A stretch of 64,000 nt of DNA from an uncultured Gemmatimonadales bacterium (lineage in GTDB: Bacteria; Gemmatimonadota; Gemmatimonadetes; Longimicrobiales; RSA9), in NCBI GenBank assembly GCA_963798085.1, contig CAWCRS010000005.1, positions 672,001 to 736,000 of the forward strand, in the 5' to 3' direction. The position numbers and the translations under genes were made by a program. The notes beneath the pieces are model-generated. The model saw only the letters and a list, made by a program, of their open reading frames with translations. It made no database searches and was not told where the DNA came from. Positions 1 through 64,000 of the stretch are shown here, piece by piece. Every line of letters begins with the position of its first letter. Position 1 is the first letter of the stretch.

Positions 1-312
1 GAATTCTACGGTCGCGCCGTGCTCGGCCCTGCGGCCGGCATGACGCTGGTTGCCGGCATCGTCACGATGGTGGCGGGCAAGCTGCCACCGACGCTCTGGA
101 TCATGTGGGGCCTGCTGATGGTGGTCGGCTCACTGGTGGTGGGCGGCGGCCTGATCGGCAGGACCGCAGGGCAGCTCGCCAGACTCGTGGCGCAATCGCC
201 GGACCATCCACGCGTCGCCGCACTGGGCCGGCGCATGGGCATCCTCAGCTGGGTGAACATCCTCATGCTGGTCACTGCAGTGGCCGCCATGGTGTTCAAG
301 CCGTCGTTCTGA
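1..312 (+). CDS. Membrane protein, 5'-truncated (DUF2269-like)
   Basis: Open from the window edge; three hydrophobic segments, ends AVAAMVFKPSF*. Confidence 0.6.
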   Translation, partial: EFYGRAVLGPAAGMTLVAGIVTMVAGKLPPTLWIMWGLLMVVGSLVVGGGLIGRTAGQLARLVAQSPDHPRVAALGRRMGILSWVNILMLVTAVAAMVFKPSF

Positions 313-509
313 TGCGCGCAGCACGAAGTGAACGCCAGCTGCGCGCGTCAATACAGGCGCGCTCCCCAGGGCATACGACTGCGTGGCGCTTGCCACGGTA
401 GCGCGTGTCTCTATCTTTGCGGCGCCCGGCCGCACGCTGTGGTGGTGTCCCTGACTCGCGATTACGGCTTCGCCGAAACGCCCGGACAGCGCGCGGCGAC
501 TGAACTGCG

Positions 510-1784
510 TTGGCACGGCGCCTCAATGGCGCGGAGTGGCTCCTGCGACTGAATCCCTGGCGCGGACTGCGTGGTCTGCCCGCGGAAGTGTGGGTCATTT
601 TCGCCACCACGCTGGTCAATCGCGCGGGCACGATGGTCCTGCCGTTCCTCGTGCTCTACCTGTCGCAGCATCTGCACTACGGCGTGCGCAGCGCCGGCTT
701 CGCGCTCACCGTGTACGGTCTGGGCGGCCTGATCACCGCGCCGCTCGCGGGCCGGCTGTGCGATCGGGTGGGCGCGCTGCGCGTGATGCAGCTCTCGCTG
801 TTCGGCTCGGGCGCACTGCTGCTGGTGCTGCCGCTGGCACACCGGCTGACAGCCGTGTTCGCACTGATCTTCGTGTGGGCGATCATCGCCGATGCCAGCC
901 GGCCCGCCAGCATGGCGGCGCTCACGGGCGCCATTCCCGCGAGTCAGCGCAAGGCTGCCATCGCGCTCAACCGCCTGGCCATCAACCTGGGCATGAGCAT
1001 CGGACCCGCGCTGGGCGGGTTCCTGGCCGCGGTGTCGTTTCCACTGCTCTTCGTGATCGACGGCGTGACTTCCGTGGCCGCCGCCGCACTGCTGACACTG
1101 CTGTTATGGAGGCTGCGGCTGCCTGTGCGCGTGAGGCGGCCCGCCGACCCGGCCGTGCCGCCCGCACGGCGGGCTTCCGCAGCGGCCCTGCGTGACCGGC
1201 GCATGCTGGTGTTCCTCGCCGCCAGTCTGCTGGTGGGCGCCATCTTCCGTCAGGTGGATGCGACGATGGCGATCTTCCTCGTGCGCGACCTGGCACTGCC
1301 CGTCACGTTCTTCGGGCTCCTCTTCGTGGTGAATACCCTGCTCATCGTGCTGCTGGAAGTGCCGCTCAACGTGGCGACCGCGGCGTGGGCGCACCGCCAC
1401 ACCCTGGTGCTGGGCGCAATGCTCATCGCCACGGGCTTCGGCGCCATGGCCTTCGCGCACAGCGCGTGGAGCGTCACCGGTACGGTCGTCGTGTGGACGT
1501 TCGGCGAGATGATCTTCTTTCCCGTTTCCGCCATGTACGTGGCCGAGCTGGCACCACCCGAGCGGCTGGGCGAATACATGGGCGTCTATTTCATGATCGT
1601 GGCGCTGGCCGTGATGATCGGACCATGGGTGGGGACGCTGGTCATGGAACAGTTCGGCGTGGTCACGCTGTGGAGCGCCGTCTTCGTGTGCGGCTGCCTC
1701 GCCGCGCTCATCCTGGGTCTGAGTACACCGGCGGCGCAGCCGTCGACGGACGCTCACGAGCGGGCGAGGGGCGCAGCCATCTAA
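510..1784 (+). CDS. MFS transporter
   Basis: 424 aa, ~12 TM segments, motif A-like GRLCDRVGALR. Confidence 0.9.
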   Translation: MARRLNGAEWLLRLNPWRGLRGLPAEVWVIFATTLVNRAGTMVLPFLVLYLSQHLHYGVRSAGFALTVYGLGGLITAPLAGRLCDRVGALRVMQLSLFGSGALLLVLPLAHRLTAVFALIFVWAIIADASRPASMAALTGAIPASQRKAAIALNRLAINLGMSIGPALGGFLAAVSFPLLFVIDGVTSVAAAALLTLLLWRLRLPVRVRRPADPAVPPARRASAAALRDRRMLVFLAASLLVGAIFRQVDATMAIFLVRDLALPVTFFGLLFVVNTLLIVLLEVPLNVATAAWAHRHTLVLGAMLIATGFGAMAFAHSAWSVTGTVVVWTFGEMIFFPVSAMYVAELAPPERLGEYMGVYFMIVALAVMIGPWVGTLVMEQFGVVTLWSAVFVCGCLAALILGLSTPAAQPSTDAHERARGAAI

Positions 1785-1825
1785 CTCTGTATTACGGAAG
1801 AGCGGGGCCGCACGGGCAGGCTGCG

Positions 1826-2410
1826 CTACCTGGCAGTTGCCCCCGCGAGCGTCACTACCGTGAATCCCCGGCGACGGAAAGGCGGAAAGCTCACGAAAAC
1901 ACTGTGCGCGCCGGCCTCGTGCGTCGCCAGATACGGCTCGATGCGGGCGCGGGCGCGGCTGGAATAGGTGATGATCACGTTGCGTCCGAGGGCTCGCAGC
2001 CGGGACAGCGCTTCCTCGATCAATGGCATGTAGTAGAGCATCTCCACGGCGATCACCAGGTCGAACACACGCCGTGGTGCGAAGGCCTCGAGCGGACAAC
2101 ACGCGTACGTCACGCCGGACACCTGCCTGGCTCTCCCGATCGCCGTCTCGCTCACATCTATGCCCACAACCTCACGCCCGGGAGCGACCAGACGACGCGT
2201 GAAATCGCCTTCGCCGCAGCCCACGTCGAGGATCGAAGCGGGCGCGTGGCTCTCGATCACTTCCAGGAGCCGTGTGTATCGGCGCCGCCCGTTGGCTGAC
2301 GTACGCTGACCCCAGGGATCGCGGGTCCGCGCGTAAAGGCGTTCGAAGCAGCCATAATCGCCCGAATACGCGTACGACACGGTCCGATCCGCAATGAACT
2401 GGTGGGCCAC
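1826..2410 (-). CDS. Class I SAM-dependent methyltransferase (NodS-like)
   Basis: ILDVGCGEGDF motif I; N-terminal FERLY..RDPW; EMLYY. Confidence 0.8.
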   Translation of the reverse strand: MAHQFIADRTVSYAYSGDYGCFERLYARTRDPWGQRTSANGRRRYTRLLEVIESHAPASILDVGCGEGDFTRRLVAPGREVVGIDVSETAIGRARQVSGVTYACCPLEAFAPRRVFDLVIAVEMLYYMPLIEEALSRLRALGRNVIITYSSRARARIEPYLATHEAGAHSVFVSFPPFRRRGFTVVTLAGATAR

Positions 2411-2789
2411 ACCGCGAAGCCTGTCGACAACGCTTATCCGCAGGTACGCACCCTCCGGCTGCCATCCCGCGCTGCCGGGCCATGCGGGAGATCCGCTGGC
2501 TTCTCTATTCGCAGGTCACGATTGCACTTCTTCCGCCATGCCTGCGCCGGGTGGCATCTCTCGAAGCTGCATGCGTCTCCGTTGGCACGCAACCCGCGGC
2601 GCAACCCCCTTCTGTGCGCTGGCGCCTCCCGCCCGGCCCGTTCCCTACGCCCTGTCGGCAATTCCCCGTCTGTAGTAATCGCGGACCCGGCCGATAATCG
2701 TGGCCGTAGCTCGCAGTACGCGCGTGGATGGGCCGAATCCGGGCGCCGCAGAGCAGCCGGCACGGGCCGGCTGAGCCGGGAGGTGGATC

Positions 2790-3005
2790 GTGATCGAGCT
2801 GGCAAAGCACAAGAGACCGATGCGCAAACATGACGAGGGACTGACGGAGTCGATCGCGCAGCGCTTGCGGCGTGCGGCCGCAGAACTGCCCCTGCACGGG
2901 CGCGTCTTTCCGGGGGAACCGCCGCGGCGCAGCCGCTGGTCGCGGGGCCATGCCGAAGCCGGACCGCGCCAGCACTTCGTGCCACACCCGCTGGACGCCG
3001 CGTAG
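2790..3005 (+). CDS. Small hypothetical protein
   Basis: 71 aa; GGAGG just upstream of the GTG start; no recognised motif. Confidence 0.4.
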   Translation: MIELAKHKRPMRKHDEGLTESIAQRLRRAAAELPLHGRVFPGEPPRRSRWSRGHAEAGPRQHFVPHPLDAA

Positions 3006-3031
3006 CGCCGGGCCTCGACTTCCCGGCGATC

Positions 3032-3054
3032 CCTTCTAACAGCCTGTCAGAAGG
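3032..3054. terminator. Hairpin between convergent genes, possible terminator
   Basis: ccttctaaca-gcc-tgtcagaagg, 10-bp stem (one G-U pair on the minus strand); no U tract. Confidence 0.3.
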
Positions 3055-3063
3055 CGACGACGC

Positions 3064-3447
3064 TCAGTCGGGTGTGTGTAACTTGAACACACCCGGGTGC
3101 ACCTGCTCGACCAGCTGCATGAAGCGCGTGCGCTGATCGGGGCGCAGCTCGCCCATGATCTCGTGCAGCGCGGAATCGAGCACGGCGTGCACGCCGGGGC
3201 GTACGGAATCCCAGATCGAATCGATGGCCGGCTGACGCCGGGCGAGGATGGCGCGGACATGCTCGTGCTGCGCCGCGTCCAGCGACAACTCGTGGTCCAG
3301 CCGGCTCATGACGTGCGCCGTGTCGCCCATGTCCGCCATGGAAGCAACCCCGTGCAGGTGCAGGTGCACGATGGCGCCGCCGATGACGATGCCGGCCAGC
3401 AGCGTCACCGTGAGCAGCAGTGAGCCACGCAGCCAGGGCGCGCTCAT
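3064..3447 (-). CDS. Membrane-anchored periplasmic helical protein (Spy/CpxP/heavy-metal-sensor-like)
   Basis: N-terminal TM, then ELSLDAAQHEHVRAIL and ELRPDQR motifs; His/Met-rich; start overlaps the upstream stop. Confidence 0.7.
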   Translation of the reverse strand: MSAPWLRGSLLLTVTLLAGIVIGGAIVHLHLHGVASMADMGDTAHVMSRLDHELSLDAAQHEHVRAILARRQPAIDSIWDSVRPGVHAVLDSALHEIMGELRPDQRTRFMQLVEQVHPGVFKLHTPD

Positions 3448-3809
3448 CGCTCCGCCTCCGTCTGCGGCGCTTCCAGCAGCAGCACGCCAATGGCGGGCGC
3501 GCGGTCCTGCGCGGCAATCGTGCGGCCCAGTGCATTGGAAGGCGCCAGGACATGCATGCCGCCAGACGCTACGCCGGCGAAAGGCGAGCTGGCCGGCAGC
3601 AGCAGGAGCACCAGGGCCGCGGCGACGAACAGCGACGCCGTGATCCAGCCCGTCCGCGACGCCGCGAACTGGCCGAAGTCGCTGCCGCCCGCGGCAGCGC
3701 TGGTCACGCGACGAGCGAGTGCATCCCAGTACTGCGCGTCGTCGCGGATGGATGACGTGTCGAACAGGTCAGGCATTGCCCTGTCCTCCCGGCCTCCGGT
3801 TTCCCGCAT
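3444..3809 (-). CDS. Putative anti-sigma factor (single TM)
   Basis: Directly after the ECF sigma (TAATG overlap; alternative start 3776 with GGAGGA); YWDALARRV followed by a TM helix. Confidence 0.6.
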   Translation of the reverse strand: MRETGGREDRAMPDLFDTSSIRDDAQYWDALARRVTSAAAGGSDFGQFAASRTGWITASLFVAAALVLLLLPASSPFAGVASGGMHVLAPSNALGRTIAAQDRAPAIGVLLLEAPQTEAER

Positions 3810-4391
3810 TACGCTTCCGGTTCCATGCTGTGGCCATGCAGCGCGAGCCGCAACGCGCGCCGTGCGCGAAACACATGCTGGCGTACCGTCGCCGGTGCAA
3901 TGCCGTGCATGGTGGCCACTGTCTCGGGCGCGAGGTCGCGCACCGCCACCAGCTCGAAACAGGCGCGCTGCATGGGCGAAAGCTGCAGCAGCGCCCGCCT
4001 GGCAGTGGCCGCGTCCACGCGCGCCAGCAACGCGCTCTCGATGTGTACGCTGCCGGCCTCCTCGCCGGTTCCGCCCCCGAAGATGCGCAGCAGCCTCGCC
4101 CGCCTCGCCTCCCGTGCCCGCCGGTTGGAGGCCTGACGGCGCACAATGGCGAAGAACCACGGCGCGAACGGACGCGCAGCATTCGAACTGCGCGGCCCGC
4201 GCGTGTACCACGGTGAACGCGGATTGCACGATGTCTTCCGCATTGTCGCGGTCCCCCAGCAGCTGCGCCGCCAGCAGCGTAGCGGGGCGGATGTAGCGCC
4301 GCACGAGTACCGCAAACGCCGCGTTATCACCGTCCGCCGCGGCCGCGAGCAGTGCCGCATCACCGCGCTCGTCATTGCGCACGAAGCGCAA
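3809..4391 (-). CDS. ECF RNA polymerase sigma factor (frameshift at ~4182)
   Basis: Region 2 AFAVLVRRY..AEDIVQSAF in one frame; FAPWFFAIVRR and region 4 TVRQHVFRAR in the next frame. Confidence 0.85.
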
Positions 4392-5571
4392 CCGCCGGGT
4401 GCAGCGCCGCAGCGGCGCGCGCCGGCGCCACGGCCGCGGCCACGCCCGCCGCGCAGCAGGCCAGGAATGCCGCCGCCGCGGTGGACATCGACCACGCTGC
4501 CTGCGCCAGCACGGTGCCGGCAGCGGCCAGTGCGATACCCGTCAATGCGCCTGACAGGCACACACTCAATGCCTCCACGAGAAACTGCCGGAAGATCATG
4601 GGCCGAGTGGCGCCCAGCGCCCGGCGGGTGCCGATTTCGGCGCGTCGCTCGCGCACGGAAAGCAGCTGCAGTGCGAAGATGCCGAGTGCGCTCGCGGTCA
4701 GCAACGCGACCGATACTTCCACCTGGAACGCGCGCAGCCGGCGCAGCGTCGTCTCCCGGATGTCGACCAGGCGGGTCTGATCCTGCACCCGGAAATCGCG
4801 CGCCTCGTCCATGACGCGATGGTGGCGCTCCTCGAGCAGCGCCAGGATGGCGCGGGATGCTTCGGGCAGATTCGACGCCTCTCCCACGCGCACGTAGACG
4901 CGCTGTACGTAATCGACCTGGAACAGCCGGCGCCGTGCCGTCTTCAGGGGGATGAAGATCACCTCGTCTTCGTTGAATGCGTCGAGTCCGCTGCCGCGCT
5001 CCGCCATCACGCCCAGCACGGTGAACGGGATGCCGCCCAGGCGGATCGGCTCACCCACGGGATCACGTCCGGGAAACAGGTCCCTGGCAATGCGGCCGCC
5101 CAGCACGGCCACACGCTGGCCCTGCGCGTCATCCGCATTATCGAAGAAGCGGCCGGAGCGCATGGCGCCGGCGCGCAACGATGCGTACGCCGGCTCAATG
5201 CCGGCCACGCGCGGCTCGCGCACCAGATTGCCTGCCTTCACCGGCAGCTCCGTGCGGTACTCCGCCGCGGTGCCCGCCAGTCCCGTCACCTCGCGCGCGA
5301 TGGCACGCACGTCTTCCAGCGTCAGCGTGCGCACCCCATCGCCGGTGCGCACGCGACCGCCCCGGTTGCGGCTGGGCTCCGCGCTCACCGTCAGCACGTT
5401 CGCGCCGATCCCGCTGATTTCCCGCTCTGCCTGCATTCTGCCCTTCTCGGCAATGGCGACTGCCACGAGCAGTGCCGCGAGGGCAACGCCCAGGCCCAGC
5501 GCCGCGAGCGCGGAACGCAGCGGCCGGCGCCACACCATGCGCAAGGCGAGGACGAGGCGCTCAGCCCGCAT
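4372..5571 (-). CDS. MacB/FtsX-type ABC permease
   Basis: TM1, periplasmic domain, [17 protein letters not shown], 3 TM. Confidence 0.9.
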
Positions 5572-6804
5572 CGCGCAGCGCCACACCCGGCGGCAGCGCG
5601 GCCGCCCGTCGTGCGGGGAAGTATCCCGCCACTGCGCCCATGGCAATGGTCGCGGCAATGGTGCCCAGCGTGAGCGGCCACGCCACGGCCAGCTGCATGC
5701 CCATCAGGTGCCCGCCCAGGCGAGTAATGCCAACGGCCAGCAGCGTGCCGCACAGCGCAGCGCCAGCGGCGACCAGCACGGACTCCGCCCAGAACTGACG
5801 CAGCACGGCCGCGCGCGATGCGCCCACGGCGCGACGCGTGCCGATCTCCCGGCTGCGCGACACGGTTGCGGCAAACATCAGGTTTGCGATCACCACACCA
5901 CCGATCAGCAGGGACAGCACGCCGATCCAGAGCAGCGCCTTCTGAATCGTGCTGTCTACAATGGCGACCTGCGCGATCATGGCTTCGGGCGACATTACGC
6001 GGAAATCGTCCAGCTCGTTGTTCGTGATCGCGTGCCGCTGGCGCAGCAGCGTCTCCACGGCCGCCTGGGTGGCGGGCCAGCGCTGATTCTGCTGCAGCTT
6101 CACGCGGATCATGTTGAGCCACGGCCGGTTCAGCACGCGTCGCTGGGACGTGGCCAGCGGCACGTACACCACGTTGTCCAGGCTCAGCATGTGGCCGCCA
6201 TTGGCGTCCTGCGCGCCACCGACCGGACGCAGCACGCCCACGACTTCCAGATCAATGCCCCGCACGCGCACGTGCTGGCCCACGGGCGAGCTTTCCGGAA
6301 AGTACTGCTTCGCCACATTGGCGCCGATCACGGCCACGCGCGCCAGCGCCACGCCGTCTTCATCGGCGAACAGCGCGCCCTCCGCGATGGAGTCGCCGAC
6401 GACCATGGCCCAGTTGGCTGTGGCGCCGAAGAACGCGGTGGTGCCGTTGTGTCCGTTCACTTCGATGGGTGCGTTCAGATCGATCTGCTCAGCCTCGACC
6501 GTGCGCACATTGGGCACGGAACGCGCAATCGCTTCGGCATCCTCGGGCGCGAGTGTCGTGACCGACGATTCCAGGTGCGACATGCCGCGCTCCGACGGGC
6601 CGCTCTGCACCACGAGCAGCACGTCGAGTGCGCCGATCATCGACTTGAAGCGCTGCGCCACCGCGCGCCGGGCGCCCTCGCCCGTGGCCACGGTCAGCGT
6701 GATGCTGGCGGCGCCGACCACCAGGCCGAGTCCCATCAGCAACGTGCGCCCCGGATGACGCCGCAGTGTGCGGCCGGCCAGTGTCCACGTGGAATTTGCC
6801 ATCG

Positions 6805-6808
<4 letters not shown>
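5561..6808 (-). CDS. MacB/FtsX-type ABC permease
   Basis: [22 protein letters not shown]; 4-TM architecture. Confidence 0.9.
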
Positions 6809-7496
<688 letters not shown>

Positions 7497-7500
<4 letters not shown>

Positions 7501-7907
7501 TGCCCTGCCTTCGCGCGATTGAGCACGAACGTCATGCTGCCCTGCTCGCAGGCGGTCTGGCCCTTCATGGTCTCGCCCTCGAGGACGGCTGTGGTCGAGC
7601 ACGACATCCCCATCAGCTCCACGGTCCAGGAAAGCCTGTTGCCGTCGACCTTGAATCCGCTGACCGGGCCCCCGGGCACGTCCTCGTCCGCCGTCAACCT
7701 CATGCTCGCATGCCAGCCCCTGTCCCACGCGATGCTCAGTCGCACGCTGCCGGTGGGCCCGTGATCGGTCTGGAAGGATCCGTCCCACGTGCCCACCACT
7801 TTCGCGGCGCCCGCACTGTCGGCCGGCGCGGTGCCGCGATTCTGGGCGTACGCGGGCAGCGCGTTCAGCGTGCACACGATCGCGAGCAGGGCAAGTCTGC
7901 GTTTCAT
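7497..7907 (-). CDS. Secreted hypothetical protein
   Basis: Signal peptide MKRRLALLAIV..AYA; VVGTWDG beta-rich domain; stop overlaps the ATPase start. Confidence 0.7.
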
Positions 7908-7965
7908 TCCGGTCACCTGTCGGTTCATGGTGGGTGATAACGACGTGTCAGTGTCGGGCCCCGGC

Positions 7966-9052
7966 TCAGCCGCCTTCGGGAAAGCGGCCGGTCAGCACCG
8001 TGTCCGCGGGCGAAAGGCCGGAGCGTACTTCCGAGACATCGCTCTGGCGCGCACCCAGCAGCACGCTCACGCGCTCCGCCTGGCCGTTCCGCCGGCGCCA
8101 CACGTACGTGCCGTCCGCCGCCTGGCGCACCGCCGCGGTGGGAATCACCAGCGCGTGCTGTGCGGGGCCGGCGATGCTGACGGTGGCGGTCATTCTGCGG
8201 CTTCAGGTCGGCAGTGCCGCCGGCAACGCGGATGTGCACCTCGTAGTCGACGACGCCGCCCACGACGGTCGCGTCGGGAGCAATGCTCACGACCACGCCA
8301 TGGAAGGTGCGACCGGGCCAGGCGTCGACCGTAAACTCGGCGTTATCCCCCGTGTGCACCCGCCCGATGTCGGTTTCGTCGACCAGCGCGATGCACTCGA
8401 TGCGTGCGGGATCGAGCAGTGTCACGAAGGTGGGCGCGGCGAGGGAAGCAGCCACGGTCTCGCCTTCGCGTGTGCTCACGGAGGCGACCACGCCGGCAAT
8501 GGGCGCGCGGATCACCGTGTACTCGAGCTGCAGCTGTGCCAGCGCGCGCGCGGCCAGGGCGCCATCCAGACGGGCCTGCGCGCCGTGGAACGCCGTGCGC
8601 GCGGCCAGCAGCTCCTGCGCGGTGGCACCATCCGCCCGGGCCAGCGCCTCGGCCCGCTCCAGCTCCTGCTGCTGCTGCGTCAGCGTCGCCTGCAGTTCCG
8701 CGATCGTCGCGTTCACCTGCTCGAGCCGGGCGCGCGCCTCGCGGTCATCCAGGCGGGCGATCACGGCATCGCGCGCCACGCGTGTGCCCTGCGTGACCGG
8801 CAGCGAGACCACTACGCCGGACACGCGCGCGCCCACCGCGATGCGCGCACCCGGCAGCAGACTGACATTGCCGGTGGCGAGCACGCGGGGCGTGAAATCG
8901 CGCTCCTGTGCAACAGCCGTGGGCGCACTGTCGCCGCCGCTCGCGGCCTGCACGGGCCGGCGCAGCACCAGCGCGGCGCCCGTCGTGCCGCCCAGCAATG
9001 CAACCACCAGGCTCCCTGTCAGGAGTACGCGTGAACCGGTCTTCATATCCAT
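7966..9052 (-). CDS. Efflux periplasmic adaptor (MacA-like), frameshift at ~8193
   Basis: VGARVSG, helical hairpin, TVIRAPIAGVV, VDETDIGRV; tail MTATVSI..GLSPADTV in the next frame. Confidence 0.9.
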
Positions 9053-9233
9053 CAGTTCGCACGACCGGGCTGCATGTTTACAGCTGCCGGAACGAGCGGC
9101 CCTGGCGGGCGGCAGGAGGGCGCGTGTCGGAGGAGCCGGCCCGGGGCTTCAGCCGGCCGCGATACTGCGTACGTCGCGAGGCCGAGGCTGAGGCGTTGGC
9201 GAAACGGCCCCGGCCGCGCGCTGCTACGGCAAC

Positions 9234-11900
9234 TCAGGTGTCGGTGCGCAGTGCCTGCAGCGGGTCGATGCGGACGGCGCGGCGGGCCGGGATGTAAGAC
9301 GCTGTCAGGGCGACCAGCAGCATGAAGGCCGATGTGCCGGCCAGCGTGACCCCATCCGTCGGGCCGATGCCGAACAGGAAACGTGTCATGCCCCTCGCCA
9401 GCGCCACCGCGAGTGTGATGCCGATGGGCAGGCCCAGCGCGACAAAGCCGAGATTGCTACGCACCACGAGACGCACCACACTGGGGGCGCGCGCGCCCAG
9501 CGCCATGCGGATCCCGATCTCGCGCGTGCGGCGGCTCACGGCGTAGGCGACGACGCCGTAGATGCCCACCGCGGTTACCACGAGCGCGAGCGCGCTGAAC
9601 ACGCCCAGCAGCCACGCGCCGGCGAGCTGCGGCGCCAGGATGGCACGGACGCGGTCACTCATGGTGCCGGCGTGAGCCAGCGGCACGGCTGGATCGGCCG
9701 AGCGCACGGCCGCGATCACAGGCTGCAGCACCGCTTCGGGGTCGCCGGGCGTGCGCACCACCATCATGGGCGCGCCTACGGCACCGTGAAATGCCACCTG
9801 CAGCAGCGGGAACCAGGCGTAGGGTCGCGCCGGCTCATTGAGCTCGTGATAGCGCGAATCGCGCGCCACGCCGACCACCGTCCAGGTGGCGCCGCGGATC
9901 GTGACATGCGCCCCGAGCGGGTCGCGCCCCGCGAAGTAGTGCTGCGCCGCGGTTTCGTTGATGATGATCGCGGGTGTGGCATTGCCATTGTCACGCTCGT
10001 TGAAATCACGCCCGGCGAGCAGCGGGATGCTCATGATGTCGTGGAAGCGCGGGCCCACTGTGTTGTACTCGAGCCTCACGCGCTCGCCGGCGGCGGGCCT
10101 GTAGCCCTCGATCACGGCACTCTCCCGGTCGCTGTCGTCGGTCAGCGGCACCGCAGCCACCCACGTCACACCGGTCACGCCCGGCACCGCGCCCGCGCGC
10201 TCCGCCGCGGTCACGTAATAGTCGTGCGCTCGTTGCGGACTCAGTTGTGCCAGCCCCGGATCCACCGCCAGCACGGCCAGGTGCTCGGCGCGGAAACCGA
10301 GATCCACGGACAGCGCCCGTGTGAGCGCACGCAGGAAAAGCCCGGTCCCCACCAGGAGCACGAGCCCGGCCGCGACCTGCGCTGTCACCAGAGCACCGCG
10401 CATGGCCTGCACCGACGAACCCCGCGTCGCCGCCGCATCCTTGATGGCGGCCGCCGTGCTGGAGCGCGATGCCTGCCACGCCGGCGCCAGCCCTACTAAC
10501 AGACCCGTTAGCAGGGTCACGACCAGCGCGAAACCGAGCAGCGGCAGATCGACGCGCAGGTCGAGAACGCCGGCGGCGATGTCGCCCGGCAGCGTGATGC
10601 CGGAAATGAGGGCGCGCGCCGCCGCATACACGCCCAGGCCCGCCATGCCACCCGCGAGCGCCAGCACCAGCGCTTCGGTCAGCAGCTGGCGCGCGAGCCG
10701 CCAGCGGCCCGCGCCCAGCGCCACGCGTACCGCGATCTCCCGCTCCCGATAGGCAGCGCGCGAAAGCAGCAGTCCGGCAATGTTGGCGCACGCCGTCAGC
10801 AGCACGAGCGCGATCACGGCAGCCAGGATGGCGCTGAAGCGGACCACAGCCTCGCGCGCACCCGTGGGCAGGACTGCGGCCTGCAGCGAACGCAGCCGGA
10901 TCAGATTGCGCACTTCCTGTTCGGAAGCGCCCCTGGCGACGGCGCTCAGCCGCGCCAGCAGCTGACTGGCCACCTGCGCTTCGCTCGAGCCGGCCGGCAC
11001 CCGTCCCATCAGGCTCAGCCATGTCCAGCCTTCATCCTCGATCCTGGCCGAGCGCATGGAGCTGGGCTTCAACGCCTCGAACGCGTGCAGCGTCAGCCAG
11101 ATCGACGGCACCGTGCCCAGGTGCAGCCCGCGGAAGTCGCGCGCGGCAACGCCCACGACCGTGACAGGCGCGCCGTTCACCGTCACCGTTCGCCCGATGA
11201 TCGATGCATCCCCGGCGAACTGGCGATTCCAGTAGTCGAAGGCGAGCACGCCCACCGGCGCCACGCCCGACACGTCATCGCCATCGGCGAGCACGCGGCC
11301 GAGCGCGGCGTGCACGCCCAGCAGCGCGAAGTAGTTGCCGGATACGAACGCGCCCTGTGTCTGCTGTGCACTGGCGCCATCGCCCAGAGCGATCCGGCGA
11401 TCGCTGAACGCGGAGAGCCCCAGCGCCGGCGCGGCATCACGCAGCTCGCGGTACACCGGGTACGAGGACACGTCGCTCAACGCGAACAGTTGCTCCAGCT
11501 GCGGCACACCGCGCACCGGCCGCAGGATGACGGCCTGGATGAGCGAGAAGATCGTAGTGCTCGCGCCGATCCCCAGCGCCAGCGTCACAATCACCGCGAC
11601 CGCAAACCCGGGCGCACGCAGCAGCGCACGCACCGCGTACCGGGCATCCTGTCCAGCTTCCTCGATCCCTTGCATGATGCGCTCCCACCGGGCCAGACGG
11701 TGACTCTCTTCCAGGCATTCATCGCGAATGCCGGCCACATCGCCGAAACGACTGCGCGCCAGGCCCGCCGCATCCGCCGGCAACACACCCTGCGCGCGCA
11801 GCTGCGATTCCCGCATCGCGATGTGAAACGCGATCTCTTCCTCCACTTCCCCCTTCACATCGCGGGAACGAAACGAGGGCAGCCGGAAAATGCGTCGCAT
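9234..11900 (-). CDS. ADOP-type duplicated ABC permease #1
   Basis: EVEEEIAFH prefix, TLALGIGA, LLTACANIAGLLL, RTREIGIRMALGA; two MacB repeats, no ATPase. Confidence 0.9.
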   Translation of the reverse strand: MRRIFRLPSFRSRDVKGEVEEEIAFHIAMRESQLRAQGVLPADAAGLARSRFGDVAGIRDECLEESHRLARWERIMQGIEEAGQDARYAVRALLRAPGFAVAVIVTLALGIGASTTIFSLIQAVILRPVRGVPQLEQLFALSDVSSYPVYRELRDAAPALGLSAFSDRRIALGDGASAQQTQGAFVSGNYFALLGVHAALGRVLADGDDVSGVAPVGVLAFDYWNRQFAGDASIIGRTVTVNGAPVTVVGVAARDFRGLHLGTVPSIWLTLHAFEALKPSSMRSARIEDEGWTWLSLMGRVPAGSSEAQVASQLLARLSAVARGASEQEVRNLIRLRSLQAAVLPTGAREAVVRFSAILAAVIALVLLTACANIAGLLLSRAAYREREIAVRVALGAGRWRLARQLLTEALVLALAGGMAGLGVYAAARALISGITLPGDIAAGVLDLRVDLPLLGFALVVTLLTGLLVGLAPAWQASRSSTAAAIKDAAATRGSSVQAMRGALVTAQVAAGLVLLVGTGLFLRALTRALSVDLGFRAEHLAVLAVDPGLAQLSPQRAHDYYVTAAERAGAVPGVTGVTWVAAVPLTDDSDRESAVIEGYRPAAGERVRLEYNTVGPRFHDIMSIPLLAGRDFNERDNGNATPAIIINETAAQHYFAGRDPLGAHVTIRGATWTVVGVARDSRYHELNEPARPYAWFPLLQVAFHGAVGAPMMVVRTPGDPEAVLQPVIAAVRSADPAVPLAHAGTMSDRVRAILAPQLAGAWLLGVFSALALVVTAVGIYGVVAYAVSRRTREIGIRMALGARAPSVVRLVVRSNLGFVALGLPIGITLAVALARGMTRFLFGIGPTDGVTLAGTSAFMLLVALTASYIPARRAVRIDPLQALRTDT

Positions 11901-11908
11901 GGATTCGG

Positions 11909-12259
11909 TTAGTGGCTCGCGTCCGCGGACGGCAGCGAAAGGGCGCCCGCAATGGCGTCCACGTGCCGCTGCCAGGACGATGTCTGCGCGATCAGCCGCG
12001 CCCGCCCCGCCGCGGTCAGCTCGTAGTACTTCGCCCGCCGGTTGTTCTCCGACGCACCCCACGCCGAACGCACCAGCCGCCGCCGCGCCAGCCGGTGCAG
12101 CGCGGGATACAGCGTGCCTTCCTCGATCAGCAGCGTGGCGCGCGTCGCCTGCTGGATCCACTCCGCGATCGCATACCCGTGCTTCGCTCCCAGACTCAAC
12201 GCCTTCAGGATCAGCAGGTCCACGCTCTCCCGCAGCACGTGCAGGTTCATCTCGGCCAT
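11909..12259 (-). CDS. PadR family transcriptional regulator
   Basis: HGYAI..EEGTLYPALHRL..ENNRRAKYYELT. Confidence 0.9.
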   Translation of the reverse strand: MAEMNLHVLRESVDLLILKALSLGAKHGYAIAEWIQQATRATLLIEEGTLYPALHRLARRRLVRSAWGASENNRRAKYYELTAAGRARLIAQTSSWQRHVDAIAGALSLPSADASH

Positions 12260-12344
12260 GGTCGTTCCCGATCTGATAATGGGTCGCAAGCCACGAACGC
12301 CAGCGCGGTCGGAGTTCATGGTCCCCGTCCGTTTGCGGCCGCCG

Positions 12345-12394
12345 CCCTTGCCTGGCAAGGGATAATAGCGAACCAACCCATTGCCTGACAAGGG
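12345..12394. promoter_or_regulatory. Tandem palindromes, putative PadR operators
   Basis: cccttgcc-t-ggcaaggg (12345-12361) and ccattgcctgacaaggg (12378-12394), 33 bp apart. Confidence 0.6.
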
Positions 12395-12768
12395 GAGCCA
12401 GCCGCAAGGCCGAGGCAGTCGGTGCGCCGCTTGCTGCACCGGCCGACGCGTGTCTGCTTCGGCCTGTCCGGTTGCGACGCCCGGACGACTTCGTGCTGCC
12501 AGTTGATAAGGACGCCGGGGTAGACGGGGTATGCGATCAGCCCCCCGCAGGGCATGCCTTCCCACCGCCTGCGTCCGATGAGAGACGTTTCGAACTGCGC
12601 GAACCGCGCCGCGATTCGCTGGTGGGATCGGACGGCGCCACGTGCAGTGCGGCGCGCGGGGGATTGCTCACGCCGGTTCGCGGTTTCGTCACTGCCTGCT
12701 GACGGCAATGGCGGGGCCGCGTCAGATTCGGGCGTCTGCCGTCGCGTTCCCGTGACCGGGGTTGGAAA

Positions 12769-13629
12769 ATGCGCTCGTCCGCTCTGTTGTGCGTCGCCCT
12801 CCTGTATCCCGGATCGCAGGATACGCGAGGGACCGTCGAGGTGTGTGCCGCCAATCTGCGGGATAACACGGTGTCATGTTACGACGCCGCCACCGGCCAG
12901 CCCGCCGCGCTGGCGGTGGCCGCGGGCGCGGGCGGACTGCGTGCGCCTACGGGTCTGACCTTCGGGCCGGACGGCAACCTGTACGTTTCCAGCAGCGGCA
13001 CCAACCAGGTGTTGCGATTCGACGGGCAGACCGGTGCGTTCCTGGATGTGTTCGTCAGCGACAGCGCACTGGTCCAGCCCTTCAGCGTCATCTTCGGACC
13101 CGATGGGAACCTGTACGTCAGCTCGGGCGCGCGCGGTGTGGTGCTGCGTTTCGATGGCCGGACCGGCAGGCTGCTGAACGTGGCCGCACGGACGGACTCG
13201 CTGAAGACCCCCATCGGTCTGGAGTTCGACCGCGATGGCCGTCTCTACGTGGCCAATGCGGGTGGCAACAACGTGTCCCGTTTCAATGCGCGCACGGGTC
13301 AGCGCATCGATGTCTTCGCGGTGGACGGCCTGCGCTTTCCTTCGGATGTGGCCATTGATGGTGCCGGCGACATCTATGTGTCCAGCGCTTTCGCCGGTCG
13401 CATCCTGCGCTACGACGGGGTCAGCGGTGCGCTGCGTGGCGTGGTCGGCACGTTGCCTGACATGGGCGTACCGGTGGGCATCCGGTTCCTGCCGGATGGC
13501 GACCTGGTGGTGGCGGACTTCGCGAAGAGCCGGCTCTATCGTCTACCACGCGCCGGCGGTGATCCCGTGCTGCTGACGGATCAGCGGCTGGCCGGGCCCG
13601 AAAATCTGGCCGTCAGAGTGAGGCAGTAG
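12769..13629 (+). CDS. NHL/Vgb-like beta-propeller protein, probably secreted
   Basis: Repeated P.GL.FGPDGNLYVSS..V.RFDG.TG blades. Confidence 0.85.
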   Translation: MRSSALLCVALLYPGSQDTRGTVEVCAANLRDNTVSCYDAATGQPAALAVAAGAGGLRAPTGLTFGPDGNLYVSSSGTNQVLRFDGQTGAFLDVFVSDSALVQPFSVIFGPDGNLYVSSGARGVVLRFDGRTGRLLNVAARTDSLKTPIGLEFDRDGRLYVANAGGNNVSRFNARTGQRIDVFAVDGLRFPSDVAIDGAGDIYVSSAFAGRILRYDGVSGALRGVVGTLPDMGVPVGIRFLPDGDLVVADFAKSRLYRLPRAGGDPVLLTDQRLAGPENLAVRVRQ

Positions 13630-14119
13630 CGGCCGGAGTGGTGCCGGCGATCGTCGCTGCGCGCGCTTGCGCTCCGGCGCTCACACCATACATCGCCACC
13701 CGCCAGCCGCTGGCTGTCAGCACCAGTATGACCGATTCGCGCGAGTGCGGCGCCGTCTTCGACTGGAACGTCATGCGCGCGTAGTGGCCATCGGGCGCAC
13801 CCTCCGGTGTGAATGCAGGCTCCCAGCTGACCACCTCGCGATCGCTCGACACCGGATAACGCGACCTTGCCTGGCCGGCGAACTGCTTCCAGTGATCTGC
13901 GGAGCCCACGATCTGCCGGAAGAGCGGAGCGGCACTGTCGATGCTGGCGCCAAACTCGCCGTTATCCACGAGCCGCAGCCACACGGTAGCGGCGCGGTAC
14001 GCGGCCGCGGAATCAGCCGCCTGCGCCGCGGCGGGCGAGCTGACGGCGGCCGTGACCAGCGTGGCCACCAGCAGGGCAGGAACTGCGCGTGCGCTTCTCA
14101 TAGTGACCTTTCGAATCAT
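13613..14119 (-). CDS. DUF4019-like secreted protein
   Basis: Signal peptide; AATVWLRLVDNG..GAPDGHY..ESV..GWRVAMY. Confidence 0.7.
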   Translation of the reverse strand: MIRKVTMRSARAVPALLVATLVTAAVSSPAAAQAADSAAAYRAATVWLRLVDNGEFGASIDSAAPLFRQIVGSADHWKQFAGQARSRYPVSSDREVVSWEPAFTPEGAPDGHYARMTFQSKTAPHSRESVILVLTASGWRVAMYGVSAGAQARAATIAGTTPAATASL

Positions 14120-14225
14120 GGACGATGCCGGCGCAGCGCCGGCTCGCCTGCACTACGCGCAGGTCGTGCTCGAGAATCAATGCTGCCGCGCATCCGCACA
14201 GGCATTGTGGCGAATGGCGTCTGCT

Positions 14226-15155
14226 TCAGGGCTGGCGTACGCAGCGGTACGCGTGGTACAGCGGCTGGCGCTGTTTCGAGCGCACGAACACGCCTCCCGC
14301 GTAGGTGATGATGAAAGCCTGAGTGGGAGTCGCTTCGGTCGCGGTCCACCAGTAGATGACCGGCGAGTGCGGATCCCAGAGCGGCGATTCCTTGTCGGGT
14401 CGGGTCGCGTAGCGCGCGTGCCGTCGCACTGCGTCCCATTCGCCACCTGCGTTCCGTCCGTGCCTCGCCATCGAGCGCACAGCCTGCTCCACGGTGGGCA
14501 GCTGCCAGTCACCCAGCGCCGTCGAGTCCAGTGCCGTACCGTCCTGGGTGAGGTGCGCACAGCGCGTTTTCGCTTCCTCCCAGCTCAGGCCGCCTGCCTG
14601 CGGCCAACCCGGCCCGACGGGTGCCCAGAGCAGTCGCACACCGTTGCCCTCGACGAGACGCGGCCCGCGGTCGCCATCATCAACGCGCCCTGCCACCCGC
14701 CACGCGGGCTCTGCGCCGGCCGCGAGCAGTACGAGGGTGGGCAGTAGCAGCACCAGCAGCAGCGCGAGCCGTCGTGGCGCGGGCCGACCGAACCAGTAGA
14801 GCAGGCCGAGCCCTATGAGCGGCACACCCACGAACTGCACACCCGCGCCCCGGCGGAAGAACCAGATCGCGAAGACACCGGCAGCCGCGTGCAGCACGCC
14901 TCCCACGCGCGGCCAGCGGATCGCGGCCGCGCCAACGCCCATGAACGCGGCCAGCGGGACGAGATACTGCAGGAAGAGCATGCCCAGGTTGCGGGCCAGG
15001 GAAACGTCGTACCAGCCTTCGTGGAAATTCTCGATGATGCCCCAGAAAGCCCACAGGCAGGCGAGACAGGTGGAAATCCCGACCGCGATCCAGCCTGCCC
15101 AGCGCGCACGCCTCCCATTCGCCGAGCTGGACGGGAGCGTGATCTGCGAACTCAT
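14226..15155 (-). CDS. Membrane protein with C-terminal DUF1566 (Lcl-like) domain
   Basis: ~5 TM, then LSWEEAKTRC..DWQLPTVEQ..YWWTAT..YRCVR. Confidence 0.75.
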   Translation of the reverse strand: MSSQITLPSSSANGRRARWAGWIAVGISTCLACLWAFWGIIENFHEGWYDVSLARNLGMLFLQYLVPLAAFMGVGAAAIRWPRVGGVLHAAAGVFAIWFFRRGAGVQFVGVPLIGLGLLYWFGRPAPRRLALLLVLLLPTLVLLAAGAEPAWRVAGRVDDGDRGPRLVEGNGVRLLWAPVGPGWPQAGGLSWEEAKTRCAHLTQDGTALDSTALGDWQLPTVEQAVRSMARHGRNAGGEWDAVRRHARYATRPDKESPLWDPHSPVIYWWTATEATPTQAFIITYAGGVFVRSKQRQPLYHAYRCVRQP

Positions 15156-15435
15156 GGTTAGCGGGTGCCTTGCTGGTCAGCGCGCGTGACGCTTCTCACC
15201 GGGATCCAACTGCGCAGGTCGCTCTCCCTGATCACGAGTTCCTCTTGACATTGCCGCAGACGACGAGTGCATCCGGCTGCGCCCGCGGACAGGGCTGCCG
15301 GTTCTGGCTGGCAAGCGGAGCTGCCGCCGCCACTGTGAACGCTGCTGCAACCAGCTGCGTCCTCCGCTGTTCATCGCCGATCAGCATCCCAGGATACATG
15401 TACCCTGCGGGCCTCGCCGCCCGTGCCGATTCCCG

Positions 15436-16734
15436 TCAGCTGGAAGAAAAGGGTCCGCTCACACTGAGTACCCGGTCGCTTTCATCATCGCTCGTCAGCA
15501 CGATCACCCAGTAGCGCGCGCCGCCGGGCTCGACGCGTACCACGATATGGCCGGGCGGTCCTGCCACGCGGGAGGCGCGTGCGCCGATCACGGTGCGCGC
15601 CGCGGGCCGCATGTCCGTGACGAACACGCGCCGGTCCGCCGGCGGCAGGCGGCTGTTCATGATGCGCTTGAGCACGTCGGGCGCGGGATGACTGGGCGCC
15701 CAACTCGGTATTATCAGGACCGTGGATGCCAGCGCGGCCAGCATGGGCTCGGACTCCTCTCCCATCGAGCCGTGCTGGTCGACGACGTGTACGCTCACGC
15801 GTCCCACCGCCTGCGCCAGCGCGGTCTCCACCGCGTGCCATGCGGGGAAGCCGGGATCCGGTGTGCCCGGCAGGTCGCCGCCCGTGAAGTAGCGGAACGC
15901 ACCGTAGCGCACGCGCAGGCCGAGGCTGCACATGTTCTCGTTCGGCCAGTCCGCGGTGGCCAGCGCATTCAGCGGCGGAAACAGCGGGCGCGTCGCCTCG
16001 CCGCTGCCCGTCCACACTTCGCCGTTCCCGATGATGTTGCGCACCTCGAAATCCCCGTACCGCTCTGGATCGTGCCGCAGCCGGATCTGCGTGCCCGATC
16101 CCGGACGGAAGCGCTCGACCTGCATGCCACGCCGCTGTTGCGCGGCAATGAAGCGGCGGTAGTTCGCCGTGGTGGAGTCGGTGAGCGGCGCGGGATAGTC
16201 GTAGCCGGGCCAGCCGCGATCGATGAGCGTGCCGATGCGCAGCGCGTCTCCCACCTGCGTGATGCCCGTGAGCCGGTAGCTGTGGCTGCTGTCCCAGGGC
16301 GATGCCGGCAGCAGCTGGCCGAAATGGTCGGCGTGGAAATGCGTGATCAGCGCGTAATCCAGACCTGCGCCGGCGGCCGGCAGGTGGCGCTGCACGTAGC
16401 GCGCGATCCATTCGCCGGGCGCGCGTGAGCCATCGGGGTGCGGCTCCGTCTCGGGAATGCCATCCCCGGCCGCGCCCGCATCCACGAGCAGCGTGGTGCC
16501 ATCGGGCAGAATGAACAGCGCGGCATTGCCGCGGCCGGTTGCGATCTGGTGGATGTCGAGCATCCCCGGCGTCCATGGCGGCAGTGCGGCACCGACGGTC
16601 GCGGGTGCCTGCGCCGCCCCGGAACCCGCGGCCAGGGCGAGGCTGATGCAGGCCGCGCGGAAGCGGCGGCTGCGCGCAGGCGGATGGAACCGGAAGCGTC
16701 GCCTGAAATACGTTGTTAGAAGCCCGCAGCGCAT
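15436..16734 (-). CDS. Secreted MBL-fold metallo-hydrolase (ComEC/Rec2-like)
   Basis: LLVDAG, THFHADHFG, NENMCSL, FTGGDL; start uncertain. Confidence 0.8.
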   Translation of the reverse strand: MRCGLLTTYFRRRFRFHPPARSRRFRAACISLALAAGSGAAQAPATVGAALPPWTPGMLDIHQIATGRGNAALFILPDGTTLLVDAGAAGDGIPETEPHPDGSRAPGEWIARYVQRHLPAAGAGLDYALITHFHADHFGQLLPASPWDSSHSYRLTGITQVGDALRIGTLIDRGWPGYDYPAPLTDSTTANYRRFIAAQQRRGMQVERFRPGSGTQIRLRHDPERYGDFEVRNIIGNGEVWTGSGEATRPLFPPLNALATADWPNENMCSLGLRVRYGAFRYFTGGDLPGTPDPGFPAWHAVETALAQAVGRVSVHVVDQHGSMGEESEPMLAALASTVLIIPSWAPSHPAPDVLKRIMNSRLPPADRRVFVTDMRPAARTVIGARASRVAGPPGHIVVRVEPGGARYWVIVLTSDDESDRVLSVSGPFSSS

Positions 16735-16768
16735 GCGCAGCCGGGCTGCCTGATCCTCGACCGCGTCA

Positions 16769-17416
16769 TCAGCGCGTGGCGTGCAGCCGGTCGTAGTACG
16801 CCTGTATGCGCCGCACATAGGTCAGTGTTTCCTGGTAGCGCCAGCGCGGCACTTTGGGGGCAACGATTTCGATGCTGGGCCAGCGTGCGTGATCCAGCTT
16901 CTCGCGCTCGGCCGTCTCCGCCGCGCGCGTGATCGTGCCCTGGCCGGCATTGTAGCTGCCGAACATGAAGGAGCTGCGCTCGCCTTCCGCCACGTCCCGC
17001 GACCACACCCGCCACAGGTGGCGATCCTGCAGGATGCCGGCCGCAATGTTCCATTCGGGATCATCGATCGAGCCGAATTCCGGGCGCTGCGACTGGATCT
17101 CCTGGTACGTGCTGGGCATGAGCTGCATGAGTCCGCGCGCGCCCACACTGCTCTCGGCGTCCGGCTGCAGGCTGCTCTCCGCCATGGCCTGCGCCTTGAA
17201 CAGCCGCCAGTCCCAGCCCGGCCCGAAGTAGCGCTTCGAGTATTTCCGGAAAGTCGGGTCGAACTCGTCGGCGCTGCGGGCACTGGCGCGCGCCACGGCC
17301 GCGCGCTCGAGCGCATCGCCCACCTGCTGCAGCGTTGACTTCTGCGGTGTTGCGGCCGTGTGCGCCTGCGTCGCGCCCAGGATGATCAGCAGAGCCGCGA
17401 ACACCCGGATCTTCAT
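16769..17416 (-). CDS. Lytic transglycosylase, SLT domain
   Basis: AES (catalytic Glu), GARGLMQLMP, SYNAGQG, ETLTYV. Confidence 0.9.
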   Translation of the reverse strand: MKIRVFAALLIILGATQAHTAATPQKSTLQQVGDALERAAVARASARSADEFDPTFRKYSKRYFGPGWDWRLFKAQAMAESSLQPDAESSVGARGLMQLMPSTYQEIQSQRPEFGSIDDPEWNIAAGILQDRHLWRVWSRDVAEGERSSFMFGSYNAGQGTITRAAETAEREKLDHARWPSIEIVAPKVPRWRYQETLTYVRRIQAYYDRLHATR

Positions 17417-17426
17417 GGTCGCCCTC

Positions 17427-17630
17427 TCAGCTGAGTGCATTGCCGATGATGATGGCAATGGCGAGGAACAGGGCGGCAATGAAGATGGCGACGGCGATAT
17501 TGCCGCGCTTCAGTTCCTCGGGGAAATCGACGTGGGGCGTGAGCCGGTCGATGACGCGGTACGTCCCATACATGAGCACGACACCGAGAACCGCATAAAC
17601 GAAATTGAGCACCATGATCGAGAGCTGCAC
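17427..17630 (-). CDS. DUF350-like small membrane protein
   Basis: DRLTPHVDFPEELKRGNIAVAI; 2 TM; GGAGG RBS. Confidence 0.8.
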   Translation of the reverse strand: MQLSIMVLNFVYAVLGVVLMYGTYRVIDRLTPHVDFPEELKRGNIAVAIFIAALFLAIAIIIGNALS

Positions 17631-17840
17631 CGCACCCTCCCAGGCTCGTCCGTCGGCAGAAGCTCGCGCTGTCCATGGGTCACCAGTTCACGGCGGGCCG
17701 GGCCGCCGCTGCTGCTTTCGCAATGGTAGGCACACCGCCGCCGTCTGACAACAGTCGGCTGGACGGCCCGGCTGCGCCGTGCGCGGGGAGAAGCGGGCTG
17801 CGGCTGGAACATCGCGAGCTGCGCCGCCAGGGCGAAGCGC

Positions 17841-19070
17841 TCAGGTGGCGGAACGGCGCAGGGCGTAGCGACGCACGTGGTCCACGCCCAGCGCGTCGCG
17901 CCAGGCGCCGAGCACGAAATCGTGTCCGATCTGCTGCGCACTGAAGCGGCCGGGCATGCGCAGCGCGCCCAGCGCGGCGCCGGTCGCGTCGAACACGGCC
18001 CATGTGGCTGGCTCCACCGTATGCGCGCGGAACGCCTCCGCCCATACATTGCCATCCGCATCAACCAGCAAACGCTGGAACACGGGCATGGCATCAGGCA
18101 GCGGCATCTTCGCGTAGAGGCGTCGCAGTTCCGCCACCGTGGCGGCGTCCTTCTCGCCGGCCACGCGCTCGTCGACGGCTTCGTCGAAATCCTGCTTCGT
18201 AACCCTGCGGCCGGGTTGCTGCACCCGCGTGATGCCGCGGAGCGCTCCCTTCGCGTCGTAGCGCTGCACTTCGGCGGTGCCGGTCGTCAGGTAGAAGCAG
18301 TCGCGGCCGGCGGTCAGACTGGTCGGGATGTCGAACGGCACTTCCGTGAACGACGGCTGGCCGTTGTGGTTGCCGGCAAACAACTGCTGGCTGGGGAATC
18401 GGCCCACTGTGTCGGTCGTACCCGCCGCCAGATCGCGGAGCAGCACAACCATGTCGTTAGCCATGACGCCTTCCGCCGGATTGAAGGCAAGCGCCGCGGT
18501 ATTGCTGGTGGCCAGCAGCCGCAGCCACGACACCTGGCCTGCGGCGCTGCCGAAGCGACCGTTGAACCTGACGCTGCGCGCGTAGTTGCCGTGGCTGTCG
18601 AGCACTGTGAAGCCGCCGCCGAAATCGCTGATCAGCAGCGAATCCAGCGCGGCCGACGGAACGAGCGAGGGGAAGCGATACTCGCCCGGACCGCTGCCCT
18701 GACGCCCTGTTTGGGAGAGCAGCGCGCCGGCCTTGTCGAAGAACCGTATCTGCTGCGTGCCCTGATCGACCACGACCAGCCGGCCGTCGGGAAGCATCGC
18801 CATGCCGCCCAGCCGGAACCACTGCCGCGTCGAGTCGCTCTCGCTGCCACCGATGTCGAGGTCGGGAATGGTATCCACACGCCAGCGGCTCGCGGCCCAC
18901 GCCGTCGCCCCGTCATTCTCGACAATGGCAATGCCCGCGCTGTCCCGGCGCACCGGGCCGGCGCCCTGGTGCCCCGCGTCCCGTGTGCAGCAGGGCAGCA
19001 ATGCCGACAGCAGCAACGCGGCCACCACGGCGCCGCGCAGCCGCAGCTCGATAATGCGCTGTTTCGTCAG
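17841..19070 (-). CDS. 6-bladed beta-propeller lipoprotein
   Basis: [43 protein letters not shown]; start uncertain (possibly CTG at 19070). Confidence 0.8.
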
Positions 19071-20305
19071 CTCAGCTCCTCGAGCGTCTGCAGGGCATAG
19101 GCGACGTGCAGTGCCGTCCCCGTGGGCAGCGCGTCCTCGTCCATGAGGAAGCGCGGATGGTGCACGTAGTAGCTGGCGCCGATCTTCTCGTTGCGCATGC
19201 CCAGGCCCACGAAACAGCCGGGCACGTGCTGCAGGTAGTACGCGAAATCCTCGCCACCCATGATGGCCGGCGACTCGAGCACGCGCTCGCTGCCCAGCAT
19301 TTCGCCGCACACCGCCTGCGCCACGTTCCAGCAATGCGCATCGTTGACGGTGGGCGGATAGTCATGGCCCGGGAAATCGACCTCGACCTGGCAGCGGTTG
19401 GCCTGCCCAATGAGTGTGGCGATCTCGCGCACACGCGTCTGCAGTATCTTGAGGTCGGCGAGTGTCAGCGCGCGCAGCGTGCCGGTCAGCTCCACCGATT
19501 GCGGAATCACGTTGAAGGCTTCGCCGCCGTGCATGGTCGTGATGCTGACAACGCCCGAATTGAGCGGATCCAGCTCGCGCGCGATGAGGGTCTGCAGCTC
19601 GACGATCACCTTGGCCGCGGTCACGACGGGGTCGACCGTGAGGTGCGGTGTGGCCGCATGGCCACCGCGACCGGTCACGACGATGCGCAGCATGCCGGCG
19701 GCGGCCAGGAACGTGCCGGCCCGCCCGGCCACGTAGCCGGAGGGCACGAACGGCCACACGTGCAGACCGAACACGCGCTGCACGTGCGGATTCTCCAGCG
19801 CGCCTTCCTCACACATTCGATCGCCGCCCGCACCGCCTTCCTCCGCCGGCTGGAACAGCAGCTTCACCACACCCGGCAGCTCGGCTTCCCTCGACTTCAG
19901 CAGTCGCGCGGCGCCCAGCAGCATCGCCGTGTGACAGTCGTGCCCGCACGCGTGCATTTTGCCATCCACCTCGCTGCGGAACGGCACATCCGCCTCCTCG
20001 TGAATGGGCAGCGCATCCATGTCCGCGCGCAGCGCAATGCACGGCCCGGCACCGCTGCCAATGGTGGCGACGACGCCCGTCTCCGCTACCGGCGCGCGAT
20101 AGGAAATCCCCAGTCCATCGAGCGTCTCGCGCACCAAGCGACTGGTCTCGAACTCCTCGTACATCAGCTCCGGCCGCCGGTGCAGGCGACGCCGCAGGGC
20201 CACGATCCAGCCCTGTATGGCACGCGCCTCGCCCAGTATCGTGCGTGCGCTCACACCCGCCTGTTCGAGGGCAGCCGACCCCGTTGCTGCGGCATCCTGT
20301 GTCAC
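19067..20305 (-). CDS. M20D amidohydrolase
   Basis: [45 protein letters not shown] before the GTG at 20305. Confidence 0.9.
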
Positions 20306-20446
20306 GGCTCCTCCGCCGTTGCAGTCGCGCATGTTTCGATCGCTGCGAGCCGCGCAGCCGACGATGCTCGTCCGTGCGCTCGCTCGGCCCAAGATAAGGC
20401 GGCGCTGCGGGCTGGCCAAACGGATAGCGATCCAACGCGGGGAAAT

Positions 20447-20659
20447 GCGTTGCTGGGGCTGGTTGCTCGGGAACGACGCGTGGCGTTGCTCGGGCTGGTT
20501 GGTCGGGAGCGGATACGGACGGAAACTGCGAGTGCGTTGCTCGGGCTGGTTACTTGGGAACGGCGAGTGTTGTTCGGGCTTATTGGGGTGCTCGTTGGTC
20601 GGGAACGGATTCAGACTGAAACGGCCGGGGCGTTGCTTCGGCTGGTGGCTCGGGGTCGG
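20447..20659. repeat. Degenerate array of five ~30-bp repeats
   Basis: Unit approx gcgttgctcgggctggttggtcgggaacgg at 20447, 20483, 20534, 20567, 20630. Confidence 0.75.
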
Positions 20660-20843
20660 GTGCGATCGGGTGCGAATGGAAACCGTGCGCGCGTTACCGG
20701 GCGCTGCGGTTGTTCGAGCGGGCGGTGTGCAACGAACCTGTGCGATCGCTCTGCTCATGGTGCGCAGGGGGTGGTCGTCGCCGGTTGGGTACGCGGCGAC
20801 GACCCTGCTGCTGTCGGTGTGTGCGCTTCTCGGGTCTGCGAAG

Positions 20844-23002
20844 TCAGCGCAGGTGGGGCACGGCGTCGGCGCGGGCGCGCAGTGAGTCCACGCGCGCGGC
20901 CATGCTGCGCAGGTCGCCGGCCAGCGTGACCAGGCGCTCGCGCACACTGTTCGCGCTGAGATTCTCGCTGCGGAATTCGTCGACCCATTCCTGCACGCCA
21001 TCAATGCGACTGACCATCTGCGCCTGTGCCGAGCGCGACGCGCTGAGCTGGCCCTGCAGCTCCGTGAGCTGCGTGTTCACCGCGCCCAGTGTCTGACGCA
21101 GGAGCAGCGCGGTTTCACTGACCGCACGCAGGTTGTCCTGCATGGCCTGATCCTGTGTCATCAGCGCATCCAGCCGCGTGTTCGTCTTGTGCGTGGCATC
21201 CAGCAGCTGGCGAATGGTCTGATCGTTGTTGCGAATGCGTTGTGCATGCTGTTCCAGCCTGCGCTCGTGATCGAATGTACGCGGACTGCCAGAGCTTGTT
21301 GACCTCGTTCTCGACGAAGCTGCGCACGTTGCCGATGCTGTCCTGCAGCAGTTCCTGGCGCGCGACTTGACTCTCGTCCAGCTTCGCGGTGGTGTTCCAG
21401 AGCAGGCGCAGGGAGCCGTCCGCATCGCGCAGGCTGTTGTGCGCTTCCGTCAGCTGATGCTCGAGCTGCCCGAATGCGGTGATTGACCCACCAGTAGCCG
21501 CCGCCCGCACCTGCCGCCATCAGCGCGAGCGTCGCGGCGTACAGCATCAGAATGCGATTGCGACGCTGCGCCGCCGCCGTTTCCGCAGCGCCGGTGGCTG
21601 CACCGGCGCGCGCATCCCTTCCCGACCTCGCCTCCTTCGGCCGCAGATCGAGCGGCACATTCGGACGCCTGGCCACGACGTCCCTGGCGGGCGGCTTGTC
21701 CGGCGCATCCGCCGCTTCGGTTGTGACCGGCAGGAATGGCAACGGCCTGGCGGGTGGCGAGTGTGGTCCCGGCAGCACAGCGGGGGTCGCCGATGGTGAG
21801 GCATCCGGCGCTGTCGCCCGGACGGGCGTTGTCCCGGATACCGATGCCGGCTCCACTGCCGGCTCGACGCCGGCAGCTGCGTCGGCGCCAGCAGGCGCCT
21901 TCTTTGTCGCGTCAACCGGCACGAACGGCGAGTTGATCGGCGGCACTGCGTGTGCCGCGCCGCGGAGGGCGCCGGAGCGGACGGCGCCGGGAGCTTGGGC
22001 GGCGCGAACCGCGCGTGGGCTGCAGGCGTCACCGTCGGTGCGGACGTCTGCGGTGCGTCCGGTACGCGCTTTTGCGGCGCCGCCTTCTGACTGGCGGGCG
22101 CTGCCTTCTCTGGCGCCACCGGGTGACCGCCCGCCGATTCGACAGGTCGGGATGCCGGTGGCATGAACGCTGTCGGATCGCGTGGAGCCGGGCGCCGGTG
22201 CGGCGCTGCGGCCTGCACGCGCGCGTCGGAACTGGATAGCGGCGCAGCCGGCACCGCGGCCGGTCCGGGCAGCCTCGCCGACGGACGTGGAGGTGGAGCC
22301 TGCACGGAAGACGACGATGGCTTCGTCGGCGGCGCAGCCTGCGCGGGAGATACCTGCTTCACCGGAAACGTAGTCTGCGCGCGAGTTGCCGGCTTCGCGG
22401 GAGACGCGGACTGTCCGGGAGATGCCTGCTGCGCGGGAGATACCTGTTTCGCGGGCGGCGTGGCCTGCGCCGGAGACACCGGATTCGTGGGAGGCGGCGC
22501 GGTCATGACGCCTGGTTGTGCAGCGGCAGCTGATGATCCGGACGCGACGGGCTGCGCGGGCCCACGCTGCGCGGCCCCGCCTGCCGCGGCAGCTGCAGCT
22601 GAGGTGCGGTGCGCGCCGGGTGGCGTCATCAATGGCTGCACTGCCGCCGTACGCGGAGGCGAGAGATGCAACGGAGCCTCTGGACGCGGGCGTCTGCGTC
22701 GGCAGAGAAGACGCGGGCGCGCCTGAAGACTGGGCAGCTGGCGGCTGCGCCTGAGCCGGGTCGGAACTCGTCGGGGGCGGTGCGGTCTCGGCGTTTTCGT
22801 TCGCCAGCTTTGCCTGCCTTGCCTGGATCGCCTGCATGGCGCGGCGGATCGGCTTGTCCTGCTCGTCCTGCCTGGCCTGCGCTTTCCGCTTTGCCTGCTC
22901 AGCGCGCTGCGCCTTCCGGCTCTGCCTGCCCTGGCGGAGCTTCTTTTCCGGGGCTTTGCGGACAGGCGGCGGCGGCTCTTCCAGAGGATGGTACATGGTC
23001 AC
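20844..23002 (-). CDS. Pro/Ala/Gln-rich single-pass membrane protein with C-terminal coiled coil (about 4 frameshifts)
   Basis: Stitched from ORFs 21161..23002, 21547..22671, 21115..21510 and 20844..21425; [24 protein letters not shown]. Confidence 0.6.
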
Positions 23003-23203
23003 ACGTCCGGCCGAAGGGAGAGTCTGGTCACCGGTTGGACCCTCTGCGGTATGTCTGATAGATGCGCCTGACCGGGGTCACGGTTGCATTGAAACGCCCG
23101 AGTGCCTGGCAGCGGGGTGCGATGCAGGCGCCCGATCCAAACCCTGCGTTGGCAGATTCTGGCCCGGCAATGTCACCGGCAAGGGGGGTGAGGCGAATGG
23201 CAC

Positions 23204-23483
23204 GGCGTCGGACCGTCTTGGCGTTCTTGGGTTTGGCCAAAACATCTATTGTCGGCCATAAAAATCGAGCCCACTGCAGGCTTCATCGGCCTGAACTGGC
23301 CTGGCTCGTCACAGAAAGCTCCCGGACCAGACCCGCAGTGCCATGTGTTTGCCCCAGTCGCGCCCGCAAACTGGTGTGCTTTCCACCCGGGGAAGCGTGT
23401 GGCCCCGGTCTCCGCGGGTCCGAAAGGGACATCACCATGAAAGAAGCGGCCACAACCCAAGAACGCCAAGACGGTCCGAGGCC
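23204..23483. repeat. Inverted-repeat-bounded element (MITE/REPIN-like), copy 1
   Basis: 26-bp perfect IR: tcggaccgtcttggcgttcttgggtt from 23208 and its reverse complement ending at 23479. Confidence 0.7.
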
Positions 23484-23848
23484 TACTTCACCACAATCCT
23501 CCCCGACATGCCCGTCCCAGGCGCGCCGTGGAACGTGCAGTGGTACGGGAATTCACCAGCCTGCGTGAACTGATGCGTAAACGTCTGGTTCTTTCCCTTC
23601 GATCCGCTGTCCCAGATTCCCGTGTCCGACGTCGTGGTGTGCGCGATGCCGCCGTTGTTCGTCCACGTCACGGTCGTACCCACCGCGACCGTATCGACTT
23701 TCGGGCTGAAGAAGTCGTCGCCGATGCTGACGCTGGGCGTGCTGCCCGCCTGGAGTGGTTCCGTGGTGCTGCTGCTGCTGCATGCGATCCAGGCTGAAGC
23801 GATCAGGCTCACCGCGAGCAGCGTCCCTGCAGAAGACCTTCCACGCAT
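23483..23848 (-). CDS. Cupredoxin/plastocyanin-like lipoprotein
   Basis: Lipobox IAC; type-1 Cu ligands H..YHCTFH..M. Confidence 0.85.
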   Translation of the reverse strand: MRGRSSAGTLLAVSLIASAWIACSSSSTTEPLQAGSTPSVSIGDDFFSPKVDTVAVGTTVTWTNNGGIAHTTTSDTGIWDSGSKGKNQTFTHQFTQAGEFPYHCTFHGAPGTGMSGRIVVK

Positions 23849-24022
23849 AACTTCCTTCCTCGTTTGAAGGCACGCGCAGGAACTTCAAGTTAGGCAGTGC
23901 CGGCGCGTGCAGGTTCCGTTCCAAATACGAGCAGCGTGCTGCCTGTTCCTGATCCGCTGCGCCGCGAAACTCCGCCATTGCATGGGGCTTCGCCCCGTCG
24001 ATCACCCGGCCGACCCCCCGGC

Positions 24023-26137
24023 TCAGCGCGGAATCAGCGGCAGCCGAACGTGCGAGGGATGCGCCGCGTCGTGCAGCACGCGCTGGTGCGCGCTCACGTA
24101 CCGCGTTTCCCTCTCGTTGTCGCCGCCTGTGTTGAGATTGCGATCGTACTTGGGGAACGCCGCCGACGCGACGGTGACGCGCAGCCGGTGTCCGACCGGA
24201 ATCACGATACCGGTGAACCACAGATCGATGTCGTACCGGTAGATGCTGTCCGGAGTAACGGGCGAGGGCCGGTCGAAGCCATCGCGGAAGCGAGCGCGCA
24301 TGATGCCATCCTGTATGCGGAGCGCGCTTCCCTCCGGATCGACGTCGAGCAGCATCACGTTCCAGTCCGTGTCACGCGCATCGGTCGCCGCCCACAGCGT
24401 CGCGCTCATCGGACCGGTGATCTCCATCTCGCGCTCGAGCGGCGCCGTATTGAACACCAGCATGTCTTTGCGCTGTGCGTCCACCTGTGTGTAGTCCTCG
24501 TTCAGGCTCAGCTCCAGCTCGCGTGCATCAATGAGGTACGGCGTGGGGTTGCCGGGATCGTAGGTGAACGTGTCCACCGGCTCATCACCGGGGGCCTGTG
24601 TGTCCAGCGTGCCATCGCCGGCCGCCCCGTTGGCGTGACCGCGCGAGTGGATGAAGAAATCGGTGTACTGCGTGCGTTTGAGCGGCCACTCGTTTTCCCT
24701 GCGCCAGTGATTGTCACCCATGATGAAGATGTCGACGGGGGGCTCGCGGTTGACGCCGTTGTCGATGCCCTTGAGGTAGTGGTCGAACCAGCGCAGCTGG
24801 AGCATGCGCGTGTCGATGCGCGCTTCCGGGCCGAAGCTGCCGTTCACGTAGTCAATGCCCTTGTGCGCGCCCGCGTCCATGACCAGCCGCTGGAACGGAT
24901 GGCGCCCCAGCGTGTCCAGCCCGACGTAATTGCGTGTTGTGCCGCGCGCATCGTCGTGCCAGCCGGCCATGCCCAGCACCGGCACCTTCACGCGATTCAG
25001 GCGCGCCTCGATGCTGAGTCCTCGCCAGTAGTCGTCGAGCTGTTCGTGATCGAACCAGTCGTCCCAGAACTGCGGGCGGGGACAGCCCGCCTTCTCGGCG
25101 CTCTCGATGACGGGCAGGTGATTGAACGCGGTCACCACGTCCACATTGCTGATGTCCGACATGGTCTCGCGCACACCGGTGAGACACAGCCACGGCACAA
25201 TGGTGGGCGAGAAAACCATGTCGATGTAGGGCACGATGCGCAGCGGGTCCGCGGTGGCCACGGCGGGCGCGATCGCGGCAAGGTGCGGCGGCGCGGCGAT
25301 GGCTGCGTACCACGCGTAGAGCCCCGGGTTCGAGCGGCCGATCATGCCCACCTTGCCGTTGCTGCCCGGCAGGCGCGCCGCCCACTCGACCGCATCATAG
25401 CCATCACTCTCCTGCATTGCGTTCATGTCGAGCACGCCACCGGAACCGCCTCGCCCGCGCACATCCTGTTTCACGTAGAGGAAGCCGCGCGACGCCCAGA
25501 ACCTGCCCGCCGCGGTGTCGCCGCGCAGGTAGGGCGTGCGCTCCATCACCACACCGAACAGGCCGCTGGCCGCGGGTCGAGCGACAAAATTCATGAGCAC
25601 GGTGCCGTCGCGCGCCTTCATGGGCACGCTGGCATCGATGGTCACTCCGTACGTCGAGTCCGACACGTCGCCCGGCCATAACCGGTAGTCAGGCTCGTAT
25701 TCAGGAGGCGACGAACGCCGCACGAACCACATGCGCTGCGTGGCCGTGTCGGTCTGCCCGCGATAGATGCGTCCCGCGATCGTGTCGCCCGACACGCGTG
25801 CCCGTATCGTGGTGGCGCCCAGATCCAGAATCAGCGAGTCGCCCGACACCGTGAGCGCGCGAAGCCGCTCCATGCGTGTGCCGTTGCGGCGATTGATCCA
25901 CGCGCCCGCCACGTCGGCACTGTCGAAGTGCGCGAAGCCGAAACGCCGCCTCGCCTCGAAGCCGCCACTCGGCGCCGCGCCCAGCATGCGGTAGTAGTCC
26001 CAGTCACCAGGGAGCGCCGCCGCGGTGGCCGCACGATGGTCGCGCAGGCCGCACGCGCCGGCCGCCAGCACGAGTAACGCACCCACAATTCCGGTCCGGC
26101 CGCTGTGCCACACCGAACGCGATCGCTGTACGTGCAC
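24023..26137 (-). CDS. CocE/NonD family (peptidase S15) hydrolase, lipoprotein
   Basis: RTPY, QDVRGRGGSGG, DGYDAVEWAA, GRSNPG, GWHD, PepX-like C-terminal domain; AAGGAG RBS. Confidence 0.85.
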   Translation of the reverse strand: MHVQRSRSVWHSGRTGIVGALLVLAAGACGLRDHRAATAAALPGDWDYYRMLGAAPSGGFEARRRFGFAHFDSADVAGAWINRRNGTRMERLRALTVSGDSLILDLGATTIRARVSGDTIAGRIYRGQTDTATQRMWFVRRSSPPEYEPDYRLWPGDVSDSTYGVTIDASVPMKARDGTVLMNFVARPAASGLFGVVMERTPYLRGDTAAGRFWASRGFLYVKQDVRGRGGSGGVLDMNAMQESDGYDAVEWAARLPGSNGKVGMIGRSNPGLYAWYAAIAAPPHLAAIAPAVATADPLRIVPYIDMVFSPTIVPWLCLTGVRETMSDISNVDVVTAFNHLPVIESAEKAGCPRPQFWDDWFDHEQLDDYWRGLSIEARLNRVKVPVLGMAGWHDDARGTTRNYVGLDTLGRHPFQRLVMDAGAHKGIDYVNGSFGPEARIDTRMLQLRWFDHYLKGIDNGVNREPPVDIFIMGDNHWRRENEWPLKRTQYTDFFIHSRGHANGAAGDGTLDTQAPGDEPVDTFTYDPGNPTPYLIDARELELSLNEDYTQVDAQRKDMLVFNTAPLEREMEITGPMSATLWAATDARDTDWNVMLLDVDPEGSALRIQDGIMRARFRDGFDRPSPVTPDSIYRYDIDLWFTGIVIPVGHRLRVTVASAAFPKYDRNLNTGGDNERETRYVSAHQRVLHDAAHPSHVRLPLIPR

Positions 26138-26195
26138 GATGACACTCCTTGCGCGGGGTCGCCTGTCGACATCACGGGAATCTACCACTGTGTTA

Positions 26196-26885
26196 TCAAT
26201 GCCGCTGCGGTCCGGCCTGGCCGCGGTGGTACGCCGTATCCGCCGCGGCCAGGCGTTCGGCACGCTGGCGGATGCCGAGCAGCTGGCGCCGCACCATGAG
26301 AAACTCGGCCGGATCCAGCACGGTCATCAGCAGGGGCAGCTGCCAGTTCATCGGCAGGCGGGCACGCACGCGCGTAACCAGCCGGCTCTCGGTCGCGGAA
26401 ACGGAGTCAATGACGAACACCCAGGTTATGTGCGCTCCCGCCTGGCGCACGTCCAGCAATAACGCGCTGTCAGGGATGGCCACGGCCACTGGCCAGGCTG
26501 TACTGTTGCCCACCGGGATGCTGTCGCCGGGCGCGAGCTGCTGGAACGCCGGCAGCAGGGTGTCCGCGCTGGGTGCGTCGAGCACGCCGAACAGCCGGTC
26601 GAGGCCGTCGTAGCTGTAAAGGCCGCCGCGGCCCTTTCCCATCTGTGCCAGCCAGGGCCAAATGTGATGGGGCCGGGCGTGAATCGTGATGGCGCGTGTG
26701 GTTACCTCGAGCGGCCGCTGCACCAGGCTGTCGCCGGGCAGGGCGCCCGCAATCTCCGCGCGCGTGGCGCCCCAGTGCGCGTGCCAGGGCCGCAGCACGC
26801 TCACGTAAACAAGGAACAGAATGCAGGCGACGACACAGGTTCCAGCTGCGCGTCGCATCCAGCGACGTCCTCGCCGGGCCATCAT
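26196..26885 (-). CDS. Hypothetical protein (SRPBCC-like)
   Basis: WGAT..E..LPGD..TRAITI..WPWLAQMG.GRGGLYSYD. Confidence 0.7.
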   Translation of the reverse strand: MMARRGRRWMRRAAGTCVVACILFLVYVSVLRPWHAHWGATRAEIAGALPGDSLVQRPLEVTTRAITIHARPHHIWPWLAQMGKGRGGLYSYDGLDRLFGVLDAPSADTLLPAFQQLAPGDSIPVGNSTAWPVAVAIPDSALLLDVRQAGAHITWVFVIDSVSATESRLVTRVRARLPMNWQLPLLMTVLDPAEFLMVRRQLLGIRQRAERLAAADTAYHRGQAGPQRH

Positions 26886-26907
26886 GCCGCGGCCGGCGCG
26901 CGAGCGC

Positions 26908-27363
26908 TCATGGCTTGATGAAGTAACCCAGGCCTCGCCATTTGCCGTCGGATGCGCGTGACAGCGTCACGGTTTCGTTGAGCGTGCGGTCGCCCTTCAC
27001 GCGCACCTGATACTGGAACGTGACGCGCTCCGGTTCCTCCTGCTGCGCCGGATCGTTGGCCCAGACCGCACCGATGAGCCGGCGCTCGCCGAACGGCTCG
27101 TACGCGGACCTCGCCTGAGCCACGCCGCGCTCCCAGTCGGCCTGCGTGACCGCTTTCTGAAACGCCGGACTCGCCTGGCGCCAGCTTTCCGCGAAGCTGC
27201 CCTGGTCGAGCAATTTGAGCCACGCGGTCGCGGGCACCGCCGCCGCCGTGATGGCCGCCGCAGCACTGGCCGGTGTCGCCTGCGCGTGCAGTGCGGCGCG
27301 ATCGGTCGCAAGCCACGCCAGTAGACAACCCAGTGCCAGCGTCACCCGTCGTGCCCGCTCCAT
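26908..27363 (-). CDS. DUF4019-like secreted protein
   Basis: AWLKLLDQGSFAESW..ETVTL..DGKWRGLGYFIK; GGAG RBS. Confidence 0.8.
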   Translation of the reverse strand: MERARRVTLALGCLLAWLATDRAALHAQATPASAAAAITAAAVPATAWLKLLDQGSFAESWRQASPAFQKAVTQADWERGVAQARSAYEPFGERRLIGAVWANDPAQQEEPERVTFQYQVRVKGDRTLNETVTLSRASDGKWRGLGYFIKP

Positions 27364-27496
27364 GTCGGCCTCTCCTCAGCTGCGGATGGTGTACGCAGAC
27401 TGACGATGCATCGTCGCCTGCAATCCGTGAACACCGTGTTTGCGCGTTCTTCCACACCGTTCACTTCGCCGCGCCCCTGGTCCGTCCCCGGCCGTG

Positions 27497-28450
27497 TCAG
27501 GGAACGGGGCGCCACTCGAGCGCCGCGCGGTCCCAGCCGCCGAGACCCGATGCGGCTTCCCACGTGCTCTGCAGGAAGCGCTGCACCATGGCATCGGGAT
27601 CGGCGGCGCGGCGCACGGCCTCGTACGGCAGAATCCATTCGTGCATCGCGGTGTCCCAGTACGCGGCGTCCGGCCGCACGGGCGCGGCGGGGCAGCCGGG
27701 CGGCTCCGGGTAGGCGTACGCATAGAACGCCGGCTCCGCGACGGGGCTTCCGACGCTGCCCGGCCACCAGCCGGCGCTGATGCATTCATGCGAGTAGGCT
27801 TCGCGCGTGACGCGATCGGGGAGGTTGGGGAAACCACCGGGATGCGGCGGCGCCCTGCGCCCGCTGAAGCGCGTGCACGCCAGATCGAACCCACCCCACC
27901 AGAAATGCGAGGGGCTGCACTTGCCGACGAAGCGGCCGCGGAACTGTTTGAACAGCCGGTCCACCTGCAGCAGGATGCGCCAGCAGCGCTGCACCGCGTC
28001 CGCATCGTACGCGCTGTGCACGTGGTCTTCGTTGAAGGCCAGCGTATCGGGCATCTCCGAGGGAACGGGGCGGATGCTGACCTCGATGTCGAGCGATCGC
28101 AGCAGCGCGAACCAGGCCGCATGGAAATCGGCCACCGATTGGGCAGCGAGCGGCAGCGCCGCCACGCGGCCATCACTCGTGCGCACGTCCAGCTGGTGTC
28201 CGACGAAATCGAATTCCGCCTCGAAGCTGCGCTCGCCATACGGCACAGGCGAGGTGGTGAGTCCGCGTGCGCTCAGGTAGAGTGTGACCTGCCACCAGTG
28301 GTTCTGCATGGGCGCCAGGGCGAGCCGCGTTTTGCCCACGATCTGCAGCTTGCGCTGCAGCGCGGAGCAGGTTTCCTGCCACGCGGCCAGTGGAAGAGGC
28401 GGCCATGCCGTCGTGTCTGCAGGCTCTATTTCAGGTTTCGCGGTCGTCAT
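27497..28450 (-). CDS. DUF5996-like protein
   Basis: WPPLP..QIVGKTRL..NHWW..HFWWGGFDLACTRFSGR..EAYSHE..GWWPG. Confidence 0.85.
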   Translation of the reverse strand: MTTAKPEIEPADTTAWPPLPLAAWQETCSALQRKLQIVGKTRLALAPMQNHWWQVTLYLSARGLTTSPVPYGERSFEAEFDFVGHQLDVRTSDGRVAALPLAAQSVADFHAAWFALLRSLDIEVSIRPVPSEMPDTLAFNEDHVHSAYDADAVQRCWRILLQVDRLFKQFRGRFVGKCSPSHFWWGGFDLACTRFSGRRAPPHPGGFPNLPDRVTREAYSHECISAGWWPGSVGSPVAEPAFYAYAYPEPPGCPAAPVRPDAAYWDTAMHEWILPYEAVRRAADPDAMVQRFLQSTWEAASGLGGWDRAALEWRPVP

Positions 28451-28774
28451 GCGGCGCTGATCGGCTGGTGTCTGTGAGCCGGCACCAGGTTCGGGCCGGA
28501 CGCCGGAATATGCGACCGGCCCGCCGCCACCGCCAACGCTCCGCCCGCGCCCGGGCATGGGCAGCCGGACGCAGCGACCCGAGTACGCTGTTAGCCCTCG
28601 GCGCGGGCGGCGCTTGCCGGCGAGGGCGCGCGCATCGAGATTGTGTATCCAGCCATGCCTTGCGGGAAGCGCGCAGGCTTCCCGCCAATCCGCAGCCGCG
28701 CACATCGTGCTTTCCTGCCGGGTAGCTGGCCCCGGAGCCGAGCCGCGCCTGTGCCATCCACGTGTGGTGAACGC

Positions 28775-29695
28775 ATGAAAGCCGGACAGGGAAGCCGCAC
28801 ATGCCTGATGCTGCTCGTCACGCTTGCTCTCGCCGCGTCGAACGGGCGCGCCGCCGCGCAGGACGAAGCCGCGTTGCGCACAGCCTTCGAAGGCAGGACC
28901 ATCCGCGTGCGCATCGACATGCCGGCCACCAGCCGCGGCATTGATGTCTACCCGCAGGACGCCATACCTGTGGATTTCCGCGAGGTCGCGCAGCGCCTGA
29001 AGGACAACGGCACGGCGCTGCACATCGGCCAGCAGGTCATGATCACCAAGGTGCTGGTGAAGAACGACTCGCACGTCGAGTTCCAGCTGGGCGGCGGCGG
29101 TTATGGCACCTTCGGCGACGCGCTGTCCAGCAGTCCGCAGGCTAACGCCGTGCATGCGGGCGAAACGGCGGAAGAGAAAGCCCTGCGCGATTCCATCAAG
29201 TCGACGAACGACAATGCCCGGCGCAGGACGCTGCAGCGCGCCCTGGATGACCGGCGCTCGGAACGCGAGCGCGAGAACGCGCGTGCCGAGGCGGAAGCAC
29301 GCCAGGCCAACGAGGCGAGGGAAGCGAACCTGCGGAGCAAGCGGGCGGAGAGCGGCAGTCGCTTCAACATCCGCTTCCACAATGGCATTCCTGACGATGC
29401 GCTCACGCCGGAAGGCGTGGTACGCGCGCTTTCGGAGTACATCGACTTCGGTGCGCTGCCGGCCGCGGGTGCGGCAGCCGGCGACGCGGCTCCTCGCGCC
29501 TCCGGCGTGGGCGCACTGCGCAAGGGACTGCTGCTGCAGGAAGTCGAGGCCATGCTGGGTCCGGCGACCACGGCCAATGAGACGAAGGAAGGCTCACTGA
29601 CCGTGCAGAACCGGACCTACACGCGCGACGGCCTCGTGGTCACGGCCCGCTTCGTGTTCGACGTCCTGATAGACTTTTCCATCCGGCCGCAGTGA
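28775..29695 (+). CDS. Secreted hypothetical protein
   Basis: Signal peptide, IDMPAT, QLGGGGYGT, coiled coil, LRKGL..VE..LG tail. Confidence 0.7.
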   Translation: MKAGQGSRTCLMLLVTLALAASNGRAAAQDEAALRTAFEGRTIRVRIDMPATSRGIDVYPQDAIPVDFREVAQRLKDNGTALHIGQQVMITKVLVKNDSHVEFQLGGGGYGTFGDALSSSPQANAVHAGETAEEKALRDSIKSTNDNARRRTLQRALDDRRSERERENARAEAEARQANEAREANLRSKRAESGSRFNIRFHNGIPDDALTPEGVVRALSEYIDFGALPAAGAAAGDAAPRASGVGALRKGLLLQEVEAMLGPATTANETKEGSLTVQNRTYTRDGLVVTARFVFDVLIDFSIRPQ

Positions 29696-29710
29696 CGCGC
29701 TGACGCGGCC

Positions 29711-30654
29711 TCAGATTTCGTCGCGCAACACCCGGTCGGGATCCACGCGCGCCGCGCGCACCGCTGGAATCAGCGAGGCGAGCAGCGCGGCGCCTCCCAG
29801 CACACCGGCGGACGTCAGGAACGCAACCGGATCCTGTGCGCCAATGCCGAAGATGTAGCTGCGCAGGTAGCGCGTAAGCACGAGGCCCAGGCCGGTGCCG
29901 GCCGCGATGCCGATCGCTGCCGTGAGTGCGGCATTGCGCAGGAACAGACTTAGCACGGCCGGACCCGGTGCGCCCAGCGCCCGGCGAATGCCCATTTCGC
30001 GTAAACGCCGTGTTACCGCGTCGTTCGCGGTTGCGCAGGTACCCACCGCCGCGAGCAGCAGCGCGAGCAACGCCAGGCTGCCCAGCAGACTCGTCAGGCA
30101 ACGCGCTTCCGCCGTCGTCGCTGCCAGCCGCTCGTGCATCGTCTCGCTGCGGTCGACCGGCGTCCCGTTCCCCACTTCCGCCACAAGCGACCGGATCGAC
30201 CGCGCCGGCGCAGACATGCCGGGGTCGAGCCGTAGGGTCAGGATGCAGCGCGGTGCCGGGCTCTCTGCGCCTCGGTCCCCTGCCCGGGCCCGCGCTGGCT
30301 CACGTCCGCCACCACGCCAATGATCTCGCGCATTGGCGCATTCGACCTGCCGAACCGCAGCCGCCTGCCCACGGGATTCGACACGTTGGGAAACACCGCG
30401 CGCGCCGCCGCCTGATTGATGATGATCGCGAGCGGATCCTGCGCACGCACGTCGTCCGGGAAGCGTCGCCCTTCGAGCAGCCAGAAGCGCAGCACACCCG
30501 CGAGCGACCGGCGCCGCGCGGCGTCCCGATGGCGCGCGTCGAGGGTCGAAACCAGATCGTCGCCCATCGCATCCCGGAACGACGCGGGATAAATGCGCAG
30601 CAGCAGGCGCAGCAGGGCCCGCACCCGGCCACCCCTGACATCGCGTTCAGGCAT
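29711..30654 (-). pseudogene. Internally deleted ADOP permease #2
   Basis: N-terminal prefix (LLRIYPASFRDAMGDD) joined directly to second-half periplasmic motifs (LEGRRF..IIINQ); frameshift before the last TMs. Confidence 0.8.
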
Positions 30655-30656
30655 GG

Positions 30657-31019
30657 CTACCGCCGGCCCTCCGCCAACCTGCGGATGCGCCGGCTGCGCG
30701 ACAGGGCCAGGATGCGCCGTGCCTCGGCAGTGATCACCACGCGGCCCAGCGGCGTCAGCCGGAAATATCGGCGCCGCGCATCATCCTCGGATTCGTGGGG
30801 CCGCTGCCCCGACGCCTCGACCAGTCCATCCTCCAGCAGACGGCGCAGCTTGCGATACAGCAGGCTGGGCGCCATGCCGATGCCCCTGGCTTCAATCGCT
30901 TTCACGATGGCGTAGCCGTGCAGCTCCGCGGCTTCCAGCGCGAGCAGCACCTCGAACACATCCGGCTTGAGCGGCAGAAACGCGTCGGCGTCGCTACGTG
31001 CGGGCGTGGTCCCGGTCAT
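30657..31019 (-). CDS. PadR family transcriptional regulator
   Basis: FLPLKPDVFEVLLAL..HGYAI..LY..DARRRYFRLTPLG; AGGAGG RBS. Confidence 0.9.
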   Translation of the reverse strand: MTGTTPARSDADAFLPLKPDVFEVLLALEAAELHGYAIVKAIEARGIGMAPSLLYRKLRRLLEDGLVEASGQRPHESEDDARRRYFRLTPLGRVVITAEARRILALSRSRRIRRLAEGRR

Positions 31020-31047
31020 GGCCGCCTCCTGTCGTCAGCACCCTCTC

Positions 31048-31075
31048 AGTCTATAGACTTTTTGTCAATAGTGAC
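31048..31075. promoter_or_regulatory. Palindromes upstream of PadR
   Basis: agtctatagact (31048-31059) and gtca-atag-tgac (31064-31075) in an AT-rich 60-bp spacer. Confidence 0.45.
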
Positions 31076-31079
31076 GCGG

Positions 31080-33803
31080 TCAGCGCGCGCAGGCTGCGCG
31101 TTCGCCCAGCTCGTGCAGGGATCGCGTCCAGTCCTCAGGCGAGAGCACCGCGCGCAGTCGCGCGCAGGTCGTGGTCGTCATGTCTCCGGCGGTGAGTGGC
31201 CAGACGCGCAGCGTGCCATCGATGGCGCCGGTGACCAGCCAGCGCGGCTTGCGCGCGGGTACGAAGATCGCCGCGCCCACCTCGCCATCGTGGTGGAGCG
31301 TATCGAAGACGCGCGATTCCGAGAGGCTGGTGAGCTGCATGCCGCCGGCCGTGGGGGTAGCCGACCAGGCGCTGTCCGAGCTGATCAGCGCGTCCGGCTG
31401 CTTCAGCGCCACGGCCGGCCAGGCGAGGGATTGCGCTGCCAGCTCGACATGCTGCGTCGGTTGCAGTTTCCTGGGCGTGCTGTCGCGTGGCAGGTAGAAG
31501 CCGCGGGCCACATCCTGCTGCTCGTGGTACTGCGATGCGATCTCGGCCGCGGTCGACAGGTCCCAGACGCGCGTTCGTGTGGGCCGCAGCAGGCCAATGC
31601 CGCGCGTGAATTGCGGCGCTGTGACCGTCGCGATGCGGTTGCCATCCGGGCTCACGCGGATGTCCTGCACACTGCCCTCAAGCTCGACGCGCAGCGCCTC
31701 GTGCCAGTCGGCGGAGGAAAGCACACGGATGCGCCCGTATCCGCTCATGGCGATCAGCCAGCGCGCCGACGCGTCGAATGTCAGCCACGCGATGTCGTCA
31801 GCGAACGCGATCTCCGTGGCAGGCGACCAGGTGCCCACATCAATGACGTGCAGTGTCCCGCCGGTGGCAAACAGCGCATTGCGTCCATCCGGGCTCATCA
31901 AAGCCATTGTGATAGGCGCGCCCAGCGGCAGCTGTTTGCGCTCCGTCCACAATGCGGCATCGAGCACGTGCACCGTGCCGGAATCCGTGGCGGCGGCCAC
32001 CCAATCCGGGGCCGCGCTCTGCAGCAGCGCGCGGATCCCGCCGATCAGCTTCACGCGCGCCACATCGCCGCCTGCGGCGAGCGGCCACAGCACGACGTTC
32101 CCGGCGCTGTCCTCGCCTGCCACGAACCGGCTGTCAGGACTCACCGTCATGGCGACGGTCGCGACCGGGATGATGGTGGCTTCGGCCAGCGCCAGACCGC
32201 ACAGAATGGCAATGGCATGGCCGCCTGTGGCGAAGCAGACGCTGTCGCGGCCCGCCACCGGGGCGATGGAGTGCAGCGTGAGCGGCTTGCGCGCCACGCG
32301 CTCGAGCGTGCTTTGACCCGGAGCGGTTCGCGTGCGCCACAGCTCGAGGCCCTGCCCGGCCGTAGCCAGCAGGTCGCCGTCGGGCGCGAAGGCCATGCCC
32401 CATACCAGTCCGCCGATACCGGCCTGTGCTAATGCTTTGTCAGGCGCCATTCCCGTCCAGAGGCTCAGAGTCGAGCCGCCGGCCACGGCCACAACGTCGC
32501 CATCCGGACTGAAGGCCACGCTGAAGATGGACGATGCCGCGTGCGCAAATGTCCCGAGCGGCTGCCGCGAGCGCGCGTCGTAGAGGTATGCGTCGTTGGC
32601 ACCGTAGCTCGCGGTCGCCAGACGGCGGCCGTCCGGCGAATAAGCCGCGGACCACAGCATCGAGCCCTGGCGAGGAAGCCTTGCGAGGAGCGCGCCGCTG
32701 GCGGGATCGACGATGCACGCCTCCAGCTGGCAGCCCACGAGCAGCCGAGCGCCATCGGGGCTGAACGCGAGTGTCGTCCGGCCTGCCGCGCTGCGTGCCG
32801 CCGCAATGGTGCGCAGCAGGCGACCGCTCCCTGCATCCAGGATCTGCACGATGCTGGCGCCATCCGCTTCCGCGAGCAGCTTCCCGTCCGGACTGAACGC
32901 CAGCACTCTGGCGTGTTCACTGGTGGCAGCGGATCCGCCATCATGCGGCAGCTGCTGGCGCCAGAGCGGCGCTCGGGGCGCGAGGCCCATCATTCGCATC
33001 AGAGAGATCTCGCCATTCACGGTAGGCGAGGCGCGCAATGAAGCCACCGCGAGGAGCGTCGCCCGCACCCAACCCTCGCCCGTCTCGTCGAACGCCAGTC
33101 GCGACTGCACTTCGTACTGTCCTGCTAACGCGAGATTGCGCTGGCGGATTGCCTCGGCGCGGGAGAGCAGGGCCCAGATCGCGAGGGCGCTCAGCGCCGT
33201 GATGATGCCGGTCACACCGGAGGCGACGATGCGCCGCAGCCTCGCCGCGCGTTTCTGCTCACGCTGCTCGACCTGGCCCCGGTCGACGCCGTGTTCCGCG
33301 TACAGGTCGGCCAGCAGCTTGAACCATGCTGGCGCGAACCGGCCCTTCTGCAGCCTGTCCGACTTCGCGCTGAAGCCGCGATAATCACTGGCCAGCGGCA
33401 TGGGCAGCCGGCGCAGCAGCTCCTCCGGAAACGCCTTGCGATCCGCGTCGGCCGGCCCGGCATCATTGTTGGGAACGCCGTCCACCAGCACCGCGATGAT
33501 GTGGTCGCTGCCGTGCAGCTCGGCGAAGCGCCGGATCTCATCGCTGACGTACGCGCTGGCTGCAGCGGCGGGCGAGCAGAGCACGATGAGCTTGGCGGAC
33601 GCGCGCAGGTTGCGCTCGAGCGACGCATGGTACTCGACGCCGGAGAAGTCGGACTCGTCACGGAACACGCGCAGCCGGCGCTGCGGCACGGCGAGGTCGC
33701 GGGGCGGGCGGTAGGCATCGAGGGCCGCCTCGAAGCGGCGCGCGAAATCCGCGTCGCGCCGGGAGTAGCTGATGAACGCGTCGTAACCGGATTCCTCTGT
33801 CAC
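31080..33803 (-). CDS. TIR domain - TM - WD40 repeat protein
   Basis: YDAFISYSRRD, VFRD, IVLCSP..S.YVSDEI; one TM; many AFSPDG WD40 blades; no P-loop seen. Confidence 0.85.
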   Translation of the reverse strand: MTEESGYDAFISYSRRDADFARRFEAALDAYRPPRDLAVPQRRLRVFRDESDFSGVEYHASLERNLRASAKLIVLCSPAAAASAYVSDEIRRFAELHGSDHIIAVLVDGVPNNDAGPADADRKAFPEELLRRLPMPLASDYRGFSAKSDRLQKGRFAPAWFKLLADLYAEHGVDRGQVEQREQKRAARLRRIVASGVTGIITALSALAIWALLSRAEAIRQRNLALAGQYEVQSRLAFDETGEGWVRATLLAVASLRASPTVNGEISLMRMMGLAPRAPLWRQQLPHDGGSAATSEHARVLAFSPDGKLLAEADGASIVQILDAGSGRLLRTIAAARSAAGRTTLAFSPDGARLLVGCQLEACIVDPASGALLARLPRQGSMLWSAAYSPDGRRLATASYGANDAYLYDARSRQPLGTFAHAASSIFSVAFSPDGDVVAVAGGSTLSLWTGMAPDKALAQAGIGGLVWGMAFAPDGDLLATAGQGLELWRTRTAPGQSTLERVARKPLTLHSIAPVAGRDSVCFATGGHAIAILCGLALAEATIIPVATVAMTVSPDSRFVAGEDSAGNVVLWPLAAGGDVARVKLIGGIRALLQSAAPDWVAAATDSGTVHVLDAALWTERKQLPLGAPITMALMSPDGRNALFATGGTLHVIDVGTWSPATEIAFADDIAWLTFDASARWLIAMSGYGRIRVLSSADWHEALRVELEGSVQDIRVSPDGNRIATVTAPQFTRGIGLLRPTRTRVWDLSTAAEIASQYHEQQDVARGFYLPRDSTPRKLQPTQHVELAAQSLAWPAVALKQPDALISSDSAWSATPTAGGMQLTSLSESRVFDTLHHDGEVGAAIFVPARKPRWLVTGAIDGTLRVWPLTAGDMTTTTCARLRAVLSPEDWTRSLHELGERAACAR

Positions 33804-35416
33804 TCGGCTCCCATGAGCTGGAACCGGATGAGCGAAATCGGAATCAGGCCCAGCGCCGTGAATTCATCGAGGAAGCTCTGAAGCGTGAAGCTGCTGCCCT
33901 GCTGGCGAGCGCGATCGCCGAGCAGACGTTCGATTTCGATCTTGCCCATCAGATAGCTCGTCCCGTACGTGGGCTGCTGCAGATAGAGGTGCTGCTCGCC
34001 CCACACGGTGCTGCCATCTTCGCGCAGCCAGCCGCGCGGCGTCTCGGAGGACACGAATTTCACCGACTGCGCGATGGTGTAGCGGTTGGCCTGCATCATC
34101 AGATCGCCCAGGGCGCGGGCCGCGCGCTCCGCCACGAGTATGTAGATCATTTCGCGGGCCCGCGGATGCGTGTCCAGGAAGCCCGCCTGCATCATCATCT
34201 CCTCGAGCGCCGTGGCAAAACCTTCCGTGCGCGTCGTGAAGATGTTGTAGAGGAGCGGACTCCGGCGCAGCGGGCTCTCGGGCGGCTCCCGTTCCAGTCG
34301 GGCCAGGTCGATCCAGTGAAAGTCGTGTGTCCGCATCACAATGGGATCGCGGTAGCTGACTTCGTTGAAGAACTCGCGCGGCCCGGGCGCGAAGTGGCCG
34401 CCGCGCGCGCGCAGTGCCGGCTCCATGTAGTCGCGCACGGTCAGGATGCCGTGCTCGCGCAGGAACGAAACGTATTCCGACACGGCCGCGTTGAAGCCGC
34501 GCTGCCACTCGGCATCACTGGCAACCGGCGAGAGCGGCGCCAGATTGCGGTTGCGCTGTTCCTCGAGCGCCAGCGCCGCGCGCGCCCGGCCCAGCTCGCG
34601 ACGCATCAGCGTCACTTCATCCTGCCAGGTGTACGGCAGCTGCTGCACGTGCTTCAGGTACCAGTCGTAGTTCGCGATGCCGATGCCGGAGGGGCCCGTC
34701 TTCGCGGGCGCTTGTGACTCGAGCCAGGCGCGGAAGGCATCGGTCGCGGCCTGCGCACTGCGCGCGGCGCCCACTAACGCCGCGTTGTCGCCCAGCTGTG
34801 CCGCCAGCGCGGCCAGCGCAGCCGACTGCTCGCGCACGCTGCGGATGCCCATGGTCCAGAGGTCATGGGCATTTCCCGTGAGGTTGGTCCTCGCCTGCTG
34901 CAGCAGTCCGGGAATGACCCGCAGCCCGCTGCCGATCTCCGCCGCAGCCGTGGCCGACAGCGGGAACGTGTAGCGCCACAGCTCAACGGCGCCATCCGCG
35001 TGTGGCCCTTCGCGCGCGGGCTGATCGCTCTGCTCCGGGAACACGGTGACATAGAACGCGGGATTTCGCGTCCAGGGCACCAGCACGCGCTGATCGAAGT
35101 CCATCCCGTTCAGCTCGGCCTGCAGGATCCGGTAGTCCGTCTGCTGCGGCCGCGTCCAGCGCGCGGTGTCCATGGCCGTCAGACGCCGCTGGTAGGTGAG
35201 CAGGCCGCGGCGCTGCGCCGCCATGGCCGTCGCCGTGTAATCCGGAACGCCATTGACGGCGCGGGCGTGCTGGAACTCACGCCACTCACGGAACAGCGCG
35301 ACCAGATCCTCGTAGCGCGCCGGCCGTGCAGCCTGCTGCGCGTGAGCTTCGCCTGCGCCGGCGAGCGCCAGGATCGCCGCAGCGCCACACACGACACCCC
35401 GCAACCTGAGCGACAT
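33800..35416 (-). CDS. DUF885 family secreted protein
   Basis: Signal peptide; HDFH, EGFATALEE, YLQQPTYGTSYLMGK. Confidence 0.8.
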   Translation of the reverse strand: MSLRLRGVVCGAAAILALAGAGEAHAQQAARPARYEDLVALFREWREFQHARAVNGVPDYTATAMAAQRRGLLTYQRRLTAMDTARWTRPQQTDYRILQAELNGMDFDQRVLVPWTRNPAFYVTVFPEQSDQPAREGPHADGAVELWRYTFPLSATAAAEIGSGLRVIPGLLQQARTNLTGNAHDLWTMGIRSVREQSAALAALAAQLGDNAALVGAARSAQAATDAFRAWLESQAPAKTGPSGIGIANYDWYLKHVQQLPYTWQDEVTLMRRELGRARAALALEEQRNRNLAPLSPVASDAEWQRGFNAAVSEYVSFLREHGILTVRDYMEPALRARGGHFAPGPREFFNEVSYRDPIVMRTHDFHWIDLARLEREPPESPLRRSPLLYNIFTTRTEGFATALEEMMMQAGFLDTHPRAREMIYILVAERAARALGDLMMQANRYTIAQSVKFVSSETPRGWLREDGSTVWGEQHLYLQQPTYGTSYLMGKIEIERLLGDRARQQGSSFTLQSFLDEFTALGLIPISLIRFQLMGAE

Positions 35417-35589
35417 TGGGAAGCTCCTCGGCAGGTCAGACAGTCCGGAGAATCGGAAGGGCTGCACCAGCAACGTGACACCGAGCCGCCCGGACTTCAA
35501 CCGCTCGCACGGCCGGGCTGGTGCGCCGGCAGCGAATGTGTGTATCCTGCAACACGCGGCAGCGGACGCGGCCGAGCACGGAGGACGAT

Positions 35590-36171
35590 ATGCGAGCAGA
35601 CGTCGACGAAGCGACACTGTCACGGCGCTATTTCCTGACACGGGCCGCGCTCGCCCTCGGTGGCCCGGTCGTCTTCGCCGCCTGGCGAGGGCGAGGGCTG
35701 GCGGTGCAGCCCGCACGCGAGGACGTCGAGATCGCGGAATTCTCGAGTGCCGGTGCGCGGCTGCGCACCGTGCGCGTGCCCAAGGTGGTGAAACCGGAGA
35801 GCGAGTGGCGCAAACAGCTCTCGCCGCTGGCCTACCAGATCACGCGCGAGGCGGGAACCGAGCGCCCCTTCTCGGGCGCCTACTGGAACCTGCACGAGAA
35901 GGGCCTCTTCCGCTGCATCTGCTGCGACACGGCGCTCTTCAGCTCCGCGGTGAAATTCGATTCCGGCACCGGCTGGCCCAGCTTCTGGGATGTGATCGCG
36001 CGCGAGAACGTGGTCACGCACGAGTCGCGCAGTCGCACGTACGTGGACAGCGAGCTGACCTGCCGCCGCTGCAATGCGCACCTGGGCAATGTGTTCGATG
36101 ACGGTCCCCGGCCCACGGGACTGCGCTACTGCATCGATTCCGTCGCGCTGCGCTTCGTGAAGTTCAGCTGA
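35590..36171 (+). CDS. msrB: Peptide-methionine (R)-S-oxide reductase with Tat signal
   Basis: GTERPF, CICC, KFDSGTGWPSF, CRRC, GLRYC; SRRYFL signal; GGAGGA RBS. Confidence 0.85.
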   Translation: MRADVDEATLSRRYFLTRAALALGGPVVFAAWRGRGLAVQPAREDVEIAEFSSAGARLRTVRVPKVVKPESEWRKQLSPLAYQITREAGTERPFSGAYWNLHEKGLFRCICCDTALFSSAVKFDSGTGWPSFWDVIARENVVTHESRSRTYVDSELTCRRCNAHLGNVFDDGPRPTGLRYCIDSVALRFVKFS

Positions 36172-36241
36172 CGGTGGCTTCACGCGCGCTGCCCGCTGCG
36201 CCCGGCAACAGGCGCAGGGTCCTCGTGCCCGCGCGTCCGGC

Positions 36242-39200
36242 TCATTCTCCCATCAGTGTCGCCAGTTCGCTGCGGATCTCGCGGATCGCTTCGATCAGCG
36301 ACTGCCGCTGACGCTGCCGTTCCGCAGCGCCCGTCTTTGCCGCCCCGCCGTCACCCTCGCCATCCGTTGCGACCGGCTCGGGCGGTGCGCCCGCCGCCGC
36401 TCGGCCGAGTACGTCGGTGAGCCAGTCCAGGTGTTCCAGCACACTGCGCATCTTGCGCGGCGAGCCGCCCCGCTGCCAGGCTCGCCTGTAACCGGCTGTT
36501 ATCGTGGCGGGGACCGCGATCTGCAGGCTGGCCATGCCCTGGATCAGCATGACTTCCGGTTCCGCCGCCAGCTGCCAGAAGTCGGCGAATTTTTCCTCGG
36601 CCTTGCGCGCGGCGGCCCGGATGCGTTCGCCCTCGCCGCTCCAGTCCGGCGGCTGCACGTCGAGCAGACCATGGGCCTGCAGCACCGCACACGCGCTCAG
36701 CCAGTTGAGCGCCGGGTAGGCATCGAGGCCCCTGGCCAGACGGTCCGCATTCTGGTAATAGCGCATCATGCGGCGCAGCGCCGTCACCCACTCGTCAAGC
36801 TCGAGCAGTGCGGTGAGCCGCTTCTGCGCGGAGCCGAAGAGCGCCAGTCGCTCCGAGGTGAACACATCCGCATGCATGCGTGCTTCGGTGAGCCGGCCCG
36901 GAGGCAGCGCATCGAGGTCGCTGATGGCGCCGCGGATTTCCCGGGTGGCTGCCACGTGGTCTTCGTGCCGGCGGCCCGAGGCCAGATAGGTGCGGAAGGC
37001 GATGCGCGAGCGCAGGTTGGCGGCCTGCTCGAGTTCCCGGATCGAGATCTCGGCCACCGTGGCAGACCGGGCCGCGTCATAACACCGTATTGCCTGGTCG
37101 AAACAGTCCAGCTCGCGGTAGGCCCTGGCAAACGCCGTCAGCACGCTCGCGTCGGCGAGCCATTCCGCGCGGTTGTCGCGCACCCACGCCTCGATGCGTC
37201 TGACGCCCGCGTCCGGCTTTTCGGCGCCGTTCCGCTGCGCCAATGTCTCCGCGTCCTGGGCAATGTTGTGAAGCTCCACGATGACTTCGCTGCGCGCGGC
37301 AAAGCCCGCGACGGTCGGTTCCCCCTCGTACTCGTCCTTCGCCATGTCGAGGCGGAAGCCCGGATCGCCGTAACACTGGTACGCGCCCCAGGTGTTCACC
37401 GCGGGATGCTCGCGATACGTCGTTTCGCGCGCCTCCTTCACCGCTTCGCCGAAATGACGCCCGCTCAGCAATACGCGGTAGAAGGTGGTGGCGAACGTGA
37501 TCGCGGCGTCGTCGTCTACGGCCCAGCCCGCGGCAATGACGGCGCGCACGCCCATGCGAATGAACTGCGCCGCGATGTTGGCCGCCAGGCGATGGCGCAT
37601 TCTGCGCTGGTCGGCCTCCGTCCCCTGGTCCTTCTCGTCCGTGCGCCCGAGGTGGCAGCAGTTGACGAAGACCAGTTCGGGCACCGCCCGCATCTTCTCG
37701 ATTTCCGCGGGCGTCAGCAGGGTGTAGTTGGGGCCGATCACCATGCCGCTGACCTTGCGCGTCACCGGCGTGTCCTCAGGCGTCCTCGCCTCGCGCACCG
37801 TGATTTCGTACTCGTGCAGGCCGTGCGCGGCAAAGTGCAGGATGCGATAGTCGCGCGCGAACAACTGCCCGACGACATCCTGTGCACTCGGTCGCGAAAG
37901 ATAGGTAACACTGAGTTTCTTCTCCTGCAGCAGCGCGTTCACCGCCTCCGCTTCCCGCTGTGCCCCCTTGAGCTCCGGCAATTCGCTGGGCGGGTCGCCC
38001 ACGACGAAGGCGTTCTTCACCGTGACGGTGCCCGGCCGTTCGCGGAACGTGTCCACCAGGAGATTGCGCACCAGCCCCGTGCGCACGGCAATGGGCAGCC
38101 CCTGACCGGAGCGTCGGTCCTCCATCAGCTCCCACGGGAAGCGTGCGGACGCCTCGTCCACCGCCAGCACCAGATCATTCTGGTCAGGCGCGTACTCCTT
38201 GAGCGCGTTGGGTACGAGCAGCTCGAACAGCGCCCCCGCCGTAACCGGATCGGGTCTTGGTAATGCGATGGCGCTGCTGACGAAGCTGTCGATCAGCTGC
38301 TTCTGCGTCGGCTCGAGGTAGGATTCCGCGCGCGCGCGTTGCGTGAGGTTGCGAAACTCGAGGGCGCCATCCTCCAGCCTCTCGGTGACCTGGATGTGGT
38401 TCCACCAGCGACCTTCTTCCTCGAAGCGGACGCGCCGACGACCGCCGGACATGATCTCCAGCGCGGGCATCGCCACGATGTGCCCGGTGTAGCGCGCGTC
38501 CGACTGCAGGCGCTGCAATGCGCTCACGGCCTGCAGCGCGATGTCTTCGTACAGCTCGATGAACTGCAGCTGCTGGATTCTGACACGCTTCATTTTCTGT
38601 GCACTGCCCAACCGGTCGCGTGCGGCCGTCACGCCGGCGACAATCGCGCGCACGGAATCTTCGACCGGCATGCCGCCGCGGCCGGAGCCGATCAGCAGCG
38701 CCGCGACGCCCACCGACATTGGTCGTGTCGCGGTGTAGTCTCCCTCCAGCTCCACCAGCTTGGACGCGAAGGCGAGGGTACCGTGCAGCACGGTGCGCTC
38801 GAGCGTGCCGGGCGCCAGACTGCCAGGCTTGCCCAGCCCCACGACCAGCGCTCCGTGCGCGCCGCTGCCGTCGTTGCGCAGGAATATCCCCAATGTGCCG
38901 ATCGCATCGGCATAGAGATCCAGCCGCTGATGCTCCGTCAGCAGACCCTCGAGGCGCTGGTCGAGCGCCAGTTCGGCGCCGGCAATCGTGTCGCCCTGGT
39001 AGTGCCCCACCATGACGGGATAGCGGGCAAACGCGAGATTGCCGTGCGCGATGGTGACAGTCAGCGGTTCCGTGCTGTCCACGGGAGCAATGCGTACCGC
39101 GTCTCCCATCAGCGCGACGGCCTCGAGGTCCGCCTGCTCGGGGAACGCCGTCACTTCGTCATCGGGCAGTACGAACTCGCGTGGCGCACCGCGATCCGCG

Positions 39201-41693
39201 GCCGGCGGCTGCTGCGGCAGCTCGTTCGTGTCACCGCGCTCGAGCAGCGCCTGGATGGCGCCGAACCAGCGCTGCACATTCGCCATGTCACCGTGCTTCA
39301 CGGGCATGTAGAAGGTGGGCACGCCCTCCAGCAGGCCCAGGCTCCAGGGCACGGTGCCGTCACCCTGTGACGTGGCCATGAATTCGATGCTGGCGCCACT
39401 CGTGCGATAGCGGAAGGGCGTGGCCGGCGCACCACCGGCCACGTACACCATGTGCCGGGCATCGACGGAATCCGGCGATTCCAGCAGCTGGCGAGTCGCG
39501 CGCGCGGCCTGCAGCACGGCTGCCGAGGGCAGCGCCTTCGTGTGTCGCGCATCAATGTCGAGTGTGCGCCAGCCGGCTTCCGTGAACAGGTCGTTATCAG
39601 GATCGGCGGGCAGCATCTCGATCAGCCCGGCAAACGCCGCCACCGTCTGCAGCAGCTGCTGCTCGTTGCTCTTCAGGTCGATGAGCGAGAGGATGCGTGT
39701 GAGACGATCGCGGCCCAGCAGCAGCCGGGGCACCACCCAGGCGCCGCGATTCGGTGTTCCCAGCATCACCAGGCGGCTGGCATCGCGCTCGACCACGCGG
39801 CCCCAGAGCGCCGGGTACTTCGCGATCATGGTGCGCGCCACCAGTCCGCCCATCGAGTGCGCCAGGATGCGGATGGGCTGCCGCGTATCGCGCAGCGCGT
39901 CATCGACGGCGCGGGCCAGCGCATCCGCGGACTCCGCGACCGTGCGCCGCCAGTCATAGGGGAACTCGAGCACATCGTGCGAGGCGGCGAGGTACTGGCT
40001 CAGGCGGGCGTACGAGCGTGCCACCAGCGCCGTCGCCTTCACATCGGTTCTGGCGATGGCGAGGTTGTCGAAGCGGCCCGCCGCAATGCGGAAGAGATCG
40101 ATCCAGACCCGGTCGCCTGCAACCTGCAGCTCCGAGCCCATGATGCCGGGCAGCAGGAACACAACAGGCCGTTTGCCGGTGATCGCGGGCGCCGCCGCGC
40201 CTGCATCGCGCCGGCGCAGCTCGTCGGCGGTCTGCGTGGTGATGGGCTCGAAGCCTGCGTCGCTGTTATCACCGCGCACCAGGCCGAGCAGCATCTTCTC
40301 GGCGGTGGACGATGTCCTGAAATAGTGAAAGTGATTGATGTCCTTGCTGTTGTCGAAGTAGAGCCGGGCCTTGCCATCCTTGCGCGGTGCACCGCCCACC
40401 ATGGCGCGCGTGGGCACCACCAGATCGTGGTCTTCCGCGTAGAAGAGATCGGTCACCAGCGCGGTCAAATGGTGCCAGATCGAGCCGCCCGCCAGGTCGC
40501 CGGCGATCACCGACAGGTCCGCGCTCACGGTCACATCGCGCCGGTTCAGCACCGCGATGAGCGGCGATTCCGGCATCTGCGCTTCCAGACCCGGCAGTGT
40601 GGCCGGGTTCGCGCGCTCCTTGATGAGCGCAGGAATCAGCGCATTGAGGAAGCTGACAACGGGATGCGCCGGCAGCACGAGACGGATGCCGTTCAGCAGA
40701 ATGGAGAGGTAGAGATCGAGCCGGCCGGAGGCGAGCGTGGTGCCGTTCGCGGGACACGCGACACGCACGAAGCGCTCGATCACAGGACGCCGGTCCGCGA
40801 GCAGGTCGGACAGCGTCTTCAGGTCCGCCGCCTGCTGCAGGTAGATCGGCTCGCGCGCAGCGCCCGCCTGTTGCGCGGCGCGCTCGAAGAAACCGGTCTC
40901 GACCGCATTCGAACGGATCGCCATCGCGCATGGAGCGGCAGAGCAGTTCACCGACAATGCCGCCGCGCGAATGACTGACCATGTGAACGCGCGCGCCGCG
41001 CGGCAGGTGCTCGACGAGGTCAATGGCGTTGCGAACCGGGCTTTCGCTCAGCGTGGCGTGCTGCAGTGCGAAGATGCGATCACCGTACCTCGCCTTGAGC
41101 CGCTCCCAGACATTGTCCGGCAGCTTGCCGAAGCTGCCGTCATAGCTCGACGCGGTGCCGTGCAGGAACAGCAATGACACGCCGTTATCATTCAGCGTAT
41201 CGTCGATTCGCTCGGCGAAGGATGACTGCGTGGCGCAGCGGTACAGTCCGGGGCCGCTGCTGCCGCCCGTGTCGAGCAGATGGCGTTCGACGCGCGCCGC
41301 GACCGCGGTGGCGCCGACCTCCGCGATCTTCTTGCGCACATCCAGCTTGCGCAGTGTCTGAATCACCCACTTGCCGAAGCCGCGCGAAGGCGCTCCGATG
41401 GGCAGCACGGCCGGCATGAACAGCGAGCCATCGCGTGCCACCTGCTGGCCGCCCGCCTGGAACAGCTCGCGCAGCGTGCTCCCCGCCAGCCACAGCTGGA
41501 TCCCGCCATCCAGCGAAATCTCGGCGACGTCGCTGTCCTCCAGGTCCACCGGAATCGTGGACGCGTCTCGCGCCTCACCCAGGCGGTATTCCTTGTCCGT
41601 GCCAATGTCGACGAGATCGCCGAACTCGCCCGGATCGAGTGTCCTTGCGCCGGTGCTGACTTCGGTGCCGCGGAAGAGCAGTCTGGTGGTCAT
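36242..41693 (-). CDS. Large multidomain protein: two alpha/beta hydrolase (lipase) domains + CHAT caspase-like domain + TPR tail (frameshift at ~40908)
   Basis: FLHGTAS/VSHSRGG/ACPANGT; LPGIMGS/LAHSMGG/LGTPNRG; FPWELM, VVGDP, HFAAHG, FVNCCHLG, AAGWAVDD, WGAYQCYGDP. Confidence 0.85.
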
Positions 41694-41910
41694 TGGGAGT
41701 ACCGGGTTGGCGAGGGGCCGTCGCGCGCTGCCGTGGCAGGCGAACAATCTGTTCCCGCGGCGCGGCGCGGGCAAGCATCTTCGCTGCGCACGTCTGCCCT
41801 TCCCTGCGGCCCAGCGGGCCGGCGCAGGCCGGCCGGGAGCCTCACCGCCGTCGCCGGCAGCGGGCGCGGGGAGCGCGGCCCGGCGAGGCGCCGGGCCGCC
41901 TAATCGTGTG

Positions 41911-42189
41911 TTAGTTCTTCTGCAGCGTCAGCCGGATGCGCAGCCCGGCGAAGGTCTGGTCCAGCGTCAGTCGATCCGGATCCACGGCTGTGAGCTTCAT
42001 TTCCCGCGGAATCGCGTCCTGCGCCTCGCGGACCATGTGCGCGGTTTTCGCCGAGAATGTCCACGTACCGCTCGGATCGACGTCCCGGTCGCTGCCGTCG
42101 TTCGCTTCACCGGCGCGCGCCCGTGCACCTGCGCGCCGGGCACACACGACGGCCTGCCCGCGTCTCCTGCATGAAGCCTCCTGCCCCAC
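41911..42189 (-). pseudogene. Possible gene remnant
   Basis: Protein-like 3' end (DPSGTWTF..RLTLQKN*), but the RBS-preceded ATG is in another frame. Confidence 0.25.
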
Positions 42190-42376
42190 GTACGGGAGTT
42201 GGCCGCCGCCGTGCGTCGTCGCCGCGGCGTATGGGTCGTGTTAGTTGATCCCGGTCGGGATGCGGCAGGGAAAGCGACGTGCGCATATCCCCGCCCGGCT
42301 GGGCAGGCACGCTAACGCACAGCCGACGCGCCGCGCCCGGCAGGCGGGACGAGCCGGTATTATCCGGTGATGGCGA

Positions 42377-42793
42377 TCAGGCGGGTGTTGCGAGACTGTA
42401 GTCGAACTGGTAGCTGTGTTTCCCGTCGGCGATGATGATGGCCATGCTGCCGGCCAGGCCGGTCAATTGACCGGTTCCCGAGTCAGGCACCACCGTGATG
42501 CCCAGCTGCGGCGCACCCCGGTTCATCGTACCGCTGTGCTGCAGTGCGAAGCTGCCGCTCCGGCCATGCAGTGTCCCCGTGACCCGCTCGACGGCCACGT
42601 AGCCGGCCGATCCCTTCACATCGGTGCCCACGCTGAGCATCTGGCCATGGCTGACGGCCTCGAGATCGCCATGGAACTGCTTGTCGAGCCGCATGCGGGC
42701 CATGGCGGGATCCGCGCCCGCCTCCGGCGGCTGCTGCGTGAGCTTCACATCGAATGACCCGCTGGCCCGCGTCGTCTTCAGCAGCACTCCCAT
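42377..42793 (-). CDS. DUF3224 family protein
   Basis: GSFDVK..DKQFHGDL..SAGYVAVERVTGTLHGRSGSFALQH..VPDSGTGQL. Confidence 0.85.
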   Translation of the reverse strand: MGVLLKTTRASGSFDVKLTQQPPEAGADPAMARMRLDKQFHGDLEAVSHGQMLSVGTDVKGSAGYVAVERVTGTLHGRSGSFALQHSGTMNRGAPQLGITVVPDSGTGQLTGLAGSMAIIIADGKHSYQFDYSLATPA

Positions 42794-42797
42794 CGGT

Positions 42798-43289
42798 TCA
42801 GCCCCACTTCTCATCGGCCGTCGGGCCGTAGATGGAGGGCAGGGGCACATCGACCAGCCGCAAATACACGGTTAGCTGGCCGCGATGATGGATCAGATGG
42901 CTCAGGTGCTGGCGCGTCACTGCACCGCGCGGCGCCGTGAACAGCACACGCTCCCCCATCTTGAGGGACCACGGCACGGCCAGCTCCGCATCGGTCACGG
43001 CCGCCAGTGCACCGCGCGCGTCGTTCACGTTCCTGTCGAACTGACTCAGCAGCGTTTCTGTCGATTCCATGCTGTAGCCGCCGGCGTTCGCGAGGTTGAT
43101 CTCGGTGGCCCGCAGCGTCTGCGTGATCCAACCGGGAATCCAGGAAACCAGCTGCGCCAGGTGGCCGAGCGCGAACGATTTCGCATGCGGCTTCCACTCG
43201 CCCTTGTCGGAAGGCACGCGCTCCAGCAGGCGCCGCGTCGCTGCCATTTCCTGATCGAATTCCGTCAACGGTATGGCGGGTTCGTGCAT
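42798..43289 (-). CDS. DinB family protein
   Basis: TRRLLERVP..WKPH..HLIHHRGQLTVYLRL..PSIYGPTAD. Confidence 0.9.
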   Translation of the reverse strand: MHEPAIPLTEFDQEMAATRRLLERVPSDKGEWKPHAKSFALGHLAQLVSWIPGWITQTLRATEINLANAGGYSMESTETLLSQFDRNVNDARGALAAVTDAELAVPWSLKMGERVLFTAPRGAVTRQHLSHLIHHRGQLTVYLRLVDVPLPSIYGPTADEKWG

Positions 43290-43552
43290 TGTCTTTTCCG
43301 GCTCCGGCGCAGGACTGTGTCGATGGACTCGCTCTCGCTGCAGCATCCTATGCGAACCGCACGGTTCCGCCAAGGCCCGCACGTCCAGCCTGGCCGGCTC
43401 CCTGCCGTGTTTCAGGCGACGCTGTCGGTCCTCTCTTCACCACGCCTCGGTCCATGCCGCAGCAGCCGCGGCGCGCACGACGGTCCGGATGCACGAACGT
43501 CCGGACCAGCGGCCCGGACGTTCGCTCTCGCTGCCTGCGCGCGGACCTGCGA

Positions 43553-44596
43553 TCAGTGGCTGATCGCGAAGAACCACGCACCCACGATCGGACCGCGCCC
43601 GCGACCCCGGCCACCCGCCGGCGGCGGACTGTTGGGATCGGGCGGACCATACTCCGGCTGGAACAGATACGCGATGTGCGTCACCGGATCCACACTGATG
43701 GTCTTCGCGCCCGTCATGGTGGTCACCGTGGCCACCACCGTGTACTTGTCCGGACCATCCTGATGCGCAACCGTGACGTTCCCGCTGCGTCCCGCCGGGA
43801 TGTAGATCAACTTCTGCTGCGGATCCCAGCCCAGCGCGTCGACGCCCTCGCCGTTGGCAATCGTCGCCACCACCTTGCCCGAGCCCGGATCCACGACCAC
43901 CGAATTGTTGCCGCAACCCGAGAAGATGCGGTTGTTGGCGGGATCGTAGGCAATGCCCGTGGGACCCTCACACGGCGCCAGCGGCCAGGATGCCACCGCT
44001 TTCATCGACTTCTCGTCGATCACCTGGATCGTGCTCGTGCCTTCATTGTTCACGAAAAGACGACCCTTGCCATCACTCGCCGCGCCTTCCGGTGCGTTGT
44101 CCTCCAGCTCGGCGGTACCCACAATGTCGCCCGTCTTGGCATTGATCGCCGTGACTGTGCCGATGGGCCGGCTGTGGTTCGTGAGGATGACATGGTCGGA
44201 AAACGCGTCGTACATGATCCCGTCCAGACCACCCGTGTGCGTCGGAATCTTCTTGATCACCGCCAGCGTCTTCAGATCGAACATCGTAACCGTCGAATCG
44301 CCGGCGTTCGTCGTGAATCCGTGATTCGACTTCGGCGCCAGCGCAATGCCGTGCATGCGCGGCGTGTCCGGAATGTCGCCAAGCACCTTCCCCGTCTTGC
44401 CGTCCACTACCATGACGTGTGTGCCGCGCGAAACGAACACCCGGCCCGTGCCCGGCTCCGCCGTCAGATAGTCCGTGCCGCCTTCACCGCCGATGTTCCA
44501 CTTCTGCACCTTGAAATCCTGCGCGCGTGCGCTGACGGGCATGGCCAGTGCGCACGCGCTGGCCATGACAACTGCGCTGAATGAGCGTCTGCTCAT
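43553..44596 (-). CDS. YncE-like secreted beta-propeller protein
   Basis: Signal peptide; GGEGGTDYLT, HGIAL, WPLAPCEGPTGIA. Confidence 0.85.
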   Translation of the reverse strand: MSRRSFSAVVMASACALAMPVSARAQDFKVQKWNIGGEGGTDYLTAEPGTGRVFVSRGTHVMVVDGKTGKVLGDIPDTPRMHGIALAPKSNHGFTTNAGDSTVTMFDLKTLAVIKKIPTHTGGLDGIMYDAFSDHVILTNHSRPIGTVTAINAKTGDIVGTAELEDNAPEGAASDGKGRLFVNNEGTSTIQVIDEKSMKAVASWPLAPCEGPTGIAYDPANNRIFSGCGNNSVVVDPGSGKVVATIANGEGVDALGWDPQQKLIYIPAGRSGNVTVAHQDGPDKYTVVATVTTMTGAKTISVDPVTHIAYLFQPEYGPPDPNSPPPAGGRGRGRGPIVGAWFFAISH

Positions 44597-44838
44597 GGGA
44601 CCCTCCATGGTGGACCGGTGGCACCGCCTCGAGCGCTTTGCCCGCTGTGCGTGCGTCCACCCGCAAACTAAGGCTCGTGCGCCCGCCCGCCAGCATCCGC
44701 GGCTGCACCGCCTCCCGCGCCGTGCCGCGGAAGCACCCGCGGCGTCCTGCTGTCATCCTGGCGTCATGTGGCGGCTCCGGCCCGACTCGCCTGACCGGCC
44801 GCAATAAACAGCCCGCTAGCCACACTGCGGATCTGCCA

Positions 44839-47289
44839 TCACACATCCTGCTCGTTGCGCATCACGCGCAGCGGATCCGTGCGCATCGCGAGGCGAGCGG
44901 GGCTCGCGGTCGCGAGCAGGCTCGCGCCGAGCAGCGTGGTGGCAGTCAGCGACAGTACCAGAGGATCGGTTGCAGTGACGCTGTAGAGCAGCGGCTGCAC
45001 CAGCCTGCCGAGCAGCGTTGCACCCGCGATTCCTGCGAGCACGCCGCTCCCGCCAATGGCGAGGCCCTGCCGCAGCACGAGTGCGCGTACACTGGCTGCC
45101 TGCGCGCCCAGCGCCATGCGGATGCCGATCTCGCGCGTACGCTGGCGCACGGAGAAGGCCAGCACGGCGTACGTGCCTACGACGGAGAGCAGCAGCCCGA
45201 GCAGCGCGAACGCAGCGCTGAGTGCGGATTGGAAGCGTGGTCGTGCGAGGGGTGCGGCCAGCAGGCGAGGCAGCGGTGTGATGCCGAGCAGGGCGGCGCC
45301 CGGCTCTTCCTGTGCGACGGTACGACGCAGTGTCGCGGCGAATGCGGCGGGATCGCCGGCCGTGCGCAGCGCGACATAGCCGGGGAACACGGGAATGCCC
45401 TGTTCGTACGGCACATACACGCTGGGGCGCACTTCGGTGAGGTCGCGGTAGCGCGCATCGGCAGTGACCCCGACGACGGTGCGCCAGGGATCGGTTGACT
45501 CCGCCATGCCCAGTTTGATGCGCCGGCCGATCGCGTCCGCACCCGGCCAGTACAGGCGGGCAAACGCCTCGTTAACCCAGACCACGGGTGCACTGCCGGC
45601 GCGATCATTCTCGCGGATGGCCCGGCCGCGCACGATGGGCAGACCCAGCGTCCTGAAGTAGGCCGCATCCACGGCCTCGTAGTTGGCGTATGGATTGCTC
45701 GCGGCCGCGCGCGTCTGGCCCTCGGCGTACCAGACCGCATCGACGCCACCGTTGACTGCGAACGGCTGCGTTGCCACGGCACTCGCACTGCTGATGCCGG
45801 GCACCGCGGCGATGTGCTCTGCGAGACGCACCATGGCGCGCTGAAACTGCGGTGCTTCCGTGTGCAGACCCGGCGGCATGGCGATATCGACGAGCGCCAC
45901 GCTCTGTGCGTCGAAACCGGCGTCCAGATGAAGCATGCGGTCGAGGCTGCGCAGCAGCAGCCCCGCGATGGAGAGAATGATCGTGGTCACGGCGATCTGC
46001 CCCGCGACCAGCGTGTGGCGCAGCAGGCCGCCCCGCCCATCGGAGGCGTGGCCGGCGCCGCGCACACGCAATGCCTCGCCTTGCGCTGCCCGTGCTGTCC
46101 GTACGGCTGGCAGCATGCCGAACAGCACGGCTCCGGCGAGCGCAATCGCGGCCGTGAACCCGAGCGCGCGACCATCCAGCGCGATCTGCGAGAGGCGAGG
46201 CAGTTCCGGCGGCGCGAAGGCGAGCAGAACGTGCAGTGTCGCATACGCCAGGCAGAGTCCCGCGATGCTGGCGGCCACCACGAGCACGGTCGCTTCCGTG
46301 GCGAGCTGGCGCAGCAGCCGGCCGCGGCTCGCACCCATGGCGCTGCGCACGGCCAGCTCGCGCGCCCGGGTGAGTCCGCGCACGAGCAGCAGGTTCGCAA
46401 CGTTCACGCCGGCTACCAGCAGCACGAGCAGCACCGCGGCCGCGAGCACCAGCAGTCCGGGGCGCACATCGCCCACCACGACATCGGCGAACGGCACTGC
46501 ACGAACAAGCTGTTGGGTCTCCAGTCCGGTGTCGACCTGCTGCGTCGCGGCAGCCAGCTCGGCCCGTGCCTGCGCCACGGTGAACCCCGGCGCTACGCGG
46601 GCCACGATATCCCAATCCACCTGGTCGGCATCACGCAGCGAATGCGCGCCGGTCAGCCGCGAGAGGTAGAAGGGAACGGCCGCGACCCACGCCTGCGCGC
46701 CCCCCGGGTACTCGAATCCGGGCGATGCGATCCCGGCCACGGTGTACGTCACGTCGTCAATGCGCAGCGTGCGGCCCGTGACTGCCTCCCTGCCGAACAG
46801 GCGGCGTGCGGCGGCGTCCGCTAACACAATGACAGGCGAGGCGCCGACGCGGTCGTCACCGGCCGTCAGCATGCGACCGGATGCGGCCCGTACGCCCAGC
46901 ACCCCGAACCAGTCGCCGGTCACGGGCGTGACCGCGAGCGGCACGGCGCGATCGCCCAGCTGCAGCGCCGTGCGATTGGTGCCGTTGTACGGGTGTGCCG
47001 CCAGGTCGCTCACTGTGCGCAACCGGCCGCGCAACGCAGCGTATGCCTCGTACGTGAACGGCATGTGCGCAAAGCCGCGCTGCGGCAGCGACGTCCAAAC
47101 CACCAGCAGCTGCGCCTGGTCCTGCACCGGAAGCGGTTTGAGCAGCACGCCGTCCACCACGCTGAAGACGGCGGTGGTTGCCCCCATGCCCAGCGCCAGC
47201 GTGAGCACGGCCGTAGCCGCGAAGCCGGCGCGCGCGCGGAATGTGCGCAGCGCAAACCTCACGTCCTGGCGCAATCCTTCGAAGGGCAT
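44839..47289 (-). CDS. ADOP-type duplicated ABC permease #3 (no adjacent PadR)
   Basis: QDVRFALR, TLALGMGA, NVANLLL, RTREIGIRMALGA; GGGAGG RBS. Confidence 0.9.
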   Translation of the reverse strand: MPFEGLRQDVRFALRTFRARAGFAATAVLTLALGMGATTAVFSVVDGVLLKPLPVQDQAQLLVVWTSLPQRGFAHMPFTYEAYAALRGRLRTVSDLAAHPYNGTNRTALQLGDRAVPLAVTPVTGDWFGVLGVRAASGRMLTAGDDRVGASPVIVLADAAARRLFGREAVTGRTLRIDDVTYTVAGIASPGFEYPGGAQAWVAAVPFYLSRLTGAHSLRDADQVDWDIVARVAPGFTVAQARAELAAATQQVDTGLETQQLVRAVPFADVVVGDVRPGLLVLAAAVLLVLLVAGVNVANLLLVRGLTRARELAVRSAMGASRGRLLRQLATEATVLVVAASIAGLCLAYATLHVLLAFAPPELPRLSQIALDGRALGFTAAIALAGAVLFGMLPAVRTARAAQGEALRVRGAGHASDGRGGLLRHTLVAGQIAVTTIILSIAGLLLRSLDRMLHLDAGFDAQSVALVDIAMPPGLHTEAPQFQRAMVRLAEHIAAVPGISSASAVATQPFAVNGGVDAVWYAEGQTRAAASNPYANYEAVDAAYFRTLGLPIVRGRAIRENDRAGSAPVVWVNEAFARLYWPGADAIGRRIKLGMAESTDPWRTVVGVTADARYRDLTEVRPSVYVPYEQGIPVFPGYVALRTAGDPAAFAATLRRTVAQEEPGAALLGITPLPRLLAAPLARPRFQSALSAAFALLGLLLSVVGTYAVLAFSVRQRTREIGIRMALGAQAASVRALVLRQGLAIGGSGVLAGIAGATLLGRLVQPLLYSVTATDPLVLSLTATTLLGASLLATASPARLAMRTDPLRVMRNEQDV

Positions 47290-47490
47290 GCTGCCTCCCG
47301 TGAACCTCTGGCTGCGACGCGCCACCGTGCTCGAGCGTGTGCCGTTCAATGTGACGGACCCGGAGCGCCTTTGCCAGTCGACGCGCTGCGCCGACAGGCA
47401 CGCCCGTCACCAACGCGCTGCGGTCGCGCGGCTGGCCGGCGCTACGACCGCTGGCTATGGTTTGCGCTCGCTGCCAGCAACGGAGTGTGC

Positions 47491-48075
47491 GTGAAGACAC
47501 TGGTGTTTCTGATCGGCCCGCCCGCGGTGGGCAAGATGACGGTCGGGCACGCGCTCTCAGCGCTGACCGGACTGCCGCTGTTTCACAATCACCTGAGCAT
47601 CGAGGCAGTGCTGCCCATCTTTCCCTTCGGTTCGCCGGCGTTCGGGCGACTGGTGGGGCAGTTCCGCGAGCGGGTCTTCGAGGAAGTGGCGGAGAGCGAC
47701 CATCCGGGCCTGATCTTCACCTTCGTGTGGGCATTCGATGAGCCGCGCGACCTGGCGTACATTGAGGGGTTGAAAGCGATCTTCGAAACGCGCGGCCACC
47801 GCGCGGTGTTCGTCGAGCTGTACGCCAATGTGGAGACGAGGATGCGGCGCAACATGACGGAGCCGCGCATCACTGCCAAGCCGTCGAAACGCGATCTGGA
47901 GCAGTCACGCGCCCGGCTGCTCGACGCGGACACGCGCCACCGTCTCAACTCGACGGGCGATTTCCCCTTCGCGGATCACCTCCGCATCGACAACTCCCGC
48001 CTCGAGCCGGCAGCCGTGGCCGAACAGATCGTGGCGCACTTCGGCATTCCGACCCGCCACAGCACCTCCGCCTGA
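47491..48075 (+). CDS. P-loop kinase/AAA family protein (shikimate kinase-like)
   Basis: LIGPPAVGKMTVG, LFHNH, IFTFVW, KPSKRD. Confidence 0.8.
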   Translation: MKTLVFLIGPPAVGKMTVGHALSALTGLPLFHNHLSIEAVLPIFPFGSPAFGRLVGQFRERVFEEVAESDHPGLIFTFVWAFDEPRDLAYIEGLKAIFETRGHRAVFVELYANVETRMRRNMTEPRITAKPSKRDLEQSRARLLDADTRHRLNSTGDFPFADHLRIDNSRLEPAAVAEQIVAHFGIPTRHSTSA

Positions 48076-48129
48076 ACCGCAGCGTCGCGCTTCCCCACCC
48101 TCGCACGCAGGCCGCGCGCAGTTCCTCAC

Positions 48130-48870
48130 GCCCTGCCCGCACGAGACGGGGCTCATGGCCTGTCCATTGCCGCCGGTGGTGATTTGGCGATCGGCGTGAC
48201 CGGGCCGTGGCCGCAACCGCCCGGATTGGGATCAGCGTAGGGTCCCATGCCATCAATGAAGATGGTGCCGTGCAAATGCCGCACGGTGTCACGGTGATGC
48301 GCAATGTGCCGCCGTGACTGCCCACAAACAGCGGGTTATCGGAGGGCCCCCCGTTCAGGGCGTGGGTGATGATAGGGTCAGGAACGAAATTGACGTTGGG
48401 GAACAGTGGTTGCCGGTTGCACCGGGCGCGCCTGACCTGCCCAGCGTGATGGCGAAGAGACCGGTCACGCCGTCCGCGCCGGCATGGCCGCCTTTCAGCA
48501 GCACGGCGCCACCCCCGCCGCCGGGCACAGCGGCCCATTCCTGATCGATCGTGATGGAATTGCGAGCGGCGATGCTCACGCCGCCGCCAGGGCCGCCATT
48601 TCGTGGCCATGGCCGGACCAGCGCGCTCTGGTCCGTGGCTCGCGTTGATCGCACCTTTCGGCATTTTCACGACCGGGCCGTTGCTGAGCATGTCCTTGCC
48701 CTGCGTCCGACTCCCCTGCGTCCCCGGCGCCCGCCCGCCCGCACCATTCCGGACAGCTGCAGCGGGAGCGGCGCGTTGTCGCGCACACCCAGCACGAGAT
48801 CGGCACTGACCCCACCCGCGCTCGCCGTGATGTGAACGTCACCGGGCGCGGGCTGGATGTCGCGTGCTCA
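48130..48870 (-). pseudogene. Degraded Gly-rich gene remnant
   Basis: Short protein-like segments in several frames (GGPGGGVSIAA..GGAVLLKGG); no intact ORF. Confidence 0.25.
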
Positions 48871-48972
48871 TGACGCTCCCGCTCCGGTTCCGCGTTTCAG
48901 GCTGCGCGGTTAACGCATGAAAACCCGCGGGGAGTGATCATCAGGCAGGTCCGGTGTGGCAGCCGGCGCCTT

Positions 48973-50163
48973 TCAGCGACCGCCTGTCTGGATGCGTGCG
49001 CGCACCAGCGTCTCCGCGCCCAGCGAGTCCGTGCTCACGCCATACAGGGCGCCGCGCGCGAACATGGGCAGCGCCGGAAAGAGCACGAAGCGCACGTCCG
49101 ACTGCATGCGCCCGAGGTAGCGGCCCTCACTGTCGAACACGTCGAAGATGCGGCCATCCTCGGCGCCCGTGCCGTTGGGCTGGACGATGACGTGGCCCGT
49201 GTCGTCCGTGTAGATGCGTTCGAATGCCGGTTTCACGTCCGGGATGTCGCGCCGACCCGGTCGCGCATCCGGGCCCGGCGGCAGCTCCAGCACTTCGCGC
49301 ATGATCGAGTCCTTCTCGGCTTCGCTGACCGGCGCAGGAGGCCGGTCCACATCGATGATGCGCAGCGTGTCACCGCGCAGCGAACGCTGCACGAACTGAT
49401 AACGGTCGTTTACGCCGAACCAGAGGTAGCCGGCGGGATCGAAGTGGAAAATGAGGCGGGGCAGGAGGTGGAAGAGCGCGGTCGTGATCTGGCCGGTCGG
49501 ACGAGGCGGTGACAACATGGGCGGGAGTGTGTCAATGATAACACCCGTGTTCGCGGCCTTGCGGTAGTAGCGGAACGCGACCCGCCCATCACCCTCGAGT
49601 CGCGCCGCGGCATCGTACAGGAAACCATCGCGGCCCAGTCCACCCAGCCACGGAATCAGCGCGCTCGGCGTGCGCATTGGACGGTCCTCGAGGTGCGTGC
49701 CTGCGCTGTCATAGAGTGCATAGCGCGCATTGCCAATGTCGGCGACCCAGAGCCGGCCAGCCGCATCCCACGTCAGGCCCGTCACATTCTTGAATTCACC
49801 AGGTCCGGAACCGCTGCGCCCCAGCGTGCGCACGTATTTCCCGTGCGCGTCGAACATGCGCACCTCCGAGCTCGAACCGTCGGCCGCGACAATGTCCCCG
49901 TTGGGCGCGCCGCCCACGGCCACGATCTGGCTGAACAGCAGCGGACCACTGTGTGCGCCCGCGCCGATCTCGAGGTCGCGCACGATGTGCCAGCGCTCAC
50001 TGGCCTTCCAGATCCCGTCTCGCGGATTCGTCACGTGCAGCGCGCCGTTCGCCAGGGTGTCGACGCGCACCTTTCCGCCGCTGTCGCCTCCCTCGACTCC
50101 GTGGCAGGCCGCCAGCGTCAGCAGCAGCACTGCGACAATGCTGCAACACGATTCAAGGCGCAT
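48973..50163 (-). CDS. 6-bladed beta-propeller lipoprotein
   Basis: Lipobox LAAC; RVDTLANG..VTNP; GRSGSGPGEF; FDVFDSEGRYLG; DSLG. Confidence 0.85.
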   Translation of the reverse strand: MRLESCCSIVAVLLLTLAACHGVEGGDSGGKVRVDTLANGALHVTNPRDGIWKASERWHIVRDLEIGAGAHSGPLLFSQIVAVGGAPNGDIVAADGSSSEVRMFDAHGKYVRTLGRSGSGPGEFKNVTGLTWDAAGRLWVADIGNARYALYDSAGTHLEDRPMRTPSALIPWLGGLGRDGFLYDAAARLEGDGRVAFRYYRKAANTGVIIDTLPPMLSPPRPTGQITTALFHLLPRLIFHFDPAGYLWFGVNDRYQFVQRSLRGDTLRIIDVDRPPAPVSEAEKDSIMREVLELPPGPDARPGRRDIPDVKPAFERIYTDDTGHVIVQPNGTGAEDGRIFDVFDSEGRYLGRMQSDVRFVLFPALPMFARGALYGVSTDSLGAETLVRARIQTGGR

Positions 50164-51188
50164 GGCGGAGACCGTAGCGCACAACCGACGGCATATCAAG
50201 GCTGTCCCTCTCGACGCAACCAGATGGCCCACGACGGGCAGATCCCGGGCATGCGGCAGCGAGCGCAGCTGTTTTGCTCGTTTTCTGATGTCTGCGGCCG
50301 GCACGTGCAGCTGCTCGAGGAACGTCGCGGACGTGGCCAGCAGCGAATCAATGGCACTCGGCGTGACTCGCCGCCGCGGCGCACGGAATCGAATGCGCAC
50401 GGGCCCCCGGTCGTGAGCGCGAATACGTCCACATCGATCCCATCCGGCCGCGTGCCGCAGGCTCTGTCCTCCGAAGCCACAAAGAGCGGATCGGGTACGA
50501 AGAGAGCGTTGCTCACGCCGCCTGCGTGGCGGTACTGCTCCGGCCACGCTGCGCCGGATATGGGGTCGCTGCTCATGCCCGTTCCCGGATCGAGCATGAA
50601 GAGTCTGATCGTGTCGCGGCCGGGCAGGCCGCGCATGCTGGCATGATCAGGAAAAATGACGAGCAATCCGATCCGCGAGTGTGCGAGGAAGTACGCATGC
50701 TCCACGCCATTGGCCGCTATCCGGGCTCCGGGCGGATTATGGATGGCAATGCGGTCGATGAACGTGCCGCTCGCGGTGAAGCGATTGAGGCCATGGAAAT
50801 CGATCACGAACAGCGTGTCATGCGCCAGCGCCAGCAGCGACGGGACGCGCAGCTCACCAGGCCCATCGCCGATACCACCGAGCTGGCGGATCAGCCGGCC
50901 GCTCGCATCGAACACGCGGACGTTCGCGGCACGCGCATCCACCACGAACGTCTCACTCATGGCGGACACGGCGATTCCCGGGACATTGGAGAAGCTCGAC
51001 GCCTCCGCGTCACCGTTGATGCGCATCTCCTGCTCGAGCCTCAGCGCGGGCGCAGCGGCCAGCATCTCTGCAGAAAGCTCCACGACCGGCACGCCGTCGT
51101 CGGGTTCCGGAATGACGACGACGCCCCCTCCGCCGCACGCGCCGCAGACACAGACGATCAGCGGCAGCATCAGATCGCTTTGCCTCAT
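50164..51188 (-). CDS. 6-bladed beta-propeller lipoprotein, frameshifted and 3'-truncated
   Basis: GAC lipobox; GGIGDGPGEL; frame change at ~50405, then runs into the next gene; GGAGG RBS. Confidence 0.6.
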
Positions 51189-51332
51189 CGGGCCTCCGGG
51201 GATGAACACGGAGGTGGTCCGGCGAACCCGCAGACCGACAACTGTTGGGCCGGGAATCAGCGACCGCTGAGCACCTTCGCCCTGCGTCGCTCATCGATCA
51301 GGCGCGCGCCCGGCCCGCTCGATTCCCCGCGG

Positions 51333-54029
51333 CTACTCGGCGCGCAGCGCGACCGCGGGATCGACCCGGGCGGCGCGCGCCGCTGGCAGCCAGCAGGCGG
51401 CGACGCCGACGGCGGTGAGACCCAGCGCGACGGCCCCGAGCGTGAGCGGGTCGTGCGGCGTGACGCCATAGAGCAGGCCGCGCAGCAGCCGCGTCGCCAG
51501 CAGTGCGCCGACCAGACCGGCCCCCAAACCCGCCGTTAGCAGTACGCCGCCCTCGCCCAGCACCATGCGCTGCACACGCGGCGGGTTCGCGCCCAGACTC
51601 ATGCGTATGCCGATCTCCGCGGTTCGTGACCGCACGGAGAACGCGAGCACGCCGGCAATGCCCACCATCGCGATCAGCAGCGCCAGCGTGCCGAACGACG
51701 CGATGAACAACGCGTTGCGACGGCGCGGCGCCACGGTTTCGTCGCGGATCTGTTCCACTGTCTCAATGTGCTCGATCAGCTGGCGCGGGTAGATCTCGTG
51801 GATCGTGCGCACGATCGCCGGCTGCAGCGCCACGGGATCCGCAGCCGTCCGCACGACCAGCGCGCCGCCAATGATGAACTCCTGTGCGAACGGCTGGTAC
51901 ATGGTCGGCGCAGGATCGCTTTCCAGGCCCGCATCGCGGGTGTCGCCCACGATGCCCACGACCGTGCGCCAGTCGTCCGTGAAAGGAGTGAACTTCAGCA
52001 CCGCGCCGGTCCAGGCGACACGCCGGCCGATCGGATCCACATCGCCGAAGAGCAGTCGGGCGAGTGCCGCGTTCAATATGACGACCAGCCCCGTGCCCCG
52101 TCGGTCCGTCGTCTGGAATGCGCGACCCCCGAGCAGCGGGATGCCGCTCGCTGTGAACCAGTCATGGTCGACCGTCTTCATTGCGGCGTGCGGCGTCGGC
52201 CGGTCCGGCGGCACGGTGCGGCCCTCGGCTTTCACTTCGAGGTCGATCATCGATCTGCGCAGCGGCGCCACGCTGCCGAGCGCCGCCATCCCCGCACCGG
52301 GTATCGCGGCCACATGATCGCGTATGCCTTCGTACTTTGCGAGGTTCTCCGGCTGCTTCATCAACTCACGCAGGAGGTCGCCCTCCAGCGGCAGCTCGAG
52401 CGTGAGCACGTGCTCGGCGTGCACCCCACTGTCCACCGATTCGAGCTTGCTCAGCGTGCGCATCAGCAGACCCGCGCCGGTGAGCAGCACCACGCATGCG
52501 GCAATCTGCGCAATCACGAGCGCGCCCTGGAAGCGGCGCCGCCCGCGGCCGAGCGTGATGCGGCGCCCCGCCGGCGCCAGCGACGCGGCGAGCCCGCGGT
52601 CACCGCCGATCCCCGTGACAAACGACAGCGCGATCGCGGCGGCAATGCTCGTCAACAGCCCGACCGCGAGCACAACGCCGTCGACGCGGATCTCGGAGGC
52701 GCGCGGCGAAAGCTGCGCCGCAAACGCCACGAGTATCCTGAGGCCGGCATACGCGATGAGCACACCGAGACCGCCGCCCAGCAGTGACAGACCCAGATTC
52801 TCGACGAGCAGCAGACGGCGCAGCCGCACACGACCGGCCCCGAGCGCCGCGCGCACCTGCATCTCGCGCTCGCGCCCGACGCCACGCATGAGCGTGAGAC
52901 TGGAGACATTGGCGCAGGCAATCAGCAGCACGAATGCCGCCGCGCTCATCAACAGCCAGAAGGTGAGCGACGCACGCTCGTTCAGCGCCTGGCGCAGCGG
53001 CTTCACCGTGATCGTGTACCGTGACGCCTTCTCATACGTCTCCGGATGATCGCGGAACATCGTGGACGCAATGCGGTCGATCTCGTCGCGCGCCTGCGCG
53101 ACCGTGCTGCCGGGCGCCAGACGCGCGAACATCTCCGTCATGCGGTGCGAGCGGTCGGTTACCATCGTCGCACTCAGATGATGCGGGCTCGTCACCGTGT
53201 TTACGAACACGTCATTGCGCTGCGGGTAGTCCGGCGCGGACTGCACGACACCGATCACCGTCGTCACCTTGTCGTTGAGGCGGACTGCACGCCCCACGAT
53301 GCCCGGGTCACCCCCGAAGTGGTCCTTCCAGAACGGCAGCGTCAGCACCGCGACAGGCGAGGCCGCCGCACCGTCGTCCTGAGGATTCGTCAGGCGACCC
53401 AGCACCGGCTGCAGACCCATGACCTCGAAGAAATCGCCGCTGACAACGCCCGTCCGCACGCGTGTCGACACGCCGTCGCTGCCGATCATGGTGAACGGCA
53501 GCACGGAAGAGTATTCGGCAATGTTGGAGAGTGTCTTCGCCAATGTGCGGTAGTCCTCGACCTCGGGAACCGAGAAGAGCACGTTCTGCTGCCCCGTCCC
53601 CTGCGCCGACTGCCGCAGGTACAAGAGTCGGCCACCCTCACGATTGGGCAGTGGCCGAAGCAAAGTGCCGCGCAACAGCGTGAACATGGCCGTATTTGCA
53701 CCAATGCCCAGCGCCAGCGTGAGGATGACCGTCAGCGAGAAAACCGGCGCACGTCGCTGACTGCGCAGAGCGAACACAATGTCGCGACCCAGCTCCTCGA
53801 GCCAGCCTGTGCCGCGCGTGTCGCGCACCTGCTCCTTGCGCAGGTCAATGCCACCCAGGGCCCGCAGCGCCGCGGTCCGCGCCGCCCGCGCCGGCATGCC
53901 CTGCCGCAGATTCTCCGCAATCTGCTGCTCCAGATGGTACCGCAGTTCCTCATCGAGCTCGCGCTCGACTTCGCTCCGCCGGAAGAGTGTGCGCAGGCGG
54001 AGCCGCACAATGCGCAACCATCGACCCAT
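51333..54029 (-). CDS. ADOP-type duplicated ABC permease #4
   Basis: ERELDEELRYH prefix, LIACANV, RTAEIGIRMSLGA. Confidence 0.92.
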   Translation of the reverse strand: MGRWLRIVRLRLRTLFRRSEVERELDEELRYHLEQQIAENLRQGMPARAARTAALRALGGIDLRKEQVRDTRGTGWLEELGRDIVFALRSQRRAPVFSLTVILTLALGIGANTAMFTLLRGTLLRPLPNREGGRLLYLRQSAQGTGQQNVLFSVPEVEDYRTLAKTLSNIAEYSSVLPFTMIGSDGVSTRVRTGVVSGDFFEVMGLQPVLGRLTNPQDDGAAASPVAVLTLPFWKDHFGGDPGIVGRAVRLNDKVTTVIGVVQSAPDYPQRNDVFVNTVTSPHHLSATMVTDRSHRMTEMFARLAPGSTVAQARDEIDRIASTMFRDHPETYEKASRYTITVKPLRQALNERASLTFWLLMSAAAFVLLIACANVSSLTLMRGVGREREMQVRAALGAGRVRLRRLLLVENLGLSLLGGGLGVLIAYAGLRILVAFAAQLSPRASEIRVDGVVLAVGLLTSIAAAIALSFVTGIGGDRGLAASLAPAGRRITLGRGRRRFQGALVIAQIAACVVLLTGAGLLMRTLSKLESVDSGVHAEHVLTLELPLEGDLLRELMKQPENLAKYEGIRDHVAAIPGAGMAALGSVAPLRRSMIDLEVKAEGRTVPPDRPTPHAAMKTVDHDWFTASGIPLLGGRAFQTTDRRGTGLVVILNAALARLLFGDVDPIGRRVAWTGAVLKFTPFTDDWRTVVGIVGDTRDAGLESDPAPTMYQPFAQEFIIGGALVVRTAADPVALQPAIVRTIHEIYPRQLIEHIETVEQIRDETVAPRRRNALFIASFGTLALLIAMVGIAGVLAFSVRSRTAEIGIRMSLGANPPRVQRMVLGEGGVLLTAGLGAGLVGALLATRLLRGLLYGVTPHDPLTLGAVALGLTAVGVAACWLPAARAARVDPAVALRAE

Positions 54030-54036
54030 ACTTGCC

Positions 54037-54372
54037 TCAGATCCCCTGCAGACGCACTAACGCAGTGATAGCACCGGCCAGGCGGTCCCAGTTGCCAGCC
54101 TCGACCTGCAGCTGCTTCCGGCCGGCCCGCGTCAGCGAGTAGAACTTGGCACGCCGGTTGTTCTCGCTCGGCCGCCACTCCGACGTGACCCACCCCTCCT
54201 GCTCCAGCTTGTGCAGCGCCGGATACAGCGAGCCGTCACTCACCTGCAGCGCATCCGCTGACAGCTGCTTCAGCCGCTGCCCGATCGTCCAGCCGTTCGA
54301 CGGCTCCAGCGCCAGCAGCTTCAGGATGAGCAGGTCCAGCGTGCCCTGCACCAGGTCGGTCGGTTTGCTCAT
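54037..54372 (-). CDS. PadR family transcriptional regulator
   Basis: [33 protein letters not shown]. Confidence 0.92.
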   Translation of the reverse strand: MSKPTDLVQGTLDLLILKLLALEPSNGWTIGQRLKQLSADALQVSDGSLYPALHKLEQEGWVTSEWRPSENNRRAKFYSLTRAGRKQLQVEAGNWDRLAGAITALVRLQGI

Positions 54373-54381
54373 GGCGTATCC

Positions 54382-54426
54382 CTCGGTTACCGAGATAAGA
54401 TACAGTTCGACCTCTCGGTAAGCAAG
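54382..54426. promoter_or_regulatory. Tandem palindromes, putative PadR operators
   Basis: ctcggt-t-accgag (54382-54394) and ctcggtaagcaag (54414-54426), 32 bp apart. Confidence 0.55.
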
Positions 54427-54714
54427 TGGAACGACAACGCAGGCACTCTCCCGCAGCGCCGGTTCAGCCCGATGCGGAGCGCGGCCGCAAGGGCGCAGCG
54501 CAGCCGAGCAGGCCGGCAACCGATCCCACCCTGATCGAATGGAAGCGGGCGGTGGATCGCGCGCGCCGAATGCCGGCGACTGCAGTGTGTGCCGGTCGGT
54601 GGGCAGCGGCGCCAGGTCGACCGCGCAGCGCACGCCAGCGGAAAGCAGGCCCCGGCCTGGTGTGGGCCGCGCGGCGTGTGCGGGGAAGGTTTTTCTTCGC
54701 GTTCAACGACTCTC

Positions 54715-54742
54715 TTGACAAACCCCTGCATCGCGGCAATAT
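54715..54742 (+). promoter_or_regulatory. Possible sigma70 promoter
   Basis: TTGACA-16 nt-CAATAT in an AT-rich patch upstream of the propeller gene. Confidence 0.35.
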
Positions 54743-54801
54743 CTCCTACCATTCTAGGAAATTATCTCGACGGACGGCCACGAATTATGTGTTGTTGACC
54801 G

Positions 54802-56154
54802 ATGGAAATGGGGCCCTGTTATACCTATATGCATAGGAGACACGTGGTCGGGCAGGGCCTGTCGCGATCTGCGGCCGCAGGCGCCGCGCTGATCCGTCTG
54901 CGCACGCGTGTACTCGGCTTGTGCGTCTCGTCCGTTGTTGCGGCGCCGGCGTTCGTGGCGGCGCAGCAGACCGTCGACCTGCCGGCGCGCGACAAGCGCC
55001 TGACCGAAACCGCGGCGGTCCTGTACACGGTCGGAAGCGATGAAGGTGAGGACTGGCAGCTGCTCTCGGGTGTGCGGTCGGTTGCGTTTGATGCGGTCGA
55101 CGACCTGTACGTGCTGGATGGAAACAACTTCCGCATCCTCGTTTTCGACGCGGCAGGCAAGTACCTCCGGACGATCAGTCGCAAAGGCGATGGCCCCGGT
55201 GAACTGATGGCGCCAGTTGCATTGACGGTGCTGTCGGACGGAACGATTGCCGCCGGCGATCTGGTCCGTCGCACGTTCTCGCTGTTCCGGACGGACGGCA
55301 CGTTCGTCGGGGATGTGTCCTTTCCGGCGCCCGAGGGGATGGGCGGTCTGCAGCCGATACTCCACGCGCACCCGCTGCGCGGCGTTGTCGCACTGATGTT
55401 CGTTCGCCCGCCGCCACGCGCCGACCCGACCGTGCCGACCGGCGAGCGAACGGCACGGGCCGAGTGGTTCGACTTCGCAACGGCAGCGATCACGCCGGCT
55501 TCTCCGCAGGACGCGGAGAAGGCCTTGTCGCTGTATGCGTTCACGGTGCCTTCGATAACACCGGTAACACGGGTGCAGGACGGTCACCTGCGCGGGATCT
55601 CGACCGTGCCGCCGCACTGGACACCGCCGATGGCGTTTGCCGTACTGGCGGACGGAGGCCTGGCGGTCGTACACGACCCGCGTTATCGCGTGGAGGTCAT
55701 CAGCCCGGCCGGCAAGCTGGAACGCACCCTCGTGCGACCACTCGCGCCGCGCAAAGGCACCCTGAAAGACAAGGAAGCGTTCATCAGGAGCGAGCGCAGG
55801 AATCCCGACCCGCGCATGCAGCTGTCGAGAAACGGCGGCGGCGCATCAATCGCGACGCCAGAAGTGCCGATCGACGAAGCCGTTCGCAACGCAACGTGGA
55901 TGGAAACGATTCCGGTGTTGCGTGGCGTGAGTGCGGATCGCGCCGGCCGCATCTGGATTGCGCGGACGCCTGCGGATTTCGACGTGCAGGGACCTGTTGA
56001 CATCGTGCGGGCCAATGGTTCCTACATCGGTACCATCGCGCATTCCGCTCTGCCCGGCGCATTCAGCAGCAGCGGACGGGCGGCATACATCGAGCGTGAT
56101 GCGCTCGGTGTCGAACACGTGACTGTGAAACAGCTGCCCGCGGGCTGGAAATAG
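54802..56154 (+). CDS. 6-bladed beta-propeller secreted protein
   Basis: SRKGDGPGEL, DRAGRIWI, ERDALGVEHV; true start probably slightly downstream. Confidence 0.8.
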   Translation: MEMGPCYTYMHRRHVVGQGLSRSAAAGAALIRLRTRVLGLCVSSVVAAPAFVAAQQTVDLPARDKRLTETAAVLYTVGSDEGEDWQLLSGVRSVAFDAVDDLYVLDGNNFRILVFDAAGKYLRTISRKGDGPGELMAPVALTVLSDGTIAAGDLVRRTFSLFRTDGTFVGDVSFPAPEGMGGLQPILHAHPLRGVVALMFVRPPPRADPTVPTGERTARAEWFDFATAAITPASPQDAEKALSLYAFTVPSITPVTRVQDGHLRGISTVPPHWTPPMAFAVLADGGLAVVHDPRYRVEVISPAGKLERTLVRPLAPRKGTLKDKEAFIRSERRNPDPRMQLSRNGGGASIATPEVPIDEAVRNATWMETIPVLRGVSADRAGRIWIARTPADFDVQGPVDIVRANGSYIGTIAHSALPGAFSSSGRAAYIERDALGVEHVTVKQLPAGWK

Positions 56155-56404
56155 CCTCAGCAGCGAGCGCGGCGCGGCCGGTTTACTGGTTCTCCTTCCG
56201 TGCCGGACCGCTGCGCCGCATCTCGATGGAGCAGAGCTGCTGCCCGTGACCGCCTACATCCTTCGCGCGGATCACGAACGAGTCGGCTCCGGTGCGTAGC
56301 CAGGTGCATCGCAGCTCACGATCGCCGCCTTTCGGCGACCCGGTGCGCCGCATTGTGGAGCGACGCGCGCTGAAGACCGGTGGCGCCGGACCGCGGGCGC
56401 GCCT

Positions 56405-59024
56405 CTATCCTGCCCTCAGCGTAACGCCGGGATCGACGGCCGCTGCACGCCGGGCGGGAATGTAGCTGGCAAGGCCGGCAACCAGCAGCAGGAACAGCGC
56501 TGCGCCCAGAAGAGTCAGCGCATCGCGTGCTGCGACGCCGTAGACCAGACTGGTGACGAGGCCGGCGGCCCCCATGGATAGCACGAGGCCGGCGGCCACA
56601 CCGATCATGGCAATCGACAGACCCTGCCAAACTACCTGTTGCGTGACGGCACCGGGGCTCGCTCCGATGGCTGTCCGTATTGCAAATTCGCGTACGCGTT
56701 GCGCCACGTTGCAGGCCACGACCCCATAGACCCCGACCGCGGCCAGGAGCAGGGCCAGCCCGCTGAACCCGACCATCAGCAGCGTCGTCAGCCATCGCTG
56801 CGCCTCGGAGAGGTCCACGATCTCCGTCATGGTGCGCACGTCGTAGACGCTCTGCTCCGTGTCGACCGATCGGATCGCCCGGATGACCGGGCCCGTCAGC
56901 GCAGCCGCTGCCGTCACGCTGCGCACGGCCAGCACCATGCGGTCCTGTGTCCACTGACGATAGCTCCAGTAAACCTGCGCCGCCGGGTCGACCTCCAGCG
57001 CCGTGGACCGCACATGCCTCACGACACCGACGACATTGACCCATCGACCACCCAGCCCTGCCGGTTCGCGGAAGCGCCTGCCGATTGCCGATTCACCCGG
57101 CCAGATCGCATGCGCCACGCGTTCATCGATGATCGCGACTGCGGGACCGCTGGCGTCATCGTGGTCATTGAAACCACGCCCGCTGATGAAGCGAATCCCG
57201 AGCGTTGTGAAGTAATCCGGACTCACTGTGCGCGTGTCGACGTTCGTCAGTTCATCCGGCCGGCTGGTCGCGTTCTCGAAGTACACGGGATTCGTCTGGC
57301 CTCCGGAGAGCGGGATGCGATTCGCCAGACCCGCGCTCGTGACGCCGGGTACGGCGCGCACCGCCTCCAGCACCCGGGCGTAGTAGTCCGCGACTTCCGG
57401 ATCCGTGCGGTGTCTGCTGCGCGACACTTCGAACTTGAACGTCGTGACCTGCTCCGACCTGAAACCGGGGTCCACATGCAACACGTTGATCGCACTCCGG
57501 AGCAACAGGCCCGCGCCCACGAGCAGCGGCAGCGCAAACGCAATCTGCGCTGCTGCCGCGGCGCGGCTCGCCCTTGCGCGGCCTCGACCGGAAGTGGACG
57601 TGCGGCCACCATCCCGGATGACCATCGCGAAATCCGATGCCCATGCCTGAATTGCGGGCACAGCGCTCGCCGCGAGGCCGGTCAGCACGAGCAGCGCAAG
57701 CGAGAATGCGACGACCGGCGCGCTCAACGCGATGCCCTCGACTCGCGGCAGCCCCGCCGGTCGGTTCGCCACGAATTCCCGGACTGCCCACTCGGCCAGA
57801 CCCATGCCGGCCAGTCCGCCTGATAGCAACACTGGCGTCGCTTCCGCAAACGTCTGCGCGAGCAACCGCCTGCGTGATGCACCGAGCGCCAGCCGCACGG
57901 CGAATTCGCCTCGCCGTGCGCCGCCTCGGGCCGCGAACAGATTCGACAGGTTCGCACACGCGATCACCATGAGCAACGATACCGCTCCCAGCAGCAGCAG
58001 CAGCGCGGGCCGCACATCGCGCACGGCATCGTCGAGCAGCGAATCGACCGTCATGCCGCCGTTGCCCGGATAGCTCGCCGCCAGACGCGTGGCCAGCACA
58101 CCCGCCGCCTGACGCGCCTGATCCAGCGTCACGCCCGCGTGGAGCCGCGCGACCACTCGGTAATTGTCTGTTGCCTCACGGGTCAGCTCGCGCGGATCCA
58201 GCACCAGCGGCACCCACGCCTGATGGGCGCTCGACGGATAGCGAAAATCCGGCCGCATGACACCGACGACCGTACTGGCCGCGTCGTTGAGCCGGATCTG
58301 TCGCCCGATCGATCGCAGAGTCCGCGCCGAACCGGCCGCGCCACAGCCCGTCGCTCAGCACCACCACACGCTCTCGGCCCGCCTGATCCTCGCCCTCCGC
58401 AAACGTCCGGCCCAGCGCCGCAGTCACACCGAGCACCCGGAAGAGATTCGAGGAGACGCTCGCAGCCTCGAGCCGCTGCGGCTCGCCATTCTCCACGAGG
58501 TTCAGGTTCGTGTTCTCGAAAAACGCGACGTCGTCGAAAACAGCGCGCTGTTGTCGCAGCTCCATTGCATCCGCCGCCGCCGGGTAGTTGCGAGCGTCGT
58601 GTCGCGTCAACCGAATGCTGACCAGGCGTTCCGGCGCACGGAAAGGCAGCGGCCTGAGCATCACGCCGTGCACGACGCTGAAGACCGCGGTGGCGGCGCC
58701 CACGCCGAGACCGACAATGCCGATCGCGGTGACGCCGAATACCGGAGCCTTGCGCAGAAGCCGGATGCCGTACGAAAAATCCTGCAGCACCTGACGGAAG
58801 GCCGCGCCGGGTCTCTCAGCGCGTGCGACTTCCTGCACCGCATCAACGCTGCCGAATACGAGAAGCGCTGCGCGGCGCGCGTCTGCTGGAGTCATGCCGC
58901 GGGCGAGGTTCGCATCCGTCTCGCGATCCAGGTGGAAGCGCATCTCTTCGCCCAGGTCCGCGTCCACGCGCGCACTGCGGAACAGCGCGCGCCACAACCC
59001 GATCAGCCAATGGAGCACTCGCAT
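56405..59024 (-). CDS. ADOP-type duplicated ABC permease #5 (frameshift at ~58310)
   Basis: DLGEEMRFH prefix in 58176..59024; continues with VIACANL and RVREFAIR in 56405..58258. Confidence 0.85.
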
Positions 59025-59039
59025 TCGCCCCTTCGCCGT

Positions 59040-59369
59040 TCACGCGGTTCGCATGACGAGCGAGATCGCCGCCGACAGACGGTCCCAGTCCGCGCGTTCC
59101 TGTTCCAGCTGTCGCCGGCCGGCCGCCGTCAGCCGATAGAAGCGCGCGCGCCGGTTGCTTTCCGACGCACCCCAGTCCGCTGTGATCCAGCCCTGTCGCT
59201 CGAGCCGCTGCAGTGCCGGGTAGAGCGAGCCCTGATTGACCCGCAACACATCGTTCGACAGCTGCTGGATGCGCTGCGCGATCGCCCAGCCGTGCAGCTT
59301 CCGGCCGGCAATGGTCCGCAGAATCAGCAGGTCGAGCGTACCCTGCACCAGATCGGCGGGTCGCGTCAT
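59040..59369 (-). CDS. PadR family transcriptional regulator
   Basis: [39 protein letters not shown]. Confidence 0.92.
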
Positions 59370-59374
59370 CTCTC

Positions 59375-59430
59375 TCCCCTTGGTTATCTACACGCCAAGC
59401 TACCCCCACTGTTGTAGATAAACAAGGGGA
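59375..59430. promoter_or_regulatory. 18-bp inverted repeat overlapping the PadR RBS; putative operators
   Basis: tccccttggttatctaca (59375-59392) and tgtagataaacaagggga (59413-59430), 17/18 complementary. Confidence 0.6.
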
Positions 59431-59707
59431 ACGACACGCGCCCGCCACGACCACCCGCCCAACAATGGCCACGCCGCTGCGTCTGCGAATCGTGCGCGCT
59501 GTGCTCCCGGCGCGTGGACCCCGGATGCAACGCAGCCGGCGGGTTGCCCCACCGGCTGCGTTGTTCACAGACTGCTGCTTCCGGATCCCGACTACCGGGA
59601 CCTCTCCCCGGCCCGCGCGTTCGGATCGCGCCGGGCCGACCACCCCACCCTGCGACGCGGCGCCGGCCGCCGCGCTGCGGCCGGGCCCCATCGCCTAACG
59701 GCCTGCT

Positions 59708-62313
59708 TCAGCCGCACTCACTGTAGCCGCAGGCCAGACACTTCATGCAGCCTTCCATGTACTGCAGCTCGGACTTGCAGTCCGGGCAGGTGCCGAGGAA
59801 GTGTCTGGCCCGGGTCGTAGCCATAATCGAAATCGATCTGCGTACCGGCCTGTGTGCCGTCATCACCCGCAGTCCCGGCGTAACCCGGCACACGGGCCGG
59901 TGCGCCGGCGGACGGACCGGATGTCGTCGCCTGCGGCATGGGAAGTTCCTGCTGCACACCTTCCTTCTCGCGCTCGTGCTGGATCAGCGCCTGCGCAATG
60001 GCATCCGGCACCGATAGCACCTTGTTAGGGCCGACGCCCACGGCGCGGTCGCAGGAGATGCCGCGCATCTGACGGTAGATCTCCGACATGGGAATGCCGC
60101 TGCGCAGCCCCAGCGAGATCAGCCGGCCGATGGCCTCGACATCCGCCATGGCGGCGCCGCCGGCCTTGCCCAGGGTGGCGAAGACCTCGAAGGGCCGGCC
60201 CGTCTCGTCCTCGTTCACGGTCACGTAGAGATCGCCCAGCGGGCTGGGCATGCGGCGCGTCATGCCGGTGAGCAGCGCCGGCCGCTGCCGCTTCATGCGG
60301 CGACGCTGATTCCTCGCCTGCTCGTCGACCAGCGCCCGCTTCAGCTCCTCGTTGTCGTGCATGATGCGGTGCAGTTGCTCGCGCGCGTCCGCCAGCTGCG
60401 CCTCGAGATCCACTTCCAGTGCGCTCTTCTCCGGCGTACCCGCCACTTCCTTCGCCGTCTTGCCCGTGGACAACACCTGCATGGGCCGCGAGGCATCGCG
60501 GTAGACGGTCACGCCCTTGCAGCGCAGGTCGTACGCCATGACGTAGATCTCGCGCACATCCTGCTCGCCGGCTTCGCGCGCGAAATTGCAGGTCTTGCTG
60601 ATGGCGCTGTCGACAAACTCCTGGAACGCCGCCTGCGTACGGATGTGCCACTCGGGCGTCACATCGTGCGCGGTGACGAACACGCGCTGCACGTCCGCCG
60701 GCACTTCCTCGAAGTGAATGTGCCCTTCCCCCGCGATGCGCGTCATCAGGTCGTCGCTGTACCAGCCCTGCTGCCTCGCCACGCGCACAAACTCGCGATT
60801 CACATCGGGCATGAGCACGCCCGCCTGGTTGCGCATGAAGGCGACGGCGAAGAGCGGCTCAATGCCGCCCGAGCAGTCCGCGAAGATCGAGATCGTGCCC
60901 GTGGGGGCGACCGTCGTGACATTGCAGTTGCGCAGGCGACGCGCGGGACGCACGCGCTCACCCCGTGCGTCCCGCGCGCACGTCTCGTCCGGTCCCCAGA
61001 ATGCTGCGCTCCCATTCCGGGAACACGCCGCGCTTCTCCGCCAGCCGCTCGCTCTCGCGCTTGCTCTCCTCGTCCACGAACTGCATCAGCGCGCGCGCCA
61101 CCTCGATCGCTTCATGGCTGTTGTAGGGCACACCGACGCGCACCAGCAGATCGGCGTAGCCCATGATGCCCAGGCCAATGCGGCGGATGCGCTGCGCCAG
61201 ATCCGTGATCTCGTCGAGCGGGTAGTTGTTGGCGTCGATGACGTTGTCCAGGAAATGCGTACTGGTGGCAACCACCTGGCGCAGCCCGTCCCAGTCGATG
61301 CGTTCCCGCCAGGGCAAGGCGTCGGCCACATCACTGCGCGCGAAGAGCCCGACGTTGACGCTGCCCAGATTGCACACGTCATAGGGCAGCAGCGGCTGTT
61401 CGCCGCACGGATTCGTCGCCTCGTAGCTGCCCAGGTGCGGCACCGGGTTGTAGCGGTTCGCGGCGTCGATGAAGAACACGCCCGGCTCACCCGTCGCCCA
61501 GGCGCCGTGCACGATCAGGTCGAAGATCTCGCGCGCGTCCTCCTGTCCGGCCACATCGCCGTTGCGCGGGCTGATCAGATCGTACTTCGTGCCCGCCTTC
61601 ACCGCCTCCATGAACGCATCGGTGACCGCTACCGAGATATTGAAGTTGGTGATCTGGCTGACATCGAGTTTGCAGGTAATGAAATCGCGGATATCCGGAT
61701 GGTCGACGCGCAGGATGCCCATGTTGGCGCCGCGACGGGTGCCGCCCTGCTTCACGACCTCCGTGGAGGCATCGTACAGACGCATGAAGGAAACCGGCCC
61801 GCTCGCCACACCCATCGTCGAGCGCACCACATCGCCTGCCGGACGCAGCCGGCTGAAGCCGAACCCTGTGCCCCCGCCCGACTGGTGCACCAGCGCCATC
61901 GCCTTGAGCGTGTCGTAAATGCCATCGTGCTCGTTGGAGATGGCGTCCGTCACGGGCAGCACGAAACAGGCGGACAGCTGCCCCAGCGGCCGCCCCGCGT
62001 TCATGAGCGTGGGGGAATTGGGCTCGAACAGGCGCTGCGTCATCAGCCGGTAGAACTCGCGCGCCAGCTGCTCAATGCCGCCATCACTCGCGCCGTAGCG
62101 AGCGTCTTCTTCGGCAATGACGTGAGCGACGCGCCAGAACATCTGCTCCGGTTCCTCCACCGGCCGGCCGCGCTCGTCCTTCTTCAGGTACCGCCGGGCC
62201 AGCACGATGCGCGCGTTCTCCGACAGGTCGGCCGACGGCAGATCGTCCGGCAGCAGCTCGCGACGACGGAGTACCTCGGGTGAAACCGAAACGGGCGTGA
62301 TGCTGGCGTTCAT
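59708..62313 (-). CDS. nrdJ: Adenosylcobalamin-dependent (class II) ribonucleotide reductase (frameshifts at ~61000 and ~59802)
   Basis: PNSPTLMNAG, LSACFV, QGGTRRGANM, TNPCGEQ..CNLGS, VAPTGTIS, SAISKT, KGVTVYRD; TSCPD-like domain; CPDC..CLACGYSECG. Confidence 0.92.
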
Positions 62314-62408
62314 CGGCGACCTCGACTCGTGCTTTCCGGCAAGAACGTTGAACGGACGTGAGGACCGTCCGTATCCGATTCGTGGTTGTAGGCTTGACCG
62401 CGCTGCCG

Positions 62409-62457
62409 ACCCAACATCTTGTGGGGTGCGTATCATAGCCAATCCAGATCTTGTGGT
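62409..62457. promoter_or_regulatory. Tandem NrdR boxes
   Basis: Minus strand CACAAGATGTTGGG and CACAAGATCTGGAT, 32 bp apart, ~100 bp upstream of nrdJ; resemble acaCwAtATaTwGtg. Confidence 0.75.
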
Positions 62458-62687
62458 CAAGAGGCTCGTGACGGCCGAGTCGCGCCTCCGTTACGCGACC
62501 GTGGCCACCCCCGCCGTTGGTGAGGTCCTGCCTCGCAAACGGCGCGTCCGTCCGCCTGATTCGGCGTTTGCGGCGCGCAGCCGGGCCTGGGAGCCGGCGA
62601 CCGTCCCGTACAGCTCCTGCTGCATGGGTGACGACACCGCATGGGCCGTCCTCCGCGACGGCACTGACCTGCCGTGCATGAAGTACC

Positions 62688-62977
62688 GGCCTCGGACCGT
62701 CTTGGCGTTCTTGGGTTTGGCCCGCGGAGCCATACGATGCCCCTGTTTGGAGGCGTGTTTCCCCACGCCCTGGCCGCGCGTGTCCCATATCATGCATCGC
62801 GTCGCCCCGTTCTGCAGGTAGAATGGAGCGTCATCGTGCCTGGCAGGCGTGGGGCGCCATGCAAAAGGGGTCACGCGCATGAGGCAATGTGACAAACCCG
62901 GCAGCTGCCAGGCCCGATGCGACGTTCTTCCATAACCCGATGTAGCACAAGGAAAGAACGCCAAGACGGTCCGGGCC
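62688..62977. repeat. Inverted-repeat-bounded element (MITE/REPIN-like), copy 2
   Basis: tcggaccgtcttggcgttcttgggtttggcc (62692-62722) is identical to the copy 1 left arm; inverted 20-mer at 62954-62973. Confidence 0.7.
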
Positions 62978-64000
62978 CTAGTGCCCGCCCTTCGACTCCG
63001 CCAGCTGCTTCACCAGATCACCCACCACGTTCTTCGCGTCACCAAAAAGCATCCACGTCTTGTCGTCGTAGTACAGCTCGTTGTCGATGCCCGCGAAGCC
63101 CGGGTTCTTGCTGCGCTTGATGGCGAACACCGTGCGCGCCCGGTCCGCATCAATGATGGGCATGCCGTAAATGGGCGTGGTCTTGGCGTAGCGCGCTGCG
63201 GGATTGACCACGTCATTGGCGCCGATCACCAGCGCCACGTCGCACTGCGGCATCTCGGGATTGATGTCGTCCATCTCGACCAGGTCGGTGTACGGCACAT
63301 CCGATTCCGCCAGCAGCACGTTCATGTGGCCCGGCATGCGACCCGCCACCGGGTGTATCGCGAACTTCACGGTTATGCCACGCTTGCGCAGCTGCTCGTA
63401 CAGCTCCTTCACACGCTGCTGCGCGCGCGCCACCGCCATGCCGTAGCCCGGGATGATGACGACGAAGTTCGCCTGCTCCAGGATCTGCGCCGCGCCTTCC
63501 ACGGTCTCGGCCTTGTAGTTCTTCGTGCTCGTGCCCGCCTCCAGCGCCTGCACCTTGCCGAATGCGCCGAACAGCACGTTGACGAACGAGCGGTTCATCG
63601 CCTTGCACATGATGATCGAGAGGATGAGACCGCTGGAACCATCCAGTGCGCCCGCCGTGATCAGCAGTTTGTTGTCCAGCACGAAGCCCATGGCCACAGC
63701 GGAGAGTCCGGCATAGGAGTTCAGGATCGAGATCACCGTGGGCATGTCGGCGCCGCCAATGGGGATGATCAGCAGTACGCCGAAGATCAGCGAGATCACG
63801 ATGATGATGGGGAACAGCGTGGTGCCTGAGGCGGCGGTCGGGTTGACCACCAGCAGCGCGCCCAGTCCGAAGGCGGCGACCAGCATGCCGATGTTGGTGA
63901 AGTTCTGCAGCGGATAGGTGACCGGGCGCTGCGGAATCCATTTCACCTCCTGCAGCTTGCCGGCCGCCATGAGGCTGCCCGTGAAGGTGAGGAAGCCGAG
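62978..64000 (-). CDS. pntB: NAD(P) transhydrogenase beta subunit, 5'-truncated
   Basis: IGGADMP, LNSYAG, MCKAMNRS, PGYGMAVA, IHPVAGRMPGHMNVLLAE, IGANDVVNPAA. Confidence 0.97.
   Translation of the reverse strand, partial: LGFLTFTGSLMAAGKLQEVKWIPQRPVTYPLQNFTNIGMLVAAFGLGALLVVNPTAASGTTLFPIIIVISLIFGVLLIIPIGGADMPTVISILNSYAGLSAVAMGFVLDNKLLITAGALDGSSGLILSIIMCKAMNRSFVNVLFGAFGKVQALEAGTSTKNYKAETVEGAAQILEQANFVVIIPGYGMAVARAQQRVKELYEQLRKRGITVKFAIHPVAGRMPGHMNVLLAESDVPYTDLVEMDDINPEMPQCDVALVIGANDVVNPAARYAKTTPIYGMPIIDADRARTVFAIKRSKNPGFAGIDNELYYDDKTWMLFGDAKNVVGDLVKQLAESKGGH

Follow-up and report, generated by a model that had tools for sequence, protein, structure and literature searches.

In the two-gene system formed by LcCaspase and LcHydrolase, the caspase cleaves the hydrolase at a pair of R-G sites, and the resulting fragments are lethal to E. 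coli (Evans et al. preprint, 10.1101/2025.11.14.688446), and in VMAP systems caspase domains always adjoin an alpha/beta hydrolase (PMC7159879). The gene analysed here lies in a stretch of 64,000 nucleotides from an uncultured Gemmatimonadales bacterium (the whole stretch is termed the window). Its family resembles LcCaspase/LcHydrolase in pairing a caspase-fold protease with a lipase-like hydrolase, in its conserved Arg-Gly sites and in the proposed arming by cleavage. However, LcCaspase and LcHydrolase are encoded by two genes, with a hydrolase of 296 aa, whereas a single chain here carries two hydrolases, a CHAT protease, a macro-like domain and a TPR-S domain. Furthermore, LcHydrolase is cut inside its hydrolase domain, whereas the candidate sites of the family lie outside the hydrolase cores, as a visual comparison with Table S1 of PMC12642450 indicates.

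Similar features are found in SAVED-CHAT/PCaspase and in the TPR-CHAT protein Csx29 of Craspase, in which a sensor is fused to a protease of the CHAT fold, often with a second caspase adjoining. In contrast, our gene product lacks a SAVED domain and carries its putative substrate in the same chain, and the neighbours that were scanned include no CRISPR genes; the SAVED_CHAT profile matched its CHAT part only, and weakly. Thoeris and TPR-S systems (10.64898/2025.12.03.692087, 10.1101/2024.10.24.620036, 10.1101/2023.05.26.542521) offer a third comparison, with the macro fold of the type II sensor, type IV's caspase-like effector and the TPR scaffold of type VIII, which is predicted to read TIR signals, and a minority of family loci have TIR fusions or neighbours. 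Unlike Thoeris, the family has no constant TIR partner (5/56 lineages have one fused or within two genes), its macro-like domain falls outside Pfam Macro and its effector is predicted to hydrolyse lipids. No Thoeris-type TIR partner in the same operon was found in the window. Finally, the best match of hydrolase 2 in both sequence and fold is to Group XV (lysosomal) phospholipase A2 and LCAT, from which the gene product differs in being bacterial, apparently cytoplasmic, and built of tandem hydrolases fused to a protease.

Gene structure and domain architecture

The features of the gene are collected in Table 1. Read through its frame break, the minus strand encodes 261 aa, the break and a further 1554 aa; residue numbers throughout follow this read-through, in which the X at the break is residue 262. 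A single gene with one repairable frameshift had been proposed in the preliminary description of this DNA, and both the read-through translation, in which every motif quoted there is present, and tblastn with intact homologues, which switch frame at 40908-40909 and whose Met1 aligns to 41693, agree with that proposal. The break is probably an assembly error, given the intact homologues, a contig of soil run X1 that lacks one base at 40908 and the high background of frame breaks in the assembly. As to the latter, 18 of 110 near-full-length permease paralogues change frame, one pair of them having probably entered the count twice; at that rate a gene of this length would have a chance of about 31% of containing a break. 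At a split ribonucleotide reductase gene, run X1 has no indel, although its coverage there is thin. A true pseudogene, in which the family is real and the break biological in the source genome, seems improbable to us. The break is present in the assembly itself and the intact form is backed by one contig with a depth of about 2, which is weak on its own; nevertheless, that contig lacks the base exactly where the homologues place the break, the read-through frame has no further stops, all catalytic residues are retained and such breaks are frequent across the assembly.

Table 1. Positions in the window of the gene, its predicted domains and its candidate cut sites
Feature	Position	Strand	Basis
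Whole gene	36242..41693	minus	ATG 41693 to stop 36242; 1816 aa read through
N-terminal beta-rich domain, residues 1-150, candidate pro-domain	41244..41693	minus	alignment and homologue model
Arg42, candidate cut site	41568..41570	minus	Arg in 118/119
Arg87, candidate cut site	41433..41435	minus	neighbouring alignment column is Arg in 113/119
Arg104, [S/T/A]-R-G motif, candidate site	41382..41384	minus	117/119; low-confidence loop of homologue model
Alpha/beta hydrolase 1, DUF7379, spans the break	40253..41243	minus	inferred triad Ser242, Asp423, His454
Frame break, one extra base	40908..40909	minus	tblastn, X1 contig, assembly background
Arg495, inter-hydrolase linker, weaker candidate site	40208..40210	minus	88/119
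Alpha/beta hydrolase 2, LCAT / lysosomal phospholipase A2-like	39215..40177	minus	inferred triad Ser613, Asp778, His800
Arg834, linker after hydrolase 2, best candidate cut site	39191..39193	minus	118/119
Macro-like domain, residues 876-1066, nearest leucyl-aminopeptidase N-domain	38495..39067	minus	fold and alignment
CHAT protease, N-terminal subdomain and catalytic domain	37343..38407	minus	His1290, Cys1346; invariant Glu1247, Asp1394
TPR-S helical repeat domain, ASK1 central-regulatory-region fold	36398..37255	minus	PF20308 profile and fold

One cytoplasmic protein is the best explanation of the gene product; its highest 19-residue hydropathy, 1.72, is at residue 339 inside hydrolase 1. From the N-terminus, the domains are an N-terminal domain, two alpha/beta hydrolases, a macro-like domain, a CHAT protease and a TPR-S tail. 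The Pfam profiles for DUF7379 (67.6 bits, cut-off 33), LCAT (35.4, cut-off 21) and CHAT (PF12770; 103.4, cut-off 24) were matched above their thresholds, TPR-S (PF20308) scored 27.3 bits, just below its cut-off of 27.6, and 33.5 bits in a second profile run, and Peptidase_M17_N matched weakly (E 0.0024). Both Ser-Asp-His triads and the CHAT His and Cys are invariant in 119/119 close homologues among the matches listed, which together with the profiles confirms the two lipase-like hydrolases, the CHAT domain with a His/Cys dyad and the TPR tail named earlier. Strict motifs were also widely kept in 70 further full-length representatives (HSRG in 65, HS[MQ]G in 57, the CHAT His in 65 and the CHAT Cys in 69).

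Both hydrolases are lipase-like and predicted to hydrolyse lipids. A model of the N-terminal half of a homologue (L114; pLDDT 86.4) matches lysosomal PLA2, Tle4 and lipases in fold. The N-terminal domain is poorly conserved except for Gly9, Arg42 and Arg104, and an Atlas search with it gave no usable match. A model of residues 865-1775 (pLDDT 85.8) places the remaining domains. Its protease matches Csx29 and separase (Z 20.6), as well as SAVED-CHAT and the Arg-specific gingipain R. When the C-half profile was searched against PDB sequences, designed TPRs swamped the matches and no separase alignment appeared. The tail of the model matches the ASK1 regulatory region (5ulm; Z 19.2, rmsd 3.7, 246 aligned), and is a predicted small-molecule sensor fold; TPR-S is predicted to bind an NAD+-derived nucleotide.

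The middle region had been described as alpha/beta; the predicted-structure matches show a macro-like fold, a second candidate small-molecule sensor that had been overlooked. The same model matches the LAP N-domain (Z 16.5, rmsd 3.2, 167 aligned) and the PARP14 macro domain (Z 14.4, rmsd 3.0, 166 aligned), with macroH2A, YmdB and MacroD2 also among the matches. It is these folds that decide the assignment, since hhalign linked the middle domain only weakly to individual Macro proteins (probability 8% and 0.2%). The Pfam Macro profile (PF01661) matched 0/61 members at E<=0.1 and Peptidase_M17_N matched 40/61, so the domain may be structural. The ADP-ribose pocket of Macro domains is marked by a G-D motif, a Gly-rich loop 1, a G-x-G-x-x-G loop 2 and a stacking aromatic. 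Among the 119 homologues the macro-like domain retains G[N/D]L (G884 in 115, followed by N/D in 105), a G-T/S-G-x-G-G loop (loop 2 glycines in 95-116) and a C-terminal aromatic (position 1048, in 113), while its first loop is not Gly-rich and its register to true Macro is weak.

The architecture is not a product of chance, as 3498 of 7999 scored candidates matched at E<=1e-20. DUF7379 and CHAT occur together in 119/119 listed non-self matches, 112 of which also have TPR-S, and the macro-like domain profile matched 1470 proteins at 50% clustering (E<=1e-10). The family is large, widespread and patchy in distribution. The full-length form was found in 0/40 relatives, and a protein search of genome contigs returned only 34 distant hydrolase matches, which then served as a control. 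Copies were found on plasmids, one adjoining a type I R-M cluster, and in IS context. Members bear the annotation 'CHAT domain-containing protein', are uncharacterised and combine DUF7379, LCAT, CHAT and TPR-S (for example WP_198868265.1, on an Azotobacter chroococcum plasmid), and the NCBIfam and PADLOC profiles supplied no family-level name. The preliminary description had noted similar architectures as hypothetical proteins with no known functional study, and a literature search returned nothing on architecture or function, although the architecture may appear in Burroughs and Aravind 2020 (J Bacteriol) or in the supplements to it.

Candidate cleavage sites

Isolated Arg-small motifs flank the hydrolases, in the N-terminal domain and the linkers. 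An R[GASD] motif lies within 12 residues after hydrolase 2 in 118/119 close homologues and in 97/107 and 10/10 distant CHAT-fused proteins, compared with 1/16 CHAT-less hydrolases, distant controls whose register is approximate and several of which have an Arg-Gly a few residues earlier; the background is 25%. Before hydrolase 1, [STA]R[GA] is present in 57 of 70 full-length representatives against a background of 22%. As the homologues are related, these counts are not independent. From the conserved sites and the invariant Asp1394 and Glu1247, which we take from separase to have a role in the S1 pocket, the CHAT domain is predicted to be Arg-specific.

Gene neighbourhood

A caspase-fold protease lies within two genes in 15/56 lineages. 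In 10/56 it is a C14 caspase, upstream and co-oriented, in which [T/S]R[A/G] is conserved a few residues past the catalytic Cys, and C11, C25 or CHAT neighbours occur in 6. The suggestion of a self-contained system therefore stands in so far as sensor, protease and effector share one chain, but not where this second protease is kept. TIR, TPR-S or NDT-macro neighbours were found in 8/56 lineages and a peptidoglycan hydrolase, mostly downstream, in 8/56; STAND partners were also seen, and 33/56 lineages had none of the tallied classes. TIR is fused in 6/119 homologues. The 148 neighbours within 1.5 kb contained no cas operon, and PADLOC returned caspase, TIR-like and generic matches among them with no recognisable complete system, so that the enrichment in classic defence islands raised earlier was not seen.

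The window copy has msrB, DUF885 and DinB-type genes as its neighbours. A TIR-WD40 gene was considered as a partner and rejected: it lies 2.4 kb away beyond msrB and DUF885, behind an opposite-strand gene, and the source genome (6.2 Mb, with one other C14) has 17 TIR_2 matches, with no operon link.

Proposed mechanism and alternatives

On balance, we believe that the gene product serves in conflict or defence as an effector that stays latent until cuts after conserved arginines activate its lipase-like domains. The first step would be the binding of a small molecule, probably derived from NAD+, to TPR-S and/or the macro-like domain, upon which CHAT would become an Arg-specific protease. It would then cut at Arg42, Arg87 and Arg104 and at Arg834, in cis or between copies. 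The N-terminal domain would thereby be lost and the hydrolase pair released; co-encoded caspases, peptidoglycan hydrolases and metallopeptidases might be further targets that the protease arms. Lipid hydrolysis would damage the envelope, and the cell would be killed or arrested. Of the interpretation put forward in the preliminary description, which is upheld in part, the idea of a protease-armed lipase is well supported, though indirectly, by the invariant catalytic residues, the flanking Arg-small sites and the two-gene analogue.

Alternatively, the hydrolases could be armed mainly in trans by a separate caspase, clostripain or C25 protease, with CHAT as the initiator acting on that protease, as SAVED-CHAT acts on PCaspase, or as a broad cutter of host proteins, as in type IV Thoeris, whose caspase is a promiscuous Arg-specific protease (10.1101/2024.10.24.620036). 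The co-oriented upstream C14 caspases with their Arg motif and the C11/C25/CHAT neighbours argue for such a cascade; however, such a neighbour is absent from 41 of 56 lineages and from the window, where the Arg sites and the CHAT dyad are nonetheless retained, and we consider such a cascade unlikely. Were the protein instead a stress or developmental switch, gating lipid remodelling or programmed lysis on a metabolic signal with no invader involved, the many lineages devoid of tallied neighbours and the lack of a complete known defence system among the 148 neighbours would be expected, and the mostly downstream peptidoglycan hydrolases would fit a lysis cassette. Yet the patchy spread, the plasmid and IS context and the TIR, TPR-S and STAND partners fit conflict systems better, making this account quite unlikely.

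A toxin acting outwards, as self-processing lipase cargo freed on lysis or delivered against competitors by a contractile injection system, is in our view highly improbable. It draws on the Tle4-like fold of hydrolase 2 and on one setting (L104/L115/L116) in which an operon of caspase, giant gene and M15 peptidase stands back to back with injection-system sheath, tube and baseplate genes; however, this adjacency occurs in 1/60 lineages only, with the genes in divergent orientation, there is no evident signal peptide, and neighbour clustering gave no conserved immunity-like neighbour.

Within the favoured reading of a latent effector armed by cleavage, a complete one-chain pathway is conceivable, though we regard it as doubtful: a TIR-type NAD+-derived nucleotide would bind a macro-like and TPR-S clamp on CHAT, Arg-Gly self-cuts would free the tandem phospholipase, and co-encoded caspases and cell-wall hydrolases would be armed. 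If true, this would constitute a one-gene death switch running from nucleotide to caspase to lipase, and ligand sensing would become a role of the aminopeptidase-type macro fold. Effectors armed by proteases are a major theme in bacterial immunity, and the questions at stake are which substrate the hydrolase effector acts on and which ligand TPR-S binds. Because the family unites sensor, protease and effector in a single chain and offers precise predicted cut sites, these questions can be tested on a single gene through a handful of point mutants.

Reading frame of the giant gene

With X placed at the break, the giant gene reads as a protein of 1816 residues in which all the motifs quoted in the preliminary description are present. 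Intact homologues share its Met start, cover the first frame to 40908 and continue in the second from 40909, which bears out the single repairable frameshift proposed there. In soil run X1, from a near-identical organism, one contig (depth ~2) lacks one base at 40908. Frame changes were found in 18 of 110 near-full-length permease paralogues of this assembly, which gives a gene as long as the giant gene a ~31% chance of a break, and the ribonucleotide reductase gene is also split, near 61000, where run X1, at thin coverage, showed no indel. Given the homologue frames, the X1 contig, the permease frame changes and the split reductase gene, the break at 40908 is likely an assembly error, and it is improbable that this copy is a true pseudogene. 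Most of the window's permease genes, which belong to a set of ~110 near-full-length paralogues in this genome, adjoin a PadR-like gene; the copy at 29714-30654 consists of fragments only.

Coordinates of the giant gene and other features
Feature	Location	Strand	Description
Giant gene	ATG 41693 to stop 36242	minus	single gene split over two frames
Ribonucleotide reductase gene	window 59721-62313	minus	split where the frame shifts near 61000, likely a further assembly indel
Repeated MacB/FtsX permease genes	window 9237-12259, 29714-31019, 44842-47289, 51336-54372, 56408-59369
TIR + hydrophobic stretch + WD40 propeller protein (907 aa)	window 31080-33803	minus	2.4 kb downstream of giant gene, same strand
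Shorter paralogue, this genome	L128:7073-11571 (G000:C3)		hydrolase 2 + macro-like + CHAT (~1016 aa), then separate TPR-S gene

Domain anatomy and candidate cut sites

Ser242/Asp423/His454, Ser613/Asp778/His800 and His1290/Cys1346 are unchanged in 119/119 homologues, and from motif and order we infer that they form two hydrolase triads and the intact CHAT dyad reported earlier. The C-half model (residues 865-1775; pLDDT 85.8, pTM 0.76) separates into macro-like, CHAT and TPR-S parts. In fold searches the CHAT region resembled Csx29 and separase (Z 20.6); the tail resembled the central regulatory region of ASK1 (Z 19.2), in keeping with TPR-S. The middle region, described before as alpha/beta, has a macro-like fold according to the model, with matches to the LAP N-domain (Z 16.5), the PARP14 macro domain (Z 14.4) and many macrodomains (Z 12-14); Pfam Macro matched it in 0 of 61 members scanned and Peptidase_M17_N in 40. 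It retains G[N/D]L, the G-T/S-G-x-G-G loop and the final aromatic, without the Gly-rich first loop. We take G[N/D]L, both loops and the final aromatic to be the ADP-ribose pocket motifs of macro domains; ligand binding is thus possible. The N-half, modelled on homologue L114 (pLDDT 86.4, pTM 0.86), resembled lysosomal phospholipase A2, Tle4 and bacterial lipases.

Across the 119 homologues, lone Arg residues followed by a small residue stand out within otherwise variable regions: Arg is found at Arg42 in 118, in the column beside Arg87 in 113, at Arg104 in 117, at Arg495 in 88 and at Arg834 in 118. Arg104 precedes Gly in 114/119; the L114 model has three low-confidence segments, and this loop is among them. 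The distance of Arg834 from its anchor varies (7-9 residues) in 116/119, the behaviour of a linear motif. R[GASD], with a background rate of 25%, lies within 12 residues after hydrolase 2 in 118/119 close homologues, 97/107 further representatives (those of 131 reaching the domain end) and 10/10 distant CHAT-fused proteins. Among distant hydrolases with no CHAT match, a control only roughly in register, the count is 1/16 (those of 34 reaching the domain end). As the homologues are kin, which makes the counts interdependent, and the control is so approximate, support for these motifs as putative cut sites is strong but indirect.

Family spread and genomic neighbours

Of 7999 candidates scored in the giant-protein search, 3498 reached E<=1e-20. 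The listing gives 119 non-self matches, most of them 1750-1900 aa long; DUF7379 and CHAT are present in every one, TPR-S in 112 and an extra TIR domain in six, and named hosts among them include Methylomirabilis, Longimicrobium, Bryobacteraceae, Desulfuromonadales, Binatia and Acidobacteriota. Plasmid copies occur in Ensifer, Azotobacter, Burkholderia, Paracoccus and Rhizobium (11 records, three with at least 80% of the query covered). The full-length form was found in 0/40 related genomes and a shorter form in 4/40; the macro-like domain was found in 2/300 genomes of a phylum sample, at up to 10 candidates scored per genome. The distribution is thus patchy. Because a separate TPR-S gene follows the shorter paralogue, whose macro-like region was assigned by tblastn and by eye, TPR-S is tied to the module even when unfused. 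Both genes have Arg-Gly motifs in their linkers.

Clustering at 70% identity groups the 78 metagenome loci into 60 lineages, of which 56 have a called neighbour. A Pfam scan of the nearest two genes each side at 75 loci (three near-duplicates skipped), with selected genes added and labels tallied by hand, gave 10 of the 56 with a C14 caspase, 15 with a caspase-fold protease of any kind, 8 with TIR/TPR-S/NDT-macro, 8 with peptidoglycan hydrolases, 3 with metallopeptidases and 33 that lacked all these classes; at 55% identity the respective counts out of 43 were 6, 10, 7, 5, 3 and 28. Since this genome holds one other C14 and 17 TIR_2 matches, the association with caspases exceeds background by far and that with TIR moderately. 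PADLOC found no complete known defence system among the nearest 148 of 436 neighbours (71 loci); it returned eight caspase and two TIR-like matches, besides generic ones to helicase, RT, ABC and methyltransferase genes. Within the window the giant gene stands alone; the Azotobacter plasmid copy adjoins IS elements as well as a type I R-M cluster, and a Paracoccus copy nitrate reductase genes.

Several loci have distinctive surroundings. Contractile-type injection-system genes (sheath, two tubes, baseplate, Pvc16) lie back to back with an operon of caspase, giant gene and M15 peptidase at L104:1261-8385, L115 and L116. L047, L052, L056 and L079 share a conserved cluster of a TIR-PASTA gene, a 668-aa nucleotide-hydrolase-like + TPR-S gene, the giant gene, an astacin-like peptidase and an unannotated 800-aa protein. 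At L057:9809-19760 clostripain precedes a giant gene with a second TPR-S; downstream lie a small gene, nucleotide-hydrolase-like by eye, and one joining TPR-S to patatin. The gene upstream at L058:131-1288 fuses a TIR-like/nucleotide-hydrolase domain with a true Macro domain. Related unannotated 250-aa proteins occur at L060:8292-9029, L064:6827-7567 and L089:11-757, the first two preceded by GH108 lysozyme; they may resemble Cyt/Evf-type pore formers. Four neighbours (L082:11011-12831, L090:15600-16190, L092:1634-2221, L101:8267-8812) look SLOG-like by eye, with no Pfam match for that part; only L082, for its TPR-S, entered the tallies. An nSTAND1 NTPase + propeller gene lies upstream of the Ensifer plasmid copy (L126:2065-5988), and a TIR-nSTAND1 gene downstream of the giant gene at L093.

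Proposed mechanism and related systems

Evans et al. (10.1101/2025.11.14.688446, PMC12642450) describe a 296-aa alpha/beta hydrolase that a caspase cleaves at two conserved R-G sites, giving fragments that kill E. coli; four accessions of the giant-gene family are absent from two supplements of that study. Caspase-hydrolase pairing was predicted in Kaur et al. 2020 (PMC7159879), to which the accessible part of Kaur et al. 2021 (PMC8195603) adds nothing specific. The giant protein would work similarly, yet we set it outside the membership of that module. Nor do we class it with Thoeris or the CRISPR-linked CHATs; comparisons with Thoeris, TPR and SAVED-CHAT proteins draw on 10.64898/2025.12.03.692087, 10.1101/2024.10.24.620036, 10.1101/2023.05.26.542521 and 10.1101/2023.06.23.546230. 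Our literature search yielded no work on the fused protein, although Burroughs and Aravind 2020 may depict the architecture.

On balance, and with modest confidence, we favour a latent effector in conflict or defence. TPR-S and/or the macro-like domain would act as sensor, CHAT would be an Arg-specific protease cleaving at the conserved Arg sites, and the hydrolases would then attack lipid. That a partner protease, rather than CHAT, arms the hydrolases in trans is unlikely, and a non-immune stress or lysis switch is quite unlikely; that the protein is exported cargo seems very improbable. The architecture of the giant gene is real and conserved, and the predictions that follow from it are specific and testable.
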